Part shown: positions 1 through 64,000 of the stretch, piece by piece
Layout of the letters: the number at the start of each line of letters is the position of its first letter
How positions within the stretch are numbered: the first letter of the stretch is position 1
Assembly: GCA_017502875.1 (NCBI GenBank)
Contig: JAFVUF010000012.1
Location: 168,952 to 232,951 of the forward strand
Direction of reading: 5' to 3'
Length of the DNA stretch: 64,000 nucleotides
Source: Clostridia bacterium
Lineage (GTDB): Bacteria > Bacillota > Clostridia > Oscillospirales > CAG-272
Notes under the pieces: model-generated
Databases searched by the model: none
The model's input: the letters and a program-made list of their open reading frames with translations, nothing else
Told to the model about the DNA's origin: nothing
Program-made: the position numbers and the translations under genes

Positions 1-98
1 GGAGGAGTTTTACGGAGAAATACGCGCTTTCTAAAGAAAGCTGAGCAAAGACTTTTGTATAACCCCACCTCCGCAAAAACGGAGGCGAGGTTATATAT
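1..98 (+). repeat. Family-B hairpin repeat B1, head-first on + strand (left edge may be cut by window start)
   Basis: GGAGAAATACGCGCTTTCTAAAGAAAGCTGAGCAAAGACTTTTGTATA, then 13-bp-stem hairpin (AACCCCACCTCCG / CGGAGGCGAGGTT), then TATATA; same layout as other B copies. Confidence 0.8.
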
Positions 99-188
99 TT
101 CCTTGTCAGTTTTTCAAACAACTCGAACTACTCAAAACACATCTATTTTCCAAAAAAATGTACTCAAAATTATATAGATAGTAAAACT

Positions 189-842
189 ATGAAAAAAATC
201 AACTACGGAAAGCTTCTTGAAGCTAAATTAAAGGAATTAAATGAAAAGGGCGAGCGTCCAAGACTGCTTTTGCACGCGTGTTGCGCCCCATGCTCAAGCT
301 ATGTGCTTGAATATCTGCATAAATATTTTGACATCACCCTGCTCTACTATAACCCGAACATCTCACCCGAAACCGAGTATTTCACTCGCGCCGAGGAGCT
401 TAAACGGCTTGCGGGTGCGATGAACGAGGCTTTTTCACTAAACGGGCAGCCTATAAAGGTCGAGATAGCTCCTTATGACCCTGCGCCCTATGAGGCGATA
501 GCTAAGGGCAGAGAAACGCTTGCCGAGGGCGGCGCGAGATGTATGGACTGCTACCGTCTCCGACTTGAATACGCCGCAAAAGCGGCAAAGGACGGCGGCT
601 ACGACTATTTCTGCACCACGCTCTCTATCAGTCCGCACAAGAACGCCGCGGCGCTCAACGCAATCGGCGGTGAGCTTTCAGAAAAATACGGCGTGCCGTA
701 CCTGTTTTCCGACTTCAAAAAGAACGGCGGCTATCTGCGCTCCTGCGAGCTTTCAAAGGAATACGGGTTATACCGCCAGAACTATTGCGGATGCCAGGCA
801 AGCGCCAGGCGAGCGCCTGGAGGCGAAAAGGCGACCGTTTAA
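189..842 (+). CDS. queH: Epoxyqueuosine reductase QueH (DUF208)
   Basis: 217-aa ORF; HACCAPCSSY and C-terminal YRQNYCGC motifs typical of QueH; last ~16 codons and the stop lie inside repeat A1. Confidence 0.8.
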   Translation: MKKINYGKLLEAKLKELNEKGERPRLLLHACCAPCSSYVLEYLHKYFDITLLYYNPNISPETEYFTRAEELKRLAGAMNEAFSLNGQPIKVEIAPYDPAPYEAIAKGRETLAEGGARCMDCYRLRLEYAAKAAKDGGYDYFCTTLSISPHKNAAALNAIGGELSEKYGVPYLFSDFKKNGGYLRSCELSKEYGLYRQNYCGCQASARRAPGGEKATV

Positions 843-1080
843 TCTGGCCGTTTCACGTCGAAGGTCGCTAAGTCGAGGTTCGCTAAGGTTTAAACAGAGT
901 TTGACAGTGTTCAGAAGTTTTTGCCAAGCTTTTTCTAAAAAGCTTGTGCTGTCAAGGGCGCGGAGCCCTTGTCGTCCGTCGCAACGGACGAAATACTCTA
1001 ACCGGCGTTTCTTTTTTGTTACTTTTTTCTTTGCGCCTACTTCTTGCAAAGAAAAAAGTCATTGTGCCGATAGGCGCAAG
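793..1080 (-). repeat. Family-A composite hairpin repeat A1 (reverse orientation relative to A2)
   Basis: Modules GCCAGGCGAGCGCCTGGAGGC, GCTAAGTCGAGGTTCGC, AGAAGTTTTTGCCAAGCTTTTTCTAAAAAGCTTG, GTCGTCCGTCGCAACGGACGA, CTTTGC..GCAAAG arm hairpin, GTGCCGATAGGCGCA; matches 3334-3670 module by module. Confidence 0.85.
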
Positions 1081-1138
1081 ATAAACATACATTCAAGTTC
1101 CATCAAGCCCAAAATCTAAAATTTAAAAAGGAATTAAG

Positions 1139-1972
1139 ATGTCAAAGGAATACAAAGGTCTTATTTTAGACGAAGAAAGAGCGCTTTACGGCGTTATGGG
1201 TGCGATCGTGTGCGACTGTCTGTTCGCCGGTGAGGCTGACGGCGAATCCGCCTTAAAGGAAACAAGCGGACTTAAAATCGAAAATTGTGAGTTTGGTCTG
1301 CGTTACCCGATGTGGCATATGAGCGACTCAACCGTTTCCGACTGTAAACTCACCGAAGCCTGCCGCGCGGCTCTCTGGTACTGCGATAATCTACATATCA
1401 AGAGCTCCCGTCTTGGCGGCATCAAGGCGTTACGTGAATGCAGTCGGGTAAGCGTTTCCGATAGCGAGGCTTTTTCAACGGAGCTTGACTGGTTCTGCAA
1501 GGATATCTCGATTACGGGTTGCGCTTTTGCGGGCGAATACCCCTTCTTAATGACCGTCGGACTGAAAATGAACAACTCAACCCTCAACGGAAAATACAGC
1601 TTTCAATACGTCGAAAACGCCGAGATAACAAATTGCGACCTCAACACAAAGGACGCCTTCTGGCACGCCAAAAACGTTACCGTAACGGACTGTACCGTAA
1701 GGGGCGAGTACCTCGGCTGGTACTCCGAGAACCTCACCTTTATCCGCTGCAAAATCATCGGCACTCAGCCGCTTTGCTACTGCAAGAACCTGACGCTTAT
1801 CGACTGCGAGATGATAGACTGCGACCTATCGTTTGAGAGAAGCTATGTCAAAGCAAGCGTTACGGGCGCGATTGAAAGCGTAAAAAACCCGATTTCGGGT
1901 GAGATAATCGCTGATAAAATCGGCGAAATCATACTTGATATTCCGAGCGAGTGCGAGATAAGGATAAGGTAA
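1139..1972 (+). CDS. DUF3737 family beta-helix repeat protein
   Basis: 277-aa ORF with RBS AAGGAA; N-terminal LILDEERALYG..LKETSGLKIENCEF..YPMWH pattern as in DUF3737 proteins. Confidence 0.6.
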   Translation: MSKEYKGLILDEERALYGVMGAIVCDCLFAGEADGESALKETSGLKIENCEFGLRYPMWHMSDSTVSDCKLTEACRAALWYCDNLHIKSSRLGGIKALRECSRVSVSDSEAFSTELDWFCKDISITGCAFAGEYPFLMTVGLKMNNSTLNGKYSFQYVENAEITNCDLNTKDAFWHAKNVTVTDCTVRGEYLGWYSENLTFIRCKIIGTQPLCYCKNLTLIDCEMIDCDLSFERSYVKASVTGAIESVKNPISGEIIADKIGEIILDIPSECEIRIR

Positions 1973-1980
1973 ACTATAAA

Positions 1981-2016
1981 GAGCCTATGCGGAAAACTCC
2001 GTATAGGCTCTTTTTT
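1981..2016. terminator. Intrinsic terminator between convergent genes
   Basis: GAGCCTATGCGGAAAACTCCGTATAGGCTC stem-loop followed by TTTTTT. Confidence 0.7.
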
Positions 2017-2036
2017 ATTTTAGCTTATGATAAGTC

Positions 2037-2279
2037 TTACTCCATTCCTAAAAGATACTCTGGTGACACATTTAAAACTTTACTAAGCGCCAAAAGCTCG
2101 TAATCCGCGACAAAGCGCGTGCCTATTTCAATTCTGCTCACACTGTCCCGTTCTATTATTACTCCCTCTATCTGCAATTTTGCCGCAAGATTATCCTGAG
2201 AAAGCTTAAGCTTTTTACGCGCTTCCTTTACCCTACCGCCACAAATATTCTTGCTCCCATTAAAATCGTAAATCTTCAT
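2037..2279 (-). CDS. XRE-family HTH transcriptional regulator (80 aa)
   Basis: HTH_3-like LKLSQDNLAAKLQIEGVIIERDSVSRIEIG; RBS GGAGGAA. Confidence 0.75.
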   Translation of the reverse strand: MKIYDFNGSKNICGGRVKEARKKLKLSQDNLAAKLQIEGVIIERDSVSRIEIGTRFVADYELLALSKVLNVSPEYLLGME

Positions 2280-2316
2280 AATTCCTCCACTTTTTGTGTT
2301 AATATTAAGAATTCAC

Positions 2317-2345
2317 TTGACTTTAACATATTTTTGGTCTATAAT
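2317..2345 (+). promoter_or_regulatory. Sigma-A-type promoter for the AbrB-like gene
   Basis: TTGACT, 17-nt spacer, TATAAT. Confidence 0.55.
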
Positions 2346-2399
2346 TGTGTTAAAGATAAGAATACTTGTAATTATTATTAATTTTTCAGGAGAAATTTT

Positions 2400-2600
2400 A
2401 TGAATGAAATTGGAGTTTTAAAGGAAATCGACAAAGTGGGCAGAATTGTCATACCAAAAGAGCTTAGAGAACGATATGCATTTAATGATGAAATAGAGAT
2501 AATCGCAACAAGCGAAGGAGTTCTTATAAAGAATCCTGAATATTTCTTAACAAAAATAGAGGAAATTAAGGAATCACCTCTGGGAAAAACCCAAGAATAG
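2400..2600 (+). CDS. AbrB/MazE/SpoVT-family DNA-binding protein (66 aa)
   Basis: SpoVT-AbrB swapped-hairpin motif KVGRIVIPKELRERY; RBS AGGAGA. Confidence 0.7.
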   Translation: MNEIGVLKEIDKVGRIVIPKELRERYAFNDEIEIIATSEGVLIKNPEYFLTKIEEIKESPLGKTQE

Positions 2601-2613
2601 TATTATACAAAAA

Positions 2614-2651
2614 GGAGCTGAGCCACAATAAATGGACTAAGCTCCTTTTTT
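2614..2651 (+). terminator. Intrinsic terminator
   Basis: GGAGCTGAGCC..GGACTAAGCTCC imperfect stem followed by TTTTTT. Confidence 0.55.
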
Positions 2652-2656
2652 CGGGA

Positions 2657-2750
2657 GGTGCGTATTTCTCTTTTCGTGAAGCGCGTATTTCTCTTTTCGT
2701 GAAGCGCGTATTTCTCTTTTCGTGAAGCGTGTATCTCTCTTATTTCACAA
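2657..2750 (-). repeat. Four tandem 23-nt units, each a family-B head fragment (copy B2)
   Basis: GCGCGTATTTCTCTTTTCGTGAA x4 (last unit degenerate); reverse complement GAGAAATACGCGC equals the B head; array ends flush with the ppiB stop codon at 2740. Confidence 0.85.
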
Positions 2751-3243
2751 AATAAACGCTCTTCATTTTCTGCTCCTCGTAGGGCTTATCGCGGAAATCG
2801 GTCTTAACGGCGGCAATCTTGTCAACCGTCTCGATTCCCTCGACAACCGCGCCGAAGCCCGCGTACTGTCCGTCAAGGAATGTAGCGTCGGCGTGGCAGA
2901 TAAAGAACTGACTCGAAGCGCTGTCGGGAATCTGTGTACGCGCCATCGAAATCACACCTCTCTTGTGAGAAAGTGTGTTATTTACGCCGTTTATCTTAAA
3001 CTCACCCTTAATGGTCTTTTTAGAGCCGCCCATTCCCGTTCCCGTCGGGTCGCCGCCCTGAATCATAAAGCCCGCGATAACACGGTGAAAGATTATACCG
3101 TCGTAATAGCTCTCGGAAACGAGCCTTTTGAAGTTTTCAACGGTTATGGGTGCGATGTCGGGGTAAAGCTCAACGACAATTTTGTCGCCGCTTTCCATTT
3201 CTATCGCAACGAAATTCGTTACCTCATCGGTTCTTGTAAACAT
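2740..3243 (-). CDS. ppiB: Cyclophilin-type peptidyl-prolyl cis-trans isomerase
   Basis: 167-aa ORF; FHRVIAGFMIQGGDPTGTG cyclophilin signature. Confidence 0.9.
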   Translation of the reverse strand: MFTRTDEVTNFVAIEMESGDKIVVELYPDIAPITVENFKRLVSESYYDGIIFHRVIAGFMIQGGDPTGTGMGGSKKTIKGEFKINGVNNTLSHKRGVISMARTQIPDSASSQFFICHADATFLDGQYAGFGAVVEGIETVDKIAAVKTDFRDKPYEEQKMKSVYFVK

Positions 3244-3333
3244 TTGATTTTTCTCCTTCTTGGGATTAATTTTGCTATATTATACCACAGTTTTTCGGTT
3301 TTGTAAACCCTTATTTAATCTCGAATTTCGGTT

Positions 3334-3670
3334 GTGCCGATTGGCGCAATGACTTTTTCTTTGGGAAGAAGCAGAGCCCAAAGAAAAAGTAACAAAAAGA
3401 AAGGCTCGTTTGGGATATTTCGCTCTCTGCGGAGAGCGAGGAGGGCTACTCGCCCGTCCACCTCGCAAGCTTTTTGAAAAAAGCTTGGCAAAAACTTCTA
3501 AATACTATGAACTTCTGTTTAAGTCTTAGCGTAGCGAAGCGAACCTCGACTTAGCGACCTTCGACGTGAAACGCCCAGATTAGACGGTCGCCTTTTTGCC
3601 TCCAGGCGCTTGCCTGGCGCCGCCATTTGCCCACGGGGGGCGTCCCCGGTCGCCGCAGGTCGTTACCTGC
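3334..3670 (+). repeat. Family-A composite hairpin repeat A2 (near full length, reference copy)
   Basis: GTGCCGATTGGCGCA; GACTTTTTCTTTGGG..CCCAAAGAAAAAGT; CGCTCTCTGCGGAGAGCG; CAAGCTTTTTGAAAAAAGCTTGGCAAAAACTTCT; GCGAACCTCGACTTAGCG; CCAGGCGCTTGCCTGG; GCCGCAGGTCGTTACCTGC abutting the stop at 3671. Confidence 0.9.
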
Positions 3671-5662
3671 TTAGTCAAGCTCACGGACACCTGTGTAAAG
3701 CTCGTAGTATCTGCCCTTCATTTCAAGCAGCTGCTCGTGAGTGCCGCGCTCAATTATCTCACCCTTTTCAAGCACCATTATAGCGTCGGAATTGCGGACA
3801 GTGGAAAGCCTGTGCGCTATAACAAAGGTCGTCCTGCTCTTCATCAGTCTGTCCATTCCGTGCTCGATATGGCGCTCTGTTCTCGTGTCAACCGAGCTTG
3901 TCGCCTCGTCAAGAACAAGTATAGGCGCCTTAGAGAGCGCCGCGCGGGCAATGTTGATAAGCTGCCTCTGACCCTGCGAAAGATTCGCTCCGTCGCCCTC
4001 AAGCAGAGTATTGTATCCGTTTTCCAGCCTCATAATAAAGCTGTGCGCCGATGCGGTCTTTGCGGCGGCAACAACCTCGTCATCAGTCGCGTCAAGGCGT
4101 CCGTAACGAATGTTCTCCATCACCGTTCCCGTGAAAAGATGCGTGTCCTGAAGCACCATCGCTATATTTGAACGAAGCGTTTCGCGCTTAATATCGTAAA
4201 GGTCTATACCGTCTATTGTTATTTTACCCGAATCAATATCGTAAAAACGGGAAAGAAGATTAGTAACCGTCGTCTTGCCCGCGCCCGTAGAGCCAACGAA
4301 GGCTATTTTCTGACCGGGGTGAGCGTAAAGCGAAATGTTCTTTAAGATAACCTTATCAGGCTCATAGCCGAAGGTAACATTCTCAAACACAACGTCGCCG
4401 ATAAGCGCGGTAGCCTCAGCCGCATCCTCTTTGTCAGGAGTTTCTGGCAGCTCATCCATTACCGCAAAAACCCTTTCAGCGCCGGCAAGCGCCGAGAAAA
4501 TAGATGCGGTCTGCTGAGAAATGTTGTTTATCGGCATAGAAAACTGCTTTGAATACTGCGCGAAAAGCTGAAGCGCTCCTGGGTCAAGTCTGCCAAGCAC
4601 CATCAGTATACCGCCTACTCCTATCGTTACGGAATAGCTTATCATACTCGTATTGTGCATTATAGGTCCCATAATGCCGCCGAAGAACTGCGCCTTCATC
4701 TGCTTTCCACGCAGGTCCTCGTTAAGCGTTTCGAACTCCTCGCAGCACTCTCCCTCGTGATTAAAGACCTTAACCACCTTTTGTCCCGTAACGGTCTCCT
4801 CAATGTAGCCGTTAGCCGCGCCGAGCGCCGCCTGCTGTCCCGAATAGTACTTTCTTGACGCCTTTGCTATCTTAGCGCCGCCTATCGCGAAGAACGGAAC
4901 GAAAACTACGGTTATCAGAGTCAGCCAGATATTAGTGGTTATCATAAAAACAAGCGTACCGACAAGCGAGATAACGCCCGAAACAATAGACGTAAGCGAG
5001 TTGTTGAACATAACGTCAATGTTGTCGATGTCGTTTGTAAAACGGCTCATCACCTCACCCGTCGGGTGAGTATCAAAGTAGCGCACAGGGAGTCTTTGAA
5101 GCCTTGTAAAGAGGTCGTTTCTTATTTTCTCTATGGCGTTTTGGGAAATCGTCATCATTACGCGCGCCTGCATATAGTTAGTTATTATACCGAAAAGGTA
5201 GATAAAGACAAGTATCATTATAGTCGCGAGAATGTAGAACATTACCGATGCCGCAACGTCATTGTAGCCGTCGCCGACTATACCCGCGATAAATCCCGTC
5301 GCGCCGTTCTTTACATTTTCTATAAGACCGTCGAGCGCTCTGTAAATAGGAGTGTCAAGGCTTTCGACGTTTCCTACCTCGCCCACGTACGCCCAGAGTC
5401 TGTTGATAATAGGTCTGGTCATATAACCGCCGATAAGCGACATCACCGTGTTGAGAATCATAAAGAAGAACACTACGAAAAGAAGCGCCTTGTATTTTCC
5501 GACGTAGGAAAGAAGTCTCGCTACCGTCTTTTTGGCGTTTTTAGGCTTGCCGCCCATTCCCATCTGACCTCTGCCCGAAGGGCCTCCTCTGCCGGACTTG
5601 GGAGAGTCGGGTCTTGCTGAGCTATGATACTGCTTTTGCAGCTCCTGTAAGCTTCTTGCCAT
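3671..5662 (-). CDS. ABC transporter ATP-binding/permease (multidrug-exporter type, half of heterodimer)
   Basis: Walker A GSTGAGKTT, signature LSQGQRQ, Walker B ILVLDEATS; start moved to MARSLQ (ATG 5662), 1 nt after upstream stop. Confidence 0.85.
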   Translation of the reverse strand: MARSLQELQKQYHSSARPDSPKSGRGGPSGRGQMGMGGKPKNAKKTVARLLSYVGKYKALLFVVFFFMILNTVMSLIGGYMTRPIINRLWAYVGEVGNVESLDTPIYRALDGLIENVKNGATGFIAGIVGDGYNDVAASVMFYILATIMILVFIYLFGIITNYMQARVMMTISQNAIEKIRNDLFTRLQRLPVRYFDTHPTGEVMSRFTNDIDNIDVMFNNSLTSIVSGVISLVGTLVFMITTNIWLTLITVVFVPFFAIGGAKIAKASRKYYSGQQAALGAANGYIEETVTGQKVVKVFNHEGECCEEFETLNEDLRGKQMKAQFFGGIMGPIMHNTSMISYSVTIGVGGILMVLGRLDPGALQLFAQYSKQFSMPINNISQQTASIFSALAGAERVFAVMDELPETPDKEDAAEATALIGDVVFENVTFGYEPDKVILKNISLYAHPGQKIAFVGSTGAGKTTVTNLLSRFYDIDSGKITIDGIDLYDIKRETLRSNIAMVLQDTHLFTGTVMENIRYGRLDATDDEVVAAAKTASAHSFIMRLENGYNTLLEGDGANLSQGQRQLINIARAALSKAPILVLDEATSSVDTRTERHIEHGMDRLMKSRTTFVIAHRLSTVRNSDAIMVLEKGEIIERGTHEQLLEMKGRYYELYTGVRELD

Positions 5663-5663
5663 A

Positions 5664-7418
5664 TTAAGCGCCCTCCTTTCCCGAAATCTGAGAGGTATAT
5701 ATCTCCTGATACTCAACGTTGCTCTGCATAAGAGAGTCGTGAGTGCCTGTACCGGTTATTTTTCCGTCGTCCATAACGACTATCATATCCGCGTCCTTAA
5801 CCGAGGAAATCCTCTGCGCTATAATTATTTTGGTGGAATTTGCAAGCTCCTCGCGGAAGGCGCGGCGAATCTGAGCCTCGGTTGCCGTATCAACGGCGCT
5901 GGTGCTGTCGTCAAGAATGATTATCTTAGGCTTTTTGAGCAGGGCGCGAGCGATACAAAGCCTCTGCTTCTGACCGCCCGAAACGTTTACTCCGCCCTGA
6001 CCGAGCACGGTCTGATATCCGCCCGTGAAGTTTCGGACGAACTTATCCGCCTGAGCGCTCTCGGCGGCGGCGAAAAGCTCCTCGTCGGTAGCGTTTTCAT
6101 CGCCCCAACGGAGATTTTCCTCAATAGTGCCGGAGAAAAGAACGTTCTTCTGAAGCACCATACCAACGCCCTCTCGGAGATTAAAAAGCGTGTACTCCTT
6201 TACGTCCTTGCCGTCGATAAGCACCTGACCCTCGTCGGTGTCGTAAAGACGCGGGATAAGCGAGACGAGAGTGGTCTTGCCGCAGCCCGTAGAGCCGATT
6301 ATACCAACCGTAGAGCCGGGCTGTATAGTAAGATTTATATTGTCAAGCACAGGCTCGGCGCTGTTTTTGTAGTATCTGTACGTAACGTTACGGAACTCTA
6401 TAAGCCCATTTGTAACAGTGTTATTTACGTCAGCCATCTCGCTATCCTTTATGTCGATATCCTCGGTAATAACCGCCGAAATTCTCTTTGCGGACGCAAA
6501 CGCGCGCGAGGAAAACATAAGCATCATAGTAACCATCATAAGCGAGAACAGTATCTGCGTAACGTAGTTGATAAACGCCGAAAGCTCGCCTACGCTAAAG
6601 CCCTTTATGCCCGCGTCGAAATTGTTTATAACGAGCTGGCTTCCGAACCAGATGACAAGTCCCGTAGCGATATACATAAACAGCGTCTGTACCGGCTGCA
6701 TAAATATCATATTTTTCATTGCGGACATACCCGCTTCCTTTAGCTCCCCGTTGGCTTTGGCGAACTTCTTCGTTTCATAGCCCTCACGTGTAAAGGATTT
6801 AACAACACGCACGTTGGTGATGTTCTCCTGAACGGTAGAGTTGAGGTTATCAACCTTAGTCTGCATTTTTGAAAATCTCGGCAGACCGCGCACGATGATA
6901 AACGTAATAGCGAGTATCATAAGCGGCATAGTAATCGCGAAAACGAGCGAAAGCGAGCGACTGAGACGAACCGCCATAATAACTCCGCCAATAAGCATAC
7001 CGGGGGCACGCAGCATCATACGCAGCACCATATTGATGAAGTTCTGCATCTGCGTAACGTCGTTTGTAAGGCGTGTAACGAGCGAGCCGGTTGAAAATCT
7101 GTCGATGTTGGCAAAGCTATAGCCCTGAACCTTGCGGAAAAGGTCGGCGCGCAGGTCTGCGGCGAAGTTTACCGACGCCTTGGCTCCAAAATATGAGCCG
7201 CCAACACCGCCTATCATCATAAAAATAGCGGTCCCAATCATTTTAAGCATCACAAGCAAGCTGCCCTGTGTCGTGAGTGTACCCTCAACAGCGCCCGTTA
7301 TTACCTCGGCAAGGTATAAAGGCATAAGCACCTCACCCAGAACCTCAACTATCATACACAGAGGTCCTAAGATAAAGTAAAGCGTATAGGGCTTAATGTA
7401 TTTTACCCAGGTTTTCAT
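5664..7418 (-). CDS. ABC transporter ATP-binding/permease (partner subunit)
   Basis: Walker A GSTGCGKTT, signature VSGGQKQR, Walker B IIILDDSTS; N-terminal TM domain. Confidence 0.85.
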   Translation of the reverse strand: MKTWVKYIKPYTLYFILGPLCMIVEVLGEVLMPLYLAEVITGAVEGTLTTQGSLLVMLKMIGTAIFMMIGGVGGSYFGAKASVNFAADLRADLFRKVQGYSFANIDRFSTGSLVTRLTNDVTQMQNFINMVLRMMLRAPGMLIGGVIMAVRLSRSLSLVFAITMPLMILAITFIIVRGLPRFSKMQTKVDNLNSTVQENITNVRVVKSFTREGYETKKFAKANGELKEAGMSAMKNMIFMQPVQTLFMYIATGLVIWFGSQLVINNFDAGIKGFSVGELSAFINYVTQILFSLMMVTMMLMFSSRAFASAKRISAVITEDIDIKDSEMADVNNTVTNGLIEFRNVTYRYYKNSAEPVLDNINLTIQPGSTVGIIGSTGCGKTTLVSLIPRLYDTDEGQVLIDGKDVKEYTLFNLREGVGMVLQKNVLFSGTIEENLRWGDENATDEELFAAAESAQADKFVRNFTGGYQTVLGQGGVNVSGGQKQRLCIARALLKKPKIIILDDSTSAVDTATEAQIRRAFREELANSTKIIIAQRISSVKDADMIVVMDDGKITGTGTHDSLMQSNVEYQEIYTSQISGKEGA

Positions 7419-7458
7419 TGTGTTGTATCTGTCCTTTCAAAAATGTGCTGGAATAAAG

Positions 7459-7929
7459 TTATTTTTTAAAGTACGGGGGTGTTTCGTCCTCCGCGCCAAG
7501 CATAAGAAGATTTGAAACAAACTTGTCAAGAACAGCGTCAAACGTCTCAAACTCACTCTCAGTTACACCCTCAATCATCGCTCGGTCGGTTTTTTCCATA
7601 AGCAGCTTGTTGCACTCCATTATCTCCCTACCCTTTTCGCTGATAGCGATGAGGTTGACACGGCTGTCATCAGGCGAGGTTATCCTTTCGATAAGACCCT
7701 TCTGCTCCATTTTTTTGAGCGACATGGCGATAGCCGCGGGCGTTATTTCAAACGCCGCCGCAAGCTCCTTCTGAGAGGGCGGAGTGGTTGCCTTCATTAA
7801 ATATATAAGGATATGGTGCTGGCTTCTGTGAATACCTGCGTCGCGGGTGGTTTTTTCGACGTAGGTTCTGTGAAGACGGTTAGCGCGAATCATTTTGCCG
7901 ATTAGCTTTCTTGCTTCGGTTGCGTCCAT
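7459..7929 (-). CDS. MarR-family transcriptional regulator
   Basis: 156-aa ORF, winged-helix MarR pattern (PPSQKELAAAFEITPAAIAMSLKKMEQKGLIER); heads the ABC pair operon. Confidence 0.8.
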   Translation of the reverse strand: MDATEARKLIGKMIRANRLHRTYVEKTTRDAGIHRSQHHILIYLMKATTPPSQKELAAAFEITPAAIAMSLKKMEQKGLIERITSPDDSRVNLIAISEKGREIMECNKLLMEKTDRAMIEGVTESEFETFDAVLDKFVSNLLMLGAEDETPPYFKK

Positions 7930-8077
7930 TTTAAGTACCTTCCTTTTATTTTGTTAAGCAGTTAACAGTTCACCGCTTAACAGTATACTACTTAACCTTT
8001 TAAAAATCAACAGTTAAGTTGTTAACTTTTCGAGTGAGTTCACAGCAATCAAAAGTTTCGTCAACCTTTTGATAAAA

Positions 8078-8310
8078 TCGAGCGCCGCTAAGTCGAGGTT
8101 CGCTACGCTACGCTAAGACTTAAACAGAAGTTCATAGTATTTAGAAGTTTTTGCCAAGCTTTTTTCAAAAAGCTTGCGCCGTCAAGACCGCGTAGGTCTT
8201 GTCGTCCGTCGCAACGGACGAAATACTCTTATCGACCTTTTCTTTTTGTTACTTTTTCTTTGGGGTCTGCTTCTGACCAAAGAAAAAGTTATCGCTCCGC
8301 AGGCGCGACC
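8078..8310 (-). repeat. Family-A repeat A3 (left inverted repeat of the 8349-8890 cassette)
   Basis: GCTAAGTCGAGGTTCGC..AGAAGTTTTTGCCAAGCTTTTTTCAAAAAGCTTG..GTCGTCCGTCGCAACGGACGA..CTTTGGGGTCTGCTTCTGACCAAAG..ATCGCTCCGCAGGCGCGACC. Confidence 0.85.
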
Positions 8311-8347
8311 AAAACAAAAACAGCAAGCACTGAAAAATCGCCTGCTG
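8311..8347 (-). terminator. Intrinsic terminator of the 68-aa gene
   Basis: On minus strand CAGCAGGCGATTTTTCAGTGCTTGCTG stem-loop followed by TTTTTGTTTT. Confidence 0.6.
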
Positions 8348-8348
8348 C

Positions 8349-8555
8349 TCACGTGTTGATTTTCTCCGCCCTCTCCAAAACAAGAGCCTTGACCTTTTCA
8401 TCGTCATACCCCTTTTCATACAGCTCTTGGATAAAATTGATTCCGACCTTTTCTGTTTCGGCAGGACTTAATCCAAATAAACCAACTCTCCTTATGGCGC
8501 TCTCCCCCATTTCGCGTATCTCTCGGTTTAATCTTTGAGCCTCTGATTTTTCCAT
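8349..8555 (-). CDS. Hypothetical small protein (68 aa)
   Basis: ORF trimmed to MEKSEAQ (ATG 8555) preceded by RBS AGAGGTG; no family recognised. Confidence 0.5.
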   Translation of the reverse strand: MEKSEAQRLNREIREMGESAIRRVGLFGLSPAETEKVGINFIQELYEKGYDDEKVKALVLERAEKINT

Positions 8556-8656
8556 TTCTACACCTCTGTAATATCTTACTGATAATATCTTAGAAATTAC
8601 ATATTTATTATAACTCGTGTATACTATAATTGTCAATACGTATTTGGAGAATAAAT

Positions 8657-8890
8657 ATGCAAAAGTTCGGAAAGATAGTTATAAAGGTAGAAGAAAAGAT
8701 AGCGGAAAAAGGATTTAGCAAAAACAGATTCACGCACGAGGCTCATATGGAGCACACTCAGTTAAATAAATTTTGCAGAAATGAAATAACTCAGCTCGAT
8801 ACGGACGTTCTCGCGAGAATTTGCACCGTTCTTGATTGCGAAATAGGCGAAATTCTTGAATTTATCCCGCCGTCAGAGGAAGAAAAGTAA
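8657..8890 (+). CDS. XRE/Cro-C1-type HTH regulator (77 aa)
   Basis: ORF trimmed to MQKFGK; HTH pattern FSKNRFTHEAHMEHTQLNKFCRNE..DTDVLARICTVLDCEIGEILEF. Confidence 0.7.
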   Translation: MQKFGKIVIKVEEKIAEKGFSKNRFTHEAHMEHTQLNKFCRNEITQLDTDVLARICTVLDCEIGEILEFIPPSEEEK

Positions 8891-8894
8891 AATC

Positions 8895-9064
8895 GGCTCG
8901 CACCTTCGGAGCGATAACTTTTTCTTTGGTCAGAAGAAGACCCCAAAGAAAAAGTTACAAAAAGAAAAGGTCGAAGGGAGAGTTTCGCTCTCTGCGGAGA
9001 GCGAGGAGGGCTACTCGCCCGTCCACCTCGCAAGCTTTTTGAAAAAAGCTTGGCAAAAACTTCT
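8895..9064 (+). repeat. Family-A repeat A4 (right inverted repeat of the cassette)
   Basis: GGCTCGCACCTTCGGAGCGATAACTTTTTCTTTGGTCAGAAGAAGACCCCAAAGAAAAAGT..CAAGCTTTTTGAAAAAAGCTTGGCAAAAACTTCT; first ~80 nt nearly identical to the reverse complement of the A3 inner end. Confidence 0.85.
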
Positions 9065-9116
9065 CTCTATCAAATACGCCGCTTTATTAACAAAATGTAA
9101 ATTTACCCACCCCCTA

Positions 9117-9145
9117 TTGACAAAGCGGTTTTAATATGCTATACT
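9117..9145 (+). promoter_or_regulatory. Sigma-A-type promoter of rplJ-rplL
   Basis: TTGACA, 17-nt spacer, TATACT. Confidence 0.6.
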
Positions 9146-9149
9146 AATC

Positions 9150-9334
9150 AAGTCAAACAAACCAAAGACAGTAGGTTTAAGTAATAATTCAGCTATGCCG
9201 AATTTCCTACCGAGGCGAAAAGACACGGACAAAATAGCATAATTTTTCGTTATGCCCAAGGTACGTATATTTTTCAGTTCTCGGTCGCCGAAATCGGTTA
9301 TCGGGATTTTTTATTTGCCTACGAAAAATCTGTT
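9150..9334 (+). promoter_or_regulatory. Probable L10 (rplJ) ribosomal-protein leader
   Basis: ~185-nt structured untranslated leader between promoter and rplJ, ending in a hairpin plus TTTTTT; assignment is by position, I cannot verify the covariance model by eye. Confidence 0.4.
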
Positions 9335-9349
9335 ATGGAGGTAAAACTA

Positions 9350-9865
9350 ATGCCCAGCGCAAAAATACTTGCAAAGAAGCAGGCTGAGACCGAAGCACTT
9401 ACCGAAAAGGTAAAGAAGGCAGCAGCAGGCGTTCTCGTTAACTACACAGGTATTACCGTTGAACAGGACACAGCTCTTCGTAACGAGCTCCGCAAGGCAG
9501 GCGTTGACTATCACGTATACAAGAATACGATGACCAAGCGCGCATGTGAGGCGGCAGGCTACGGCGAAATGGCTCAGTACCTTAACGGAATGAACGCTTT
9601 CGCGGTAAGCGAAAACGATCCCGTTGCAGCGGCAAAGATACTCAAGGGTTATGCCGATAAGCTCGAGAGCTTCAATCTCGTAGCAGGCTTCGTTGACGGA
9701 AACGTTATTGATGCAAAGCAGGTTGAAGAGCTTGCAAAGACTCCCTCGAAAGAGGTACTTCTCGGAAGACTTCTCGGAAGTCTCCAGGGACCGCTTTACT
9801 CTCTCGCAAGAGTACTTACCGCGGTTACCGAAAAAGACGGCGAAAGCGCCGCCGCAGCGGAATAA
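9350..9865 (+). CDS. rplJ: 50S ribosomal protein L10
   Basis: ORF trimmed to MPSAKILAKK (RBS GGAGG 8 nt upstream); L10-like sequence, followed by rplL. Confidence 0.9.
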   Translation: MPSAKILAKKQAETEALTEKVKKAAAGVLVNYTGITVEQDTALRNELRKAGVDYHVYKNTMTKRACEAAGYGEMAQYLNGMNAFAVSENDPVAAAKILKGYADKLESFNLVAGFVDGNVIDAKQVEELAKTPSKEVLLGRLLGSLQGPLYSLARVLTAVTEKDGESAAAAE

Positions 9866-9935
9866 TTTATTATATCCGCAAACAAAAACAGCTTAATAAA
9901 AAAACAAAAAGAACTTTTTACGGAGGATTATTAAA

Positions 9936-10319
9936 ATGGCTGCAGAAAACATTACCGCTATTGTTGAAGCAATTGAGAAGCTCACTCTTCTTGAGCTCAA
10001 GGATCTCGTATCTGAGATTGAAACCAAGTTCGGTGTATCCGGCGCTATCATGGTAGGAGGCGCTGCACCCGCTGCTGACGGAGCTGCTGCACCCGCTGCT
10101 GAGGAGAAGACTGAGTTCGACGTCGTTCTCGCATCTGCCGGCGACAAGAAGCTCAACGTTATCAAGGTTGTTAAGGACGCTCTTGGTCTCGGACTTAAGG
10201 ACGCTAAGGACCTCGTTGACGGAGCTCCCAAGACCGTTAAGGAGGGCGCTTCCAAGGAGGAGGCAGAGGCTCTCAAGAAGGCTCTTGAAGAGGCTGGCGC
10301 AACTGTTGAGATTAAGTAA
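9936..10319 (+). CDS. rplL: 50S ribosomal protein L7/L12
   Basis: 127 aa; Ala/Gly/Pro hinge and C-terminal [28 protein letters not shown] typical of L7/L12. Confidence 0.95.
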
Positions 10320-10350
10320 TCTTACAGTACACCCAAAAATAACAGATGAA

Positions 10351-10385
10351 AAAATAGCGTTTCCGAAAGGAAACGCTATTTTTGT
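10351..10385 (+). terminator. Intrinsic terminator after rplL
   Basis: ATAGCGTTTCC GAAA GGAAACGCTAT followed by TTTTTG. Confidence 0.8.
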
Positions 10386-10496
10386 CAAACAATGTAATGC
10401 CTTATTTCTCCAAAATATCCTTTGCTTCGACTTCGCTTTGTGCAATCCGCAACAACTTTTCTGACAATATTTGGAAATGTTATTTCATTTTTTCTA

Positions 10497-10525
10497 TTGC
10501 AATATTTGGTAAAATATGGTAAAAT
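10497..10525 (+). promoter_or_regulatory. Candidate promoter of spo0A
   Basis: TTGCAA, 17-nt spacer, TAAAAT. Confidence 0.4.
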
Positions 10526-10590
10526 ATATTCAACATTGGTAATTATTGCCAAAAAGAAAAAGGATAACAAAAAATAAGGAGAATTCAGGT

Positions 10591-11442
10591 ATGGATATCA
10601 CAACTAAAATACTTATCTGCGACGAAAACGAGGATTTCAGGAGAGTTACGAGAGAGGCGTTAAAAAGCGCAGGCTTTCGAACACCCGACGAGGCATTGAA
10701 CGGCGAGGACACCTTGGCAAAAATATCAAGACTTCACCCCGATATCGTTATAATCGACGTATGGCTTGGCGGCATCGACACTCCCTCGGTCATCAGGCAC
10801 ACCAAAACCATGGACCTCTATCCCGACAAAGCGCCGTATTTTATTGTTACGAGTCAGTTCAACAACCCCGCATTGCTCACCGAGGCCTCTGAGGCCGGCG
10901 CTGACTACTGTATGCTCAAGCCGCTTTCCTACCCTTCGCTCATTGAGCGTATTCGCAGGCTTATGACTAAGCGCAAGGCGGAAACCGAATCTGCATTTGG
11001 CGTTATCAACCCTGAATCATCTAACCCGAAACCCGTAATTTATAAAAACACAGACAGCGTAAGCGCCCAAGGCGGAAACTCAGACTACGCAAGCGCGGAG
11101 CTTGAGTCGCAGGTAACGAAGGTCATTCACCAGATAGGCGTGCCGGCTCACATCAAGGGCTATCAATATCTCCGCACGGCGATACTTATGACGATAAACG
11201 ATAACGACATCATCAATTCCGTAACCAAAATTCTATATCCATCAGTCGCAAAGCAGTACAAAACCACCTCGTCAAGAGTCGAGCGAGCCATTCGCCACGC
11301 CATTGAGGTCGCCTGGGACAGAGGCGACGTAGATACCCTCAATTCCTATTTCGGCTATACGATACAGACCAGCCGCGGCAAGCCTACCAACAGCGAGTTC
11401 ATCGCTATGATTGCCGACAATCTGCGCCTTGCGAATATGTAA
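10591..11442 (+). CDS. spo0A: Sporulation master regulator Spo0A
   Basis: Receiver domain ([14 protein letters not shown]) plus Spo0A C-terminal domain ([34 protein letters not shown]); start at MDITTK with RBS AAGGAG. Confidence 0.9.
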
Positions 11443-11445
11443 ATG

Positions 11446-11484
11446 AAAATGGCAGAGAAATTTCATCTTCTCTGCCATTTTTCT
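11446..11484 (+). terminator. Intrinsic terminator after spo0A
   Basis: AATGGCAGAGAA..TTCTCTGCCATT stem followed by TTTCTC. Confidence 0.65.
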
Positions 11485-11598
11485 CGCTTTTAGTGAAGTT
11501 AAGCTTGCCCTGCTTTGCCGCGCAAAACTTCACTGACCGCAGGACAACTTCACTTACAAGGCAAACTTAGCCGCTTTGTGTCCAAGGACATAAAGCAA

Positions 11599-12792
11599 TT
11601 AATCAACCATAACCGCTTTATCAAGAATGTGCTTCTTTACCTTTTCCCAGATTACCGTACGCTCGGCGAGGTCTTTTCCGTAGTTCTCCTCAACCTGCTC
11701 CGCGGTCTCGCCGCTTTCCGCGGCAATCTTTATCAGCCCCTCGTCGTACTCCTTACCCGAAATGCGTATCTTCTCCGCCTGGATTATCTCGTAAAGAATC
11801 ATCTCCTCCTTTACTATACCCTCGGCGTATTCCTGTCTTGTGCTAATATAGCCGTTCTGGTCGGTGCCAAGCTCCTTTAAAAGCTCCTCAAAGGTCAGCT
11901 CGTTCTGCTCCATCATGGCGTTGTAGTAAGCATCAAACTCGTCTGTATACATCTTTATCTTCTTTTCGGGGTACTTGATTACCTTGCTGTTGTCAACTAT
12001 GCTGTTCCAGAGAAGATTGAGCTTTATCTGCTCGTACATATAGTCCTCGTAAGCCTTAACAGTCGTAAAGCCCTTTTTCAGTCCGAGGAACTCATCAATC
12101 TTTTCGGTGTTGCTTGCGAACAGCTCGTCATTCCATTCGGGAGCAAGGGTTTTTGAAACACTCTTAATGTATATCTCGTGATAAACCTTCTTGCCCTTAG
12201 CCTCAGTTACGTTGTAGTCGTTCGGATAGGTATAGATAAGCGCGGGGACCTTATTCTCATAGTACTCGGTGTTGAAATTGAAGGAGGTTCCTATTATCTG
12301 ATTTTGAAGCTCTGGGAAAAACAATTCAGAGTTTTCGGGAAGATTGTTAAGGTCGTACTTCTTTATTGACTTAATCTCCTTGTCGGAAAAGGAAAGCTTT
12401 GAAAGCTGAGCGCCCTTTACGTCGCCCGTATAGTCGTATGCGACTAATGAAATAACAACGTTGTGTCCCTCGGCAATTTTACCGCTATTTATCAGTTCAA
12501 TGTAAGAAAGAGAGTTGATTAACTCATTCTTTGCCTTATCATATTCGCTCTGTACCTTCGACTGCGAAAGCTCCGCGCCAATATACTTAGCTACCTGAAT
12601 GTGTTCGGGAAGCCTTACAGAGTCGTAGGGGGTGTCGACGAGTATATAGTCAACGGTAAAGAATACGCCAAAGCCTATTCCTATGAGGAGAATAACCGCC
12701 ACGCAGCACATAAGCACGCGTTTTTTTGCCTTAGCGGTAAGCTTCTCTTTATTTTTGGCAGGCCTTCTTGCCGCCTTTTCTTTGTTTTTCAT
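11599..12792 (-). CDS. Membrane-anchored trigger-factor-like / FKBP-PPIase-domain protein
   Basis: 397 aa; Lys-rich N-terminus plus one TM; central FKBP-like and C-terminal trigger-factor-like regions; paralog of the next gene. Confidence 0.45.
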   Translation of the reverse strand: MKNKEKAARRPAKNKEKLTAKAKKRVLMCCVAVILLIGIGFGVFFTVDYILVDTPYDSVRLPEHIQVAKYIGAELSQSKVQSEYDKAKNELINSLSYIELINSGKIAEGHNVVISLVAYDYTGDVKGAQLSKLSFSDKEIKSIKKYDLNNLPENSELFFPELQNQIIGTSFNFNTEYYENKVPALIYTYPNDYNVTEAKGKKVYHEIYIKSVSKTLAPEWNDELFASNTEKIDEFLGLKKGFTTVKAYEDYMYEQIKLNLLWNSIVDNSKVIKYPEKKIKMYTDEFDAYYNAMMEQNELTFEELLKELGTDQNGYISTRQEYAEGIVKEEMILYEIIQAEKIRISGKEYDEGLIKIAAESGETAEQVEENYGKDLAERTVIWEKVKKHILDKAVMVD

Positions 12793-12825
12793 CTTGGAAA
12801 CGCTCCTTTGAATTTATATAACGTT

Positions 12826-13905
12826 TTAATTGCTTTCTATCTTAACATAACCGTTTATGACCTGACAAAGACGGACGTTCAGTACGGTTATAATTGCTAC
12901 GTTCTCGCCCTTGCTTGAAACAAGCGCCTCGTACGTCATACCCTGCTCCGCTTCGACCAGCTTTACAGCCTCGTCAAACTCAGCTCCCTCAGTCTTTATA
13001 CCCTCGGCGCGGACTATGGAATAGGTAAGAAGGTCGTTTACGAGGTTGCTCTTGGCGTAATTGGTTGCGACCTCCTCAAAATCCATCTGATTCATGCCGG
13101 AATATAAGCCAAACTCGGCGTACTTATCGCCGTTTGCCGAGATAAACTCCGCAAATGAAAGCCCGTTCTGCTCCGCAAGCAGCTGGAAATTGCCTTTAAA
13201 ATCCTGATAATATTCCGTGTACTCGGTTGGGTAGCTTTTTATGACGCATTTCGTCATCAGGTCGTCCCATACGTATAGGAAAATACAGCGCTCCCTGACA
13301 AATTTCAGGTACTGCCCCGCCGTATCGAATGCGGTATGCTCGGCGCAAAGCGCGTCGGTAAGCGTTGGCGCGCGATAAATACGGTTGACCGTTACCGAAT
13401 AGGAAACGTCCTTGCCCGCGTAAAGCTCGCTCGGATAATCGCTTGCGAATTTAAGGGAAAGCGTCTTGCTCTGCCCCGCGCTCATTCCGATAATTCCATT
13501 TTCAAAGCCATCTACGTAAAAGGTGTCGGAGCCAAGCGCAAGCAGGTAGCTTTCAGCGCAAAGCGCCTCATCGGGAACGCCGTCGATATAACCCGTAAAT
13601 GAGATTTCAACCATATCCCATTCCTTTGCGCCCTCGTGCGCGACCTCGGTATCAATACTGTTTTCGCGGTAGAAATAAGCAAGCTCGGTGTTTACCAAGC
13701 GGCTCACAAGAGACTCGGAAAGCGTTATGTTCTTGTAATCGGGAACGTCCATAAAGACCGAAAGGTCGTCGTACGGATATGGATTAAACTCCCCGTCGCC
13801 GTCCTCGTCGCCGTCATTGCCGTTACACGATATCAGAAAAACCAGCGAACCCGCAATAAGCCAAACGGCTAAAAATAAGCTTAGAAATTTGATTAATTTA
13901 CGCAT
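12826..13905 (-). CDS. Trigger-factor-like / FKBP-PPIase-domain lipoprotein
   Basis: 359 aa; lipoprotein signal peptide with lipobox LISC; FKBP-like segment VEISFTGYIDGV..GFENGIIGMSAGQSK. Confidence 0.5.
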   Translation of the reverse strand: MRKLIKFLSLFLAVWLIAGSLVFLISCNGNDGDEDGDGEFNPYPYDDLSVFMDVPDYKNITLSESLVSRLVNTELAYFYRENSIDTEVAHEGAKEWDMVEISFTGYIDGVPDEALCAESYLLALGSDTFYVDGFENGIIGMSAGQSKTLSLKFASDYPSELYAGKDVSYSVTVNRIYRAPTLTDALCAEHTAFDTAGQYLKFVRERCIFLYVWDDLMTKCVIKSYPTEYTEYYQDFKGNFQLLAEQNGLSFAEFISANGDKYAEFGLYSGMNQMDFEEVATNYAKSNLVNDLLTYSIVRAEGIKTEGAEFDEAVKLVEAEQGMTYEALVSSKGENVAIITVLNVRLCQVINGYVKIESN

Positions 13906-13983
13906 AACGGTTATTATTATACCACACCTTTATATACACGTCTTTAAGAAAAAGTAAAAAATAATCCCCATATAAACTATTGG

Positions 13984-14997
13984 TTAGTTTTTATAAATCC
14001 CGAATCTAACGGTGGCGTAACCGAAGGCAAGCGCAAGTAAAATCACGCCGACAATCTCACCCGCAACCGAGATATTGAGAGTTACCGCTATCCCGACAAG
14101 CACTATCGCGTATACGTACATAATAGCTACGGCAAGTTTCTGTCCGTATCTTTCGCATAAGCGGTGATGAACGTGCTTCTTGTCTCCGCAGAAAATGCTC
14201 TGCTTTGACATAAGTCTGCGTATAATGGCGAATGACGTGTCAAACACAGGCAGTCCAAGAATCGCAAGCGCCGTAAAGGCGGAAAGCGTGTAGCCCTCAA
14301 CTGTCGGCGAGGAAAATACCGACTCGCAAAGCATTGCGGTAAGCATAAATCCAAAGAACATCGAGCCCGCGTCCCCTAAAAACGTCTTTGCGGGATTTGC
14401 GTTGTGAGGAAGGAAGCCAAGCGCCGCGCAAAGCAGGGTAAGCGCTATCGCAACCACGTTTCCGTCATAGAAAAGGAACGATACGAGCGCTATTCCACCG
14501 CACCCGAAAATCGCGATTCCGGTGCAAAGCCCGTCTACGCCGTCTATTAAATTGATAATATTCGTTACCGCGATAACCATAAATACAGTAACGGGATAAG
14601 CAAAAATCCATAGGTCAAACGTAACGCCGAAAAGCGTTATAAACTGCGCCGTAACGCCAAACGCGCAAAGCGCCACGCCCGCTAAGGCTTGTCCGAGTAT
14701 CTTTATCATCGGTTTAAGACCGAATTTGTCGTCAAGCATGCCTACGGTAACGATTATCAGTCCGCCAACTATGTAAGGAAGCGCCTCAAAGAAGTAACCC
14801 GTAACGCTTATAGCGATAGAAAACGCGAGAAATACCGCTGCTCCGCCAATTCGTGGGGTGGCGTCCTTGTGCATTCTTCGCTCGTCCTTCGGTATGTCCA
14901 TAAACCCTAAAACAGGCGCAAGTCTTATCGCCGGGAACGTCAGTCCAAATCCCAGCCCTAACGCTATTACACATGCTATTAATGTATATAGTTCCAT
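13984..14997 (-). CDS. Glycosyltransferase family 4 (MraY/WecA/TagO-like undecaprenyl-phosphate sugar-1-phosphate transferase)
   Basis: Polytopic membrane protein; DIPKDERRMHKDATPRIGG motif; start trimmed to MELYTL (ATG 14997) because the upstream 43 codons translate repeat B3. Confidence 0.75.
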   Translation of the reverse strand: MELYTLIACVIALGLGFGLTFPAIRLAPVLGFMDIPKDERRMHKDATPRIGGAAVFLAFSIAISVTGYFFEALPYIVGGLIIVTVGMLDDKFGLKPMIKILGQALAGVALCAFGVTAQFITLFGVTFDLWIFAYPVTVFMVIAVTNIINLIDGVDGLCTGIAIFGCGGIALVSFLFYDGNVVAIALTLLCAALGFLPHNANPAKTFLGDAGSMFFGFMLTAMLCESVFSSPTVEGYTLSAFTALAILGLPVFDTSFAIIRRLMSKQSIFCGDKKHVHHRLCERYGQKLAVAIMYVYAIVLVGIAVTLNISVAGEIVGVILLALAFGYATVRFGIYKN

Positions 14998-15016
14998 TTT
15001 ATACCCTTTCGTTAAA

Positions 15017-15105
15017 GAGATACGCGCTTTCTTGAAAGAAAGCTGCGCAAAGAACTTTTGTATACTCGTTGCTCCGCACAAGCACGAAGCAACAAGCATA
15101 TATAG
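15017..15105 (+). repeat. Family-B repeat B3, head-first; head ~20 nt from the GT4 start codon
   Basis: GAGATACGCGCTTTCTTGAAAGAAAGCTGCGCAAAGAACTTTTGTATA plus hairpin CTCGTTGCTCCG/CGAAGCAACAAG plus TATATAG. Confidence 0.9.
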
Positions 15106-15240
15106 TTTTTTCGTGGCTTTTTCCAAAAATATACATTCCCTTAAACAATAAGATTATCACAAAAGGGAACGAAAAATAAATCGCAACGTGAACTTTAAAT
15201 GAGTTATCGCTTTTGAAGAAGTTACATCATTTGAAAAAAC

Positions 15241-15334
15241 TGTGTAAGGATATATAATCGATGCTTCGTATATATGCGAGGCATCGATTATACAGAAGTC
15301 TTTGCGCAGCTTTCTTCAGAAAGCGCGTAACCCC
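15241..15334 (-). repeat. Family-B repeat B4, tail-first; head ~20 nt from the trpS stop codon
   Basis: TATATAATCGATGCTTCGTATATATGCGAGGCATCGATTATACAGAAGTCTTTGCGCAGCTTTCTTCAGAAAGCGCGTAACCCC. Confidence 0.9.
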
Positions 15335-15353
15335 TTCAAGCGCGATAATCCCT

Positions 15354-16352
15354 TTACAGTCCAACGTAACCGATTTTTCTGTGGACCTTAGAGATAGTTT
15401 TACGAGCGATATAATTTGCGCGCTCGGCTCCGTTTTTCATAACGTCCTCAAGGTACTTTTTATCCTTCATCAAGGCGTCGAATTTCTCACGGAGAGGCGC
15501 GAGGCAATCGGCAACAGTCTCACCGACGGCGAGCTTGAAATCTCCGTAGCCCTTGCCCTCAAACTCACGCTCGATAGCCTCAAAGTCCTTACCCGTAAAG
15601 CAGGAATATATGCTCATCAGGTTGTTTATTCCGTCCTTGCCCTCGGCGTAGCGAACAACGGTATCGCTGTCAGTTACCGCGCGCCTGAACTTACGGATAA
15701 TGTCATCACGGGAATCGAGAATACCGACGGAGGCGTTTGGATTTGCGTCCGACTTGCTCATCTTCTTGGTAGGCTCCGCAAGCGACATTATCTTCATACC
15801 CGTCTTTGCGATATAGCCCTCAGGCACAGTAAACGTGTCGCTGTAGCTGTTATTGAAGCGAGTAGCGATATCGCGCGCAAGCTCTAAATGCTGGCGCTGG
15901 TCCTGACCGACGGGAACGAGGTCCGCCTGATAAAGCAGAATATCCGCCGCCATAAGCACAGGATAGGTAAAAAGACCGGCGTTTATGTTGTCCGCGTGCT
16001 TTAAGCTCTTGTCCTTGAACTGCGTCATTCGAGAAAGCTCGCCGAACATCGTGTAGCAGCCGAGGTCCCACGCGAGAACCGCGTGCGCGGGCACGTGGCT
16101 CTGTACGAAAAGGGTGTTCTTTTCGGGGTCAAGCCCTGCCGCCATATAGACCGCAAGCGTCTCGTAGGTACGGGCGCGAAGCTCCGCGGGCACCTGGCGC
16201 ACCGTTATCGCGTGCATATCAACTACACAGTAAATGCAGTTGTATTCATCTTGAAGCGCAGTCCAGTTCTTTATCGCTCCAAGATAGTTTCCTATCGTTA
16301 AATTTCCGCTCGGCTGAACTCCCGAGAATATCGTTTTCTTCTGTTGTTCCAT
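15354..16352 (-). CDS. trpS: Tryptophan--tRNA ligase
   Basis: 332 aa; class I motifs (GVQPSGNLTIGNY, KMSKS). Confidence 0.95.
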   Translation of the reverse strand: MEQQKKTIFSGVQPSGNLTIGNYLGAIKNWTALQDEYNCIYCVVDMHAITVRQVPAELRARTYETLAVYMAAGLDPEKNTLFVQSHVPAHAVLAWDLGCYTMFGELSRMTQFKDKSLKHADNINAGLFTYPVLMAADILLYQADLVPVGQDQRQHLELARDIATRFNNSYSDTFTVPEGYIAKTGMKIMSLAEPTKKMSKSDANPNASVGILDSRDDIIRKFRRAVTDSDTVVRYAEGKDGINNLMSIYSCFTGKDFEAIEREFEGKGYGDFKLAVGETVADCLAPLREKFDALMKDKKYLEDVMKNGAERANYIARKTISKVHRKIGYVGL

Positions 16353-16380
16353 GGTGTACCCTTTCTAAATTTGTACAAAA

Positions 16381-16467
16381 GGGATTACGCGCTTTTCGAG
16401 AAAAGCTACGCAAAAGCTTCTGTACGACGAAGCCGCACCCCACGGGGTATCGCTTCGTCATATGTAG
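16381..16467 (+). repeat. Family-B repeat B5, head-first; head ~29 nt from the trpS start codon
   Basis: GGGATTACGCGCTTTTCGAGAAAAGCTACGCAAAAGCTTCTGTAC plus hairpin GACGAAGC../..GCTTCGTC plus TATGTAG. Confidence 0.85.
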
Positions 16468-16604
16468 TTTTTATAGCTTTCACAAACACCGTACCGCTTC
16501 TATACATACCTGAATAGGTATAAAACGGAACGGAGAATGATATATCTCATTGTTAGATAAGATTGATAAGCATTTTTGCAGGAATTACGGAATTTTTGAA
16601 AACC

Positions 16605-16741
16605 GTGTAAGGATATATAATCGATGCTTCGTATATATGCGAGGCATCGATTATACAAAAGTCTTTGCGCCGACGTTTGCAAAGCAAACTCGTAAGAAAA
16701 CTTTAGTTTTTAAAGCTTCTCTTCAGAAAGCGCGTAACCCC
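16605..16741 (-). repeat. Family-B repeat B6 (extended variant), tail-first; head ~23 nt from the rimO stop
   Basis: Same tail hairpin as B4, then GCGCCGACGTTTGCAAAGCAAACTCGTAAGAAAACTTTAGTTTTTAAAGC insert, then TTCTCTTCAGAAAGCGCGTAACCCC. Confidence 0.9.
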
Positions 16742-16763
16742 TTCAAAACGCTAATCACTCTTA

Positions 16764-18101
16764 TTATTTCCCAATTTGAGCTATTTCGCAAACGAGGTCA
16801 TAGTCAATGGCGTCTGTAATAACGACGTCAACCATATCCCCCGGTGCGAAGGCGTTTTTCGGAGCGCCGACGAGATAAAGCTTCCCGTCGATTTCGGGCG
16901 CCTCCTTTTCGGTGCGGCAGAAATAGCTGTCGGAAACGGGGTCGTAGCCCTCGACCATAGCAATCTCTCGTTTACCAACACGCGCGGAATTTATCCTCTC
17001 GGCAATTTTGTTCTGCTGCTTCATTACGGCGTCGTAACGGCGCTTTTTCTTCTGCTCCGGCAGATGACCGTCAAGCTTTTCGGCAGGCGTACCCTCCTCT
17101 TTTGAGTAGGTAAACGCCCCGAGGCGCTCAAACTTAGTATCGGCAAGATAATTTATCAGCTCCTCAAACTGCTCGCCCGTCTCACCGGGAAAGCCGACGA
17201 TGACCGTGGTGCGAATGATGATACCGGGACAAGCCTTTCTAAGTCTTGCAACGGCGTCCTCGATAACCGCGCGTCCGCCGTGTCGGTTCATTCTTTTCAG
17301 AACCCCGTCGCTGATGTGCTGAATAGGCATATCTATGTATTTAACAAGCCTGTCGTTGCTTCTGAACTGCTCGCAAAGCCCGTCGGTTATCTTGTCAGGG
17401 TAGCAGTAAAGCACCCTTATCCACGGAATATTCGTTTCGTCGGTTATGCGCTGAATAAGCATATCAAGCTTAAAATCTCCGTAAATATCTAACCCGTAAC
17501 GCGTGGTGTCCTGCGCCACAAGTATAAGCTCGCGTACGCCGAGCGCCTCCATATCCTTTGCCTCGGCAATAAGCTCCTCGATAGGTCTTGAACGGAACGC
17601 GCCGCGAATATCGGGGATAGCGCAGTAGGTGCAGCGGTTGTCGCAGCCCTCGGCTATCTTCATATATGCGTAATGCTCAGGCGTGGTTACTATACGGTCT
17701 CCGCCAAGCGCCGCCTCCTCAGGCTTTTTCAGCACCGAAAAGCGCTCGCCCTTCACAACTCTTTGAACAACACTTACAACGTCGTGAATAGCGCCGACTG
17801 ACATTATGGCGTCAACCTCGGGGAACTGTGCGAGTATCTCGTCGCCGTATCTCTGCACGAGGCAGCCGCAAACAACAAGCTTTTTAAGCCTTGCGTTCTC
17901 TTTAAGCCACGCAAGGTCGAGAATGTTGTCAATCGCCTCCGTTTTGGCGTCCTTTATGAAGCCGCAGGTATTCAGAATGATTACGTCAGCCTCGGTCTCC
18001 TCGGCGCATATCTCGTAACCCGCGGCGTTTAATTCACTTAACATTACCTCAGTGTCAAGCTGATTTTTAGGACACCCAAGGCTTACAAATCCTACTTTCA
18101 T
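16764..18101 (-). CDS. rimO: Ribosomal protein S12 methylthiotransferase RimO
   Basis: N-terminal VSLGCPKNQLDTE, radical-SAM CDNRCTYC, C-terminal TRAM domain; start trimmed to MKVGFV (RBS GGAGATG). Confidence 0.8.
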   Translation of the reverse strand: MKVGFVSLGCPKNQLDTEVMLSELNAAGYEICAEETEADVIILNTCGFIKDAKTEAIDNILDLAWLKENARLKKLVVCGCLVQRYGDEILAQFPEVDAIMSVGAIHDVVSVVQRVVKGERFSVLKKPEEAALGGDRIVTTPEHYAYMKIAEGCDNRCTYCAIPDIRGAFRSRPIEELIAEAKDMEALGVRELILVAQDTTRYGLDIYGDFKLDMLIQRITDETNIPWIRVLYCYPDKITDGLCEQFRSNDRLVKYIDMPIQHISDGVLKRMNRHGGRAVIEDAVARLRKACPGIIIRTTVIVGFPGETGEQFEELINYLADTKFERLGAFTYSKEEGTPAEKLDGHLPEQKKKRRYDAVMKQQNKIAERINSARVGKREIAMVEGYDPVSDSYFCRTEKEAPEIDGKLYLVGAPKNAFAPGDMVDVVITDAIDYDLVCEIAQIGK

Positions 18102-18126
18102 AGATACATCTCCAAAAAGAGTTTTC

Positions 18127-18290
18127 ATTCTTTCTTAAAAGAAAGAATCAAAGAACTTCTCTTACAAGCGAGGACGCTTTGTAAGAGCAAATCTTCGGCT
18201 TTTAAGCTTTTTCGTCCTCGCTTGTAAGAGAAAGCACTTGATTTTCTCTCACAAAACTATGAGAACACTTCAAAAGAACTAACCCAAAAA
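18127..18290 (+). repeat. Family-B-like repeat B7 (variant head), head next to the rimO start
   Basis: ATTCTTTCTTAAAAGAAAGAATCAAAGAACTTCT plus long hairpin CTTACAAGCGAGGACG../..CGTCCTCGCTTGTAAGAG; second small hairpin follows. Confidence 0.7.
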
Positions 18291-18296
18291 CCGAAT

Positions 18297-18899
18297 TTAG
18301 TCTATCTCACCTATCGCATAGGTTATTTCGCTCGCGGAAAAGCCCGCGTTTGAAAGCGAACGCATTATCTGCTCCTTGGTCTTGCCAAGCGCTCTCATTT
18401 TTTCAGCGGCGCGCGCGCAATTCTCCCTAAAATCTATCTCGCTTAAATCAAGAGCCTCGACGGTTTCCCTTGAAATGCCCTTTGAGGCGAGATAGGCGAA
18501 AATTTTGCGTCTGCCGTTAAGCTTAGCGGCAAGCTTTTCGGCGGCGTTTTGAGCCAGACGGATATCGTTTATATACCCAAAGCCCTTGAGATAATCAACG
18601 GCGTCGTCCGTTTCATCGCGCCCGTAACCGCGAATTCTCATTTTTTCACGAAGTCCGCGCTCGGTATATGCGCTTCTTGCGACAAGCGACATAGCGTATT
18701 CTCTTGGTGGGCGCCGACCAGCAGCGGCAGAAGCTCCCGGTCGACGTATAGAGTCGCCATCGTCCTCTACGTCCCGTTCAATCGCACCCGGCAGGGACCG
18801 CCCTGCAGCGGTAAAGGCTCCCGCCCGGTGCACAGTTCCATCTGTTAAACGCTCAGCCCTTTTTCTGTTTTCATCAGGCTCACCAAGTTTTTTTCGCAT
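18297..18899 (-). CDS. recX: Recombination regulator RecX
   Basis: 200 aa; downstream of recA; RecX three-helix repeats (YTERGLREKM.., DDAVDYLKGFGYINDIRLA.., RRKIFAYLASKGIS..); N-terminal part holds an atypical GC-rich segment. Confidence 0.75.
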   Translation of the reverse strand: MRKKLGEPDENRKRAERLTDGTVHRAGAFTAAGRSLPGAIERDVEDDGDSIRRPGASAAAGRRPPREYAMSLVARSAYTERGLREKMRIRGYGRDETDDAVDYLKGFGYINDIRLAQNAAEKLAAKLNGRRKIFAYLASKGISRETVEALDLSEIDFRENCARAAEKMRALGKTKEQIMRSLSNAGFSASEITYAIGEID

Positions 18900-18925
18900 G
18901 TATTACCCCTAAGATTTTAAACATA

Positions 18926-19477
18926 TGTCGTGCCGACAGCACGATGACTTTTTCTTTTGGAAGAAGCAGAGCCATTTAACCTCGAATTCGCTCTGCGACA
19001 AACAGTAAGCCGCAGCTTTGCTTCGCATAGACGCAAATTCTGGCAGATGACTGAGATTAAGTGTAAATTCAAGTAACAAAAAGAAAGGCTCGGTAAAAGC
19101 ATGTCGTCCGTTACGACGGACGACAAGACCTACGCGGTCTTGACTGCGCAAGCTTTTTGAAAAAAGCTTGGCAAAAACTTCTAAATACTATGAACTTCTG
19201 TTTAAGTCTTAGCGTAGCGTAGCGAACCTCGACTTAGCGGCGCTTGAAATGCTCGACGTTCTCAAAAGCACGCGCCGCCATTTGCCCCCGGGCGCGCGCC
19301 CGGTGAAAAAGGTGGGCGAAAACTTTTTTAACACTGTGAACTTCTGTTTAAGCCTTAGCATAGCGTATCGAACCCCGACTTAGCGACCTTCGACGTGAAA
19401 CGCCCAGATTAAACGGTCGCCTTTTTGCCTCCAGGCGCTCGCCTGGCGCCGCAGTTTCGCCGCAGGTCGTTACCTGC
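18926..19477 (+). repeat. Family-A composite A5 (about two elements; first hairpin arm replaced by a 97-nt segment)
   Basis: All A modules in order, ending GCCGCAGGTCGTTACCTGC at 19459-19477, directly abutting the recA stop (19478). Confidence 0.9.
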
Positions 19478-20596
19478 TTAGTCGTCGAGCTTTACGTCAA
19501 AGAGGTCGTCGTCATCGTCGTCAAGGGCGTCCGCCTTGTCGCTTTCGGTCATCTCCATAGCTTCAAGATTACCGCTTGCTCTGACCTTTTTCTCAACCTC
19601 GGCAAACAGCTCTCTGTCGCTTTCAAGCACCGCGCGGATATTATCCTTACCCTGTCCGAGACGTTTTCCGTCAAAGCTGAACCACGAGCCGCTTTTTTCA
19701 ATTATATCAAGCTCGATAGCAAGGTCAAGCAGCTCGCCCGACTTTGAAATTCCCTTTCCAAACAGGATATCGAACTCCGCGGTCTTGAACGGGGGCGCAA
19801 CCTTGTTCTTAACGACCTTGCACTTAACTCTGTTTCCGTAGGTTTCGGCGCCGTTTTTAAGCGCCTCTCCCTTTCTGACCTCGATACGAACCGAGGCGTA
19901 GAATTTAAGCGCGCGTCCACCCGTCGTTACCTCGGGGTTTCCGTACATAACGCCAACCTTTTCACGAAGCTGGTTAATGAAGATACAAACGCAGTTTGCC
20001 TTAGCGACAGCGCCCGAAAGCTTTCTCATCGCCTGGCTCATAAGCCTTGCGTGAGCGCCGACGTTTGACTGACCCATATCGCCGTCAATCTCCTGCTGGG
20101 GAACGAGCGCGGCAACGGAGTCGATAATTATGGCGTCGATAGCGCCCGAGCGAACCAGCGCCTCGGTAATTTCAAGCGCCTGCTCGCCGCTGTCGGGCTG
20201 AGATATAAGAAGCTCGTTGATATCAACGCCGAGCGCCTTTGCGTAAACAGGGTCAAGAGCGTGCTCCGCGTCGATAAAAGCGGCGGTTCCGCCCGTTTTC
20301 TGAACCTCCGCGGCGACGTGAAGCGCAACGGTGGTCTTACCTGACGACTCAGGTCCGTAAATTTCAATTATTCTACCTCTCGGCATACCGCCTATACCGA
20401 GGGCGGCGTCAAGCATAATAGAGCCTGTCGATACGGCGCTGACCTGCATTTTGGCATTTTCGCCAAGACGCATAATAGTACCCTGGCCGTAAGCCTTGGT
20501 TATATGAGCGATAGCTGTATCGAGAGCCTTCTTTTTATCAAGGGCGGGGTTGCCTGTGCTTTCCGCTTCCTTTACTTCCTTTTTAGCCTTTGCCAT
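19478..20596 (-). CDS. recA: Recombinase RecA
   Basis: Walker [10 protein letters not shown], highly conserved RecA core; start placed at MAKAKK (ATG 20596, RBS AAGGAA); alternative ATG at 20614. Confidence 0.95.
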
Positions 20597-20642
20597 AGTT
20601 TTAGTTCCTTTCATTTCAAAAATTTAGGAGTTATCTTTTACA

Positions 20643-20760
20643 AAAGTTTTCGTCCACCTTTTTCAAAAGGTGGCGCGGTCAAGGCTGCGAAAGCCTTGTC
20701 GTCCGTCATAGCGGACGAAACCTTCCCTGCGGCGATTTTTTTTGCGAGCTTTTGCGTAGG
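20643..20760 (-). repeat. Family-A partial repeat A10
   Basis: AAAGTTTTCGTCCACCTTTTTCAAAAGGTGGCG; GTCAAGGCTGCGAAAGCCTTGTC; GTCCGTCATAGCGGACGAAA. Confidence 0.75.
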
Positions 20761-20761
20761 C

Positions 20762-21337
20762 TTACGCTAAATTATCAAAGCGCCAGCCGTTTTCTGTCAT
20801 TATCATCGTGGTTTTCTTGTCGGACGCCTGCTTTACCCCGTTTAGGTAACGGGGAGCGCCTATTTCGACTGTTCCCGACGAGGAACGGATAACGTACGCT
20901 GCGTCAAGGTCGTTCCTTGCGCCCGTTATGCTCTCAAAGGCGTCGTACGTAACGTCCGTCATAAGAGCTCCGTCCTGCACCTTGTACCTCGGATAAACAG
21001 TCGCGTACTTGTCCTCAATACCGTCAAACAGAACCGCTTTAAGCACGTCGTTATAGTAATCCTCGGTGTAAACGTCAAGCACCGCCTTCTCGATATCTTC
21101 AAGGCTTTTGTACGGACAGTCCTCTGAAACCGCTACGTAGTGAGGAGCCGTAAGCTCGCTTACATCTCCCCCGTAGCCGTGCATAAGTCCGTTTCCGTAA
21201 ACTATTCCGTTTACCGCCTGCGCCTTTTCATAAAGCGCCTTGTATTCGGCAAGCGCCTCGCTGTCGCTTATCTTACCGCAGGACACCGCCGTAAGCGCTG
21301 TTATAACGGCTAACACTAATATCAGGAATTTTTTCAT
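20762..21337 (-). CDS. Hypothetical lipoprotein
   Basis: Start trimmed to MKKFLILVLAVITALTAVSC (lipobox); no family recognised. Confidence 0.55.
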   Translation of the reverse strand: MKKFLILVLAVITALTAVSCGKISDSEALAEYKALYEKAQAVNGIVYGNGLMHGYGGDVSELTAPHYVAVSEDCPYKSLEDIEKAVLDVYTEDYYNDVLKAVLFDGIEDKYATVYPRYKVQDGALMTDVTYDAFESITGARNDLDAAYVIRSSSGTVEIGAPRYLNGVKQASDKKTTMIMTENGWRFDNLA

Positions 21338-21341
21338 TTGC

Positions 21342-23882
21342 TTATTCCTTAGTTTCGTCATTTGAGGGTGCGATTGAAGCTTCGTTTTCCTCACTTAGCG
21401 GCTGCTCGTCAGAGGTGTCATCGCCGCGACCGACGTTGGCAACCGCGCTGACCTTACCCTCTCCCGTCCTCATAACGATAACTCCGCTTGCGGTTCTGCT
21501 GTACTCGGATATATCGCGAACGTGGGTGCGTATGGTAATTCCGTTGTCGGAAATGATAACTATATCGTCCTCGTCCTCAACCGCCGTTATCGCCGCAAGC
21601 TTACCGGTCTTGTCGCTGAGTCCGTGAACTCTTACGCCCTTACCGCCTCTGTTAGTCGTTCTGAAATCGTCAAAGCCGCTTCTCTTTCCAAAGCCGTTCT
21701 CGGTCATCGTGAGAAGCTTCTTCGTTTCGTCAACCAGCACGCAGCCGACTACGTAGTCGCCCTCGCCAAGTCTTATACCGCGGACTCCGCGAGCGCCTCT
21801 GCCCATTACTCTGGCGTTGTTCTCGTCAAAGCGGACGGCGTTACCGTCGTGGCTCGCTATTACGATAGCGTCCTGACCTGAGGTGTGGCGAACGTAAACC
21901 AGCTCGTCGTCCTCGTCAAGATTAATCGCCTTCTTACCCTTCTTGCGCTGGAACGCGAACTCGGAAAGCGCCGTTCTCTTGACGGTTCCCTTCTTTGTAA
22001 CCATAAGCAGATACTCGTCGTCATTGTACGACTCGTCGCTTACAGATATCATCGAGGTTATCTTCTCGCCCTTTTCAATCTCAATTACATTTACGGCGTT
22101 GATTCCCTTAGCGATTCTGCTCGCCTCAGGCACCTTGTACGCTCTTATCGTGAATACCTTGCCAAGACTTGTGAACATCATAAGGTCGGAGTGCGTATCG
22201 CACGCGATAACCGTCTCAACGAAGTCCTCTTCCTTGGTCGTAATTCCCTTTACGCCCTTGCCGCCTCTTGCCTGAGCGTTATACGCCTCGGCAGACATAC
22301 GCTTTAAGTAGCCGCTGTGCGTCATCGTGATAACGCAGGTGTGGCGGTCGATAAGGTCCTCGTCGTCAAGGTCGGCGTCGAAGCTTATCTCCGTTCTTCT
22401 CGGGTCGGCAAACTTGTTCTTTATCTCGGTTATCTCGTCCTTTATTATCTGCTTTATCTTGTCCATGCTCGAAAGCTTGTCCGTTATGTCAAAGATTACC
22501 GCTTCAAGACGAGCAAGTCTTTCCTCTATCTTTGCCCTTTCAAGTCCCGTCAGCTTTCCAAGCGTCATCTCGACTATCGCCTGAGCCTGCGGCTCTGTAA
22601 GTCCGTAAATATCGCAGAGCTTTGCCTTTGCGTCGGGAATGCTGTCGGCGCCCTTGATAAGCGCGATAATGTCGTCTATATTATCGGAAGCTATTTTCAG
22701 TCCCTCTAAAATGTGCGCTTCCTTTTTCGCCTTTTCAAGCTCATATTTAAGACGGCGGACCGTAATGTTCTCCTGATGCTCAATATAGTGATTAAGCATA
22801 GCCTTGAGTCCGAGAACTCTCGGCACGTTGTCCACCAGCGCCAGCATATTAGCGGCGAAGGTGTCTTCAAGACGGGTGTACTTGTAAAGCTGGTTTAAAA
22901 GCACATGTCCGTTTACGTCGCGGCGGTACTCGATAACGATACGCAGACCGTCCTTGCCCGACTCATCGCGGACGTCGGTTATTCCGTCTACCTTCTTGTC
23001 CTTTTTGTCCTTCTTGTCCTTGCTCTCGTTTGCGCAGTTACATATTCCCTCGACAAGCGAGACCTTGTTCACCTGATAAGGTATTTCTGTAACGATTATG
23101 CGGTGGTTCTCCTCGTCAACCGTTGCTCTGGCTCTTACCTTGATGTGCCCCTTACCCGTCTCGTAGGCGTTACGTACTCCGGAAAGTCCGCAGATTATAG
23201 CGCCCGTCGGGAAGTCGGGAGCCTTGATGAACTGCATAAGGTCGTCGGTTGTAGCGTCGGGGTTGTCCATTAAATAGATAACTCCGTCTATTATCTCGCC
23301 TAAGTTGTGGGTTGGAATATTCGTCGCCATACCGACAGCGATTCCTATTGAGCCGTTAACCAGCAGGTTCGGGAAACGCGCGGGAAGAACAACAGGCTCT
23401 TTGAGCTTGTTGTCGAAGTTCGGGGTGAAGTCTACGACGTCCTTTTCGATGTCCGTAAGCATATGGTCGGCAAGCTTGCTCATTCTCGCCTCGGTGTAAC
23501 GGTAAGCGGCAGCGCTGTCTCCGTCAATGTTACCGAAGTTTCCGTGTCCGTCAACAAGCGGATAGCGGAGCGAGAAATCCTGCGCCATTCTTACCATCGT
23601 GTCGTAAACCGCCGTGTCTCCGTGAGGGTGATAGCGGCCAAGCACGTTACCTACCGTGGTCGCTGACTTGCGGAACGGCTTGTCGTACGTAAGGTGGTCC
23701 TCGTACATAGCGTAAAGTATGCGGCGGTGTACGGGCTTGAAGCCGTCGCGTACGTCAGGCAGAGCTCTGGACATTATTACACTCATCGCGTAGTTGATGA
23801 AGGATGTCTTTACCTCCTGTCCCATGTTTACCGGTACTATCTTTTGTTCCTTAAATTCGATATCGTCCTGTTTCTTTTCCAT
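21342..23882 (-). CDS. gyrA: DNA gyrase subunit A
   Basis: 846 aa; active-site region [14 protein letters not shown]-like [11 protein letters not shown]-terminal beta-pinwheel repeats. Confidence 0.97.
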
Positions 23883-23922
23883 CTTGATATCCTTTCGTTA
23901 TGAGAGTAAGCGCCACACGCAA

Positions 23923-24004
23923 GGGAATACGCGCTTTTCGAGAAAAGCTGCGCAAAAGCTTTTCTACGACGAAGCCACCCCAAAAGGAGTACCTTCGTCG
24001 TAAA
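23923..24004 (+). repeat. Family-B repeat B8, head-first; head ~41 nt from the gyrA start
   Basis: GGGAATACGCGCTTTTCGAGAAAAGCTGCGCAAAAGCTTTTCTAC plus hairpin GACGAAGCC../..CCTTCGTCG. Confidence 0.9.
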
Positions 24005-24120
24005 TCAGGCATTGTGAGCTCTGCCCAAAAAACGAACCCCTCTGCGTAAAGTGCGTATTTCGCTGAAATAATATTTTGTTCTTTTTGATGTGTAATTTTT
24101 TTGTGTATGTATAAGAAATA

Positions 24121-24399
24121 TGTGGAAAAATGTTGAAAAATGGGGGTAAAAATTTTTGTCCACACGAAATCAACAGAAAAACGGAAGTTTTCCACAGTTT
24201 TGGAGAGTTTTCCACATAGGTTTTCCACAGTTTATGTTAAAAAGCGGTTTTTTTGAGGTGCGATATGGGGTTTTCGGGTGTTGAAAACTCAATTTTTGAG
24301 GTTTTCCCTAAGCAACAATTTATTGTGAATAGCAATTTTCAAGAAGTTTTCCACAATCTTTTTCATACCCTGTGGAAAACTTTTTCATCTCTTTCCACA
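24121..24399. promoter_or_regulatory. DnaA-box cluster (8 box-like 9-mers) with adjacent AT-rich tract
   Basis: TTTTCCACA at 24188, 24208, 24221, 24347; TGTGGAAAA at 24121, 24371; TTGTCCACA at 24156; CTTTCCACA at 24391; AT-rich 24061-24120. Confidence 0.75.
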
Positions 24400-24535
24400 T
24401 TATTTATAACTCTCCGCTTTTTAACGGATTACCTGTTAATACTTTTTAGTCTTGATATTTTGCCGGTCGAAGTAATAGGAACAAGCGCTTCTTTTTAAGA
24501 GAATATCACATTTTGCGGAGAGCCGAACAGAAACC

Positions 24536-24666
24536 TATATATAATCGACGCATCGTGCTTTTTACGAGGCGGCGATTATACAGAAGCTTTTGCGCCGACG
24601 TTTGCAAAGCAAACTCGTAAGGAAACTTTAGTTTCTAAAGCTTCTTCTCGAAAAGCGCGTATCCCC
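24536..24666 (-). repeat. Family-B repeat B9 (extended variant), tail-first; head ~38 nt from the gyrB stop
   Basis: TATATATAATCGACGCATCG..CGAGGCGGCGATTATACAGAAGCTTTTGCGCCGACGTTTGCAAAGCAAACTCGTAAGGAAACTTTAGTTTCTAAAGCTTCTTCTCGAAAAGCGCGTATCCCC. Confidence 0.9.
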
Positions 24667-24703
24667 TTAGAAAGCCTGCGTTTACTCCTATTACCCCCAA
24701 CCG

Positions 24704-26839
<2,136 letters not shown>

Positions 26840-26930
26840 TCAGTTGGGTTTATTAAATTTTTATTGGATAGATATGATGTTGTGAGGTAGGTGAACGTTC
26901 TTTTGATTAAATCTACGAAATAATTCTTTT

Positions 26931-27037
26931 GCGCCGATAGACAAAAGCGATCATAGTTTAGCCTTGAACTAATATTAAGTCTATCGGTGTAAAAGAAGTT
27001 TTTGCGCAGCTTTTTTCAAAAAGCGCGTATTCCCCCC
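26931..27037 (-). repeat. Family-B repeat B11, tail-first; head overlaps the DUF370 stop codon
   Basis: Hairpin GCGCCGATAGAC../..GTCTATCGGTGT then AAAAGAAGTTTTTGCGCAGCTTTTTTCAAAAAGCGCGTATTCCCCCC. Confidence 0.85.
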
Positions 27038-27285
27038 TATCTAAACACATATTTAGTACGGGCGGCGAGGATTTTGACGGCGTACTGAGAAAGGTAAACC
27101 GTACCGTCCTTCATAACGATAAAGGACTTTGGAAGCTCTGTTCCCGTCATAATAACTCTGCCCTGCTTTTCCGCCGTTTTAAAATACTCCTTAGCGGTTT
27201 TAGTCTGCTGTGCCGTATCAAGATCGAAAATTCCGACTATCTCGTCAGTCCGAACTATCTTTTCCGGCGCTATCGTTATAAACAT
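27037..27285 (-). CDS. DUF370 protein (RemB/YaaB-like)
   Basis: 82 aa; conserved position between recF and gyrB as in other Firmicutes; DUF370-like sequence (IVGIFDLD..). Confidence 0.75.
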   Translation of the reverse strand: MFITIAPEKIVRTDEIVGIFDLDTAQQTKTAKEYFKTAEKQGRVIMTGTELPKSFIVMKDGTVYLSQYAVKILAARTKYVFR

Positions 27286-27371
27286 TTGTTTCTCCGAAAT
27301 TTAAGTAATGCTTTAAATGCTTTGTGCCTGCTCTGATTTCTTTTACTCTGTTTTGGTAAAAAACGAGGATT

Positions 27372-27447
27372 TCTCACACAAATAATGTCCTTTTTGGATA
27401 TTGTTTGTGTGAGAGAAGTTCTTTGTTTCTTTCTTTTAAGAAAGAAT
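27372..27447 (-). repeat. Family-B-like repeat B12 (variant head), tail-first; head ~12 nt from the recF stop
   Basis: Hairpin TCTCACACAAA../..TTTGTGTGAGA then GAAGTTCTTTGTTTCTTTCTTTTAAGAAAGAA. Confidence 0.7.
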
Positions 27448-27458
27448 AAAAAAGAAAA

Positions 27459-28514
27459 TCAAAGTAGAACCGAGCCGTTTGAAACGTTAAATATTTTACC
27501 GGTACGGATATCGTCGCAGCCGGTGATAATAACCTGCTTATCGTAAAGCCCGGTAAGAATAAACGCCTTTCTGTTCTTATCAAGCTCGCTCATAATATCG
27601 TCAAAGAGGAAAACGGGATACTCTCCGCAAATCTCATTGGAAATCTCACCCTCCGCAACCTTCATTGCAAGCGCGATACTTCTCTGCTGTCCCTGCGAGG
27701 CGTACACACGGCTATCAAGACCGTTAAGCGTAACGGAAATATCGTCCTTTTGAATACCGTAGAGCGTGGTTTTCGCCATTATTTCCTTTTCGATATTACC
27801 CGTAAGCAGACGGACGTACTCGTCCTCGCCCAGCAGCGTCTCATATGAGAGCTTAACCTTTTCCATTCCGCCCGTCATATTGTAAATGAGATGCTCGACG
27901 TGTCCGTGCAGCCTCTTAATATACCTATCGCGGTGCGCCGAAATAAACGCCGCCTCCTTTGCCATCTGCAAGGAAATAACGTGGATAAGGTCGTAAAAGC
28001 CGACGGTTTCTGGCTCTTTTAGCAGCGCGTTTCTCTGTGTAAGCAGCTTTTTGTACGTAGACAGCGCCGCCATATAAGCGGGATATATCTGCGAAATCGC
28101 TATATCGCAAAAATTTCGCCTCTCGCCCGGTCCGTCCTTAATTATAGATAGATGCTCAGGACTGAACAGTACCGCCCTGAAAACGCCGATAAAATCGCTC
28201 ATACGGGAAATTTTTATTCCCTCTTTAAAGCAAAGCTTACGTTCTCCCGAAAAAAGTCTTACCTCGTGGGTACGTTCTCTTTCCTCATCGGAAAAGCAAA
28301 TTGTAACGCTTCCCTCGTCCTGACCTATACGGACAAGCTCACGGTCGCAAGCGCCCCGAAAGCTCTTTCCGCAAGCGAAATAGTATATACCCTCAAGCAG
28401 ATTTGTCTTTCCCTGCGCGTTAAAGCCTTGAAAAACGTTAACCTCTCTGTCGGGCTTAATCTCCGCGTATTCAATATTGCGGTAATTTTTGTAGATTATT
28501 TTTGTGATGTACAT
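27459..28514 (-). CDS. recF: DNA replication/repair protein RecF
   Basis: Walker A GFNAQGKTNLLE, SMC-like signature; start trimmed to MYITKIIYKNYRN (ATG 28514). Confidence 0.9.
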   Translation of the reverse strand: MYITKIIYKNYRNIEYAEIKPDREVNVFQGFNAQGKTNLLEGIYYFACGKSFRGACDRELVRIGQDEGSVTICFSDEERERTHEVRLFSGERKLCFKEGIKISRMSDFIGVFRAVLFSPEHLSIIKDGPGERRNFCDIAISQIYPAYMAALSTYKKLLTQRNALLKEPETVGFYDLIHVISLQMAKEAAFISAHRDRYIKRLHGHVEHLIYNMTGGMEKVKLSYETLLGEDEYVRLLTGNIEKEIMAKTTLYGIQKDDISVTLNGLDSRVYASQGQQRSIALAMKVAEGEISNEICGEYPVFLFDDIMSELDKNRKAFILTGLYDKQVIITGCDDIRTGKIFNVSNGSVLL

Positions 28515-28543
28515 AATTTTATTAAAACATTTTAATTGTTGTT

Positions 28544-29131
28544 GTGCCTGTTGGCACAAGCTTTTTGAAAAAAGCTTGACCAAAACTTCTCTTACGGGCT
28601 GCCGCCCAACACTTAACAAACACTTACTCTGTTTAAAATCTTTACAAGGAAGCCGTAGGCTTTAACTTAGCGGCGCTCGAAATGCTCAACGTTCTCAAAA
28701 GTACGCGCCGCCAATTCGCCAACGGGGGCGTCCCCGGTCGCCGCAGGCCGTTGCCTGCCGTCGCCATTTGCCTCCAGGCGCTCGCCTGGCGCAATGACTT
28801 TTTCTTTGGGAAGAAGCAGAGCCCAAAGAAAAAGTAACAAAAAGAAAGGCTCGTTTGGGATATTTCGCTCTCTGCGGAGAGCGACAAGGCTCCGCGCCTT
28901 GACTGCGCCGCCTTTTGAAAAAGGTGGGCGAAAACTTCTAAGCATTGTGAACTTCTGTGCAAACCTTAGTGTAGCGAAGCGAACCTCGACTTAGCGGCGC
29001 TCGAAATGTTCGACGTTCTCAAAACTACACGCCGCCATTTGCCTCCGGGCGCTTGCCTGGCGCCGCCATTTGCCTACAGGCGCTTGCCTGGCGATTGCCA
29101 TTTGCCTACAGGCGCTCGCCTGCCGATTGCC
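28544..29131 (+). repeat. Family-A composite array A6 (at least two elements plus extra CCAGGCG hairpin units)
   Basis: GTGCCTGTTGGCACAAGCTTTTTGAAAAAAGCTTG..; GCAGGCCGTTGCCTGC variant hairpin; second full module series; three tandem GCCATTTGCCT(C/A)C(A/G)GGCGCT(T/C)GCCTGGCG units; overlaps the degV 3' end. Confidence 0.9.
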
Positions 29132-29996
29132 AGAAGAACAGCGCGACTGTTCCGGGACCGGTATGGCTTCCTATGGCAGTGCCGATATTTTTTATCTCGA
29201 CCTTGCCGTCAAGCTTGGGGAAATACTCCTCGATAAGCCGCGCGAGCGCTACGGCGTCCTCCTCACAGGCGGAATGAGAAATATAGCACTTCCCGCTGTA
29301 ATCCTTGCCGTCCATCGCCAGCTCAGCCATTTTACCAAACGCCGCCTTGATAGCGTTCTTTTTGGCGCGGTGCTTTTCCCTAGGAACGAGCTTGCCCTCG
29401 GACGAAACGTGCATAAGAGGGCATATCCTCAGAATAGTTCCGACGAAGCCCGCAACCCTTGAAACGCGTCCGCCCTTGACAAAAAAGGTAAGGTCGCTTG
29501 AAAAGAACCAATGCGCTAGTCTAAGCTTGTTTTCCTCAGCCCAGCTCGCTAGAGACTCAATATCCATTCCCTCGTCTCGCTTATCGGCGAGCGCGTCCAT
29601 AAGCAGACCGTAGCCCGACGCGGCGCAAAGCGAATCGACAATGATAAGCTTCCTTTCGGGGAATTCCTCCATTAATATCTCTCGCGCCTGCACAGCCGAA
29701 TTGTAAACCCCCGAAAGCCCCGACGAAAGCGAGACGTGGATAACGTCCCTTCCCGCCTTCAAAAACGGCGTGAAATACTCAACAAACTCATCAATATTTA
29801 TCTGAGAGGTCTTGGTCTCCGCACCGTTTGCCATCGACTCGTAAAACTTATCTATCGGCATACTCTGTCCGAGGTCGTCCGTGTACTCAACGCCGTCAAG
29901 ATAGTAATGGAAGCAGGCGTAGCTTATATCCCTTTTCTCAAAATGCTCCTTTGTCAAATCCGCCGTCGAACAGCAGCTTAATACGTAATTTGTCAT
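29106..29996 (-). CDS. DegV-family fatty-acid-binding protein
   Basis: Start trimmed to MTNYVLSCCSTADL; DegV-like throughout; last ~7 codons and the TAG stop lie in repeat A6. Confidence 0.8.
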   Translation of the reverse strand: MTNYVLSCCSTADLTKEHFEKRDISYACFHYYLDGVEYTDDLGQSMPIDKFYESMANGAETKTSQINIDEFVEYFTPFLKAGRDVIHVSLSSGLSGVYNSAVQAREILMEEFPERKLIIVDSLCAASGYGLLMDALADKRDEGMDIESLASWAEENKLRLAHWFFSSDLTFFVKGGRVSRVAGFVGTILRICPLMHVSSEGKLVPREKHRAKKNAIKAAFGKMAELAMDGKDYSGKCYISHSACEEDAVALARLIEEYFPKLDGKVEIKNIGTAIGSHTGPGTVALFFWQSAGERL

Positions 29997-30149
29997 GTCT
30001 TTTACATTTCCTTTCGTACCCCGTCTCCGAGGGGGTGATGCTTTACGGTACAATTATACCCACATTTCCCGCCTTATGCAACCTACTGCTCCGTTTTAAT
30101 ACTCTACCTGTAAAAGCCGCCTGTGTAGAGTTGAAAAAATCAACCTCTA

Positions 30150-30192
30150 CGAAAAAGAAAATGCGACTCCACGAATCGTGGAATCGCATTTA
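30150..30192 (-). terminator. Intrinsic terminator of the small N-rich gene
   Basis: On minus strand AATGCGATTCCACGATTCGTGGAGTCGCATT followed by TTCTTTTTC. Confidence 0.65.
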
Positions 30193-30212
30193 AGGGTTAA
30201 ATAAAACGGCGC

Positions 30213-30437
30213 TTATCTGTCCTGCTCGAAGCCTACGCCCATACCGCTTTGGTAACGGTTATCCTGCATAGCCGCCTTAGTCTTGTTCTGAGAAGCGGCG
30301 CCGTTATTTGTGCCGGAGCCTTGCTTTTTGCCGCTTGCCTTGTTATTCTGAGCCTTGCCGTTATTGCTATTTACAACCTTAACGTTATTTAAGGCGTTTT
30401 TGCCATTTTTGTTTTCACAGTTCTTTTCGTTATTCAT
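30213..30437 (-). CDS. Hypothetical small Asn/Gly/Lys-rich protein (74 aa)
   Basis: Low-complexity ORF with own terminator; RBS GGAGAG upstream; composition reminiscent of small spore proteins but no family recognised. Confidence 0.45.
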   Translation of the reverse strand: MNNEKNCENKNGKNALNNVKVVNSNNGKAQNNKASGKKQGSGTNNGAASQNKTKAAMQDNRYQSGMGVGFEQDR

Positions 30438-30552
30438 TTTCGCACTCTCCTTTCCGATTTTAGTATGTCATATCAAACGAAAATTATACTTTGCCGCCGA
30501 TAGCTGATTTTTGTTCAACAGTAAATTTTTTTTAAACTTCGACATAATAGTA

Positions 30553-30581
30553 TTGAAAACCTCTTTTAAAAGAGGTATAAT
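30553..30581 (+). promoter_or_regulatory. Sigma-A-type promoter
   Basis: TTGAAA, 17-nt spacer, TATAAT. Confidence 0.6.
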
Positions 30582-30659
30582 ATGGTTATGAAAAGCCCGT
30601 TTTCAGCGTTTTCGGCGGTTGCGGGCGCGATGAAAACTAAGGAAAGGAAGCCGTAAGCC

Positions 30660-31298
30660 GTGAAGGAGCTAAAGGAAATAACCGCAAAAAACATAACCGA
30701 GCTGCGCCTTCGCGCTAAAATGACTCAGCTTGAGCTCGGCAACGCCATCAGCTACTCCGACAAAGCAGTATCAAAGTGGGAGCGAGGCGAGGCGATTCCG
30801 GACGCGTACGTGCTTCTTCAGCTTTCGGAGATTTTCGGGGTAAGCGTTGACTATCTCCTCAAAGACCACGAGGGAGAGCCTATACCGAGGGCGCGCAGAA
30901 GCCGAGCAAATCACGCAAGCATAACGGCTCTGGCGATAATTGCCGTATGGACGGTCTTCGCCGTGGCGTACATTGCGGTTAATCTGGCGACGAAGGGCTA
31001 CTCTTATTGGCTGTTTTTTGTATACGCAACCGTCGTTTCGCTTATAATACTGACGGTATTCAATACCATCTGGGGTAAAAAGTCGCTCAACATACTGATA
31101 GTGGGAGCGCTGGTCGCCTCGCTTATCGCCACGGTATACCTTATCCTGCTTTCAGTCGGTAATTTCTGGCAGATACTGCTGCTCATCATACCCGCCGAGC
31201 TTATCGTGATATGCTGCTTCAAGCTGAAAATAAAAAAGGTAACGGACATTTTCAAGCCTAAAAATACCGCGGAAAAGCACGCGCAGGAAAACGAATAA
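30660..31298 (+). CDS. XRE-family HTH protein with four C-terminal TM helices
   Basis: GTG start after RBS AAGGAAAGGAAG; HTH MTQLELGNAISYSDKAVSKWERGEAIPD; hydrophobic C-terminal half. Confidence 0.7.
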   Translation: MKELKEITAKNITELRLRAKMTQLELGNAISYSDKAVSKWERGEAIPDAYVLLQLSEIFGVSVDYLLKDHEGEPIPRARRSRANHASITALAIIAVWTVFAVAYIAVNLATKGYSYWLFFVYATVVSLIILTVFNTIWGKKSLNILIVGALVASLIATVYLILLSVGNFWQILLLIIPAELIVICCFKLKIKKVTDIFKPKNTAEKHAQENE

Positions 31299-31311
31299 AA
31301 CCGGTTCTACC

Positions 31312-31341
31312 AAGGTCGCCGCGCACGGCGGCCTTTTTTGT
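31312..31341 (+). terminator. Intrinsic terminator
   Basis: AAGGTCGCCG CGCA CGGCGGCCTT followed by TTTTGT. Confidence 0.8.
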
Positions 31342-31399
31342 CGCCGATTTACTCTCACAAAAGCCTTAGTAATTTTTATGCCAAAGTTGAAAAACCCCC

Positions 31400-31428
31400 T
31401 TGAATTTTTTTAATACTGATGTTATAAT
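31400..31428 (+). promoter_or_regulatory. Sigma-A-type promoter of ftsK
   Basis: TTGAAT, 17-nt spacer, TATAAT. Confidence 0.55.
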
Positions 31429-31502
31429 ATAATCTGTATAATTATTTTTATTTAGAGTAATAATATCTTTTGTGTTAGATCTAAGCGGAAAGGACGTACA
31501 GA

Positions 31503-34500
31503 ATGAAGAGCAAAAAAAGTGTCAAAAAACCAAATGGCGCGCGAGCTTCCTCCAAATCGGGAGCGAAAAGACGCGTTGCCTTGAATAAAAGCGGCAGAAC
31601 CTCGATACCGAAACAAAAGCTCTCTGACAAGCGCAAGAAATCAATATTCTCCGCTATAACGCCCTTTATTCTGTTTGCGGTGTCGCTTCTGCTTGAAACC
31701 TGCTTTCTGCTGCCGGAGAAGTCAGGCGGCGCGGGAATACTTGTCCACGACCTTTTCTTCGGGCTTTTCGGCTCGGTTTCGCACGTGATAGCGATAGGCT
31801 TACTGCTTATCTCATTCTTCTACAAGGATTTGAGCGAGCGCGGAGCTTTGCGCTATAAGCTCGTGCTTTTTGCCGTTCTCGCAGCCGTACTCACCTCCGC
31901 TAACACCTTGGCGGCGCAGAACGGCCTAAAAGACGCCGCGTTCTCTTTAAATACATTTTGGCAGACGGGAACGCTCGCTGAAAGCGGCGGAGTTTTCGGG
32001 GGAGTACTTGGCTTCCTGTTCTCAAAATTATTCGGCGGCATAGCCGCCACCGTGATAACCGTTATCGTCTCAGTAGCGCTGGCAAGCCTTTGCTTTGGAA
32101 AGACCAGGCTCGGCGTTTGGCAAGTATTCGTCAGGGATAAAAACGGCGAAAGCGCTATGCGCCCGCAGCAGCATACCGCGCCCGCAATGCCCGAAAGTGC
32201 CCCCGTCGTAGCAAACGCCGGCGCCCCTCAGATAACGGAGATAACCGTTCCGAGAAGAATAGACACCCTTCTTTCTAATGATATCACAGAAAGCGAGCCG
32301 TCCGCGCCGCAGCTTTCCGAGCCTGAGCAGCTTATCCCAGAGCTTGTCGGCGGAGAGGCGGAAAACGCGCCCGAATATGCCGACGGCGTGCAGTCGGACG
32401 GTCAACTTACCGACCTTGACGATTTCGACGACAGCCTCGGCGAGGGAGACGGACTTCGTTCAAGCTATCGCCCCGCGGACTTAATGGAGGATTTCGGCTT
32501 CCGAGCCGAGCAGACGAAAAAAACGGAAAAGCAGGATATTTACAGCGAGGAGCCGAAGCCTGCGCCCGCAAGGCCTATTGAAGTGCCGAGAACAGCGCCC
32601 GCAGCGCCCAAAAAGCAGGAAAGCCCCGAAGCTCCAAGAGGATATTCACCGTTTGCGACCATTATGTCCAAGGAGGAGTTTTTTGGCGAAAGAGACGCCA
32701 AAAAAACCTACGATACCCCTGAAAATACAGCCGCCCCGTCCGTTAAGACAGTGGCTTATTCCCCGTTTTCCGACCCGATTGCAAGTATGAACGCGCCTAA
32801 GCGCGATGTAACCGACCTTCCTCCCCAGAGCTATATAGCCGCGGGTCAGGAAAAAATATGGGAGGATATGCGCGAGCAGGCTCGGATTATCGAAAATGAG
32901 CATAATGCCGCCGCAAAGGCAGCCGAGGAGACGGAAAACGAGCCTGTTTTCTCAAAAGCCGCACTGTCGTTCAACGAATTCAGTCATAACGACGGCACCG
33001 GTCGTAGCGACGACACCGCTTATGAGCCACATTTCTGTGCAAAAAATGATGTTTCAAGCGTATCCGGTCGTAGCGACGGCACCGATAATTACGGTATTTC
33101 CGCTAAGTTTTCAGCTATTGAGGATAACCAAAATAGCTTTTCACCCGTACCCACCAAGGACGAGCTTTATTCAAGTGATCCGATGGCAGACTTCGCCCCC
33201 GCCCAAAACGAAAAGCCGAGCTTTTCCTCGGCGTTCCCCGAAAGACACGAGCCTGTTCAGTCAGCGCCCGTATTCACTAATGAGCCTAAGCCGACGCCCA
33301 CTTATACTGAGTCGGCGCCCGCCCAGCCTAAAAATCCAATAATTCCACCTGCCCAACCGAAAATTTCCGTTACGAGCGCACCCGTAACACCCGAAAGGGC
33401 CGTTCCCGTAATGCCTGCGGAAAACACCCATTCCGCGTTTGACGACGATATAACGGCACCCGAGCAGGAGGACGAAATCGCCCGTCCCGTAGCCGAGCAA
33501 GAGCCGGAGCGCGACCCAAGAGTTATAAATCCGTTCAGCCGATACACCAAGCTCCGCTATCCGAAATACGTAAAGCCGCCGACGTCCCTTCTCGACGAGG
33601 CGGATAACACAAAAAAGATATCCGAGGAAGAAATCCACGCGGTAATGCGGAAGATACTCGACAAATTCGAATCCTTCCACGTTGACGTGTCGATTACCGG
33701 TTACAGCGCCGGCCCGTCAATTACTCGCTATGAGGTTACCCCCGGACCGGGCGTAAAATACAAGCAGGTAACGGGACTTGCCGAGGATATAGGACTTGCC
33801 CTGCAATCCGACACTATAAAGGGCGAGGTGCGTATAGTTACGGTTCCGGGTAAGCCCGTAATCGGTATCGAGGTGCCAAACAGCGTGGTCTCCAAGGTAT
33901 CGCTGCGTAGCCTTGTCGAAAATCCCGACTTTCAGAAGGCTAAGAGCAAGATAACCGTATGCGTAGGCCTTACGGTTTCGGGTAAGCCTGTCTATATGAA
34001 TATAGACGATATGCCCCACGTTCTCGTCGCGGGTCAGACAAAGTCGGGTAAATCTGTCGCTATCAACGCTATGATTATGAGTATAATCTACCGCGCCTCT
34101 CCCGACGAGGTTCAGTTCATTCTCGTTGACCCAAAGCAAGTAGAGCTGAGCATATACAACGATATTCCGCATATGGTAATGCCCGTTATAGACGACCCAA
34201 AGCGCGCGGCGGGAGCGCTGCAATGGGCAGTCGCGGAGATGGAGCGCCGTTATACCCTCATCAAAAACGCGCGTGTGCGCGACCGTGAGGAGTATTACAG
34301 AATGAAGGACCAGAACCCCGACTTTGAGTATATGCCTCAGATAATAATTATTATCGACGAGCTTGCCGACCTTATGCTTCAAGTGCGTGAGCACGTTGAG
34401 GAGCCTATCAACCGACTTGCCGCTAAGGCAAGAGCCTGCGGAATCAACCTCGTTATCGGTACGCAAAGACCGTCAACGGATATCGTTACAGGTCTGATTA

Positions 34501-35060
34501 AGGCTAATATTCCGTCGAAAATAGCGTTCCGAGTCGCCTCAAACGTTGACTCGCGAGTCATTCTCGGTAACGTAGGCGCCGAAAAGCTGCTTGGCCGTGG
34601 CGATATGCTCTATCACCCCACGGGCGGCAACCAGATAAGAGCGCAAGGCGCTTTCGTCGATACGCCTGAGATAAAGCGCGTGCTTGACTTCATTATCGAA
34701 AACAACGGCGCGGTTGAATACGACCCCGAAATTCTTTACAGACTCCAAAGCGAGACGGATAAGCTGAATAAGACGGATAAGAAATCCGCCATAGGAGGCG
34801 ACGACGACTTTGCCGTTGATACCGCCGATATAGATTTTGACTATCTCTGCCAAGCTGTTGAGCTTGTCATTAATCTCGGAAAGGCGACCACAAACGTTAT
34901 CCAGAGACACTTGAAAATCGGCTTCAACCGAGCGTCAAATATAGTTGATAAGCTTGAGGACCTCGGCTTTATCTCCAAGAGCAACGGAAGCAGTAAGCCA
35001 AGAGACGTAACCGTTACTATGGCTGAATACCTCGAATGGAAAAACTCACACCAGAAGTAA
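31503..35060 (+). CDS. ftsK: DNA translocase FtsK/SpoIIIE
   Basis: 1185 aa; N-terminal TM helices, ~480-aa Pro/Ala/Glu-rich linker, motor domain with Walker A GQTKSGKSV and IIIIDELADLM, C-terminal gamma winged helix. Confidence 0.93.
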   Translation: MKSKKSVKKPNGARASSKSGAKRRVALNKSGRTSIPKQKLSDKRKKSIFSAITPFILFAVSLLLETCFLLPEKSGGAGILVHDLFFGLFGSVSHVIAIGLLLISFFYKDLSERGALRYKLVLFAVLAAVLTSANTLAAQNGLKDAAFSLNTFWQTGTLAESGGVFGGVLGFLFSKLFGGIAATVITVIVSVALASLCFGKTRLGVWQVFVRDKNGESAMRPQQHTAPAMPESAPVVANAGAPQITEITVPRRIDTLLSNDITESEPSAPQLSEPEQLIPELVGGEAENAPEYADGVQSDGQLTDLDDFDDSLGEGDGLRSSYRPADLMEDFGFRAEQTKKTEKQDIYSEEPKPAPARPIEVPRTAPAAPKKQESPEAPRGYSPFATIMSKEEFFGERDAKKTYDTPENTAAPSVKTVAYSPFSDPIASMNAPKRDVTDLPPQSYIAAGQEKIWEDMREQARIIENEHNAAAKAAEETENEPVFSKAALSFNEFSHNDGTGRSDDTAYEPHFCAKNDVSSVSGRSDGTDNYGISAKFSAIEDNQNSFSPVPTKDELYSSDPMADFAPAQNEKPSFSSAFPERHEPVQSAPVFTNEPKPTPTYTESAPAQPKNPIIPPAQPKISVTSAPVTPERAVPVMPAENTHSAFDDDITAPEQEDEIARPVAEQEPERDPRVINPFSRYTKLRYPKYVKPPTSLLDEADNTKKISEEEIHAVMRKILDKFESFHVDVSITGYSAGPSITRYEVTPGPGVKYKQVTGLAEDIGLALQSDTIKGEVRIVTVPGKPVIGIEVPNSVVSKVSLRSLVENPDFQKAKSKITVCVGLTVSGKPVYMNIDDMPHVLVAGQTKSGKSVAINAMIMSIIYRASPDEVQFILVDPKQVELSIYNDIPHMVMPVIDDPKRAAGALQWAVAEMERRYTLIKNARVRDREEYYRMKDQNPDFEYMPQIIIIIDELADLMLQVREHVEEPINRLAAKARACGINLVIGTQRPSTDIVTGLIKANIPSKIAFRVASNVDSRVILGNVGAEKLLGRGDMLYHPTGGNQIRAQGAFVDTPEIKRVLDFIIENNGAVEYDPEILYRLQSETDKLNKTDKKSAIGGDDDFAVDTADIDFDYLCQAVELVINLGKATTNVIQRHLKIGFNRASNIVDKLEDLGFISKSNGSSKPRDVTVTMAEYLEWKNSHQK
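33000..33152 (+). repeat. Family-C intragenic element, two tandem in-frame copies (66 nt + 87 nt) inside the ftsK linker
   Basis: Both start GGTCGTAGCGACG(A/G)CACCG; the 87-nt copy (33066-33152) matches the mnmG copy at about 72/87 ungapped positions (hand count). Confidence 0.85.
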
Positions 35061-35076
35061 CCGTTTGTTGAAACGT

Positions 35077-35164
35077 TTTTCCGGCTTTCTTGAAAGAAAG
35101 CCTCGGCAAAGAACTCTGTACACCGCCAGCCCCCAATTTTATAGGAAACTGTCGGTGTATATAA
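35077..35164 (+). repeat. Family-B-like repeat B13 (variant head), head-first; ~17 nt after the ftsK stop
   Basis: TTTTCCGGCTTTCTTGAAAGAAAGCCTCGGCAAAGAACTCTGTACACCGCCAGC..CTGTCGGTGTATATAAT. Confidence 0.8.
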
Positions 35165-35342
35165 TTTTCACGAGGTTTGCTCAAAAAAGGGAAAACCCTC
35201 CGTTCCAATGGGCTTGTACACCGCATCAGGTTAGGATTTGAGTTATATAGTCTACGTTTATACATTCAGATTATGTGCTTTTTAATCCAAGCCTTTTCGT
35301 CGAAGTAGATACACTGTTTTATTTGAAGCTTTGTAAAAAAGA

Positions 35343-35471
35343 CTATATAATCAATGCTTCGTATATATGCGAGGCATTGATTATACAAAAGCTTTTGCGC
35401 CGACGTTTGCAAAGCAAACTCGTAAGGAAACTTTAGTTTCTAAAGCTTCTTCTCGAAAAGCGCGTATCTCC
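35343..35471 (-). repeat. Family-B repeat B14 (extended variant), tail-first; head ~30 nt before the DJ-1 start
   Basis: TATATAATCAATGCTTCGTATATATGCGAGGCATTGATTATACAAAAGCTTTTGCGCCGACGTTTGCAAAGCAAACTCGTAAGGAAACTTTAGTTTCTAAAGCTTCTTCTCGAAAAGCGCGTATCTCC. Confidence 0.9.
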
Positions 35472-35500
35472 TTCTACCAAAACGTTGAAAGGAAAATCAT

Positions 35501-36046
35501 ATGATATATATTTATTTAGCGCAGGGCTTTGAGGAAACGGAGATGATATTTCCTCTCGACCTTATGCGTCGCGCGGGACTTGACGTAAAAACCGTATCGG
35601 TTACGGGCGAGCTTAACGTAACCGGCTCACACGGCATAACCGTAAAGGCGGACATGCTGGTAAGCGACCCAAGCTACGACCTGTCAGACGTCCAGCTCGT
35701 TATGCTTCCGGGCGGAATGCCGGGCACGATAAATCTCGAAAAAAGCGCAGAGGTGCAAAAGGCGATACGCTACGCCTACGACAGCGGCAGATACATTGCC
35801 GCTATATGCGCCGCCCCCCTCGTTCTCGGAAACGCTGGACTGCTTAAAGGAAAAAAGGCGGTGTGCTACCCGGGCTTTGAAAAGTACCTTGCGGGCGCCG
35901 AAAACCCCGCCAACAGATGCGTAACGGACGGAAAAATAATCACGGCAGTCGGCTGCGGCGCGGCGGCGGAGCTTGGCTTTGCTATAATAACCGAGCTTTG
36001 CGGCGCGCAGACAGCGGAGAGTATAAAAAATGGAATTCTCGCATAA
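35501..36046 (+). CDS. DJ-1/PfpI-family protein
   Basis: 181 aa; nucleophile elbow AAICAAP; DJ-1/ThiJ-like throughout. Confidence 0.85.
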   Translation: MIYIYLAQGFEETEMIFPLDLMRRAGLDVKTVSVTGELNVTGSHGITVKADMLVSDPSYDLSDVQLVMLPGGMPGTINLEKSAEVQKAIRYAYDSGRYIAAICAAPLVLGNAGLLKGKKAVCYPGFEKYLAGAENPANRCVTDGKIITAVGCGAAAELGFAIITELCGAQTAESIKNGILA

Positions 36047-36659
36047 GAGCTTCGGGGACAGAGCCCCGCGTGTTAACCTGAGAGAGCTTAAAAACGAGCT
36101 TAGAAAAACCTACCGAGCCAAGCGCGCGGCGCTTGATGCGGACGAAAAGGCGGAAATGGACGCCGCTATATGCGCAAGACTAACTTCGCTTGTCAGCGTT
36201 CGCTACGCGGACGAAATTTTAAGCTTTTCGCCACTTGCGGGTGAAATCGACGTAACGGCTTTTAACCTCTACGCCCTCAAAAACGGCAAGGAGCTATACC
36301 TTCCGAGGTGCGTTAAGGGGACGCCGGAGATGAATTTCCACCTTGTTGACAGCCTTGACTGTCTTGAAGCAGGCTCGTTTTCGATAAGCGAGCCAAGCCC
36401 TGACGCGCCAATCTGGAAAAACGAGCAGGGAAAGCGCGCGGTCTGCATTATACCCGCAATGTCGTACGACCGAAACGGATACCGCCTCGGCTACGGAAAG
36501 GGCTACTACGACCGCCATCTTTCAAGCAAAAGCGCGCTGAAAATCGGCGTCTGCTATACCGATTTTCTTTCCGACTCGATACCCAGAGGCAGATATGACC
36601 TCGCGGTTGACGTCATAGTTACCGAAAAGGGCATTATTACCGTAGGAAAAAAGGGTTAA
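36030..36659 (+). CDS. 5-formyltetrahydrofolate cyclo-ligase
   Basis: 209 aa; GYRLGYGKGYYDR motif; overlaps the previous gene by 17 nt. Confidence 0.8.
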   Translation: MEFSHKSFGDRAPRVNLRELKNELRKTYRAKRAALDADEKAEMDAAICARLTSLVSVRYADEILSFSPLAGEIDVTAFNLYALKNGKELYLPRCVKGTPEMNFHLVDSLDCLEAGSFSISEPSPDAPIWKNEQGKRAVCIIPAMSYDRNGYRLGYGKGYYDRHLSSKSALKIGVCYTDFLSDSIPRGRYDLAVDVIVTEKGIITVGKKG

Positions 36660-36729
36660 AAGAACGTCTATAAAGGAAAACTAAGTTTATAACAGTTCAT
36701 TTTTCGGGTATTCAAGCACTATCGCGCAA

Positions 36730-37767
36730 ATGAAAAAATTCTTTACCCTGAAATACTTTACTTTGGTTCTTGTCGCCTCGCTTGGCTTGACGGCGCTTGC
36801 CGTTTTTCTGGCAAACGACGCCTTTGCGCTCACCGCCCCCGACGGAGAGGCGGAGATTATCATACCGCCCGATTGCTCTAAATCCGAGCTTGCGGACACG
36901 TTAAAGGAAAACGGGCTTATAAAAAGTAAGCTTTGGTTTAATACCTACCTCGCGCTCCGTGGCAAAAGCCTGAATGTCGAGGCGGACACCTACTTGGTTC
37001 CCTACGGAAGCGGCTTTGACGGCATAGTCCGTATTCTGACCTACGGAAGCCCCGACTCGCACGTGCAGGTGCGCGTGGTTATCCCCGAGGGCAGCAGTAT
37101 CGAGAATGTTATGGAGATAATCTGCGATAAGTACGGTATCTGCGAAAGAGCCGAATTTACCGACGCGGTACAAAACGGCGATTTCTCAAAATATAGCTTT
37201 GTTTCCGCACCTTCATCTAACCCGCAGGGCAGAAAATACCGACTTGAAGGCTATCTCTACCCCGACACCTATTGCTTTTACTCGGACAGCTCGGCGTATA
37301 CGGTAATTGATAAAATGCTGTCCAATTTTAACTCTAAATTCGATAAAAAATATCTTGCCGCGTGCGAAAAACAGGGTATGACCGTAAATGAGGCGGTTAC
37401 GCTCGCCTCGATAATTATCCGCGAGGGAAAATACGTCTCGGATTACGGCAAAATCTCGTCCGTTTTCCATAACAGACTGAAAAGCCCGTCCTTTTCGGGC
37501 AGACTTCAAAGCGACGCCACCCTCGTCTATGCGCTCGGCAGAGAAATGCAGCCCGAGGATAAGGAGCTTGACTGCCCCTATAACACCTACAAATACGGCG
37601 GTCTGCCGCCCTCTCCCATCTGCTCCCCCGACCTCAACGCCATTTCCTACGCAATCTACCCCGATAGCACCCGATATTACTATTTCGTTACTAAAAAGGA
37701 CGGCTCCGTCCTTTACGCCCATGATTATTACACCCATCAGCAAAATATAAGAAAAGCAACCGCGTGA
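36730..37767 (+). CDS. mltG: Endolytic murein transglycosylase MltG (YceG-like)
   Basis: N-terminal TM, YceG-like motifs (EGYLYPDTY, ASIIIREG, NTYKYGGLPPSPI). Confidence 0.88.
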   Translation: MKKFFTLKYFTLVLVASLGLTALAVFLANDAFALTAPDGEAEIIIPPDCSKSELADTLKENGLIKSKLWFNTYLALRGKSLNVEADTYLVPYGSGFDGIVRILTYGSPDSHVQVRVVIPEGSSIENVMEIICDKYGICERAEFTDAVQNGDFSKYSFVSAPSSNPQGRKYRLEGYLYPDTYCFYSDSSAYTVIDKMLSNFNSKFDKKYLAACEKQGMTVNEAVTLASIIIREGKYVSDYGKISSVFHNRLKSPSFSGRLQSDATLVYALGREMQPEDKELDCPYNTYKYGGLPPSPICSPDLNAISYAIYPDSTRYYYFVTKKDGSVLYAHDYYTHQQNIRKATA

Positions 37768-37772
37768 GTAAA

Positions 37773-37981
37773 GGGGATACGCGCTTTATGGTGGCGCATA
37801 GCGTTAATGCGCGCCTTAAATTCAATTGCGCCACCATCGAATATTTTTCTTGGTCGGAGCGACCAAGCTTTTGCGCTAAACGGCAAAAGACAAAATATTC
37901 CCATAATCTGTGTAGCCTCCGCTGCGCAAAAGCTTCTGTATACTCGGTCTCCCGCACACGTACGGGACTCCGAGTATATAG
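37773..37981 (+). repeat. Family-B repeat B15 with nested insertions, head-first; 6 nt after the mltG stop
   Basis: GGGGATACGCGCTTT interrupted by a 60-nt palindromic unit (ATGGTGGCGC..GCGCCACCAT, 37788-37847); resumes ..GCTGCGCAAAAGCTTCTGTATA plus hairpin CTCGGTCTCCCG../..CGGGACTCCGAG plus TATATAG. Confidence 0.8.
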
Positions 37982-38110
37982 CTCTGCGAATTTCACTTGA
38001 ATAGTGTACTCCCTTAATCACAAGAAGCTTTGTTCTATAATAACTCACATTATATTTTGAAATTAATACAGATTGATATGCAATATGCCGTTTTTGAACA
38101 ACCCCCAGAA

Positions 38111-38194
38111 TTATATAATCGGCGTTCCGTGCTTGTACGGTGCGGCGATTATACAGAAGTTTTGCGGAGCTTTTTCAAAAGCGACCGTATCCCC
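38111..38194 (-). repeat. Family-B repeat B16, tail-first; head ~36 nt before the U32 start
   Basis: TTATATAATCGGCGTTCCGT..ACGGTGCGGCGATTATACAGAAGTTTTGCGGAGCTTTTTCAAAAGCGACCGTATCCCC. Confidence 0.85.
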
Positions 38195-38238
38195 TATCAA
38201 AACGTTATTAATCCTCAAAATACATAAGGATGATTACT

Positions 38239-39480
38239 ATGACAAAACCTGAAATTTTAGCGCCTGCGGGCAATTTTGAGAAATTAAAGAGCGCCGTAGC
38301 GTTTGGCGCGGACGCGGTATACCTTGCGGGCATAAGCTTCGGAATGAGAAGCGCCGCGGGAAACTTTACCGCCGAGGAGCTGCCCCTTGCGGCAAAATAC
38401 TGCCACGAGCGAGGCGTAAAGCTTTACGTTACAGTCAACACCATGCCCAGAACAAACGAATACGAAAGACTTGAAGCGCACCTGAAAACGCTTGAAGCGG
38501 CAGGCGTTGACGCCCTTATCATCTCCGACCTTGGCGTATTTATGACGGCAAAGGAGGTCGTGCCGAATATGACTCTGCACGTCTCCACACAAGCAAGCGT
38601 GGTCAGCGCCCGAACCTGCGCCGAATGGTACAAGCTCGGCGCAAAAAGAATAATTCTGGCAAGGGAGCTTTCTCTTGACGAGATAAAGGAGATACGGGCG
38701 AAGATACCGAAGGAGCTTGAGCTTGAAGCATTCGTCCACGGCTCGATGTGCGTGGCGTACAGCGGACGGTGTCTGCTCTCTAACTACCTCACGGGCAGGG
38801 ACGCCAACCGAGGCGCGTGCGCTCAGCCGTGCCGTTGGGAATACAAGATGTATACGGCAGAAATCGAGGAGGTCAAGCGAAAGGACGAGCGACTTGTCAT
38901 GATTGAGGAGGGCGGCGAAACGTTCACGTTCAGCTCGCGCGACCTGTGTATGATAGAGCATATCCCGGAGCTTGCGGAAAGCGGACTTTCCTGCCTTAAA
39001 ATCGAGGGCAGAATGAAGAGCGCCTGCTACGTCGGCGCGGTAACAAACGCCTACCGAATGGCGCTGGACAGTTACTTTTCCGACCCCGCGGGTTACGTCT
39101 ACGACGAAAAATGGCTTGACGAGCTTGAAAGCGTATGCCACCGTCAGTACTGTACAGGCTTCTTCTTTGGCGAGACAGTCGATACGGCAAAGGTCTGCGC
39201 CCAGCCCGGCTACATAAAGGAGCAGGCGGCGCTCGGCGTATGCGTTGGCTACGACAGCGAAAGGCAGCTCGCCCACTTCACCCAGAAGAACAAATTTTCG
39301 GCAGGCGAAGCCGTGGAGCTGCTCGTTCCCGGCAAGACCGCAGTGTCCTTCAAGGCTGACAAAATCTACGGCGAAAAGGGCGAGGAAATCGAAAGCACTC
39401 CCCACCCGATGATGAAATTCTCAATCCACGTACCCTTCCCCGTACCCGAGCAGTCGATTCTAAGGTACGCAAAATCTTAA
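38239..39480 (+). CDS. Peptidase U32 family protein
   Basis: PEILAPAGNFEKLKSAVAFGADAVYLAG and U32 core; start at second ATG (RBS AAGGA); ATG 38230 is possible. Confidence 0.85.
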   Translation: MTKPEILAPAGNFEKLKSAVAFGADAVYLAGISFGMRSAAGNFTAEELPLAAKYCHERGVKLYVTVNTMPRTNEYERLEAHLKTLEAAGVDALIISDLGVFMTAKEVVPNMTLHVSTQASVVSARTCAEWYKLGAKRIILARELSLDEIKEIRAKIPKELELEAFVHGSMCVAYSGRCLLSNYLTGRDANRGACAQPCRWEYKMYTAEIEEVKRKDERLVMIEEGGETFTFSSRDLCMIEHIPELAESGLSCLKIEGRMKSACYVGAVTNAYRMALDSYFSDPAGYVYDEKWLDELESVCHRQYCTGFFFGETVDTAKVCAQPGYIKEQAALGVCVGYDSERQLAHFTQKNKFSAGEAVELLVPGKTAVSFKADKIYGEKGEEIESTPHPMMKFSIHVPFPVPEQSILRYAKS

Positions 39481-39528
39481 AGCTAAGCTAAAAAGCTTTC
39501 AAACAACATATAAAAGGAAACTACGCTT

Positions 39529-40866
39529 ATGCAAAACATTACCGAATACGTAAACGGACTCTGCGCCGAGGTCAAAACGGCGCAAAAGGCTCTTGCGCTC
39601 GCAAAAGCAAGCGAAAAAAACGGCGCGCTCCTGAAAATCGCCGAGGCGCTCAGAGAAAGCAAAGCCGAGATACTTAAAGCAAATGAGCAGGACATATCCT
39701 CAGCCTCGGAAAACGGCGTTCCGAAAACAATGATTGACCGACTGACCTTAACCGAGGCGAGAATTGACGCCATTGCTGACTCGCTTCTTGACGTGGCGGC
39801 TCTGCCCGACCCTTGCGGAAACGGCTCTGTTTCAGTCCGTCCAAACGGACTGAAAATAACAAAAACGAGTGTTCCGCTAGGCGTTATCGGTATCATTTAC
39901 GAGGCTCGCCCCAACGTTACGGTTGACGCCGCGGCGCTCTGCCTCAAAAGCGGAAACGGCGCCGTTTTGAAGGGCGGCAAGGAGGCGCTTAACACCAACC
40001 GCGCGCTTATGAGCGTTATGAAAAGGGCGCTTAATCGCACCCGTATTCCGCCAAACGCCATTTCTCTCATCGACAGCGCTGAACGCACGGCAACCGCGGC
40101 GCTTATGAACGCCAGAGGTTTGATTGACGTGCTTATCCCCAGAGGCGGCAAGGGTCTTATCAAGGCGGTAGTGGAAAACGCCGCCGTTCCGGTCATTGAG
40201 ACGGGAGCCGGCAACTGCCATATCTATATCGACGAAAGCGCCGATCTAAAAAAAGCGCTCGCTGTCGCGGTAAACGCAAAAATGTCTCGTCCCTCGGTCT
40301 GCAACGCCGTTGAGACTATGCTCGTTCACGAAGCCGTAGCGGAGAAATTTTTGCCTATGTTCGCAAGGGAAACCGAGGGCAAGCTTGAAATTCGCGGCTG
40401 CAAAAAGACCGTTTCAATTATTAGAGGTTCGATGGAAGTATCGTACAGGGCACCCACATTAGCTGAAAATTCACTACAAACGCCGTCTGTAGCGGTGTCG
40501 CCGTTGCGACAGGGTGCGATAGAAGCCACCGAGCAGGACTACGACACCGAGTTTAACGACTACGTTTTGGCGGTCAGGGTTGTTTGCTCGCTTGACGAGG
40601 CTATCGAGCATATCAGACGCTATTCAACGGGACACAGCGAGGCAATAATTACCGAAAATATTGCTTGTGCGCGTAAGTTCACCGAAAGCATAGACTGCGC
40701 GGCGGTCTACGTCAACGCCTCCACCCGCTTTACCGACGGAGGTGAATTCGGCTTTGGCGCCGAGATAGGCATTTCCACCCAGAAGCTTCACGCCCGCGGA
40801 CCTATGGGTCTAAGCGAGCTTACCACCGTCAAATATATCGTCGAGGGCGACGGTCAAATACGGTGA
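39529..40866 (+). CDS. proA: Glutamate-5-semialdehyde dehydrogenase (gamma-glutamyl phosphate reductase)
   Basis: 445 aa; ProA-like throughout (catalytic region SRPSVCNAVETMLVH); carries a ~29-aa extra segment between ..EIRGC.. and ATEQDYDTEF. Confidence 0.92.
   Translation: MQNITEYVNGLCAEVKTAQKALALAKASEKNGALLKIAEALRESKAEILKANEQDISSASENGVPKTMIDRLTLTEARIDAIADSLLDVAALPDPCGNGSVSVRPNGLKITKTSVPLGVIGIIYEARPNVTVDAAALCLKSGNGAVLKGGKEALNTNRALMSVMKRALNRTRIPPNAISLIDSAERTATAALMNARGLIDVLIPRGGKGLIKAVVENAAVPVIETGAGNCHIYIDESADLKKALAVAVNAKMSRPSVCNAVETMLVHEAVAEKFLPMFARETEGKLEIRGCKKTVSIIRGSMEVSYRAPTLAENSLQTPSVAVSPLRQGAIEATEQDYDTEFNDYVLAVRVVCSLDEAIEHIRRYSTGHSEAIITENIACARKFTESIDCAAVYVNASTRFTDGGEFGFGAEIGISTQKLHARGPMGLSELTTVKYIVEGDGQIR
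40426..40519 (-). repeat. Family-C intragenic element, reverse orientation, in-frame inside proA
   Basis: Reverse complement reads TCGCACCC TGTCGCAACGGCGACACCGCTACAGACGGCGTTTGTAGTGAATTTTCAGCTAATG..CCATCGAACC, colinear with the mnmG/ftsK copies over the first ~65 nt. Confidence 0.75.
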
Positions 40867-40883
40867 ATTAACAGTTCCTGAAT

Positions 40884-41000
40884 GGAGATACGCGCTTTCT
40901 TGCAAGAAAGCTGCGCAAAGAACTCTTTTACACCGACAGTCTCATAATTTTGTGAAATTTTTTCGCTCAGCTATGTGAGACTGTCAGTGTAAAAGATAAC
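40884..41000 (+). repeat. Family-B repeat B17, head-first; ~18 nt after the proA stop
   Basis: GGAGATACGCGCTTTCTTGCAAGAAAGCTGCGCAAAGAACTCTTTTACACCGACAGTCTCA..TGAGACTGTCAGTGTAAAAGATAAC. Confidence 0.9.
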
Positions 41001-41070
41001 TTTGTAAAGTATCTTTTAAAAAATAAGTATTCCACTCAGGAATTATTACTACACGAGAAATTTGAGAAGT

Positions 41071-41724
41071 ATGTCAAAAATTAAAATCATCTACAAAAGC
41101 AGCGACATAGCCGTCGTTGAAAAGCCCTACGGAACGCTTTCTCAGCGCGACGCCAAGGGCGAGGACGGGCTTGTCGAGATGCTTTCAAGGCAATTAAATA
41201 CCGCGGTCTACCCCGTTCACCGTCTTGACCGCAACGTCGGCGGAGTTATGGTGTTCGCTCTTACAAAAAGGGCGGCGGCTCAGCTTTCCGTCGAGAACGC
41301 CTTTGAAAAAAACTATCTTGCCGTAGCTACGGGCGTTTCTGACGGATTTGCCGATACGGGTGAGATGACCGACTATCTCTTTAAGGACGGCGCCAAGGGT
41401 AAAAGCTTCGTCGTAAAGGGTGAACGCAAGGGCGCAAAGCTCGCCCGTCTTGCCTATGAGATACTTTCCACCGTCGAAACAGAGCAGGGCAGACTGACGC
41501 TTTTCAAAATACGGCTCTTTACGGGCAGAACTCACCAGATAAGAGTACAACTCGCTTCAAGAGGTATGCCGCTTGTCGGAGACGGAAAATACGGCAGCAG
41601 GATAAAGAGCGAAAGCATTGCGCTTTGGTCTAATAAAATCAAGTTGAACGCACCCGTAAACGCCGAAAAATCGGTTTTTGAAGCTCTGCCGAGCGAAAAC
41701 GAGTGGTTTAAGCTATTTATTTGA
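41071..41724 (+). CDS. RluA-family pseudouridine synthase
   Basis: HRLDRNVGGVMVFA catalytic motif, GRTHQIRVQLA; start at ATG 41071 (MSKIKI). Confidence 0.85.
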   Translation: MSKIKIIYKSSDIAVVEKPYGTLSQRDAKGEDGLVEMLSRQLNTAVYPVHRLDRNVGGVMVFALTKRAAAQLSVENAFEKNYLAVATGVSDGFADTGEMTDYLFKDGAKGKSFVVKGERKGAKLARLAYEILSTVETEQGRLTLFKIRLFTGRTHQIRVQLASRGMPLVGDGKYGSRIKSESIALWSNKIKLNAPVNAEKSVFEALPSENEWFKLFI

Positions 41725-41762
41725 AAATAATAAAATACATATAAAAAAGGAAGAAAACCGTT

Positions 41763-42752
41763 ATGAACCTGAAAGGAAGAAGCTTTTTAAAGCTTATCGA
41801 CTACACCCCTGAGGAGATTGAATACTTAATCGACCTCGCCGCAGACCTCAAAGCAAAGAAAAAGTCGGGAATTCCCGTTTTTGATATGCACAGAGGCAAG
41901 AACATCGTTCTCATTTTCGAGAAAACCAGCACCCGTACCCGCTGCTCCTTTGAGGTAGCGGCGCACGACCTCGGCATTACTACCACCTATCTTGACCCCG
42001 CAGGCTCGCAGGTTGGCAAAAAGGAGAGCATTGCGGACACCGCGAGAGTTCTGGGCAGAATGTACGACGGAATTGAGTACAGGGGCTTCGGTCAGGAATT
42101 GGTCGAGGAGCTTGCTAAACATGCGGGCGTTCCCGTTTGGAACGGTCTGACAAACGAATTCCACCCCACTCAGATACTTGCCGATTTCTTAACGATTCGC
42201 GAGCGCTTCGGTAAACTTAAAGGCATAAATTTTGTTTATATGGGCGACGCCCGTTACAATATGGGTAACTCCCTTATGGTCGGCTGCGCCAAGATGGGAC
42301 TGAACTTCACCGCCTGCGCCCCGAAGAAATACTTCCCCGACCCCGCCCTTATCAAGCTCTGCGAGGGCTACGCCAAGGAAAGCGGCGCGACTCTGCGCTT
42401 CATCGAGGAGCCAACCGAGGCAGTAAAGGGCGCAGACGTCATCTACACGGACGTCTGGGTGTCGATGGGAGAGCCTATCGAGGTCTGGGAGCAACGTATT
42501 AACGACCTCGGCGCGTACCAGGTCAACCGCGCGCTTATGGACGCTACATCTAACCCGCAATGCGTATTTATGCACTGTCTGCCCGCATTCCACGACTTAA
42601 AAACCAAGGTCGGCGCGGAGATGTGCGCCAAGTTCGGCAGAACCGAAATGGAGGTTACCGACGAGGTATTCGAAAGCCCGGCGTCCATTGTTTTCGACGA
42701 GGCTGAAAACCGTATGCACACGATAAAGGCGGTTATCGCCGCTACATTATAG
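41763..42752 (+). CDS. argF: Ornithine carbamoyltransferase
   Basis: [24 protein letters not shown] motifs. Confidence 0.93.
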
Positions 42753-42916
42753 GAAAGTTTTGGTCGAGCTTTTTTAAAAGCTCGCGCCATCAAGGGCGCG
42801 CGCCCTTGTCGCTCGTCGCAACGAGCGAAACACCCCTACGACCTTTTCTTTTTGTTACTTTTTCTTTGGGGTCTGCTACTGACCAAAGAAAAAGTCATTA
42901 CGGCACAGACGTAACC
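42753..42916 (-). repeat. Family-A partial repeat A7, starting right after the argF stop
   Basis: GAAAGTTTTGGTCGAGCTTTTTTAAAAGCTCG; ATCAAGGGCGCGCGCCCTTGTC; GCTCGTCGCAACGAGCGAAA; CTTTGGGGTCTGCTACTGACCAAAG; GTCATTACGGCACAGACGTAAC. Confidence 0.85.
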
Positions 42917-42961
42917 CGAAATTGCATCACGTTCTGATACAAAACTGTCAGGAGACCACAT

Positions 42962-44110
42962 ATGAAACAAATAGTCAACGCAAAAATCGTTACATCAAGC
43001 GGGATAATCGAGGGAAAAGCTCTCGTTTTCGGCGAGCGCATAGAAGCAATCCTCGATTCTCCCTCGGAAAACGCCGAAACCGTGGACGCAAAGGGAAATT
43101 ACGTAATTCCCGGTCTTATCGACCTTCATATCCACGGCTATAACGGCTACGACGCCATTGACGGAACCGAGGAGGCTATCGAAAAGATGGCTGAGGGAGT
43201 CATTAAAAACGGCGTAACGGCGTTTCTGCCCACCACCCTCACCGTATCCTACGACACGCTTGAAAGGGCGTTTGATTGCGCCCGTAACGTAAGAAACCGC
43301 CAAATTTCCGACGCCGAATACGCCGCTAAGGGCGCAACTGTACTTGGTATGCACGCCGAGGGGCCGTACGTAAACGAAAGCAAGAAGGGCGCGCAGAACG
43401 CAAGCTACATAAAAAAGCCCGACTTCGATTTCGTAAAGAAGCATTCGGACATAATAAAGCTGATAACACTCGCGCCCGAGACCGACGAGGGCTTTGAGGC
43501 GATAAGGAAAATAACGGGCGAAACGGACGTAGTAGTCTCTGCGGGGCACACCAACGCCGATTTCGATACCATGCAGGCGGCAATCGACGCGGGCGTAACC
43601 CACGGCACGCACCTTTTCAACGCCATGAGCGCCTTTTCACACCGAGCGCCCGGCGGAACAGGAGCGCTTCTGTTCTCCGACAAGGTCAGCTGCGAGCTTA
43701 TCTGCGACGGCGTACACGTCCACCCCGCGTGGTTCAAGCCCGTTTTCGCTATCAAAGGCAGAAAGCTCAACCTCATCACCGACTGTCTGAGCGCCTGCGG
43801 TCTGCCAAACGGAAAATACGAGCTTGGCGGCCAGAGCTTTGACCTTAACGGAATTGAGTGCAGGCTGCCCGACGGCACTATTGCGGGAAGCGTTTTAAAG
43901 CTTAACCAAGCGGTCTATAACCTTTACAAAAACGGCGTTCCGCTTCACGAGGCGGTGAACTGCGCTTCTCTTTACCCCGCCGAGACGCTCGGTATTCAGG
44001 GCGAAAGAGGTGAAATTAAGGCGGGACTTTTGGCGGATATCTGTATCTGCTCGCCCGAAATGGACGTCATAAAGGTGTTCAAGGGCGGAAGACTGTGTGT
44101 TTCGGTTTAA
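42962..44110 (+). CDS. nagA: N-acetylglucosamine-6-phosphate deacetylase
   Basis: IDLHIHGYNGYD, HLFNAMS motifs; amidohydrolase fold. Confidence 0.9.
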   Translation: MKQIVNAKIVTSSGIIEGKALVFGERIEAILDSPSENAETVDAKGNYVIPGLIDLHIHGYNGYDAIDGTEEAIEKMAEGVIKNGVTAFLPTTLTVSYDTLERAFDCARNVRNRQISDAEYAAKGATVLGMHAEGPYVNESKKGAQNASYIKKPDFDFVKKHSDIIKLITLAPETDEGFEAIRKITGETDVVVSAGHTNADFDTMQAAIDAGVTHGTHLFNAMSAFSHRAPGGTGALLFSDKVSCELICDGVHVHPAWFKPVFAIKGRKLNLITDCLSACGLPNGKYELGGQSFDLNGIECRLPDGTIAGSVLKLNQAVYNLYKNGVPLHEAVNCASLYPAETLGIQGERGEIKAGLLADICICSPEMDVIKVFKGGRLCVSV

Positions 44111-44125
44111 TAATCCCAAAATATA

Positions 44126-44154
44126 TTGATTTTTTTATGAATATGTGATATAAT
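44126..44154 (+). promoter_or_regulatory. Sigma-A-type promoter
   Basis: TTGATT, 17-nt spacer, TATAAT. Confidence 0.55.
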
Positions 44155-44190
44155 ATACAAAATTTGAAGACATCAGTCAGGAGAAAAAAC

Positions 44191-45549
44191 GTGGAACAGT
44201 CAAAAAGAAGCTCTTTTACGGGCAAGATAGGCTTTGTTCTTGCCGCAGCGGGCTCGGCGGTAGGACTTGGTAACATCTGGCGATTTCCCTATCTCGCCGC
44301 GAAATACGGAGGGGGAATTTTCCTTCTCGTATATATAATCCTTTCAGTTACCTTCGGCTTTTCGCTTATGATAGCCGAAATAACTATCGGAAGAAAAACT
44401 CAGCTAAGCCCCGTTGAAGCCTATAAATCGCTTGATAAGCGCTTCTCGTTTATCGGATATTTATCCGCTATCGTGCCTATGCTTATTCTCCCCTACTACT
44501 CCGTTATCGGAGGCTGGGTAATGAAATACGCGTTTTCGTTTACGCTCGGTCAGGGCAGCGATATGGCAAACGGCTCGTTCTTTACGGGCTTTATCGGCAA
44601 AGCAGGCGAGCCTATACTGTGGTTTGCTATCTTTGTAGCTCTTACCGCGGGGGTTATCTTTCTCGGCGTGCAAAAGGGTATTGAAAAGGTGAGCAAGATA
44701 ATGATGCCCGCGCTGGTAGTGCTTATGCTCTTTATCGTTATCTATTCGCTCTGCACCGTTGACGGAGCGCTTGACGGCGTGCTGTATTATATCACCCCCG
44801 ACTTTTCAAAGTTCTCGGTGATGACGGTGGTCGCCGCCATGGGTCAGCTTTTCTACTCAATGTCGCTGGCGATGGGCATTATGATAACCTTCGGCTCGTA
44901 TATGAAGAAGGAAATTAGCATTGAAAAATCCACCCACCAGATAGAGATTTTCGATACGGGTATAGCGTTCCTTGCGGGACTTATGATAGTTCCCGTGTGC
45001 GTGGCGACGGACCCGAATAACCTCACCGCAGGCCCCAGCCTTATGTTCATTACCATGCCGAAAATATTTGACGGAATGCCCGCGGGCAACGTAATAGGAG
45101 CTATTTTCTTCCTTATGGTGCTTTTGGCCGCGCTCACCTCGTCTATTTCCCTTATGGAAACCGTCGTATCCACCATTCAGGACAAATGGCGTCTCAGCCG
45201 TAACGTCTCCTGCTTCACCGTAATCGGAATAAGCATTACGCTCGGACTTCTCTCCTGCTTCGGATTTAGCATCTGGTCGGGCTTCAAGCCTCTCGGTCTT
45301 GATGATATCCTCACCTTCTTCGACTTCTTAACCAACAGCGTAATGATGCCGATAATCGCGCTTTCTACCAGCATTTTCATAGGCTACTTCTTAAAGCCGA
45401 AGGCTGTTATCGACGAGGTGGAGCTTAATGGCAACAAGCTGAGCTTAAAGGGTATGTTCTCCGTTATTATCCGATATATAGCGCCTGTAATGCTTTTGAT
45501 AATTCTCGTTTCGTCCGTTCTCGACGGCTTCGGAATTATAAATATCTGA
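44191..45549 (+). CDS. Sodium-dependent transporter, SNF (neurotransmitter:sodium symporter) family
   Basis: GLGNIWRFPYLAAKYGGG motif, ~12 TM; GTG start at 44191 after RBS AGGAGA (track start 44164 is TTG). Confidence 0.85.
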   Translation: MEQSKRSSFTGKIGFVLAAAGSAVGLGNIWRFPYLAAKYGGGIFLLVYIILSVTFGFSLMIAEITIGRKTQLSPVEAYKSLDKRFSFIGYLSAIVPMLILPYYSVIGGWVMKYAFSFTLGQGSDMANGSFFTGFIGKAGEPILWFAIFVALTAGVIFLGVQKGIEKVSKIMMPALVVLMLFIVIYSLCTVDGALDGVLYYITPDFSKFSVMTVVAAMGQLFYSMSLAMGIMITFGSYMKKEISIEKSTHQIEIFDTGIAFLAGLMIVPVCVATDPNNLTAGPSLMFITMPKIFDGMPAGNVIGAIFFLMVLLAALTSSISLMETVVSTIQDKWRLSRNVSCFTVIGISITLGLLSCFGFSIWSGFKPLGLDDILTFFDFLTNSVMMPIIALSTSIFIGYFLKPKAVIDEVELNGNKLSLKGMFSVIIRYIAPVMLLIILVSSVLDGFGIINI

Positions 45550-45595
45550 TAGAAAATCAAGAGGCTTGGTCGGTAAAAAACATCGATCAAGCCTC

Positions 45596-45624
45596 TTGCA
45601 AAAAATATACTGTTATGCTATAAT
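45596..45624 (+). promoter_or_regulatory. Sigma-A-type promoter
   Basis: TTGCAA, 17-nt spacer, TATAAT. Confidence 0.55.
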
Positions 45625-45666
45625 AAAGTTTATGTTATAATGAACAACAGAAAGGATTTTCTTAAT

Positions 45667-46944
45667 ATGAAAGCAACCTCTCTTTTAAACGAAATCAAAA
45701 GCGGCTCGCTTGACACCACTCTTGTCCGTCTCTACGGAAGCGCTCGCCTTGAAGCCCAGAAGGTAAGATACACCGAGGCTGTCGGGGAGTTCGTCGCCAT
45801 TTACGGAGACCTTGACGTCTCTGTTTTCTCAGTTCCGGGAAGAACCGAGGTTTCGGGTAACCACACCGACCACAATAAAGGCTGCGTTCTCGCGGCGGCG
45901 CTCGACCTCGATATCATAGCTATCGCAGCTAAGACCGACGATAAAATGATATCAATAAAGAGCAAGGGCTTTGACCGCGACGACGTTGATATAACCAACC
46001 TTAACCCCTCCGCCTACGCCGATTACGGCTCCGCGTCTATCATTGCGGGTATCTGCGACGGCTTTGCGAAAAGAGGCTTTGGCTACGGCGGCTTTAAGGC
46101 GTACACCACCTCTGATGTCTTCAAGGGAAGCGGTATCAGCTCGTCAGCCGCATTCGAGGTTCAAGTCTGCAATGTGATAAACCACTTCTATAACGATGGC
46201 AAGGTAGACGCCCCCGAGCTTGCTAAAATTTCTCAGTACGCCGAGAACGTTTTCTTCGGTAAGCCCTGCGGACTTATGGACCAGACCGCATGCGCCGTCG
46301 GGGGATTTGTCGCCATAGATTTTGCCGATCCGACAAAGCCCGTAATCGAGAAATTGAATTTTGACCTCGGAAAAGCGGGCTACTGCCTCTGTATCGTGAA
46401 CACGGGCGGAAACCACGCCGATCTCAACGAGGATTACGCCTCCGTTCCCGCTGAAATGAAGGCGGTGGCAAGAGAGCTTGGCAAGGAGGTTCTCCGCGGA
46501 CTAACCTATGACGATATCCTGAAAAAGATACCCGAGCTTCGCGCAAAGGTCGGAGACAGAGCTATTATGCGCGCTATCCACTTCGTCGAGGAGAATATTC
46601 GTGTCGCGGCGCAGAAGGAAGCGCTTATCAAGGGCGATACCGACGCCTTCTTTAAGGGGGTCTTAGCTTCGGGAGACAGCAGCTTTAAGCAGCTCCAGAA
46701 CGTCTATACCGTCAAAAACGTCGAGGAGCAGGGACTTTCACTTGCGCTTGCGCTTTGTAAGCACGTGCTTGACGGCAAGGGAGGCGCTTGGCGTGTTCAC
46801 GGAGGCGGCTTTGCGGGTACCGTACAGGCATTTGTTCCGTTTTCGGTTAAAGATGAATTCAGAGGCGTAATGGACGGCGTTTTCGGCGACGGCGCCTGCG
46901 CCGTACTCAATATTCGCCCCGAGGGAGCGATAAGAGTAAAATAA
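45667..46944 (+). CDS. galK: Galactokinase-family GHMP kinase
   Basis: GRTEVSGNHTDHN (GalK signature-like) and GSGISSSAAFE (GHMP ATP site); start at ATG 45667 with RBS AAAGGA; ATG 45640 is possible. Confidence 0.8.
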   Translation: MKATSLLNEIKSGSLDTTLVRLYGSARLEAQKVRYTEAVGEFVAIYGDLDVSVFSVPGRTEVSGNHTDHNKGCVLAAALDLDIIAIAAKTDDKMISIKSKGFDRDDVDITNLNPSAYADYGSASIIAGICDGFAKRGFGYGGFKAYTTSDVFKGSGISSSAAFEVQVCNVINHFYNDGKVDAPELAKISQYAENVFFGKPCGLMDQTACAVGGFVAIDFADPTKPVIEKLNFDLGKAGYCLCIVNTGGNHADLNEDYASVPAEMKAVARELGKEVLRGLTYDDILKKIPELRAKVGDRAIMRAIHFVEENIRVAAQKEALIKGDTDAFFKGVLASGDSSFKQLQNVYTVKNVEEQGLSLALALCKHVLDGKGGAWRVHGGGFAGTVQAFVPFSVKDEFRGVMDGVFGDGACAVLNIRPEGAIRVK

Positions 46945-46963
46945 GTTCCGCCCCCAAAAGAGT

Positions 46964-47075
46964 TTTCCGGCTTTCTTGAAAGAAAGCCTCGGCAAAGAAC
47001 TTCATTTACGCCGATAGCCGTTTGTTTTGCTTAAATTTCAGTCTCTTACTCCAAACGGCTATCACCGTAAATAAT
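46964..47075 (+). repeat. Family-B-like repeat B18 (variant head), head-first; ~20 nt after the galK stop
   Basis: TTTTCCGGCTTTCTTGAAAGAAAGCCTCGGCAAAGAACTTCATTTACGCCGATAGCCGTTTG..CAAACGGCTATCACCGTAAATAAT. Confidence 0.8.
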
Positions 47076-47187
47076 TCTCTTTGATATCTCTATCAAAATA
47101 GCGGAAGCCCCTTGCGGTAGAATTTATATTCCTATATCTCCAAAACAAAATGCCCTACGGCATAAAAACCATCGAACAGGGATAACT

Positions 47188-47985
47188 ATGTCAAAGCCAC
47201 TTATTGTTTCTCTCGCCTCGGGCTCAAAGGCTAACTGCACGCTCGTAAGCGACGGAAAAACTCATATTCTTATAGATTTCGGTCTGTCCTGCCGCAAGGT
47301 TAAGCAGTCCTTGAAGGATTACGGGTTAGATTTAAGCAACGTAAGCGCCGTTTTTATCACCCACGAGCATTGCGACCACGTGGCAGGTCTGCCCACGTTT
47401 TTTAAAAATTACGACGTACCCGTCTACATAACTGAGCCGTCATATCTCGACTACATTCGAGGCAAGGGCTTTGAGTTTCGCTCTCGCTTCACAGTTGTCA
47501 GCGAGACCTTTTCCGTCTCCGTAGACAAAATCCGCGTTTGCTCAATGCCGGTTCGCCACGATAGCGCCGCTTGCGTTGCGTATAAGCTGTCGGGAGATGG
47601 CATTTCACTTGGAATTTGCACCGACGTCGGCTCGCCCACAGAGGAGCTTTTTGCCTTTTTCAAGGATTGCGGGTGCGTTATAACCGAGTCTAACTACGAC
47701 GAGAAAATGCTCCGCTGCGGTATCTATCCGCAGGAGTTAAAGTACAGAATAATGTCCCAAAGCGGTCATACCTCAAACGATGACTGCGCCCGTTTCGTTG
47801 CCCGTCTGGCAAAAAATGGAGTGAAAAACGTGCTGCTTGCGCATATCAGCCCCGAAAACAACACCCCCGAGCTTGCAGTTTACGTTACCGCCGAGGCGCT
47901 GCGGGATAACGGCGTGTCGCTTGATTTCCTTGCCGCCGCGCCAAGAGACGGAGCGATAGCGTTTCCGCCCGTCGTAAACGACTGA
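47188..47985 (+). CDS. MBL-fold metallo-hydrolase (YycJ/WalJ-like)
   Basis: HEHCDH motif; adjacent to rlmH as in Bacillus yycJ-rlmH. Confidence 0.8.
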   Translation: MSKPLIVSLASGSKANCTLVSDGKTHILIDFGLSCRKVKQSLKDYGLDLSNVSAVFITHEHCDHVAGLPTFFKNYDVPVYITEPSYLDYIRGKGFEFRSRFTVVSETFSVSVDKIRVCSMPVRHDSAACVAYKLSGDGISLGICTDVGSPTEELFAFFKDCGCVITESNYDEKMLRCGIYPQELKYRIMSQSGHTSNDDCARFVARLAKNGVKNVLLAHISPENNTPELAVYVTAEALRDNGVSLDFLAAAPRDGAIAFPPVVND

Positions 47986-48012
47986 AAATTGACAAAAAAG
48001 GGAGAGCGCTTT

Positions 48013-48438
48013 ATGCTTAACGTAAAAATCGTATGCGTCGGAACGCTGCGCGAGGCGTTTCTTCGCGACGCGGTAAAGGAGTACGAAAAACGCCTGCAAG
48101 CCTACTGTAAGCTTACAACAGTTGAGCTTAAAGAGGATAGCAAGCTGCCGAGCGCCGTTGAGGGAAAGGGCTATAAAATCGCGCTTTGTGTGGAGGGCAA
48201 GCAGCTTTCCTCGCCTGAGCTTGCCGAGCTTATAGAAAGCGGTACGGTAACGGGACAGGGCAACCTCACGCTCGTCATCGGAGGCGCTGACGGACTGCCC
48301 GAGGGCGTTAAGGCGATGTGCGATTACCGACTTTCCTTTTCAAAAATGACCTTCCCCCACCAGCTTATGCGCGTTATTCTGCTCGAACAGCTCTACCGCG
48401 CCCTCAATATCCTAAACGGCGGTCATTATCATCATTAA
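48013..48438 (+). CDS. rlmH: 23S rRNA (pseudouridine1915-N3)-methyltransferase RlmH
   Basis: SPOUT-family RlmH pattern (LVIGGADGLPE.., SFSKMTFPHQLMRVILLEQLYRA); start at ATG 48013 (RBS GGGAGAG). Confidence 0.88.
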   Translation: MLNVKIVCVGTLREAFLRDAVKEYEKRLQAYCKLTTVELKEDSKLPSAVEGKGYKIALCVEGKQLSSPELAELIESGTVTGQGNLTLVIGGADGLPEGVKAMCDYRLSFSKMTFPHQLMRVILLEQLYRALNILNGGHYHH

Positions 48439-48451
48439 ATTCCAAGCACAA

Positions 48452-48535
48452 GGAGAGATACGCGCTTTCTTGAAAGAAAGCTGCGCAAAGAACTCTCTTA
48501 CCGCGACAGCAGGAGCTATCGCGGTAAGAGATAAC
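48452..48535 (+). repeat. Family-B repeat B19, head-first; ~14 nt after the rlmH stop
   Basis: GGAGAGATACGCGCTTTCTTGAAAGAAAGCTGCGCAAAGAACTCTCTTACCGCGACAGC..GCTATCGCGGTAAGAGATAAC. Confidence 0.9.
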
Positions 48536-48689
48536 TCTGTGTATCTCCTTTGAGGAAACTCGGACACTCCTGCCGCTAAACATACTTTTGATATAACCCG
48601 TAATCGATAAAATTAATAAAAATAGGACGTACAGGTTCTTCATTTGGAAAGAAAAACGTCCTTTTAGAAAGAAGTTATCGAAAATTTTT

Positions 48690-48768
48690 ATTAAACCCAA
48701 CTCCTTTTTGAGGGGTTGGGTTTAATACAGAAGCTTTTGCGCAGCTTTTCTCGAAAAGCGCGTATCTC
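48690..48768 (-). repeat. Family-B repeat B20, tail-first; head ~23 nt before the mnmG start
   Basis: Hairpin AAACCCAACTCC..GGGGTTGGGTTT then AATACAGAAGCTTTTGCGCAGCTTTTCTCGAAAAGCGCGTATCTC. Confidence 0.88.
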
Positions 48769-48790
48769 TTTTCAACCGGAAGGAACACAA

Positions 48791-50788
48791 ATGAACGAAT
48801 TTGTAGCAGAGAAGGCGGATATCGCCGTAATAGGAGCAGGCCACGCGGGCGTGGAGGCGGCGCTTGCGAGCGCGAGAATGGGTTTAAAGACCATACTTTT
48901 CACGTTAAGCCTTGACCAGATAGCGAACATGCCCTGCAACCCGTCGATAGGCGGCACAGGCAAGGGACACCTCGTTTACGAGATTGACGCGCTGGGCGGA
49001 GAAATGGGCAGAGCAGCCGACCTTGTAACCATGCAGAGCCGCACCCTGAACCTCGGAAAAGGCCCTGCGGTCCACAGCAAGCGTATCCAGGCAGACCGTA
49101 TGCTCTACCACTCGGTAATGAAGAAAACGCTTGAGGACTGTGAAAACCTGCGGATTATTCAGTCCGAGGTAACCGATTTAGAGGTAACTGACGGCGCTCT
49201 TTCTGCGGTCATCACCCGTCTCAAAGCCAAATACGAGGTCAAGGCGGCGATAATCTGCTCCGGCACATATCTGCGCGGCAGAGTTATAATCGGCGACACG
49301 GCGTACGCCTCCGGGCCTGACGGCTCTCTCCCCTCAGTCGGCTTAAACGAGCGCCTTAGCGAGCTTGGAATTAAGCTTCTCCGCTTTAAGACGGGAACTC
49401 CGCCCCGTATCCACCGCCGTTCAATCGACTTTTCAAGGCTTGAGCGTCAGGACGGCGAGACGGACGTTACGCCATATTCTTACCGTTCCGTCGCACCCGG
49501 TCGTAGCGACGACACCGATAATTACGATGTTTCCACTGATTTTTCAGCTATTGAGGACATTCAAAAAAACGTTTCAATCGCACCCACAAATGAGATTTCT
49601 AATAAAAATCAACCTAATCTCTTCACTCGCCAGACTCCTTGCTACATCGCATATACAAACGAGCGCACCCACGAGATAATCAGACAAAACCTCCACCGTT
49701 CTCCCCTTTACAGCGGAATGATAGAGGGAACCGGACCCCGCTACTGTCCGAGCATTGAGGACAAGGTCGTCCGCTTCTCCGACAAGCCCCGACACCAGCT
49801 TTTTGCCGAGCCGATGGGCTACGACACCGACGAAATCTATCTGCAAGGCTTCAGCTCCTCGCTTCCCGCCGAGGTTCAGCTTGAAATGCTGCACTCCATT
49901 GAGGGCTTCGAAAACGCCGAGGTAATGCGTTTCGCCTACGCCATAGAGTACGACTGCATAGACCCCTCGCAGCTTCTCCCTACGCTCGAATTTAAGGCCA
50001 TCTCAGGTCTATACGGCGCAGGACAGTTCAACGGCACCTCAGGCTACGAGGAAGCGGCGGCGCAGGGACTTATCGCGGGCATAAACGCCGCCTATAAGAT
50101 AAAGGGCGAGCCTCCACTTACTCTCAGCCGTGATAGCAGCTACATCGGAACGCTTATCGACGACATCGTTACCAAGGGCACAAACGAGCCGTACAGAATA
50201 ATGACCTCGCGCTCCGAATACAGACTGCTGCTGCGCCAGAGCAACGCGGCGTTTCGCCTGATGGACGAGGGCAGACGCAGCGGACTGATAAGCAAAGAGC
50301 GCTACGCAAGACTAATTGAGCTAAAAGAGCAGATAAACGCCGAGATTAAGCGTGTTAAAGCCAAAACCGTCGCCCCAAGCGAGAGCTTAAACGCGATCCT
50401 CACCGCCTGCGGCACGACGCCGATAAGCACAGGAGTAAGGCTCAGCGAGCTTATAAAGCGCCCACAGCTCTCATACGAGGCGCTCAGAGAGATTGACGAC
50501 ACATACCTATCCCTTGATAAAACGGTGCGTACAGAGGCTGAAATAATGCTAAAATACGACGGCTACATCGCGCGTCAAATAGAGGACGCGCAGAAAATGG
50601 AAAAGCTTGAAGCAAAGCTTCTTCCGACCGATATCGATTACGAGAAGATAACCGGACTTCGCCTTGAAGCAAGACAGAAGCTGAGTAAGGTTCGCCCGAT
50701 GAATATAGGTCAGGCGAGCCGAATAAGCGGAGTTTCGCCTGCGGACATATCGGTACTAATGATATATTTAAAGGTAAATAAGCTTTAA
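48791..50788 (+). CDS. mnmG: tRNA uridine 5-carboxymethylaminomethyl modification enzyme MnmG (GidA)
   Basis: FAD site VIGAGHAGVEAA, GPRYCPSIEDK; start trimmed to MNEFVAEK (ATG 48791); carries an extra segment between TPYSY and TPCYIAYTNE. Confidence 0.95.
   Translation: MNEFVAEKADIAVIGAGHAGVEAALASARMGLKTILFTLSLDQIANMPCNPSIGGTGKGHLVYEIDALGGEMGRAADLVTMQSRTLNLGKGPAVHSKRIQADRMLYHSVMKKTLEDCENLRIIQSEVTDLEVTDGALSAVITRLKAKYEVKAAIICSGTYLRGRVIIGDTAYASGPDGSLPSVGLNERLSELGIKLLRFKTGTPPRIHRRSIDFSRLERQDGETDVTPYSYRSVAPGRSDDTDNYDVSTDFSAIEDIQKNVSIAPTNEISNKNQPNLFTRQTPCYIAYTNERTHEIIRQNLHRSPLYSGMIEGTGPRYCPSIEDKVVRFSDKPRHQLFAEPMGYDTDEIYLQGFSSSLPAEVQLEMLHSIEGFENAEVMRFAYAIEYDCIDPSQLLPTLEFKAISGLYGAGQFNGTSGYEEAAAQGLIAGINAAYKIKGEPPLTLSRDSSYIGTLIDDIVTKGTNEPYRIMTSRSEYRLLLRQSNAAFRLMDEGRRSGLISKERYARLIELKEQINAEIKRVKAKTVAPSESLNAILTACGTTPISTGVRLSELIKRPQLSYEALREIDDTYLSLDKTVRTEAEIMLKYDGYIARQIEDAQKMEKLEAKLLPTDIDYEKITGLRLEARQKLSKVRPMNIGQASRISGVSPADISVLMIYLKVNKL
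49491..49585 (+). repeat. Family-C intragenic element, in-frame inside mnmG (87 nt plus an 8-nt direct repeat)
   Basis: TCGCACCC [GGTCGTAGCGACGACACCGATAATTACGATGTTTCCACTGATTTTTCAGCTATTGAGGACATTCAAAAAAACGTTTCAA TCGCACCC]; bracketed part = 87 nt = 29 codons. Confidence 0.85.
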
Positions 50789-50820
50789 TCCTCAATGGCA
50801 ACATAACACCAAAATCCCAA

Positions 50821-51579
50821 ATGGAGCAATATATGTCTACTTTTAACAACACATTGCTTGAAGTTTTAGAATTAAACGGCATGTCCGATTTTAGCAGTCG
50901 AGCCGATAAGCTTGAAGCGCTCTATAAAGCTCTGGTTGAGACCAACAAGCTCTACAATCTGACCGCTGTAACCGACGAGCTTGGCGTTTCGGCTCTGCAT
51001 TTTGCCGACAGCCTGATGGCAATGCCGTATATCTACGAATTTATAGGTAAAAATGGCGAGCTTAGCGGTAAAAAAGCGCTTGATATTGGCTGCGGAGCAG
51101 GGTTTCCGTGCCTCCCCATCGCTATTTCAGCCCCGGAAATGACCGTTAACGGCGTTGACAGCACCGCAAAAAAGGTTGATTTTTCAAATAAATTCGCCGC
51201 TTCAATCGGTCTTGACGGATTTTCTTCCATAGCAGCAAGAGCCGAGGAGCTTGCCGGAACCGAAATGCGTGAGACCTATGACTTCGTTACCGCGAGAGCA
51301 GTTTCAAGACTGAACGTTCTATGTGAGCTTGCGCTTCCGTTTGTAAAGGAAGGCGGGTATTTCCTCGCTATGAAGGGCTCAAAAGGCGCAGAGGAATACG
51401 AGGAAGCCAAAAACGGCATAGAAATATTGGGCGGAAAGCTGATAAGACTCGATGAAAAAGAGCTTATACTTCCTTCAGAAGCTCAAAAAAGAACCCTTAT
51501 TTTGATAAAAAAGGTTCGTTCAACCGATAAAAAGTACCCGAGAATGTATTCAAAAATAGTGAAATCACCACTAAAATAA
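50821..51579 (+). CDS. rsmG: 16S rRNA (guanine527-N7)-methyltransferase RsmG (GidB)
   Basis: SAM-MTase motif LDIGCGAGFPCLPIAI; conserved position after mnmG. Confidence 0.9.
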   Translation: MEQYMSTFNNTLLEVLELNGMSDFSSRADKLEALYKALVETNKLYNLTAVTDELGVSALHFADSLMAMPYIYEFIGKNGELSGKKALDIGCGAGFPCLPIAISAPEMTVNGVDSTAKKVDFSNKFAASIGLDGFSSIAARAEELAGTEMRETYDFVTARAVSRLNVLCELALPFVKEGGYFLAMKGSKGAEEYEEAKNGIEILGGKLIRLDEKELILPSEAQKRTLILIKKVRSTDKKYPRMYSKIVKSPLK

Positions 51580-51724
51580 GCTTTACAGGTAAAATTGTTA
51601 CGAAACTTCTACAAGCTGTCGTTAAAGCGCGCGTACTCATAAAACAACCGAGTTTTCAACGCAAAATCCGCATATAAAGCTTAAATAGCGATAATTTTAA
51701 ACAGTAAATAATTAAATATCCCCG

Positions 51725-51752
51725 AAAACGCCGTAAATCTACGGCGTTTTTC
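51725..51752 (+). terminator. Intrinsic terminator
   Basis: AAAACGCCGTA AATC TACGGCGTTTT followed by TCG; T-run is part of the stem end. Confidence 0.6.
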
Positions 51753-51816
51753 GCTTGTAAATTCAAATAAAAGATGGTAAAATAACACCAAAAGGAATAG
51801 AAAAGAGGGGAATATT

Positions 51817-52650
51817 ATGGTTACTGAAGCAAAAATAAAGGAAATTTATCAAACAAGTGAGATAATTTGGGTTAAAACAGAGACGATAATGCCAAACCGA
51901 GCGCAGCCCAGAACGGTTTTTGACGCGGAAGGTCTGAACGAGCTTGCAGAAAGCATAAAAAAATACGGGATTTTACAGCCGCTTACAGTCAGAACAAACC
52001 CTGAAAAGTCGCAATTTTCGCATTTTCAGTATGAATTGATAGCTGGAGAGCGCAGATTAAGGGCGTCAAAGCTCCTCGGACTTGATAAAGTCCCCTGTGT
52101 AGTAATCGAAAGCGACACAAAAACGTCGGCGGCGCTGGCTATAATTGAAAATCTGCACAGAAAAGACCTTGGTATCTTCGAGGAGGCTTCGGCAATAGCG
52201 TCGCTAATCGAAATACATAAGCTAACCCAAGAGCAAATCGCCTCCAAGCTTTCTCTAACACAGGCGGCGGTAGCGAATAAGCTCAGACTTTTAAGGCTGA
52301 CAGAAGAGGAAAAAGAGGTAATTTCGACAAATAACCTGACAGAACGCCATGCCAGAGCGCTTTTAAGGCTAAAAAACCCGTCTATGCGGCTCGCGGTACT
52401 TAATCACATAGTACGAAACAACCTTAACGTAAAGCAATCCGAGGACTATATCGAAAAAAAGCTTCAGCCGGCAATGGAAACGGATTTGCCGCAGAAAAAG
52501 CTCCGTGATCCCGCAATAGAACGCAAAAGCCTGATAAGTTCAATTAAAAAAGCGATTGAAGCAACCCGCACATGCGGAATAAGGGTAAAAACCCAGCAAA
52601 CCGAGACAGACAGCGACATTGTTTTAACTATTTCAATACCCAAATCCTGA
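51817..52650 (+). CDS. ParB-family protein, Noc-like paralog
   Basis: 277 aa; ParB N-domain (GILQPLTVR, LIAGERRLRASKL), HTH; position between rsmG and parA matches Noc of Bacilli, but function is not shown. Confidence 0.75.
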   Translation: MVTEAKIKEIYQTSEIIWVKTETIMPNRAQPRTVFDAEGLNELAESIKKYGILQPLTVRTNPEKSQFSHFQYELIAGERRLRASKLLGLDKVPCVVIESDTKTSAALAIIENLHRKDLGIFEEASAIASLIEIHKLTQEQIASKLSLTQAAVANKLRLLRLTEEEKEVISTNNLTERHARALLRLKNPSMRLAVLNHIVRNNLNVKQSEDYIEKKLQPAMETDLPQKKLRDPAIERKSLISSIKKAIEATRTCGIRVKTQQTETDSDIVLTISIPKS

Positions 52651-52691
52651 AAAGCGGTCATGTTTTACTAAAACACAGAGCTAAACATAAG

Positions 52692-52707
52692 TGTTTCACG
52701 TGAAACA
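52692..52707. promoter_or_regulatory. parS site 1
   Basis: Perfect 16-bp palindrome TGTTTCACGTGAAACA (Firmicute parS consensus TGTTNCACGTGAAACA). Confidence 0.9.
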
Positions 52708-52755
52708 TACCCTTAAACTAAATCACATAGCTGAAATTTATGTTAGCAACGCAAG

Positions 52756-52771
52756 TGTTTCACGTGAAACA
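52756..52771. promoter_or_regulatory. parS site 2
   Basis: TGTTTCACGTGAAACA within the extended palindrome GCAAGTGTTTCACGTGAAACACTTGC. Confidence 0.9.
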
Positions 52772-52870
52772 CTTGCGTTTTGATTTTAGAGGAAAATAGA
52801 AACTTTCGTCTTATCGGTAGCTTGCTTAAACAAATTTTTACATATTTATATAATAATTTGCGCAAAATTA

Positions 52871-52899
52871 TTGACAAGAACCCTCAAAACTGATATAAT
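52871..52899 (+). promoter_or_regulatory. Consensus sigma-A promoter of parA-parB
   Basis: TTGACA, 17-nt spacer, TATAAT (perfect consensus hexamers). Confidence 0.7.
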
Positions 52900-52963
52900 G
52901 TTCTTACATCGATTACCCATCGTAATGCCGCTGCTTGCTCAGCGGAGAAAGGAACCGTTATTG

Positions 52964-53734
52964 ATGATAATTTCAATCACTAATCAGAAGGGCGGAGTTG
53001 GAAAAACCACGACGGCTGTCAATGTTGCCGCAACCGTAGCGGCGCTGGACAAAAGGGTTCTTCTTATAGACCTCGACCCCCAGGGCAACGCTTCGACGGG
53101 CGTAGGCTTCATGGACCGCGCTTCTCTAAACTCCAGCTATAACGTTATCACCGAAAATCTTCCTATAACCGACGCGATTTATCACACGGAGTTTAAAAAC
53201 CTCGATATTGTACCCTCGGCAAACCATTTGGCTGCCGCGGAGCTTGAAATCGCGGATTTTGATGCCCGTGAACGTATACTCAAGGGCGCAATTTCAGTCA
53301 TCAAGGATAGGTATGACTACATATTTATCGACTGTCCGCCAGCCCTCGGACTCCTTACCATAAACGCTCTTGTCGCAAGCGACGGGGTGATAATCCCTTG
53401 TCCGTGCGAATTTTACGCGCTTGAAGGGCTTGTTCAGCTCACTAACACCGTTGAGAGCATAAAGGAATACCACAATCCCAAGCTTGAAATTATTGGTGTT
53501 CTTGTAACAATGTATAACAGCAGACTGAACATTTCGCAATCAATAATGAACGACCTACGCGGATATTTTGGCAATCTTCTGTTCAAAACAACCGTTGTTC
53601 GAAACGTCAGATTAGCGGAAGCCCCTTCGTACGGCACACCGGTGCTTTACCTCGACAAATTTTCCAAAGGCGCTCAGAACTACATTTCAGTAACAAAAGA
53701 GCTTATTGAGCGTGTCGAGCACCAAAATTACTAA
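52964..53734 (+). CDS. soj: Chromosome partitioning ATPase ParA/Soj
   Basis: Deviant Walker A NQKGGVGKTT; start trimmed to MIISITNQ (ATG 52964). Confidence 0.93.
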   Translation: MIISITNQKGGVGKTTTAVNVAATVAALDKRVLLIDLDPQGNASTGVGFMDRASLNSSYNVITENLPITDAIYHTEFKNLDIVPSANHLAAAELEIADFDARERILKGAISVIKDRYDYIFIDCPPALGLLTINALVASDGVIIPCPCEFYALEGLVQLTNTVESIKEYHNPKLEIIGVLVTMYNSRLNISQSIMNDLRGYFGNLLFKTTVVRNVRLAEAPSYGTPVLYLDKFSKGAQNYISVTKELIERVEHQNY

Positions 53735-53744
53735 AATCAGCGTA

Positions 53745-53760
53745 TGTTTCACGTGAAACA
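53745..53760. promoter_or_regulatory. parS site 3 (between parA and parB)
   Basis: TGTTTCACGTGAAACA. Confidence 0.9.
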
Positions 53761-53791
53761 TTGCATTTTGTAGAAAGGAACGGTAACAAAA

Positions 53792-54673
53792 ATGATAAAT
53801 AAAGGACAAGCCAAAGGCTTAGACGCGCTTTTTAAGACACAGGGCGTCAGAAAACAGGACAGCGACTCGGTAAAATCCCTCCGTATCTCCGAGCTTGAGC
53901 CAAGAAAAGACCAGCCAAGACGTATTTTCGACGAAACCGCCTTAAATCAGCTTGCTGATTCAATAAAATCCAACGGTGTTCTTCAACCTATTCTTGTAAC
54001 CAAGCAGCCGAACGGTTTTTATAGCATAGTTGCCGGTGAGCGCCGTTACAGAGCGTCTAAAATCGCGGGGCTTACCGAGGTTCCCGCGCTTATTATCGAC
54101 GCGGACGAGAAGAAAATTGCCGAAATCGCGCTTATTGAAAATCTTCAAAGAGAGGATTTAAACCCAATTGAAGAAGCCGCGGCATATCGTTCACTCATGA
54201 AAGAGCATGAAATGACTCAGGAGGAGCTTTCGCAGCGAGTTGGAAAAAGCAGAAGCGCTATCGCAAACAGCACCAGACTTCTTGAGCTTCCCGATGAGGT
54301 TACCGAAATGGTCATCGAGGGCGTTTTAAGCGCTGGACACGCCAGAACTCTTCTCGGACTCACCAAATCCGATGATATTTTAAAAGCGGCGCAGGCCGTA
54401 GTAACCCGTGAGCTTTCAGTCAGAGCCACCGAGGCGCTTGTAAAAACCCTCAATTCAGCCGCCGCAAAGGCAGAAAACGAGCAAATTCCTGAGAAAATCA
54501 AGGTAAATTATTGTGCGGAGCTTGAAAAGAGAGTTGAGGACGCAATTGGCAGAAAAGTCAAAATCACATCAAGAGGCTCGGCAAAGAGAATTGAAATATC
54601 ATTTTCATCCAACGAGGACCTTGAAGAGCTGCTCAAGCTGCTCTGCGGCCAGGAATTCTTCGAGGATATCTAA
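53792..54673 (+). CDS. spo0J: Chromosome partitioning protein ParB/Spo0J
   Basis: ParB box GVLQPILV, VAGERRYRASK, HTH region, C-terminal dimerisation domain. Confidence 0.93.
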   Translation: MINKGQAKGLDALFKTQGVRKQDSDSVKSLRISELEPRKDQPRRIFDETALNQLADSIKSNGVLQPILVTKQPNGFYSIVAGERRYRASKIAGLTEVPALIIDADEKKIAEIALIENLQREDLNPIEEAAAYRSLMKEHEMTQEELSQRVGKSRSAIANSTRLLELPDEVTEMVIEGVLSAGHARTLLGLTKSDDILKAAQAVVTRELSVRATEALVKTLNSAAAKAENEQIPEKIKVNYCAELEKRVEDAIGRKVKITSRGSAKRIEISFSSNEDLEELLKLLCGQEFFEDI

Positions 54674-54742
54674 TAATACATTCTTCAGCAACTTCTTCCA
54701 TAAAGAAAGTGGCATAATATATAAATAGGAAGGCAATTACAA

Positions 54743-56014
54743 ATGTTAGACATTAAAGTCATCAGAGAAAACCCCGACGAGGTGAAGGCTCGCCTCGCCA
54801 CCAGAAACAAGGATTACAGCGCCGAAATCGATAAAATCCTGGCGCTTGACGAGGAGCGCAGAGCCTTAATCAGCGCAACCGAAACAATAAAAGCGAGAAA
54901 AAACGAGGTATCTAAGCAAATACCTATGTTAAAAAAGCAGGGCAAGGATGTCGCGCCCATATTTGAGGAGATGAAAAAGCTCTCTGACGAGATGAAGGAC
55001 GACGAGGACAAGCTTGCCGAGACCGACAGAGAGCTTGAAATGCTTCTTCTCTCCGTTCCAAACCTTCCTCACCCCTCCATTCCCGTAGGAAAAGACGACT
55101 CCGATAACGTTGAGATAAGACGCTACGGAGAGCCGAGAAAGTTCGATTTTGAGCCAAAAGCCCACTGGGAGCTTGGTCAAAGACTTGGAATTCTCGATCC
55201 CGAAACCGCGGGAAAGGTTACAGGAGCCCGTTTCCACTTCTACAAGGGCCTGGGAGCAAGACTTGAGAGAGCAATTATCTCATTCTATCTCGATACTCAC
55301 ACTGAGCGCGGATACACCGAGGTGTTCCCTCCGTTCATGGTCAACAGAAACTCCATGCAGGGCACAGGACAGCTTCCCAAGTTCGAGGAGGACGCCTTTA
55401 AGGTTGCAAACACCGATTATTTCCTCATTCCGACTGCTGAGGTTCCCGTAACCAACATGCACAAGAACGAGATAATGGACGCGGCGGCGCTTCCGACCAA
55501 GTATTGCGCTTATTCCGCTTGCTTCAGAGCCGAGGCGGGAAGCGCGGGCAGAGACACCAGAGGTCTTATCCGTCAGCACCAATTCAACAAGGTTGAGCTT
55601 GTTAAGTTCGCTCACCCCGACCGTTCCTATGAGGAGCTTGAAAGCCTCACACTCGACGCGCAGAACGTTCTTCAGCTCTTAGGTCTTCCCCACCGCGTTG
55701 TCTGCCTCTCCTCCGGAGATATCGGCTTCAGCTCTGCAAAAACCTACGACATTGAGGTCTGGATGCCCTCCTACAACAGATACGTTGAGATAAGCTCCTG
55801 CTCCAACTTTGAGGATTATCAGGCTCGCAGAGCAAATATCCGCTTCAAAGAGGACGTAAAGGATAAGGCTCGTTACGTTCACACTCTCAACGGCTCCGGC
55901 GTAGCGGTTGGAAGAACCGTTGCGGCGATAATGGAGAACTTCCAGAGAGATGACGGCGGAATAGACGTTCCTGAGGTGCTCAGAAAGTATATGGGCACTG
56001 ACGTAATCAGATAA
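54743..56014 (+). CDS. serS: Serine--tRNA ligase
   Basis: 423 aa; N-terminal coiled-coil arm and class II core (e.g. [21 protein letters not shown]). Confidence 0.96.
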
Positions 56015-56083
56015 ACACCAAAAACGACAAAAACGCACTTCAAGCTACGACTTTTGCGGCTTTGGGTGCGTTTTCTACTACTA

Positions 56084-56099
56084 TGTTTCACGTGAAACA
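56084..56099. promoter_or_regulatory. parS site 4
   Basis: TGTTTCACGTGAAACA. Confidence 0.9.
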
Positions 56100-56118
56100 T
56101 TTCACAAAAGGAGAACAA

Positions 56119-56856
56119 ATGGAATTATCCGATATTTTTATTTACAGAGGCTCAACGCCTATCGAGCTGATACTTTGGTCGTTCTATATAGCGATAGTTA
56201 TCGGAACGGTTATTATGTATTTAACAAAGGCTAAGTTCGGCAAGCTTATTCACGCGCTTCTTGAAAATGGCGCCTGCTCTCCCGAAAACGCTCGCAGCTT
56301 AGACGAAATAGGCGTAAAACCAAGCATTTTTATCAAGCTCGGACTTAAAAATTACCTTAATTACAAGGACCTGCTGGTAGCGATTACCGAGGACGGCAAA
56401 TATTACGCAAACACAGTATACACAGACGAACCGCCAGAGCTTAGAACTCTTGTGGCAATTACAAGAAAAAAGCGTTCAAGAATAACCGAAGCAGAAAAAA
56501 CGGACGAAACAGGAGCAGAAACCGACGCAGAAAGCCTTGCTTCAGACAGCTCTGCACCGAACATAACCGTAACCGAGCCTATTTCGGAGACCTCAAGCGC
56601 AGCCGATACGGCAAACACAGAAGCAGAGCGCGAGGCTAAAACACAAAAGCCTGAAAGAGTAAAATTTGACGTGCTTAGCGCAAGGTATTATATACCGAGC
56701 GAAATACACGCAAAGGTTCGAACTCTTTACAAGGACAGCTCAATAAAGCTTCACTGGGTTATCATCGTACTGATAGCGCTCGGAATTATTACTTATTTCG
56801 CGGGCTTTGTTACCGAGGAGCTTATCCGTATGCTTCAAACGTTCAAATCTAAATAA
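56119..56856 (+). CDS. Hypothetical membrane protein
   Basis: Start trimmed to MELSDIF (RBS AAAGGAGAA); N- and C-terminal TM helices, acidic Thr/Ser/Glu-rich centre. Confidence 0.55.
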   Translation: MELSDIFIYRGSTPIELILWSFYIAIVIGTVIMYLTKAKFGKLIHALLENGACSPENARSLDEIGVKPSIFIKLGLKNYLNYKDLLVAITEDGKYYANTVYTDEPPELRTLVAITRKKRSRITEAEKTDETGAETDAESLASDSSAPNITVTEPISETSSAADTANTEAEREAKTQKPERVKFDVLSARYYIPSEIHAKVRTLYKDSSIKLHWVIIVLIALGIITYFAGFVTEELIRMLQTFKSK

Positions 56857-56858
56857 TC

Positions 56859-56891
56859 AAAAAAGAGAATGGATATATCCATTCTCTTTTT
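56859..56891. terminator. Bidirectional intrinsic terminator
   Basis: AAAAAGAGAATGGATATATCCATTCTCTTTTT. Confidence 0.8.
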
Positions 56892-56917
56892 GTCTAAGTA
56901 TAGCAATATTTAACTAA

Positions 56918-57487
56918 TTACTTAACAAGCTCGCCGTAGCACTTGCCAAATCCGCAAACAGCGTTAGACTCGTCAGTGTCGATATGCATTGCGAGAGCGA
57001 ACTTGGGGCTTACTCTTACAACGACATCGCCGAGAAGCGCGGAGCGTCCGCTTTCAATCTTAACGCTTACAACCTGACCGTTCTCAACGCCGAAATTAGC
57101 GGCGTCATCGGGAGTCATGTGGATATGACGCTTAGCGATAATAACGCCGTCCTTGGTCTCAACCTCACCGCAGGGACCGACAATCTTAATTCCGGGAGTT
57201 CCGGCAAGGTCTCCGCTTTCACGCAGAGGAGCGTCAACGCCCAGGGTTCTGGCGTCGGTATAAGACAGCTCAACCTGAGTAGCGGGGCGAACAGGGCCGA
57301 GAATGATAACGTTAGCAATCTCCTTTTTGGGACCGACAAGCTTTACTCTCTCCTCGCACGCGAACTGACCGGGCTGACTTAAATCCTTCTTAAAGGTAAG
57401 GCTCGCGCCCTTTCCGAACAGTGTTTCAAGATCCTCTGCAGAGAGATGAACGTGTCTTGCGGAGGTTTCAACAAGAATTTTTTCCAT
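56918..57487 (-). CDS. pduL: Phosphate propanoyltransferase PduL-type phosphotransacylase
   Basis: 189 aa; two PduL repeats with SARHVHLS and AKRHIHM motifs. Confidence 0.85.
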   Translation of the reverse strand: MEKILVETSARHVHLSAEDLETLFGKGASLTFKKDLSQPGQFACEERVKLVGPKKEIANVIILGPVRPATQVELSYTDARTLGVDAPLRESGDLAGTPGIKIVGPCGEVETKDGVIIAKRHIHMTPDDAANFGVENGQVVSVKIESGRSALLGDVVVRVSPKFALAMHIDTDESNAVCGFGKCYGELVK

Positions 57488-57632
57488 TTTTTTATGTCCT
57501 TTCGTATAATCATCGTTAGATTAATTATACTATATTTAAATAAAAAAGTAAAGGGTTTTGCCAGAAATAATTCCAATAATTTTGCTCGGTTTGGCAGTTT
57601 TTGGCAATCTATTTAGATGAAAGGAAATAATA

Positions 57633-58832
57633 ATGAAATATCAAAATTATAGCGGAGAAAAATCCGGCACTGTCGGCAGAACGCAGGAAAAGGTTGATAT
57701 GAAGCAGCGCCCGAGGGCAGACGTTAACAGGCAATACGGCGGGGCGCGCAATGAGACGGAGGAAAACGGTCTTGCCACTCCGACTCTGCGAGGAGGTTTT
57801 ATTTCGGACGGCGACGTTTTCGGCACGGGTGAGGACAAAGGCGTAAATAAGGACGCTGAAAACACCGAAAAGGCGCTGAATAACGAACCCGTAATCACCG
57901 AAACAGGCGTTACGGGCGCGGAGAACGGTCTCACGATAGATAAAAACGGAACAGTTACCGCAAAACACGGTAAAAAAACGCAAATTTCGGATTGCGGGTG
58001 CGATAAAACGGGCAAAAGCAGTAGCTCCGACAATGGAGCCGCGCAAAACGTCCTTGGCGACTCGGATTTTTCAGACTACGGAGATTTTGAGCCGAGCGTA
58101 TCGAGCGCCGAGTGGCACACGCTCAGCCAAGGCGTAGACGACGGGGACGGTACAGTGGAAGAGGAGGACGAAAGCAAAACGAGCGCGCCCCAAAACCGTG
58201 AAAACGATGAAAAGCACGACAAAGCTGTTGTAACAAAAAGCGGCGAGAAGCTGATAAAAACCATCGTTATCGCGGGTCAGATAGAGGGACACTCTCAGCT
58301 GCCGCAGGGACAGAAGGCGACGAGGTACGAGGAGCTGATACCGCAGCTGGTTGAAATAGAGGAGAGCGAGGAGATAGGCGGACTGCTTATCATTTTAAAC
58401 ACCGTAGGCGGCGACGTTGAAGCGGGACTTGCGCTCTCCGAGCTTATCGTGGGTATGAAAAAGCCCACCGCTTCGCTTGTGCTTGGCGGCGGACATTCTA
58501 TCGGCGTGCCCCTGGCGGTCTCAACAAACAGGTCGTTTATCGTGCCGAGCGCCACAATGACGCTCCACCCGGTTAGAATAACGGGAATGATTCTCGGCGC
58601 TCCTCAGACCTACGTTTACCTTAACAAAATGCAGGAGAGGATTACCCGTTTCACCTGCAACCATTGCAATATGAGCCCTAAGCGCTTTAACGAGCTTATG
58701 CTCAGCCGCGACGAAATGTCCACTGACCTCGGCTCCGTCCTTGACGGACATCAGGCGGTAGAGGAGGGGCTTATCGACTCCCTCGGCTCTCTGAGCGACG
58801 CAATTGAGTTTTTGAAAAGAGCTATGGGTTGA
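57633..58832 (+). CDS. ClpP/TepA-family (Clp-protease-fold) protein with ~200-aa N-terminal extension
   Basis: C-terminal ~190 aa resemble TepA/ClpP-like proteins (LIILNTVGGDVEAGLALSELI.., MTLHPVR); N-terminal half is Gly/Asp/Glu-rich low complexity. Confidence 0.6.
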   Translation: MKYQNYSGEKSGTVGRTQEKVDMKQRPRADVNRQYGGARNETEENGLATPTLRGGFISDGDVFGTGEDKGVNKDAENTEKALNNEPVITETGVTGAENGLTIDKNGTVTAKHGKKTQISDCGCDKTGKSSSSDNGAAQNVLGDSDFSDYGDFEPSVSSAEWHTLSQGVDDGDGTVEEEDESKTSAPQNRENDEKHDKAVVTKSGEKLIKTIVIAGQIEGHSQLPQGQKATRYEELIPQLVEIEESEEIGGLLIILNTVGGDVEAGLALSELIVGMKKPTASLVLGGGHSIGVPLAVSTNRSFIVPSATMTLHPVRITGMILGAPQTYVYLNKMQERITRFTCNHCNMSPKRFNELMLSRDEMSTDLGSVLDGHQAVEEGLIDSLGSLSDAIEFLKRAMG

Positions 58833-58856
58833 GTTTTTGACAGAAGCCCGCAATAT

Positions 58857-59186
58857 CTAAACTGTTCCCACTGTCAGCTTGATTATCTTGCGGATATCGT
58901 CCGGCTGAACGGGCGCCTCGTGCGCTGATTTATTTCTGCGGACCGCGCCGCATTTTCTGCACCTGCTGACGATAATATAACCCTTTTTGGCGTCGGGCAG
59001 GGCGCTTATCGGCTCAAGCAGTCCGCCGCAATCCGACGCCCTGTCGCCCGGATTTACGTCCACGTGGAGCGAAAAAAGGCAAAACGGGCAATGATTTCTC
59101 GACGTGTAGCCGAGTGGCAAAACCTCTTTTCCGCAGTTAACGCAGGTAAAACCGCTGTCGTTTTTCTTAAAAAGTTTGTCTTGCAT
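58857..59186 (-). CDS. RNHCP-domain zinc-ribbon protein
   Basis: Literal RNHCPFC motif plus CVNCG and CRKCG pairs; start at MQDKLF (RBS GAAAGGAAG). Confidence 0.7.
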   Translation of the reverse strand: MQDKLFKKNDSGFTCVNCGKEVLPLGYTSRNHCPFCLFSLHVDVNPGDRASDCGGLLEPISALPDAKKGYIIVSRCRKCGAVRRNKSAHEAPVQPDDIRKIIKLTVGTV

Positions 59187-59335
59187 AACGTGTTTGCTTC
59201 CTTTCTCACGGCGATACACCGCAAGTTTCAATTAATTAACATTTTAGTAAAAAAATAATCATCTTGTAGATATATTTTTTTGTTATCCTATCAAAGCATT
59301 ATATTTTAAAAATATATCGAAAGGATAGATTTATT

Positions 59336-59707
59336 ATGATAAATACTTCAAAGAGCAGACTTCTTACTCTGCTTTCATTCGTAATGATACTCGCAATGAT
59401 GCTTTGCGCTATGAGCGTAAGCGTTTTCGCCGCTGATGTTGCTCACGACCACGACGGAGACGGAGTTGCTGACCACACCGACGCCGAGCACGACCACGAG
59501 GAAGATGACGACAAGGAAAAGACTCTTGGCGAAAAGATTTCCGCTTGGTTTGAGGGCAAGGTTGGCCAGATAGTCGGTTACTGCGTTGCGGGCGTTATTT
59601 TCGTGGTAATCGTTGTCGTAATCATCATCTGGATTCCCAAGGATTCCGACAAGAAGGCGGGCAAGAAGCTCGAAAAGAAGAACGCCAAGGCAAATAAATC
59701 CAAATAA
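59336..59707 (+). CDS. Hypothetical small membrane protein with His/Asp-rich ectodomain
   Basis: Signal/TM, AHDHDGDGVADHTDAEHDHEEDDDKEK, second TM, Lys-rich tail. Confidence 0.55.
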   Translation: MINTSKSRLLTLLSFVMILAMMLCAMSVSVFAADVAHDHDGDGVADHTDAEHDHEEDDDKEKTLGEKISAWFEGKVGQIVGYCVAGVIFVVIVVVIIIWIPKDSDKKAGKKLEKKNAKANKSK

Positions 59708-59766
59708 TTCAATATCACAAATCACGGGTCGCTTCGTTTAATACGGGGCGGCCCGATTTCTTTATA

Positions 59767-60269
59767 AAGCTTGGCAAAAACTTCTGAACACTGTGAACTT
59801 CTGTTTAAGCCTTAGCATAGCGAAGCGAACCTCGTCTTAGCGGCGCTCGACGTGAAACGCCCAGATTAAACGGTCGACTTTTTGCCTCCAGGCGCTTGCC
59901 TGGCGCCGCCAATTCGCCGCAGGTCGTTACCTGACGCCATTTGCTTCCGGGCGCTCGCCCGGCGCAATGACTTTTTCTTTGGGAAAAAGCAGAGCCCAAA
60001 GAAAAAGTAACAAAAAGAAAGGCTCGTTTGGGATATTTCGCTCTCTGCGGAGAGCGAGGAGGGCTACTCGCCCGTCCACCTCGCAAGCTTTTTGAAAAAA
60101 GCTTGGCAAAAACTTCTGAACACAGTGAACTACTGTGTAAACCTTAGCATAGCGAAGCGAACCTCGACTTAGCGGCGCTCGAAATGCTCGACGTTCTCAA
60201 AACTACACGCCGCCATTTGCCTCCAGGCGCTTGCCTGGCGCCGCCAATTCGCCGCAGGTCGTTACCTGC
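59767..60269 (+). repeat. Family-A composite A8 (two tandem elements), ending at the mnmE stop
   Basis: Two successive series ..AAGCTTGGCAAAAACTTCT..GCGAACCTCG(T/A)CTTAGCGGCGCTCGA..CCAGGCGCTTGCCTGG..GCCGCAGGTCGTTACCTG(A/C); the last C of the second is the G of the mnmE TAG stop. Confidence 0.9.
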
Positions 60270-61687
60270 TATTTGCCAACGCAGAAATTGTGGAAGATTT
60301 CATTTGTTATCCTGTCAGTAACCGTTCTGCCGTCAAGTAAGCCTATCGCGGCAAGCGCAGCTTCAAGGTCAAGTCCGCAAACGTCCGCGCCCATTCCACA
60401 CTCAAAAGCCGCTATTGCGCGTTTGAGCGCACCCATAGCCTCGCAAACCGCGGAATTCTGCCTTGCGTTAGCTATCACCGCCACACTTCCGTAGTCAACG
60501 TAGCCCTCGCAAAAGAACGCTTCGGCAATGCCTTTAAGCTCCTCAACTCCCTGCCCCGTCTGAGCGCTTATCTTACAGAGCTTCACCCTGTTTTCATCAA
60601 ACGGACGGTTACGGGTTGCGTCATCAAGCGCCTTTTTAACGTCATCAGTATCAAAACGCGGCTCCGTATCGCACTTGTTCAGCGCCAATATCACGCTTTT
60701 TCCGCTAATCACCGCCTCGGCGGCTAAGGAAATAATCTCGCCGTCCTCTTGGTCAAGCGGACGTGAGGTGTCAAGCACAGCGATAATAAGCTCCGCCTCG
60801 TCAGCCTTGGCTCTGGCGCGCTCAATACCTATTTTTTCAACAACGTCGTCGCTTTCACGGATACCCGCAGTATCAAAAAGACGGAGCGTTATCCTGCCTG
60901 CGTTAACCTTCTCCTCAATAACGTCGCGCGTCGTACCCGCAACCGAGGTTACTATCGCCTTCTGCTCACCCGCAAGCGCGTTTAAGAGCGAGGACTTGCC
61001 CGTGTTTGGCTTGCCGACTATCGCCGTATAAACACCCTCGGAGACTGCCTTTCCCTGCTTGTAGGTTGCGGCGGTGGCGCTTAAAAGCCCGTAGATAGCC
61101 TCCATCTCTGCCTTAAAATCCGATTCACTGACCTCCGCTAAATCCTCCTCAGGATAGTCAAGCTTGACGTAAACGGACGAAAGAAGCTTAATCAGACGCT
61201 CGCTTATCTCATCGCACCTTTTTTTAAGCACCCCTGAGGCGTGCGAGGCGCAAAGACGGAGCTTTTCCTCATTTTCGGCGTCGATCAGACCTATTACCGC
61301 CTCAGCGCCCGAAAGGTCGATTTTTCCGTTCAGAAAAGCCCTCTGCGTAAACTCTCCGGGGCCCGCCTGCGTGGCGCCGAGGTCAAAAGCGGTCTTTAAA
61401 ACCCTCTCGGTAAGCAGTATTCCGCCGTGGCAGCTTATCTCAACGATGTCCTCGCCCGTGTACGACCTCGGAGCGCGGAAAACGGTAGCTATTCCGTCGT
61501 CAATGCGCTCGCCGCCGCTGATTATTTTTCCGTAAACGGCGCTGCCGCCCTCAATTTCCGAAAGAGCCGTCCCGCAGCCCGTAATAAACATTTTTTCAGC
61601 TACTCCGAGCGCGTTCTCGCCCGAAATTCTTATTACCGCTATTCCGCCTCTGCCAAAAGGCGTAGCTATCGCCGCTATCGTACTCAT
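60269..61687 (-). CDS. mnmE: tRNA modification GTPase MnmE (TrmE/ThdF)
   Basis: G-domain GKPNTGKSSLLN, DTAGIR; C-terminal FCVGK. Confidence 0.95.
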   Translation of the reverse strand: MSTIAAIATPFGRGGIAVIRISGENALGVAEKMFITGCGTALSEIEGGSAVYGKIISGGERIDDGIATVFRAPRSYTGEDIVEISCHGGILLTERVLKTAFDLGATQAGPGEFTQRAFLNGKIDLSGAEAVIGLIDAENEEKLRLCASHASGVLKKRCDEISERLIKLLSSVYVKLDYPEEDLAEVSESDFKAEMEAIYGLLSATAATYKQGKAVSEGVYTAIVGKPNTGKSSLLNALAGEQKAIVTSVAGTTRDVIEEKVNAGRITLRLFDTAGIRESDDVVEKIGIERARAKADEAELIIAVLDTSRPLDQEDGEIISLAAEAVISGKSVILALNKCDTEPRFDTDDVKKALDDATRNRPFDENRVKLCKISAQTGQGVEELKGIAEAFFCEGYVDYGSVAVIANARQNSAVCEAMGALKRAIAAFECGMGADVCGLDLEAALAAIGLLDGRTVTDRITNEIFHNFCVGK

Positions 61688-61710
61688 AAGTTAACCCTCT
61701 GCATTAAATA

Positions 61711-61797
61711 GGAGATACGGTCGCTTTTGAAAAAGCTCCGCAAAACTTTTGTATCGCAAAGCTCTCCCCGTGGGGAGAGACTTTGCAATATATATAT
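61711..61797 (+). repeat. Family-B repeat B21, head-first; ~24 nt from the mnmE start
   Basis: GGAGATACGGTCGCTTTTGAAAAAGCTCCGCAAAACTTTTGTATCGCAAAGCTCTCCCCGTGGGGAGAGACTTTGCAATATATATAT. Confidence 0.85.
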
Positions 61798-61865
61798 TTC
61801 TGTAACTTTCATAAACGACGTAGCTTCTTTTCACCGCAAGGGACATCAGCTCGTCGATTTTTATC

Positions 61866-61900
61866 AAAAAGCGGAGCTGTCGCATTTTAGACAGCTCCGT
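61866..61900 (-). terminator. Intrinsic terminator after jag
   Basis: On minus strand ACGGAGCTGTCTAAAATGCGACAGCTCCGC followed by TTTTT. Confidence 0.75.
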
Positions 61901-61904
61901 CCTT

Positions 61905-62588
61905 TTAATTTTCGTTTTCCTGCGCGCTTTCGCTGCGCTTCTGGTTGCCAACGTAATGGATAACGACCTTGCGGTTCTCGTCGCTTCCGACAGAAGCGGT
62001 CATAACAAGGCTATCGTTCTGAAGCGCGGAATGTATAATACGGCGCTCGTAGGGTGTCATCGGGTCAAGAGCAATATTTCTCTTAAATCTCTTAACCTTG
62101 TCGGCGGTTCTCTTAGCGAGATTGCGCAGCGTTTCCTCTCTGCGCGCGCGGTAACCCTCAATATCGACGGAAATCTTGGGACATTCCTCGCCCGTCTTAT
62201 CAAGCTGGGCGTTAAGAGCGAGGTTGGAGAGGTACTGAAGCGCGTCAAGCGTCTCGCCGTGTCTGCCGATAAGCACGCCCGCGTCCGCGCCCTCTATCTT
62301 TATAACCTTGCCACCCTCGGAGTTAAGCTCTCTGCCGAGGCTTGCGCGGGTATTCTTCATACCCATAACGTCCATTACGCCATTGAGGTAATCAAGAGCA
62401 GTCTGCTCTGGGCCTATCTCTACGAAAACCTTTACCTTAGCGGGCGCTTCTCCAAAGCCGAGGAAGCCCTTCTTGGGAGCCTCGATTATCTCGTACTCTA
62501 TTCTTGAAGCGTCAACGCCGAGCTTTTGGGCGCCGTCCGCTATCGCCGCCTCAACGGTGCGGCCACATCCGATTTCTTCTCTTAACAT
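61905..62588 (-). CDS. jag: Jag/KhpB RNA-binding protein (KH + R3H domains)
   Basis: N-terminal Jag_N, KH and C-terminal R3H (RRIIHSALQND); ATG at 62588 preferred over TTG at 62600. Confidence 0.88.
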   Translation of the reverse strand: MLREEIGCGRTVEAAIADGAQKLGVDASRIEYEIIEAPKKGFLGFGEAPAKVKVFVEIGPEQTALDYLNGVMDVMGMKNTRASLGRELNSEGGKVIKIEGADAGVLIGRHGETLDALQYLSNLALNAQLDKTGEECPKISVDIEGYRARREETLRNLAKRTADKVKRFKRNIALDPMTPYERRIIHSALQNDSLVMTASVGSDENRKVVIHYVGNQKRSESAQENEN

Positions 62589-62630
62589 TTCAAAATCCAA
62601 TCCTTATATAAATAGTTTTAATTTTCAGTG

Positions 62631-63746
62631 TTACTTTTCACTCTTATCTTTCTTATATTCCTTCATCGGAACGGGTGAAAGCAAGCCCTTGGGGTCGGCG
62701 GACGCCTTGCTTTCGGTAGGAATACCGTCGTTTTCGGGCATTACGACCTTAGCGTTATACTCGTCGTCGTCGATATGGTGAAGCGAGCGAACTCTCGGAC
62801 GGTCAGGGTCCTTGGACTTATTAAGTCCTGTTTTTAGCTTTTTCTTTTTGCCGAGAACCTCTCTTTCAGCCTCCTTGTAGTCCTCCTCGGTAAATACGGG
62901 GTAGGGCTTTATCTTTACCATAATGAACTGCTGGAGAACGCCGAGAAGGCTCTGGTACATCCAGTACAAGCCGATAACTCCGGGCACGCTGAAGGTAATC
63001 CAGGTAGAAATAAGAGGAAGTATAAGGTCCATAATTGTCATCGAAAGCTTTGCGTCGCCGGTCTGCTGCTGCATAACGGGAGACTGATACGAGAGCTTAC
63101 GGGTGAGCTTGGACGTAAGGAAGGTAAGAACAAAGGTAAACAGCGGAATAAGCATAAGGATATTCGCGCCAAACTCAGGGGTCTGGGAAAGGTCAATACC
63201 CTTTATCCAAAAAAACGAGAAGTCCGGGAGCGCGTCAAGCGAAACGCCCTCAATGCTAAGATAAGGATTTATATCGGCTCTCATATTTGCAAGAACGGCT
63301 ATCTCGTCGAGCTTAGCCGCCTCTGTGCCGAGGATACCCGAAGCGACGTTTTTAACAGCCGTTACCGCTTCTTTTGTGAGACCGCAGAGATAGGTAAGAG
63401 GACTTCTGATGACGTTATAAATAAAAATAATGATGGGAAGCTGGATAAGCATAGGCAGACAGCCCGCAAGCTGACTGTAACCGGCTCTCTGCTGAAGCTC
63501 CTGAATTTCCATCTGGCGCTTCTGCTGGCTGGCTCTGTCGTTTCTGCCCTTGTACTTTTTGACTATCGCGGCTTCCTTAGGGCGAAGCGACGCCTGCTTT
63601 AAAGAGTTAGAATGCTGCTTGATACCCAAGGGGAGAAGGATTATCTTCATAAAGAACGCGAACACGAGAAGCGCGAGCGCGTAATTGAAGGTAAAGCTGT
63701 AACAAATTTCAAGCAGCCACGCAATCGGCTTGTTTATAAAATCCAT
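62631..63746 (-). CDS. yidC: Membrane protein insertase YidC/SpoIIIJ
   Basis: YidC core with polar C-terminal tail; start trimmed to MDFINKPIAW (ATG 63746); upstream codons run into repeat A9. Confidence 0.9.
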   Translation of the reverse strand: MDFINKPIAWLLEICYSFTFNYALALLVFAFFMKIILLPLGIKQHSNSLKQASLRPKEAAIVKKYKGRNDRASQQKRQMEIQELQQRAGYSQLAGCLPMLIQLPIIIFIYNVIRSPLTYLCGLTKEAVTAVKNVASGILGTEAAKLDEIAVLANMRADINPYLSIEGVSLDALPDFSFFWIKGIDLSQTPEFGANILMLIPLFTFVLTFLTSKLTRKLSYQSPVMQQQTGDAKLSMTIMDLILPLISTWITFSVPGVIGLYWMYQSLLGVLQQFIMVKIKPYPVFTEEDYKEAEREVLGKKKKLKTGLNKSKDPDRPRVRSLHHIDDDEYNAKVVMPENDGIPTESKASADPKGLLSPVPMKEYKKDKSEK

Positions 63747-63794
63747 TTTGTTAAAATTCCTCTCTAATTGCTTCCGCAGAAGCTCATAATATTT

Positions 63795-64000
63795 AAAAGT
63801 TTTTGCCCACCTTTTTGCAGGCAACGGCCTGCGGCGAAATGGCGGCGCGTGCTTTTGAGAACGTCGAGCATTTCGAGCGCCGCTAAGTCGAGGTTCGCTT
63901 CGCTACGTTAAGATTTACACAGAAGTTCACTGTGTTCAGAAGTTTTTGCCAAGCTTTTTTCAAAAAGCTTGCGAGGTGGACGGGCGAGGAGCCCTCCTCG
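63795..64000 (-). repeat. Family-A repeat A9 (cut by window end)
   Basis: AAAAGTTTTTGCCCACCTTTTTGCAGGCAACGGCCTGCGGCG..CATTTCGAGCGCCGCTAAGTCGAGGTTCGC..AGAAGTTTTTGCCAAGCTTTTTTCAAAAAGCTTG.. Confidence 0.85.

Follow-up and report, generated by a model that had tools for sequence, protein, structure and literature searches.

REP/BIME are non-autonomous elements mobilised by RAYT (PMC2817692). RAYT are Y1 transposases, and the described hosts are Enterobacteria, Pseudomonas and Stenotrophomonas (PMC2817692, PMC3333891, PMC12306157). In E. coli many REPs are located 1-20 nt from the ends of open reading frames; for REPs less than 15 nt from the stop codon, stalling of ribosomes and lowered translation were reported (PMC12306157, citing Liang et al. 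2015). BOX, RUP and SPRITE are described as parasitic, structured and co-transcribed repeats, and related species are without them (PMC3049150).

A stretch of 64,000 nt of clostridial DNA (the window) was analysed for repeats of this kind. With a probability of roughly 0.6, the three families A, B and C form a lineage-specific superfamily of non-coding, non-autonomous hairpin repeats of the REP/BIME/BOX/MITE kind, selfish or near-neutral. The host is an uncultured, spore-forming gut Clostridia lineage, the gene boundaries of which would have been invaded. The original prediction described ten loci of family A with a shared order of modules. All ten were recovered by blastn of positions 3300-3680 against the window, and side-by-side reading agrees (Table 1). 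The elements are 120-590 bp long. Modules are duplicated or deleted between copies, as had also been described: the M5-M8 block is duplicated in A5, A7, A9 and A10, and deletions were found in A4, A6 and A8. A complete copy of A10 with about 560 nt was seen on L138 (4660-5215).

Table 1 Location of the ten family A copies in the window and of the modules of copy A2
Feature	Position	Strand	Remarks
A1	802-1079	-	Blastn of 3300-3680 against the window
A2	3334-3670	+	Blastn of 3300-3680 against the window; copy under study
A3	8078-8314	-	Upstream of MarR gene; without REP-like array
A4	~8897-9064	+	M1 to M5 only
A5	18927-19477	+	Between recA and recX
A6	20639-20743	-	M3-M4-M5; upstream of recA
A7	28557-29125	+	Composite copy; between DegV and recF
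A8	42751-42923	-	M1 to M5
A9	59757-60269	+	Double copy; ends at mnmE
A10	63777-64000	-	Upstream of yidC; cut off by window end
M1	3332-3349	+	7-bp hairpin TTGTGCC-GATT-GGCGCAA, then TGAC; -11.1 kcal/mol, z -3.9
M2	3351-3390	+	14-bp A/T-rich hairpin GACTTTTTCTTTGGG..CCCAAAGAAAAAGT; -17.5 kcal/mol, z -4.6
Linker after M2	3391-3419	+	AACAAAAAGAAAGGCTCG
M3	3420-3439	+	8-bp hairpin TCGCTCTC-TGCG-GAGAGCGA; z -4.05
M4'	3437-3465	+	Hairpin CGAGG-AGGGC..GCCC-..CCTCG; z -2.3
M5 (core)	3466-3499	+	Palindrome CAAGCTTTTT-GA-AAAAAGCTTG and tail GCAAAAACTTCT; common to families B and C
M6	3500-3556	+	Unstructured conserved segment containing GCGAACCTCGACTTAGCG
M7a	3555-3590	+	Hairpin CGACC..GGTCG; z -2.0
M8	3602-3670	-	Three REP-like units; final hairpin 3655-3670 adjoins ABC exporter TAA (3671-3673)

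The orientation is not tied to a function: relative to flanking transcription, five copies are oriented one way and four the opposite way; one lies between convergent genes. A4 begins a few nucleotides past the TAA of an HTH gene (8630-8890) and upstream of the L10 leader promoter. The carbamoyltransferase gene ends with a TAG (42750-42752) into which the core tail of A8 extends. All 30 examined protein neighbours of the elements are housekeeping proteins. An exact-protein look-up gave the same strain alone for the cyclophilin and no record for the HTH protein.

Eight hairpin modules had been listed for family A. Seven of them fold with z-scores from -2.2 to -4.6, and this part of the list could be retained. 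The eighth, GCGAACCTCGACTTAGCG, forms no hairpin (-0.6 kcal/mol, z +0.4), also not within a context of 39 nt, where z is still +0.4. The surrounding M6 is conserved in A1, A2, A3, A5, A7, A9 and A10. The stem of M1 varies among the copies with complementarity kept, and in A1 the module is flipped in place, as the reverse complement of its A2 counterpart. Read in opposite orientation, M1 plus GACTTTTTCTTT scores weakly terminator-like. M2 was found in A1, A2, A3, A4, A7, A8 and A9; in A5 it is interrupted by about 110 nt. Other copies have M4 (CAAGGNC..GNCCTTG) in place of M4', and M7b (GGCGC..GCGCC; z -1.45) in place of M7a.

The REP-like unit consists, on the transcribed minus strand, of a GC hairpin of 16-18 nt and a tail of the type (G/A)GGC(A/G)AA..GGCG; a hairpin of 16 nt and a tail of 15 nt make up 31 nt. 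Within each array the units are arranged head-to-tail with a spacing of 28-32 nt. They are flanked by GCCATTTGCC / GGCAAATGGCG and carry no GTAG. All 21 REP-like hairpins in the window are extragenic or at the last codons of genes.

Compensatory changes in the stems, a further point of the original prediction, were found for both sides of 13 of the 31 tested pairs, and the observed score was reached in none of 500 shuffles. For the REP-like hairpin 95.8% of cells are paired and three of six pairs changed on both sides (covariation score 0.395 vs 0.148; 0.395 reached in 0/500 shuffles). For M3-M4-M5 pairing was 98.8%, with both sides changed in ten of 25 pairs (1/500 shuffles; covariation score 0.362 vs 0.151). 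The M3 stem occurs in three haplotypes, CTCTC/GAGAG, TCCGT/ACGGA and CTCGT/ACGAG, with both sides changed in four of eight pairs. M4 is 100% paired, with three of seven pairs changed on both sides, and the outer stem of M5 co-varies as CAAG/CTTG, CGAG/CTCG and CCAC/GTGG. G-U was found in three of 291 cells (about 1%). A-C cells, which are G-U on the other strand, were equally many; hence there is no strand bias. Swaps of C:G to G:C in the stems have no wobble intermediate. Thus, judged from the sequences, the almost pure Watson-Crick pairing on both strands favours maintenance of palindromes in DNA over a strand-specific RNA. The covariation does not show a functional RNA, since its pattern, like the in-place flip of M1, resembles such DNA palindrome maintenance.

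The terminal 19-mer of family A had been predicted to lie flush with the stop codons of three unrelated genes. Exact copies of GCCGCAGGTCGTTACCTGC are located at 3652-3670, 19459-19477 and 60251-60269 (chance expectation 0.01), and the distance to the stops of the ABC exporter, recA and mnmE is 0 or -1 nt. Three further copies have one or two mismatches (28740, 59916, 63817 on the minus strand). The stops of the three genes are native: the ABC exporter terminates with ..RELD, as in 120 orthologues, and recA with ..VKLDD, common to the relatives L130-L132. The terminal hairpin of A5 (19462-19477) is flush with the TAA of recA (19478-19480, minus strand). The mnmE product ends with ..FCVGK, and the hairpin of A9 (60254-60269) overlaps the TAG by 1 nt, with the G as the first hairpin base. 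Flush placement was also found for dnaN, a fourth case, on the adjoining contig of this genome. Among eight terminal REP-like arrays examined, the distance to the gene end is 0 or -1 nt in five. The flush placement is non-random. It is not universal, as the open reading frames of QueH (A1) and DegV (A7) run into the element and stop inside. The QueH frame (189-842) enters the REP-like end of A1 by 14 codons with its stop inside M7a. Its Pfam match stops at residue 207 of 217, and the tail past the conserved YCGC is QASARRAPGGEKATV, followed by the stop. The DegV frame crosses the last hairpin of A7 and ends (..FFWQSAGERL) at a TAG, derived from a G-to-T change in the unit. The terminal hairpin was rightly described as no canonical terminator: instead of a U-run GGCGA.. 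follows, and no terminator is listed at 3655-3670, 19462-19477 (both by a terminator scan) or 60254-60269. Canonical terminators with U-runs are present elsewhere in the window.

In the relatives L127 and L128 (RecA 88-90% identical) and L132 (85%) the gene order is the same, with almost no elements and spacers of about 1-80 nt. Eleven shared spacers from recF to trigger factor sum up to about 0.9 kb in L127 vs about 3.2 kb in the window. In L127 and L128 recA overlaps recX. The recA-recX spacer of L132 has only 5 nt and the spacer downstream of dnaN in element-free relatives 1-22 nt, so that insertion at recA or dnaN was almost bound to land at the stop. For the ABC exporter this argument does not apply, because the spacer in its relatives is about 190 nt: L136 and L137 have the exporter without element and a canonical terminator 21 nt past the stop. 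The flushness at the ABC exporter and mnmE is unexplained by insertion into tiny spacers.

Closely related strains were compared, too. The recA DNA of L004 is 98.3% identical to that of the window and the protein is identical. L004 carries a family B element after recA and, at the place of A6 before recA, an inverted and longer A copy. L130 and L131 have identical RecA and different elements. M7a with a REP-like hairpin was found twice in the relative L129. The recX-miaB region of L133 and L134 was considered as a clean filled/empty pair and rejected, as both are rearranged.

Selected RNA elements of 3' untranslated or intercistronic regions are an unlikely alternative to selfish or near-neutral repeats. 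A GC hairpin at the stop would stall or slow the ribosome, block 3'-to-5' exonucleases and set the expression ratio of neighbours (e.g. recA vs recX); it would also mark the ends of mRNAs in place of a U-tract terminator. The covariation would then go back to RNA structure. The E. coli precedent of ribosomes stalled by REPs less than 15 nt from the stop (PMC12306157) is in line with this, and all eight examined terminal arrays are sense-oriented behind the upstream gene, -45 to +5 nt from its end. This arrangement is no obvious consequence of a purely neutral model; orientation-specific insertion or selection on the transcript is compatible with it. Elements as a whole, however, are found both with and against the direction of transcription, and A3, A4, A6 and A10 sit upstream of genes. 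Folding is slightly stronger for the transcribed strand (z -4.6 vs -3.8), but the two values are about equal and G-U is nearly missing on either strand. At the ABC exporter A2 replaced the canonical terminator found in L136. Furthermore, in other lineages the same stops directly adjoin hairpins of unrelated families (L130, L133 and L135, the latter with TAA directly followed by CCGACGACGGTCGG), which hints at selection for a hairpin there. On the other hand, the same genes manage without elements in three close relatives, the elements vary between strains, and some copies damage or extend coding ends.

The original prediction also assumed a core common to families A and B. This could be confirmed with the palindrome and GCAAA(A/G)(A/G)CTT(C/T)T, present in 19 copies in the window. 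In families B and C the core is part of inverted termini of about 45 nt, which enclose long hairpins. Some B cores are followed by TGTATAAT; a function of the core as promoter was rejected, as a -35 box is missing and family A is without TGTATAAT. A likeness of the core palindrome to the CodY box is improbable, as its centre spacing differs from that of the consensus.

Family B units, with 300-400 nt and clear inverted termini, resemble classical MITEs mobilised by a transposase. If B and C units are mobile in this way, family A would consist of nested or truncated insertions with local tandem duplication and would have no grammar of its own. The A block of L004 is flanked by inverted cores, as expected from such nesting, and duplicated or truncated modules are joined by fusions at short homologies, e.g. 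CCTGGCGC to AATGAC. Nevertheless, we regard this origin as rather improbable. Random nesting would not yield the single module order of at least ten family A copies, and the REP-like units form direct 31-nt arrays. Target-site duplications were detected neither at four B units nor at the examined A junctions, and no autonomous element with termini of the B/C type was seen. Terminal inverted repeats are missing in family A, the ends of which (M1 and the REP-like hairpin) are unrelated. Mobility of family A is thus inferred only from presence and absence. Termini of the Tn3 kind (GGGG) with 5-bp duplications found no support. The about 70 kb of genome covered (window and flanks) yielded neither a transposase nor RAYT nor any further mobilising gene. 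A strain-specific 481-aa open reading frame of L133 encodes a beta-helix protein and not a transposase.

In a GTDB scan with the 33-nt core, covering species representatives without the genome of the window, the sole other carrier was an unrelated Clostridia MAG (L005) with an exact match. A metagenome scan with the degenerate 19-mer yielded at least 120 loci with one hit each, among others from soil and gut. They were rejected as chance matches of a short GC palindrome, since no other module was present in any among the matches listed. Rfam gave no match for the A loci at gathering or permissive thresholds (E up to 5); only the L10 leader (9144-9322) passed. Viral contig, phage and plasmid collections gave no match to the elements.

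Placement by the insertion mechanism itself is another, doubtful reading. An HUH/Y1-like or other hairpin-recognising system might join the REP-like end to the 3' side of TAA or TA without a gap, so that the stop is brought along or restored and the last few codons are re-coded; if true, the stop-flush arrays would then replace intrinsic terminators and take over intercistronic regulation in this clade. Besides the unrelated flush hairpins mentioned above, three observations are listed as hints. In two unrelated genes, copies remain identical for 6 nt (GAC TAA) beyond the element. The stop of recA and dnaN is TAA here, and relatives free of elements use TGA or TAG. Where strains differ in the element downstream of recA, divergence in the last 15 nt of the gene is 20-30 times that of the rest, with all changes synonymous.

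Assembly artefacts or chimeric metagenome joins are hardly credible. Contigs of independent assemblies break within elements (including short contigs within A9), which also fits multi-copy repeats. The DegV-A7-recF junction (about 28.8 kb) disagrees with the relatives, all of which have the order dnaN-recF, and the contig with dnaN of this genome ends within an A7-like element. Independent assemblies, however, agree in elements and junctions (recA region in three ENA samples, mnmE junction in ENA and Logan contigs), related copies exist in related strains and species, and chimerism could affect one junction at most and not the elements.

For the preferred reading as selfish or near-neutral repeats, spread and reshuffling would take place at the DNA level, with single-strand hairpins being recognised or templated. 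Recombination might occur at short GC motifs in common, e.g. GGCGC, and unequal exchange could generate the direct 31-nt arrays. Palindromes would be retained because the hairpin is the copied or recognised form, and template switching within the palindrome might restore complementarity. In a compact genome the tolerated sites at recA and dnaN would be the few bases between the stop and the next ribosome binding site; slightly earlier insertions would persist only where the element soon provides a stop. As a by-product, the once overlapping or coupled pairs recA-recX and dnaN-recF would be uncoupled. A stable GC hairpin would be put where the terminating ribosome sits, and mRNA 3' ends might gain a barrier against exonucleases. 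It is plausible that mRNA ends and translation termination are affected.

Such an invasion by repeats, as known for E. coli (REP/BIME) and pneumococcus (BOX), was unexpected in uncultured gut Clostridia. Repeats within the window account for 4.35 of 11.7 kb of intergenic DNA (37%), i.e. more than one third. They separated gene pairs that overlap or are closely packed in relatives, recA-recX and dnaN-recF, and rewrote the C-termini of two enzymes, QueH and DegV. A clean comparison is possible with sister genomes that have this gene order and are free of elements. It could address the spread of hairpin repeats, the symmetry of palindromes and the effect of a stop-flush hairpin on termination and mRNA ends. 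In addition, metagenome assemblies are broken by these repeats, and chimeric joins or real rearrangements may result in this group.

The elements share features with several described systems. Like MITEs (Correia/NEMIS, RUP) and REPIN doublets, they are small non-coding repeats at gene boundaries, which can supply stops, promoters and terminators. Family A is small, non-coding, multi-copy and insertion-polymorphic; terminal inverted repeats are restricted to families B and C. Unlike for MITEs, neither target-site duplications nor a cognate IS were found for family A. PATE, derived from IS200/IS605, have subterminal hairpins and neither inverted termini nor duplications, and family A is similar in these respects. 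The insertion site of PATE lies on the 3' side of a fixed tetra- or pentanucleotide. Before the terminal hairpin of family A, CTAA was found three times and ATAA and AATA once each, but elsewhere TTGC, ATCG and GATG. TnpA was not seen in the about 70 kb of genome read.

MIRUs are direct tandem units in operon spacers, too, the ends of which overlap the stop and start codons of the adjacent genes (PMC3184786, citing Supply et al. 1997). They are 40-100 bp long with short open reading frames for translational coupling, in contrast to the 31-nt hairpin units described here, which separate once-coupled genes. SPRITE, pneumococcal elements similar to Rho-independent terminators, are likewise hairpin repeats biased toward the 3' ends of genes (PMC3184786). 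The stop-flush hairpin differs from SPRITE and intrinsic terminators by the missing U-run.

BOX elements of S. pneumoniae (boxA-boxB(n)-boxC) resemble family A in ordered modules, variable copy number and strong folding. They are 67-637 bp long, intergenic, co-transcribed and nested with other repeats, and can create or alter open reading frames (PMC3049150, PMC3184786). BOX was judged parasitic because close relatives are without it (PMC3049150, PMC3184786). Family A is unrelated in sequence, has more module types and a GC-rich REP-like tail, and flush placement at stop codons is undescribed for BOX; the likeness is an analogy only.

With REP/BIME the family has in common dense, short, GC-rich extragenic palindromes, clustered in mosaic arrays with other conserved motifs. 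Both are species-specific and missing in relatives, often a few nucleotides from stops, with complementary stems, and are regarded as mobile DNA of a non-autonomous type (PMC2817692, PMC3333891, PMC12306157). More than 100 copies of REP/BIME are found per genome; for family A 21 REP-like units were counted in 64 kb. In contrast to REP/BIME, family A shows no sequence similarity to them and no GTAG-type 5' tetranucleotide. Its units are direct 31-nt tandem repeats, whereas the REPs of a BIME alternate in orientation, and the array makes up just the tail of an element of 120-590 bp with six other modules. Its host is a Firmicute of the Clostridia with no RAYT in the about 70 kb covered. Family A is a previously undescribed repeat of a general kind (REP/BIME, BOX, MITE-like) that is known.

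The ten loci which the original prediction had assigned to family A were all recovered by a blastn search of 3300-3680 against the window, and a repeat finder gave the same grouping. All copies were turned to one orientation and compared side by side. A single module order is common to them, as had been predicted: a small hairpin (M1), an A/T-rich hairpin of 14 bp with a following linker (M2), an 8-bp hairpin (M3), a hairpin M4 or M4', the core palindrome with GCAAAAACTTCT (M5), a conserved unstructured segment (M6), a hairpin M7a or M7b and one to four REP-like units (M8). The M5-M8 block is doubled in A5, A7, A9 and A10; A4, A6 and A8 are truncated, and about 110 nt are inserted within M2 of A5. 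Module junctions frequently lie at short shared GC strings, e.g. CCTGGCGC followed by AATGAC, which suggests recombination at microhomology. Besides the exact copies of the 19-mer GCCGCAGGTCGTTACCTGC (see table), three further copies with 1-2 mismatches were found in the window (chance expectation 0.01). A metagenome scan with a degenerate pattern of the 19-mer gave chance matches. Several ORFs of 80-106 aa lie entirely within A elements; they are probably spurious and resemble ORFs reported inside large BOX elements.

Positions of the repeat elements and of neighbouring features (window coordinates unless a comparison contig is named)
Feature	Position	Remark
Locus A2	3334-3670	occupies entire space from upstream stop codon to cyclophilin promoter
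Exact 19-mer copies	3652, 19459, 60251	
Family B	15010-15340, 16380-16745, 26625-27030, 48452-48772	300-400-nt MITE-like unit
Third core type	18125, 27449(-), 35080, 40890, 46966, 48460	also in L129-L134
ORFs within A elements	28642-28962, 59805-60086, 8791-9033, 18909-19151	minus strand
Long palindrome	18138-18251	near-perfect; between recX and miaB
Cyclophilin promoter	3279-3307 (minus)	near-consensus TTTACA, 17 nt, TATAAT, with TG; just outside M1 end of A2
Consensus promoter	9117-9145	
Ribosomal protein L10 leader	9144-9322	47 bits (Rfam RF00557); follows A4 and consensus promoter directly
DegV and A7 before recF	~28557-29125	junction at ~28.8 kb
gidA-to-parB block	48.7-54.7 kb	inverted relative to mnmE; A9 at junction
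ParB-type gene	52871-53734	
parS-like palindrome	53744-53761	perfect, ATGTTTCACGTGAAACAT; 9 nt past stop of ParB-type gene
recA end	19478-19495; L004 1945-1962	
Core palindrome at recA stop	L130 11123-11150	TGACTTTTCTTGAAAGAAAAGTCA, begins with TGA
Inverted duplication at recA stop	L133/L134 11135-11185	16 bp
Element in L005	2923-3283	partly masked as N in the collection
End of dnaA-dnaN contig	L138 1-260	within A7-like element

Eight hairpin modules had been listed from the sequence. Folded singly, seven are real hairpins (z -2.2 to -4.6), but no fold was obtained for GCGAACCTCGACTTAGCG (z +0.4). The complete element, on either strand, folds far better than its shuffles (z -4.6 and -3.8). Among 21 aligned REP-like units 95.8% of the cells are paired, three of six pairs changed on both sides, and covariation was 0.395 (shuffled 0.148). 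For seven M3-M4-M5 blocks the values were 98.8%, ten of 25 pairs and 0.362 (shuffled 0.151); here the ten pairs were matched by just one of 500 shuffles. In both alignments none of 500 shuffles reached the covariation score, and slid controls lowered pairing to 29-50%. Hence, the predicted compensatory stem changes are real. Only three of 291 cells are G-U, and A-C cells, equivalent to G-U on the opposite strand, are equally frequent. Several swaps are from C:G to G:C, for which no wobble route exists, and M1 of A2, loop included, is found reverse-complemented in place in A1. Changes of this character would be predicted by palindrome maintenance in DNA, not by strand-specific RNA; since independent events are few, this is an indication and not a proof.

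The core combines a palindrome, in which the inner CTTTYY-GA-RRAAAG is conserved and the outer stem co-varies, with GCAAARRCTTYT; 19 copies are present in the window. In family A the core is internal. Family B ends in inverted copies, ~45 nt long, of the core and its outer flank, (A/G)GGG(A/T)(A/T)ACGCGC-palindrome-GCAAAGACTTCTGTA, and beside each end lies a long hairpin; the proposed relation of both families by a shared core thus holds. No target duplication was seen at family B units. A third core type (C-type) is composed of the CTTTCTTGAAAGAAAG core (NNNCTTTCTTGAAAGAAAGNNN), CAAAGAACTTYTCTTACA and a long hairpin. In several related species it follows recF, gyrB, miaB and recA at 0-25 nt from the stop codon, without exception in sense, and inverted partners are sometimes located just ahead of the ribosome-binding site of the next gene. 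The palindrome between recX and miaB probably represents a C-type element's long hairpin; either strand gives weak Rfam hits resembling plant miRNAs.

The terminal hairpin abuts the stop codons of three unrelated genes, as claimed before, and all three end at native stops. For the ABC exporter, 120 orthologues share the C-terminus ..YTG(K/V)RELD; ..VKLDD of recA is common to the relatives L130-L132, and FCVGK is the usual end of MnmE, where the G of TAG doubles as the first base of the hairpin. A fourth flush case was identified at dnaN (..IRMKD, TAA directly followed by CGGGGACGCCCCCG) on a neighbouring contig of the same genome. Flush placement is not universal, since the QueH ORF runs 14 codons into A1 and stops within M7a, the DegV ORF passes through the last hairpin of A7 to a TAG created within the unit, and in A8 it is the core end that meets a stop codon. 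REP-like hairpins lie 0 or -1 nt from a sense stop in 3 of 21 cases, compared with ~0.1 expected by our own estimate, which assumes uniform placement across the 11.7 kb of intergenic DNA in the window.

The source genome encodes Spo0A and belongs to an uncultured spore-forming member of the Clostridia; sample names suggest a ruminant-gut metagenome origin. The neighbours of the elements are all housekeeping genes. No transposase was detected among these neighbours in the window, and no mobilising enzyme was found in the ~70 kb of the genome readable. Comparison loci were obtained by exact-protein look-ups and from homologues of RecA and the ABC exporter. In L127 and L128 (RecA identity to the window 88-90%) and L132 (85%) the gene order from recF to the trigger factor gene is kept and the repeats are nearly absent. 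There, recA and recX overlap (L127, L128) or are 5 nt apart (L132); dnaN-recF spacing in relatives is 1-22 nt. By our own sum, 11 shared spacers total ~0.9 kb in L127 versus ~3.2 kb in the window. Repeats within the window account for 37% of its intergenic DNA. This spacer-size argument is not applicable to the ABC exporter, since L136 and L137 have a spacer of ~190 nt with a canonical terminator 21 nt past its stop.

Strains differ as well. L004, with identical RecA protein and 98.3% identical recA DNA, carries a family-B element behind recA and a longer, inverted A copy ahead of it; L130 and L131 share an identical RecA with different elements. Contigs of independent assemblies terminate within elements. 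In L005 (MAG Clostridia bacterium S22M_St_8) an M4-like hairpin and the exact 33-nt core are tandemly duplicated directly upstream of a gene.

The evidence is best explained by a lineage-specific superfamily of non-autonomous repeats, based on hairpins and spread and reshuffled at the DNA level. Copies are mosaic, absent in relatives, polymorphic among strains, present in both orientations and changed on both sides of their stems, and they have invaded coding ends; how the copies spread and what follows for RNA we infer. The flush position at recA and dnaN would be where a compact genome tolerates insertion, from the stop codon to the next ribosome-binding site, and insertion slightly inside a gene would be tolerated if the element soon provides a stop. 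This argument covers recA and dnaN; the ABC exporter is outside its reach, and no empty site was found for mnmE. A terminating ribosome would likely have to melt the GC hairpin, the hairpins are likely exonuclease barriers at mRNA 3' ends, and recA-recX and dnaN-recF coupling was likely lost through the elements. In E. coli, ribosomes stall and translation is reduced where a REP lies within 15 nt of a stop (summarised in PMC12306157); by analogy, such stalling could apply to the flush hairpins.

Selection on the transcript is the chief competing explanation, and two observations speak for it. The eight element-terminal REP-like arrays seen are all in sense orientation behind a gene, and hairpins of unrelated sequence reappear at the same stop codons in sister lineages. 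In L129, L130/L131, L133/L134 and L135 the same gene boundaries are occupied by related or different hairpin repeats. In L129 TAA is directly followed by GCAGGCAAGCGCCTGC behind recA, with a second copy 5 nt past another gene, and an unrelated GC hairpin is flush behind the ABC exporter of L135.

Some room is left for insertion or templating directed by the stop codon, which we regard as unlikely. Where strains share the same RecA protein but differ in the element downstream of its gene, synonymous differences in the last ~15 nt of recA are 20-30 times those in the rest of the gene (window versus L004: 6 of 19 differences within the last 16 nt; L130 versus L131: 5 of 26 within the last 14 nt). 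The 27-nt identity between A2 and A5 extends 6 nt (GAC TAA) into two unrelated genes, and the stop codon of recA and dnaN is TAA here but TGA or TAG in relatives free of the elements. In L130 the core palindrome begins with the recA stop, and in L133/L134 the last five recA codons plus TAA are followed by their own reverse complement. Hairpins that include the stop codon of recA have other origins in these relatives, a core palindrome and an inverted duplication, respectively. The recA end-alleles are common to different species. Identity of the flush hairpin as a canonical terminator was rejected, in line with the original prediction, because no U-run follows the three flush copies in the window; ordinary U-run terminators elsewhere in the window begin just 3-5 nt past stop codons.

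In the window recF is preceded by DegV and A7, versus dnaN in every relative, and the same genome's contig with dnaA and dnaN breaks off within an A7-like element. The DegV-A7-recF junction may have arisen by rearrangement through the repeats or as a chimeric join in the assembly.

The nearest kinds to family A are REP/BIME (PMC2817692, PMC3333891), pneumococcal BOX, RUP and SPRITE (PMC3049150), and MITEs and MIRUs (PMC3184786), but its sequence is unrelated to all of these. Rfam, phage and plasmid searches gave no match to the elements. Terminal inverted repeats and target duplications, as in MITEs, were tested and are absent in family A. Likewise, the defining REP/BIME features, a GTAG-type tetranucleotide and alternating orientation, were tested and are absent. 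Hence, family A works like REP, BIME and BOX elements, but is not a member of them.

Follow-up and report, generated by a model that had tools for sequence, protein, structure and literature searches.

A polar repeat family at gene edges in uncultured Clostridia, with mirror covariation in its conserved head

Why would a small DNA repeat sit at the edges of genes and always turn the same end toward them? The 64-kb stretch of Clostridia DNA analysed here (the window) raises this question; it had been read as carrying an unfamiliar hairpin repeat, family B, whose conserved head module faces the nearest coding sequence (CDS) in every assessable copy. We examined the anatomy, placement and distribution of these repeats, and weighed the explanations that might account for their polarity.

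Copies and anatomy of family B

Seventeen copies of family B were recognisable in the window, together with one tandem array of partial heads (Table 1); the 21 copies of the original prediction were not reproduced. The family is confirmed as real and non-random in the window. The 12-mer GGGGATACGCGC occurs there 18 times with at most 2 mismatches, against 6.05 expected occurrences, and a model (HMM) of the 52-nt head identified 12 full heads at E <= 8e-10. Gene identities around the copies were checked with Pfam.

Table 1. Family B copies and associated features in the window.
Head	Feature	Position	Strand	Neighbouring CDS end
16+	B copy (head, tail, distal motif) at window edge	16..128	+	head-side CDS outside window
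	tandem array of four 23-nt partial heads (5′ half only)	2650..2740	-	adjoins stop of cyclophilin PPIase, 2740..3243(-)
15016+	B copy	15016..15136	+	head 18 nt from GT4 (Glycos_transf_4) start codon at 14997
15334-	B copy	15221..15334	-	head 19 nt from trpS stop at 15354; degenerate partial head in gap
16381+	B copy	16381..16494	+	head 28 nt from trpS start at 16352
16741-	B copy, 45-nt two-hairpin insert between arm2 and S3	16584..16741	-	head 22 nt from rimO stop at 16764
23923+	B copy	23923..24006	+	head 40 nt from gyrA start at 23882; orthologous SIG673 site without copy
24666-	B copy with 45-nt insert	24535..24666	-	head 37 nt from gyrB stop at 24704
26683+	exemplar B copy	26661..26797	+	71 nt from gyrB start at 26611 (49 nt counting partial head at 26661)
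	exemplar parts	partial head 26661-26682; full head from 26683; arm1 26693-26699; arm2 26702-26708; S3 mirror block 26712-26719; tail hairpin 26725-26765	+	
27034-	B copy, T5 head, ACACCG-type tail	26924..27034	-	head 2 nt from stop of RemA-like (DUF370) gene at 27037
35074+	variant B copy, clamp CCGGC/GCC, without GGGGATAC leader	35074..35191	+	13 nt from ftsK stop at 35060
35471-	B copy with 45-nt insert	35308..35471	-	head 29 nt from DJ-1 start at 35501
37773+	B copy, head broken by ~140-nt insert (resumes 37921)	37773..38009	+	5 nt from mltG/YceG stop at 37767
38194-	B copy, ACGGTCGC...GCTCCGC compensatory variant	38083..38194	-	head 44 nt from peptidase U32 start at 38239
40884+	single B copy, ACACCG-type tail	40884..41017	+	head 17 nt from aldehyde dehydrogenase stop at 40866
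48454+	short B copy	48454..48548	+	head 15 nt from rlmH stop at 48438
48769-	B copy	48689..48769	-	head 21 nt from mnmG start at 48791
61711+	single B copy, ACGGTCGC variant	61711..61824	+	head 23 nt from mnmE start at 61687

The unit is an asymmetric, structured DNA repeat of roughly 100-200 bases. Its conserved head of ~50 nt is composed of a G-rich leader (GGGGATAC), a GC lower stem of 3-4 bp, an A/T hairpin and a mirror purine block; three heads in the window carry a 45-nt insert, one is split by a longer insert and one is a clamp variant. Most full heads have partial heads in tandem directly on their outer side. The tail hairpin is species-specific, the head core being kept across many genera while tails change. 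A hairpin tail had been predicted, and this stands, but its stem is not confined to 12-16 bp (window tails have 10-21 bp) and TATA(T)A closes only ~12/17 of the window tails. Four stop-adjacent copies in the window have a different, ACACCGACAG-type tail. Tails of the ACACCG type were found at 0 start and 4 stop codons and those of the TATA type at 8 start and 4 stop codons, a distribution that is suggestive only of start- and stop-specific subfamilies.

A second repeat family, family A, has the head core in common with family B. The original prediction missed it, and the partial-head duplications, the mirror covariation and the strand asymmetry of the hairpins were also absent from it.

The purine block of the head (S3), located 7 nt past the hairpin, is the mirror image of the purine arm of that hairpin. 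Among the 99 copies with asymmetric arms, 96 had the mirror arrangement, 0 the direct one and 3 neither, in 8 variants with the 7-nt spacing fixed, and the three-block rule is obeyed by 184/192 heads. Readings in which S3 directly repeats arm2, or pairs with arm1 in Watson-Crick fashion, were rejected, given the 0 direct cases among these 99. Judged from its sequence, the head carries the signature of an intrastrand triplex, as BoxC does; its blocks are A/T-rich and 4-7 nt long (4-7 triads). Under published class definitions, by which both RNA and DNA can form pyrimidine-motif triplexes (PMC4666352), the order of blocks on the bottom (tail-to-head) strand, namely Hoogsteen pyrimidine block, Watson-Crick pyrimidine arm and purine arm, would correspond to a class IV intrastrand triplex, and the head may adopt such a fold. 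It is very doubtful, however, that selection maintains the head as an intramolecular triple helix of the tail-to-head strand, with U.A-U / C+.G-C triads in RNA or T.A-T triads in single-stranded DNA, and that the units also serve the host as polar gene-end punctuation setting or protecting transcript ends. If true, this would be the first bacterial repeat family with a triplex backed by three-way covariation and a positional rule.

Orientation at gene ends and heads-out pairs

Both neighbours are visible for 16 of the 17 window copies, and in all 16 the distance from head to CDS end is 2-71 nt, with a median of about 21, eight heads being at a start and eight at a stop; the far end of the 100-nt unit is 87-684 nt from the next CDS. 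The orientation-only binomial probability is p = 1.5e-5, and placement probabilities multiply to 3e-19. The predicted polarity at both 5′ and 3′ gene ends thus holds, at 16 copies rather than 20 and over a wider range of distances than the 0-48 nt first given. The polarity is no artefact of short spacers, the window spacers measuring 204-821 nt, and it recurs in an independent genome, the metagenome-assembled genome (MAG) SIG673 (SVSQ01) of a different species, where 27/33 heads lie <=34 nt from a CDS end.

Start codons are faced by 8/16 window copies and 7/27 SIG673 copies, so family B is not restricted to gene 3′ ends. Placement at stop codons can be very tight: ten SIG673 heads lie -2 to +3 nt from the stop, and an upstream module in that genome, (GA)TGT(T/A)ACAT, begins 0-8 nt past stop codons in 8/8 carriers. 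In another MAG, CGS10Y1-bin10 (JAVVOA01; hereafter CGS), stop-adjacent copies account for 9/11 of those next to a CDS. Inverted heads bracket single genes or operons in the window (trpS, gyrB, the DJ-1 to mltG operon and the U32 to aldDH operon), and several transcription units there have a head at only one end. A replication-linked orientation of the IS200/IS605 kind was rejected, since copies to the left and to the right of the strand switch near 30.5 kb occur in either orientation.

All seven predicted heads-out pairs are present, with trpS and gyrB each bracketed. One may postulate that each pair is a single MITE with the heads as its terminal inverted repeats, in which case CDS proximity would follow trivially from insertion into short spacers; a pair does fill seven spacers, and the trpS-GT4 spacer is only 6-25 nt in distant relatives. 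This model is already largely refuted, and we regard it as scarcely credible. The 100-540 nt between partners are unique in each pair, so that replication does not act on the pair as a unit, and one interior holds a DnaA-box cluster that is conserved in SIG673. The partners of a pair are always different head and tail variants with unrelated tails, and single copies are equally polar, both in SIG673 (21/25 singles, which make up most of its polar copies) and in the window (40884+ and 61711+). Inverted similarity between the far end and the start of the head was significant in 5/9 window copies (z 3.7-6.3); the far end of the 48454..48548 copy, CTGTGTATCTCC, repeats the head start in inverted form. 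Terminal inverted similarity in SIG673 was not significant (mean z 0.4), and the terminal inverted repeats suspected there by eye were rejected on scoring. No direct repeats marking a target-site duplication flank the units at the inspected junctions, where the right boundary is poorly defined. As expected of MITEs, near-identical copies at unlinked loci and presence/absence differences among relatives were both found.

Spread, folding strand and possible explanations

About 20 MAGs of uncultured gut and rumen Clostridia carry the head pattern, each in many copies. At the trpS loci of relatives the family is absent from 77/80, with only 3 weak matches in 598 kb around trpS of these 80, and the trpS-GT4 spacer measures 356 nt here versus 6-25 nt in family-less relatives. 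Near-identical units of ~190 nt stand at unlinked loci in SIG673, and family B is thus a lineage-restricted amplifying repeat. Occupancy differs between species: comparing the window with SIG673, the gyrA and gyrB starts are occupied only in the window and the gyrA stop only in SIG673, and the gyrB stop in SIG673 carries a different variant than the window's 24535..24666 copy; the gyrA stop is occupied in both SIG673 and CGS, by different variants. The SIG673 gyrA ORF enters a head and ends at the TGA of the head's loop. No same-species empty sites were found among contigs 99.97-100% identical to the window, whose only differences from it are assembly breaks within heads or family-A repeats, nor among trpS relatives, the closest of which had only 70-76% protein identity and no synteny beyond trpS-GT4. 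In short-read assemblies of these MAG lineages the repeats cause breaks, with contigs ending inside heads, and they mislead gene callers, the GT4 ORF having been extended through a copy.

Family B is undescribed, in agreement with the original prediction that it is an unrecognised family. It had no match in Rfam, where the sole gathering-threshold match in the 64 kb was an L10 leader and the best sub-threshold match in 14950-16800 had an E of at least 0.18; plasmid, phage and viral collections returned no informative match (one viral contig was uninformative), and a literature string search found no publication printing its sequence. A T-box or other riboswitch upstream of trpS was rejected, having no Rfam match. 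The window was predicted to lack any transposase, integrase or Y1/RAYT-like gene, and Pfam agrees. A tblastn search with approximate query sequences found no Y1/RAYT transposase in 830 kb of sampled loci; its Y1 matches were dismissed as chance, the best one, in locus L075, not being a transposase. We found no recurrent gene beside heads, and a search for a parent insertion sequence with the same ends gave no recurrent neighbouring ORF and no plasmid or phage match.

At gene starts and gene stops, it is the bottom strand that folds, forming a tail hairpin that includes G.U (or G.T) pairs. Stem mismatches favour bottom-strand G.U pairs by 13:0 in the window and 15:0 in SIG673, at start- and stop-adjacent copies alike, and the bottom strand had the more stable fold in 12/12, 31/37 and 23/29 copies. 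In an RNAalifold consensus the tail pairs over 15 bp; 10 of these pairs show compensatory changes, and 28/36 sequences have U.G at one pair. The bottom strand of the SIG673 unit contains a hairpin with a C-GAA-G triloop, which is an unusually stable DNA mini-hairpin. By inspection, TTGAAA/TTGAAG-16/17-TATAAT-like motifs run from tail to head in about 10/15 copies, including TTGAAA-16-TATAAT at 15231-15258 inside the 15221..15334 copy and TTGAAG-17-TATAAT at 35323-35351 inside the 35308..35471 copy; no promoter was seen in the SIG673 unit or inside the head.

The CGS tails form a GC-rich hairpin followed by a T-run in head-to-tail orientation, a canonical terminator, and the top strand folds better in 20/27 CGS copies. 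In SIG673 the tail and a U-rich block resemble a terminator when read from tail to head, also where the copy lies at a start codon, and the tail and U-tract of the window's 48454..48548 copy score as terminator-like on the same reading. Several window tails have U5-6 runs 3-5 nt downstream, and a simple consensus scan found no sense-direction canonical terminator at the window's stop-adjacent copies. Canonical terminators do occur nearby: an A6-hairpin-T5 terminator lies on the tail side of the 2650-2740 array, which thus falls between stop codon and terminator, and the jag terminator lies ~60 nt past the far end of the 61711..61824 copy.

One explanation, possible and tentatively preferred here, treats family B as a modular repeat akin to BIME, BOX and MITE elements, non-autonomous and confined to one lineage, which amplifies in uncultured Clostridia and which selection may filter to untranslated gene edges because of its transcriptional directionality. 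The folded bottom single strand, as ssDNA or RNA, would be the form that matters for propagation, and polarity would arise from selection after insertion, not from a gene-finding mechanism. In the head-to-tail direction, transcripts would be ended or stabilised by a strong hairpin and the U-rich stretch behind it; in the tail-to-head direction, transcription would pass, often with the putative -35/-10 elements that the unit itself has in this genome. A unit of such directionality would persist only at untranslated edges with its head toward the gene, tolerated sites probably being the stretch from stop codon to spacer and the positions immediately 5′ of the Shine-Dalgarno sequence. A selection-filter argument has likewise been made for pneumococcal SPRITE (PMC3049150). 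Several results sit poorly with this explanation: neither the window nor the 830 kb sampled with approximate queries yielded a transposase/Y1/RAYT gene, and no target-site duplication was seen; the bottom-strand bias extends to stop-adjacent copies, whose sense transcript is the top strand, and the simple scan gave these copies in the window no sense-direction canonical terminator; and the SIG673 tail is terminator-like in the tail-to-head direction, where no promoter motif is evident. The very tight placement, with 10 SIG673 heads <=3 nt from a stop codon, would also have to be explained. Were polarity selective, it would offer a natural read-out of the direction in which a structured insert is tolerated at each bacterial gene end, and the units might supply portable modules, directional terminators or leaders, for use in Clostridia.

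The same tight placement, in both the SIG673 heads and their upstream module, would favour an alternative in which a transposase or recombinase encoded elsewhere inserts the unit head-first beside a CDS-boundary feature or resident half-heads. Partial heads outside most full heads, as if the 5′ half of the head were a preferred target, are consistent with such mechanistic polarity, as are the differing variants that two species carry at one gene end, at the gyrB stop for the window and SIG673 and at the gyrA stop for SIG673 and CGS. It would point to a novel integration system recognising gene boundaries. We nevertheless consider it unlikely: the junctions have no common target motif or target-site duplication, start-side and stop-side flanks have nothing obvious in common, no candidate enzyme was found (the tblastn part with approximate queries), and we know of no way in which a DNA enzyme could sense both kinds of CDS end in mirror orientation. 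Another scenario has the units as host-functional RNA modules, co-opted into untranslated regions, whose hairpin and triplex would protect or define mRNA ends or whose inverted heads would pair, closing the mRNA or creating an RNase III site. The bracketing of genes and operons and the strong structural covariation of the tail agree with it; the mirror rule would fit a U.A-U / C+.G-C RNA triplex on the sense strand of start-adjacent genes (PMC4666352), and RNase III is reported to cleave Correia elements once they are transcribed (PMC2649163). Yet positions at the same genes are not conserved between species, most relatives are without the family, several transcription units have a head at one end only, stop-adjacent copies retain the bottom-strand mismatch pattern though their sense RNA is the top strand, and end-pairing would require inverted orientation but not specifically heads-in; on balance this scenario seems quite unlikely. 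The head might instead act in DNA, as an intrastrand triplex, cruciform or bound site that forms a polar roadblock, supercoil sink or recombination hotspot. Its blocks follow the Y-R-R order of BoxC/TMECO, which folds into a DNA triplex in vitro and is a marker of unstable loci (PMC4666352), its core is conserved across many genera as tails change, the SIG673 bottom strand bears the triloop hairpin, and the tandem partial-head arrays suggest slippage at a structure. A role of this kind is nonetheless highly unlikely in our view, as the triplex arms comprise just 4-7 triads, no binding protein is known, and a symmetric roadblock acts alike on outward transcription at both edges of a spacer and so cannot alone explain heads that face genes.

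Comparison with known repeat families

Family B resembles the RAYT-mobilised REP/BIME/REPIN elements of Enterobacteria and Pseudomonas in being a short structured intergenic repeat with hundreds of copies and strand-specific hairpins, in forming mosaics with other modules, in occupying untranslated parts of operons and, as with the Y and Z REPs of BIMEs, in forming inverted pairs of two different variants. It differs in its ~50-nt head, which lacks a GTAG-type tetranucleotide and is conserved across genera, whereas REPs are species-specific; in that the unit is not an inverted doublet with a short conserved spacer, as in REPINs, the interiors being unique and 100-540 nt; and in that no RAYT gene was found for it in the window (Pfam) or in 830 kb (approximate tblastn queries). 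Strict head-to-CDS polarity at both gene ends is not, to our knowledge, a described property of REPs.

Mycobacterial MIRUs are intercistronic, have a fixed orientation to flanking genes and occupy very tight stop/start junctions, as does family B. MIRUs follow the direction of transcription and contain small ORFs that serve translational coupling, whereas family B is mirrored at two gene ends and hairpin-based. The Correia elements (CREE/NEMIS) of Neisseria have 26-bp terminal inverted repeats and a TA duplication, a symmetry that leaves no head/tail polarity; family B, by contrast, is asymmetric, its inverted terminal similarity weak or absent. The resemblance lies in their nature as very abundant small gene-adjacent repeats; Correia elements can provide promoters at their ends and take up structure when transcribed (PMC2649163).

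Pneumococcal BOX and SPRITE are likewise modular Firmicute repeats that occur as strings of modules, sometimes nested (Croucher 2011, PMC3049150), although they have no sequence similarity to family B and no triplex-type block. SPRITE, a long hairpin with a U-rich tract near CDS 3′ ends, has been read as a selection-filtered or co-opted terminator (PMC3049150); it is enriched at 3′ ends and between convergent genes, in contrast to family B, which is found equally at start codons and in co-directional spacers.

The E. coli potential intrastrand triplexes (PITs) BoxC and TMECO (Hoyne 2000; Holder 2015, PMC4666352) are also intergenic, with pyrimidine-purine-purine blocks and short loops that fall in class II on one strand and in a pyrimidine-motif class on its complement; they frequently form inverted pairs of two types and have no associated mobile-element genes (PMC4666352). 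Family B does not match the TMECO consensus CCCTCNCCC-N3-6-GGGNGAGGG-N3-GGGNGAGGG (PMC4666352) and has an extra tail hairpin compared with BoxC. BoxC blocks are G/C-rich, 9 nt long and nearly fixed, whereas those of family B are A/T-rich, 4-7 nt long and occur in 8 or more variants with three-way compensation; BoxC has no preferred distance or orientation to ORFs (PMC4666352), and family B is strictly polar. Bacterial PITs such as BoxC have so far rested on a single fixed sequence. The 8 co-varying variants of family B provide evolutionary evidence for constraint on the three-block geometry itself, which makes triplex formation directly testable with short oligonucleotides. The mirror rule matters independently of polarity.

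Family B copies and their placement

The trpS gene is bracketed by four copies of one repeat (15017-16741), the unit of family B, which joins a conserved head of about 50 nt to a variable tail hairpin; copies are named by head position and strand. The 12-mer GGGGATACGCGC, with up to two mismatches allowed, occurs 18 times in the window against 6.05 expected, and a 52-nt head HMM recovered 12 full heads (E <= 8e-10). Reading weaker matches brought the total to 17 copies, and the 21 of the original prediction could not be reproduced. There are in addition four partial heads of 23 nt arrayed in tandem next to the stop codon of a cyclophilin gene, with a canonical terminator following them; degenerate partial heads also stand in tandem directly outside most full heads. 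Neighbouring genes, named by direct scans and from contigs with Pfam annotation that match the window exactly, are GT4, TrpS, RimO, RecX, RecA, GyrA, GyrB, RemA-like/DUF370, RecF, FtsK, DJ-1, YceG/MltG, peptidase U32, aldehyde dehydrogenase, RlmH, MnmG and MnmE. As first noted from sequence, the window carries no transposase or integrase gene, and a Y1 gene is likewise absent.

Features of the window and of loci sampled from SIG673, another Clostridia MAG carrying family B
Feature	Position	Strand or reading	Remark
Exemplar head	26683-26719		
Heads with common 45-nt insert	16741, 24666, 35471	-	weaker HMM matches, read individually
45-nt module	16672-16716, 24597-24641, 35402-35446		
Head divided by ~140-nt insert	37773/37921	+	weaker match, read individually
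Clamp-variant head	35074	+	weaker match, read individually
Partial-head array	2650-2740		
Best -35/-10-like pair	15231-15258	tail-to-head	tail side of stop-adjacent copy
Best -35/-10-like pair	35323-35351	tail-to-head	tail side of B copy 35471-
Family A repeats	953-, 3459+, 8183-, 9024+, 19142+, 19295+, 28550+, 59747+, 60077+, 63978-	as signed	second, longer mosaic family
L10 leader	9144-9322		RF00557, 47 bits; sole Rfam family at gathering score in 64 kb
Other GC-rich hairpin repeats	L071 3560-3590, L048 2470-2510		SIG673

With gene boundaries curated, the predicted polarity of heads toward coding sequences held. Each of the 16 heads that could be assessed is 2-71 nt from a CDS end (median about 21 nt), with eight facing a start codon and eight a stop codon. 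The spacers measure 204-821 nt, and 87-684 nt separate the far end of a 100-nt unit from the next CDS. A test on orientation by itself yields p = 1.5e-5 for the 16 copies, or p ~0.002 when each pair is counted once (nine spacers); under the placement null the product is 3e-19. All window copies occupy co-directional spacers. The gyrB start (26611) differs from the longest-ORF start. On its bottom strand, copy 15016+ has an open frame in phase with GT4 (14997-15099), and the public GT4 call of 371 aa begins inside that copy's tail; we consider a start at 14997 more plausible because of a GAAAGGG ribosome-binding site and a match to the N-termini of homologues.

With crude ORF calls (>= 120 aa), a CDS end lies within 34 nt of 27 of 33 SIG673 heads (20 stops, 7 starts), and the head is much closer to the CDS than the opposite end is in 21 of 25 single copies. 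Polarity is weaker in two further MAGs, EPI_MAG_00016 (EPI; 13/27 heads within 50 nt) and CGS10Y1-bin10 (CGS; 11/26 within 50 nt and 23/26 within 134 nt); the CGS element is lengthened on its head side by degenerate G-rich partial heads.

Architecture of head and tail

The head is built from a G-rich leader, a lower stem (CGC/GCG), a GC clamp, pyrimidine arm1, a loop of 1-4 nt and purine arm2, then a purine block, S3, and CTT. The lower stem is preserved through a double change in the variant ACGGTCGC...GCTCCGC, present in the window and SIG673. S3 is the complement, not the reverse complement, of arm1 and matches it in length; it therefore mirrors arm2. Among the matches listed from a head pattern scan covering one genome per species, this rule holds in 184 of 192 heads and across eight distinct variants, some common to up to seven MAGs, with S3 following arm2 by 7 nt in nearly all heads. 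Heads with asymmetric arms gave 96 mirrors, no direct repeat and three that were neither. As the scan pattern fixed only TTT...AAA...AAA, the search itself did not build in the mirror relation, which is kept in heads carrying the 45-nt insert. This module, inserted at the same point in three heads of two arm variants, holds two mini-hairpins (CTTTAG-AAA-CTAAAG and TTTGC-TTT-GCAAA); the ~140-nt insert of the 37773+ head is unrelated to it.

Judged by its sequence, the head has what a class II intrastrand triplex would require: a pyrimidine arm, a purine arm that pairs with it in Watson-Crick fashion and a purine block mirroring the latter. The opposite strand then presents the class IV order (Hoogsteen pyrimidine, Watson-Crick pyrimidine, purine), a type also possible in RNA (Holder et al. 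2015, PMC4666352). In the B-type head, formation of the 3-4 bp lower stem would leave the third block without a fold-back linker, so extended hairpin and triplex would be alternative folds.

The tail is a hairpin of 10-21 bp whose sequence varies among copies and species. On the bottom strand (tail-to-head reading), RNAalifold gives the SIG673 tail 15 pairs, ten with compensatory double changes and one that is U.G in 28 of 36 sequences. Internal stem mismatches fit bottom-strand G.U (or G.T) by 13:0 (window), 15:0 (SIG673) and 15:4 (EPI), a bias found at both gene ends (start-adjacent 15:3, stop-adjacent 10:0). As RNA, the bottom strand is stabler by ~6-7 kcal/mol (window 12/12, SIG673 31/37 and EPI 23/29 copies); CGS is reversed, with the top strand stabler in 20 of 27 copies and a tail that is a canonical terminator in head-to-tail orientation. 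A -35/-10-like pair lies on the tail side, reading tail-to-head, in ~10 of 15 window copies. At the far end, five of nine window copies carry a significant inverted match to the head start; in SIG673 such matches do not reach significance. SIG673 units also show a conserved extra hairpin beyond the tail (alignment A1, columns 12-26), with a three-base loop reading C-GAA-G on the folding strand and TTC on the other.

Distribution and surrounding repeats

Sequences 100% identical to the window are metagenome contigs only. Short-read Logan contigs that include trpS or the operon running from DJ-1 to mltG (L003-L005, L110) terminate inside B heads; the repeats therefore fragment this organism's assemblies. 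Among the matches listed, the head occurs in at least ~20 MAGs, many with many copies each, labelled Oscillospiraceae, Eubacteriales, Clostridia, Christensenella sp., Ca. Flemingiibacterium, Ruminococcus sp. and, once, Lachnospiraceae. SIG673 is a different species, with gyrA and gyrB nucleotide identity of 74-77% to the window. The trpS surroundings of 80 relatives (598 kb) hold just three weak head matches, and the trpS-GT4 spacer measures 6-25 nt in the two nearest relatives that keep this gene order versus 356 nt in the window. Searches of plasmid and phage collections, Rfam and the literature returned no match to family B.

Family A shares the B head core (GCAAGC-T5-G-A6-GCTT-GGC-A5-CTTCT) and obeys the mirror rule, with flanks unlike B, a conserved downstream module of ~100 nt and no B-like adjacency to CDS ends; assemblies from different samples diverge at one family A repeat (28738-29100). 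In SIG673, GC-rich hairpin repeats of the GCAGGCACGCGCCTGC type directly precede the ribosome-binding sites of recA and gyrB, and several further repeat modules fill the spacers. The intergenic DNA of this lineage is a mosaic drawn from many repeat families. Firmicutes tRNA-synthetase genes commonly carry a T-box leader; none was detectable upstream of trpS (16352-16741), whose 388-nt leader is taken up by two B copies. Between gyrA and gyrB (24100-24400) at least six DnaA-box-like 9-mers (TTTTCCACA / TGTGGAAAA) cluster in the only spacer interior conserved in SIG673 (L071 7850-8000, L048 1-60). This region may be oriC-like or DnaA-regulated, since dnaA lies just past the window's right end.

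Origin of the polarity and relation to known systems

Family B behaves as a selfish, modular repeat. Near-identical units of ~190 nt occur at unlinked SIG673 loci, orthologous gene ends are occupied differently in the window species and SIG673, and the gyrB stop holds different B variants in the two. The SIG673 gyrA frame runs into a B head (L071 5180-5231) and stops at the TGA of the head hairpin loop; the final residues and the stop codon are therefore supplied by the element. A mobilising gene was found neither beside heads nor, with approximate Y1 transposase queries, by tblastn across 830 kb of sampled loci.

We tentatively favour a reading in which the element propagates as its folded bottom strand and polarity results from selection on an insert with a directional effect on transcription. 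Read head-to-tail, the insert would end or stabilise transcripts, which could be tolerated past a stop codon; read tail-to-head, it would be permissive and sometimes supply a promoter, so that ahead of a Shine-Dalgarno sequence this would be the sole viable orientation. Targeted integration appears unlikely as the source of the polarity, and we give slightly less credence again to co-opted UTR modules, including pairing of 5' and 3' ends; a DNA-level triplex or protein site seems more doubtful than either. The original prediction also entertained heads-out pairs, two inverted copies with each head toward its neighbouring gene, as single MITEs. This is very improbable: pair interiors are unique, one holding the DnaA-box cluster conserved in SIG673, and the two partners are always different variants.

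We know of no earlier example of a repeat whose polarity is mirrored at CDS starts and stops, or of three-way covariation of a triplex-type motif. REP/BIME elements resemble family B in being mosaic, in having strand-specific hairpins and in forming inverted pairs from unlike variants, and BoxC/TMECO elements share its intrastrand-triplex block order but not its polarity (PMC4666352). Pneumococcal SPRITE/BOX elements are alike in modularity, closeness to 3' ends and the selection-filter argument (PMC3049150), as are Correia elements in promoter supply (PMC2649163). We do not file family B under REP-RAYT, MITEs or TMECO, because their defining features are absent or not established; it belongs to a known kind, the structured intergenic repeats.

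Follow-up and report, generated by a model that had tools for sequence, protein, structure and literature searches.

A conserved DnaA-box cluster between gyrB and gyrA in uncultured Clostridia: probably an origin-proximal DnaA-binding locus and not the chromosome-opening site

The spacer between gyrB and gyrA in the 64,000-nt stretch of clostridial DNA analysed here (the window) contains a dense set of DnaA boxes that is probably an origin-proximal DnaA-box cluster and not the site at which the chromosome opens, as judged by sequence comparison and by analogy with characterized systems. About ten boxes with at most one mismatch lie within 280 bp of the spacer, where they are arranged as two modules, and the cluster is present at the same locus and with the same layout in eight relatives (L100-L107) whose GyrA proteins are 63-95% identical to that of the window. 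Three readings had been offered in the initial annotation, namely a relocated or secondary origin, a DnaA-titrating cluster of the DBC or datA type, and DnaA-dependent regulation of gyrA. The titrating cluster is the best supported of the three, and the relocated or secondary origin is not supported by the data described below. Full-text literature searches returned no report of a DnaA-box cluster or an origin between gyrB and gyrA.

The gyrB-gyrA spacer and its DnaA boxes

The spacer lies within a minus-strand series of genes in the order DegV, recF, a remA-like gene, gyrB, spacer, gyrA, a 191-aa gene, recA, recX and rimO. The gyrA gene (21342-23882, minus strand) encodes 846 aa and was identified by the NCBIfam DNA gyrase subunit A model (1109 bits). 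The gyrB gene (24704-26611, minus strand) encodes 635 aa. Its ORF had been listed from a TTG at 26746, which is an upstream over-extension: the NCBIfam DNA gyrase subunit B match begins at residue 45 of that longer ORF, and the gene call in L001, a metagenome contig retrieved by exact GyrA look-up, agrees with the shorter coordinates. The resulting spacer is 821 bp long. None of the spacer ORFs checked was plausible, the small ones appearing spurious, and an Rfam search of the spacer gave no match reaching the gathering score, with three weak matches far below threshold. The sole Rfam family at or above its gathering score in the window was the ribosomal protein L10 leader (RF00557, 47 bits) at 9144-9322 (+).

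Six exact copies of TTTTCCACA, a documented DnaA-box variant, were found at 24121(-), 24188(+), 24208(+), 24221(+), 24347(+) and 24371(-), together with TTGTCCACA at 24156(+) and CTTTCCACA at 24391-24399(+), as initially annotated. The cluster had been slightly understated, since further near-boxes of the form TTTTCAACA are present at 24131-24139(-) and 24279-24287(-). A degenerate TTTTTCATA also occurs at 24359-24367(+), where the relatives carry an intact box. All six exact copies of TTTTCCACA fall within 260 bp (24121-24379) and no others occur in the 64-kb window, while shuffled sequences contained a mean of 0.40 and a maximum of 2 copies per window.

The best-conserved part of the cluster is module 1 (24347-24399), which comprises CTTTCCACA at 24391-24399(+), TTTTCCACA at 24371-24379(-), TTTTTCATA at 24359-24367(+) and TTTTCCACA at 24347-24355(+). 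Read in gene orientation, the box order is -,+,-,- with 3-bp gaps among the last three boxes. Module 1 is adjoined at 24320-24346 by a motif, CTTCTTGAAAATTGCTATTC in gene orientation, that contains invariant columns in the alignment of relatives; conservation next to the box triple reaches beyond the boxes themselves. The motif may be a -35-like element or the site of another protein. A second ATTGC is located ~25 nt downstream of it. The gap between the modules (24230-24319) is variable and holds a single near-box, the TTTTCAACA at 24279-24287(-). Module 2 (24121-24229) contains TTTTCCACA at 24221, 24208 and 24188 (+), TTGTCCACA at 24156 (+), and a tandem of TTTTCAACA at 24131-24139(-) and TTTTCCACA at 24121-24129(-), and equivalent boxes are found in all relatives.

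Immediately to the left of the boxes is the AT-rich tract described initially (24061-24120), which has an AT content of ~78-82%, below that of the spacers on either side of dnaA in the sister contig. The tract holds the sole sigma-70-like match directed toward gyrA in the window spacer, a weak one just after the last box (-35 ATTACA, 24096-24091; -10 TATTAT, 24073-24068). Promoter-like matches at the CTTCTTGAAAATTGCTATTC motif were obtained in L101 and L104 only. Promoter and terminator scans across the relatives gave no consistent pattern, and the gyrA promoter could not be placed relative to the boxes.

Conservation among relatives and the flanking repeats

Relatives were collected by protein search with GyrA, and eight contexts from uncultured, Oscillospiraceae-like Clostridia contigs were compared (GyrA identity to the window: L100 95%, L101 84%, L102 79%, L103 and L104 77%, L105 71%, L106 65%, L107 63%). 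The only clade names on record are "Ruminococcaceae/Oscillospiraceae bacterium" and "Clostridiales bacterium". Where the contigs reach, the gene order is rpmH|dnaA-dnaN-recF-remA-gyrB-spacer-gyrA-X-recA-recX, with a gyrB-gyrA spacer of 314-821 bp. Boxes with at most one mismatch from TTATCCACA or TTTTCCACA number 4-11 per gyrB-gyrA spacer, 3-7 per dnaA-dnaN spacer and 0-1 per rpmH-dnaA spacer. Exact TT[AT]TCCACA occurs 38 times in 4.6 kb of gyrB-gyrA spacer from nine loci versus twice in the 171 kb elsewhere, an enrichment of ~700-fold.

The shared layout reads, from the gyrB side, (-)CTTTCCACA ... (+)TTTTCCACA-ggg-(-)TGTGGAAAG-nnn-(-)TGTGGAAAA, followed by a conserved CTTCTTGAAAATTGCTAT motif. 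Toward gyrA there follow a variable gap of ~115-160 bp, two to four (-) boxes and finally one or two (+) boxes. L100-L104 all retain the triple TTTTCCACA-ggg-TGTGGAAAG-nnn-TGTGGAAAA, which can still be recognised in L105 and L107. Over the alignment, 53% of box columns were invariant as opposed to 27% of non-box columns (p = 5e-6).

Outgroups with GyrA identities of <=61% were obtained from a GyrA scan of genome contigs; the corresponding scan of metagenome contigs yielded distant sequences only. No boxes were found in the gyrB-gyrA spacer of more distant Clostridia in which gyrB and gyrA are adjacent (GyrA ~50%). The Acutalibacteraceae outgroups L005, L009 and L057, which are MAGs, have a box-free rpmH-dnaA spacer and a dnaA-dnaN module with TTTTCCACA-type boxes, and zero boxes between gyrB and gyrA. 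The cluster is therefore an add-on of one clade that is not needed by the origin. Replacement of a lost incAB region upstream of dnaA by the cluster was also considered and was rejected, as these outgroups likewise have no boxes upstream of dnaA and yet no gyrB-gyrA cluster. Their box-free gyrB-gyrA spacers are 1.1 kb long with 29-33% GC (L005 8857-9990, L009 8871-9990, L057 8851-9990). The rpmH-dnaA spacer reaches 95% AT with 0-1 boxes in both the clade and the outgroup (L001 1096-1774; L102-L107; L005/L009/L057), and the classical box cluster upstream of dnaA, hence box-based dnaA autoregulation, appears to be missing in both. Two sister assemblies, L079 (9979-12518) and L081 (5051-7590), have gyrA called as two ORFs of 297 and 520 aa, which suggests a frameshift, a sequencing error or a strain-level pseudogene.

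The initial annotation had also placed the cluster inside an inverted pair of family-B repeats and had likened it to cargo of a repeat-bounded segment. Inverted arms do exist, but they amount to only 24 nt each (23921-23944 and 24645-24668) and belong to two different dispersed elements sharing a ~30-nt module. B9 (24537-24668) is a ~132-nt dispersed repeat just downstream of gyrB, with full-length copies at 35344-35473 and 16613-16743 as well as partial copies. B8 (23910-24054) is a palindromic dispersed repeat in the gyrA leader with its core at 23921-23998; ~4 copies of this 76-nt core occur in the window. Both elements are confined to the species of the window (L001, L100), B9 being absent in L101 and L102 and B8 in L101-L103, and the cluster stays in place in relatives without them. 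A mobile segment bounded by B repeats was rejected on these grounds and on the limited ~30-nt similarity, and the repeats are regarded as later species-specific insertions with no role in the cluster. B8 folds into a long predicted hairpin (-71.4 kcal/mol, z = -6.1) that could affect the stability or translation of the gyrA mRNA.

The probable unwinding site and the absence of dnaA and dnaN from the window

The genes dnaA and dnaN are absent from the 64-kb window, as had been pointed out, but this is not a feature of the lineage. L001 is 99.94% identical to the window over 29043..11342 and carries yidD-rnpA-dnaA-dnaN directly upstream of recF, with dnaA at L001 1775-3202. Exact look-up of RecF recovered an unbroken dnaA-dnaN-recF-remA-gyrB-gyrA series in three independent assemblies, and a fourth contig ends at a repeat upstream of recF. 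From 28779 onward the window matches a second sister contig, L108, at 99.99% identity; in L108 the genes after DegV are a 199-aa gene, rpsO and pnp. The homologies to L001 and L108 overlap inside a dispersed repeat of ~265 nt at 28779-29043 (L001 4817-5080, L108 7277-7540), where the recF-gyrB-gyrA arrangement of L001 gives way to the DegV-HTH-FtsK arrangement of L108; the outer ~90 nt of the window copy differ from the L001 copy. Exact look-up of the long DegV ORF of the window gave no match, and the start of this ORF is probably over-extended.

The two genes are thus missing because the sequence switches partner inside this repeat. The window contig joins two loci there, either by real recombination in the form of an origin-spanning inversion or by chimeric assembly, and under both readings the absence of dnaA and dnaN is not a lineage property. 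An origin-spanning inversion would fit the uniform GC skew of the window. The junction affects any replichore or synteny analysis of the assembly. Several dispersed intergenic repeat families of 70-300 nt and 82-97% identity are unusually abundant, and sister metagenome contigs repeatedly end at them. Examples are located at 3342-3623, 8078-8287, 15236-15307, 16379-16743, 19147-19385, 26673-26761, 28736-29063, 35344-35474, 48700-48771, 59766-60241 and 63777-64000.

The basal unwinding system of bacterial origins consists of a DnaA box, a spacer of <=16 bp often containing a second box and a short GC-rich stretch, and >=3 DnaA-trios (NAN motifs, consensus 3'-GAT-5'), followed by AT-rich DNA (PMC8287927). 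The initial annotation had called for dnaA and its own box clusters to be located, and a module of this kind was found beside dnaA in the sister and related contigs. In 8/8 loci that include it, the dnaA-dnaN spacer contains tandem boxes, a CCCC spacer, 5-11 CTA DnaA-trios and an AT-rich tract. In L103, for example, the module reads TTTTCCACC-GTTTCAACA-CCCC-CTA CTA CTA CTG CTA CTA and continues into AT-rich repeats of the ATTTGAA type. It is located upstream of the gyrB-gyrA cluster at a conserved distance of 5.5-6 kb in eight related contigs.

Neither a CTA-type trio array nor a GC spacer was present beside the boxes in any gyrB-gyrA spacer examined. The best trio-like runs in these spacers were 4-5 unrelated, non-CTA NTN triplets in AT-rich DNA and were not conserved. 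The AT content after the last box is 82% in the species of the window and 64-78% in most relatives, compared to 74-92% in the dnaA-dnaN spacers, and no conserved AT-rich unwinding element was found beside the gyrB-gyrA boxes among the relatives. Genes on both sides of the window spacer are on the minus strand, and the strand switch in the relatives is at rpmH|dnaA. To the left and right of the spacer alike the GC skew is negative, and the cumulative curve keeps falling as it passes 24 kb, a comparison that has weak power over only 6 kb. The unwinding module between dnaA and dnaN, taken together with the lack of a skew or gene-direction switch at the gyrB-gyrA spacer, points to the dnaA-dnaN spacer as the most likely site of chromosome unwinding. 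This is the arrangement of B. subtilis and C. difficile. Given that the same module occurs in the outgroups without gyrB-gyrA boxes, the origin in this order looks like a single unit. In these genomes, origin predictors based on box counting would probably pick the gyrB-gyrA spacer as oriC, although replication more likely starts in the trio-bearing dnaA-dnaN spacer.

Proposed role of the cluster and competing explanations

The gyrB-gyrA cluster is best filed as a further case of the origin-proximal DnaA-box clusters and not as a relocated origin. To our knowledge, experimental work on such clusters has been confined almost entirely to B. subtilis and E. coli. The B. subtilis DBCs (Okumura et al. 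2012, PMC3245932) are intergenic and mostly oriC-proximal, and the genes next to them vary from species to species. They are stably bound by DnaA, hold back initiation and control adjacent genes. The present cluster resembles them in having multiple intergenic consensus-like boxes that are separate from the unwinding region, close to oriC (5.5-6 kb from dnaA-dnaN in eight contigs, the linkage being interrupted in the window at the possibly chimeric repeat junction) and beside a potentially regulated gene. It differs in its position, since gyrB-gyrA is none of the six B. subtilis DBC sites (PMC3245932), and in its use of the TTTTCCACA variant, its two-module layout and its conserved +,-,- triple. 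Like E. coli datA, it offers a handful of high-affinity boxes whose early duplication could lower the amount of active DnaA. It differs in that the organism is a Firmicute-type bacterium with different DnaA regulators, whereas datA acts by IHF-dependent DnaA-ATP hydrolysis at a distance of ~470 kb from oriC.

In the proposed mechanism, domain IV of DnaA would occupy the high-affinity boxes and form a stable complex bound to double-stranded DNA. Because adjacent DnaA-trios are absent, such a complex would be unable to melt the DNA. The cluster would be copied within seconds of initiation, so that DnaA-binding capacity would double at once, leaving less free active DnaA and damping re-initiation as proposed for the B. 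subtilis DBCs and E. coli datA. Since the complex would cover the promoter and leader region of gyrA, transcription of gyrA would probably also follow DnaA occupancy; this additional role of the cluster is conjecture. Firmicute DnaA exchanges nucleotide rapidly and is subject to other regulators such as YabA and Soj, which makes the weight of titration uncertain. A point against the proposed role is that the cluster has more consensus boxes than the dnaA-dnaN spacer, which would be compatible with a direct role in initiation as well.

Such a direct role is assumed if the cluster is the second half of a bipartite origin, with DnaA looping over dnaN-recF-remA-gyrB so that the cluster helps to load the dnaA-dnaN module in the manner of incAB in B. 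subtilis or oriC1 in H. pylori. Nowhere else near the origin are consensus boxes so dense, the cluster's 5.5-6 kb distance to the unwinding module is conserved, and the rpmH-dnaA spacer, which is the site of the second cluster in Bacillus and Clostridium, holds 0-1 boxes throughout the clade. Like the incAB and oriC1 halves of B. subtilis, Clostridium and H. pylori, the cluster is box-rich, lacks an unwinding element and is near a second region that has one. Those halves, however, lie directly upstream of dnaA, and the two parts of known bipartite origins enclose a single gene (~1.5 kb), whereas the present cluster is downstream of gyrB and separated from the unwinding module by four genes and ~5.5 kb. 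The outgroups do without it while sharing the box-free rpmH-dnaA spacer and the dnaA-dnaN module, in keeping with an origin that appears to be a single unit, and if the window junction is real, the cluster is >35 kb from dnaA-dnaN in a viable strain. We consider a bipartite origin unlikely on this evidence. A long-range split origin, in which the spacer is a high-affinity anchor that loops 5.5 kb across four genes to a box-poor dnaA-dnaN module, is quite improbable. Were both the split origin and the window junction true, the strain would constitute a natural experiment with the two halves separated by an origin-spanning inversion. Initiation in the spacer itself, as a functional relocated or secondary origin with 24061-24120 as the unwinding element, would account for dense boxes adjoining a tract of 78-82% AT and for a window lacking dnaA and dnaN. 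It is very improbable, because no box is accompanied by a GC spacer or CTA trio array, the AT tract is not conserved in relatives, gene direction and the sign of the GC skew are the same across the spacer, all relatives have a complete unwinding module in dnaA-dnaN, and the junction inside the repeat explains the absence of dnaA.

The boxes might instead form a purely transcriptional operator at which DnaA represses, activates or roadblocks gyrA and couples GyrA supply to replication with no effect on initiation. DnaA is known to act on the transcription of replication-related genes (PMC3245932, PMC9879097), the cluster is always directly upstream of gyrA, the only promoter-like site of the window spacer is just past the last box, and module 1 is adjoined by a conserved TTGAAA motif that resembles a -35 element. 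Ten boxes in two modules over 280 bp are nevertheless far beyond a typical operator, the promoter predictions are not conserved in position, and any cluster beside oriC titrates DnaA regardless of its other roles; an operator function alone is therefore rather unlikely. The repeats could also be 9-12-mers of consensus (A)AGTTTTCCACA bound by a regulator other than DnaA, as conservation runs 2-3 nt past the 9-mer with AAG before TTTTCCACA. This is the most improbable of the alternatives, given that the motif differs from the universal DnaA box at a single position and that the tandem boxes of the dnaA-dnaN module in these genomes are of the same variant.

Under the preferred reading as an origin-proximal DnaA-box cluster, the gyrB-gyrA spacer is a strongly conserved example at a fixed and easily recognised locus in a clade of uncultured gut or rumen-type Clostridia. 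It lends weight to the view that additional DnaA sinks are common in the neighbourhood of oriC, and is a clean candidate for studying DnaA titration or DnaA-gyrase coupling outside the model organisms. The conserved TTTTCCACA-3 bp-TGTGGAAAG-3 bp-TGTGGAAAA triple (+,-,-) may be compared with the core of E. coli DARS1 and DARS2, which has three tight boxes, the first opposed to the other two, with 5 bp between boxes I and II (PMC6868365). Its gaps of 3 bp differ from that 5-bp spacing, and the resemblance is a lead only. The distance from the last module-1 box to the first exact module-2 box is 126-127 bp (~12 helical turns) in L001, L101 and L103, and this distance is 149-160 bp in two other lineages.
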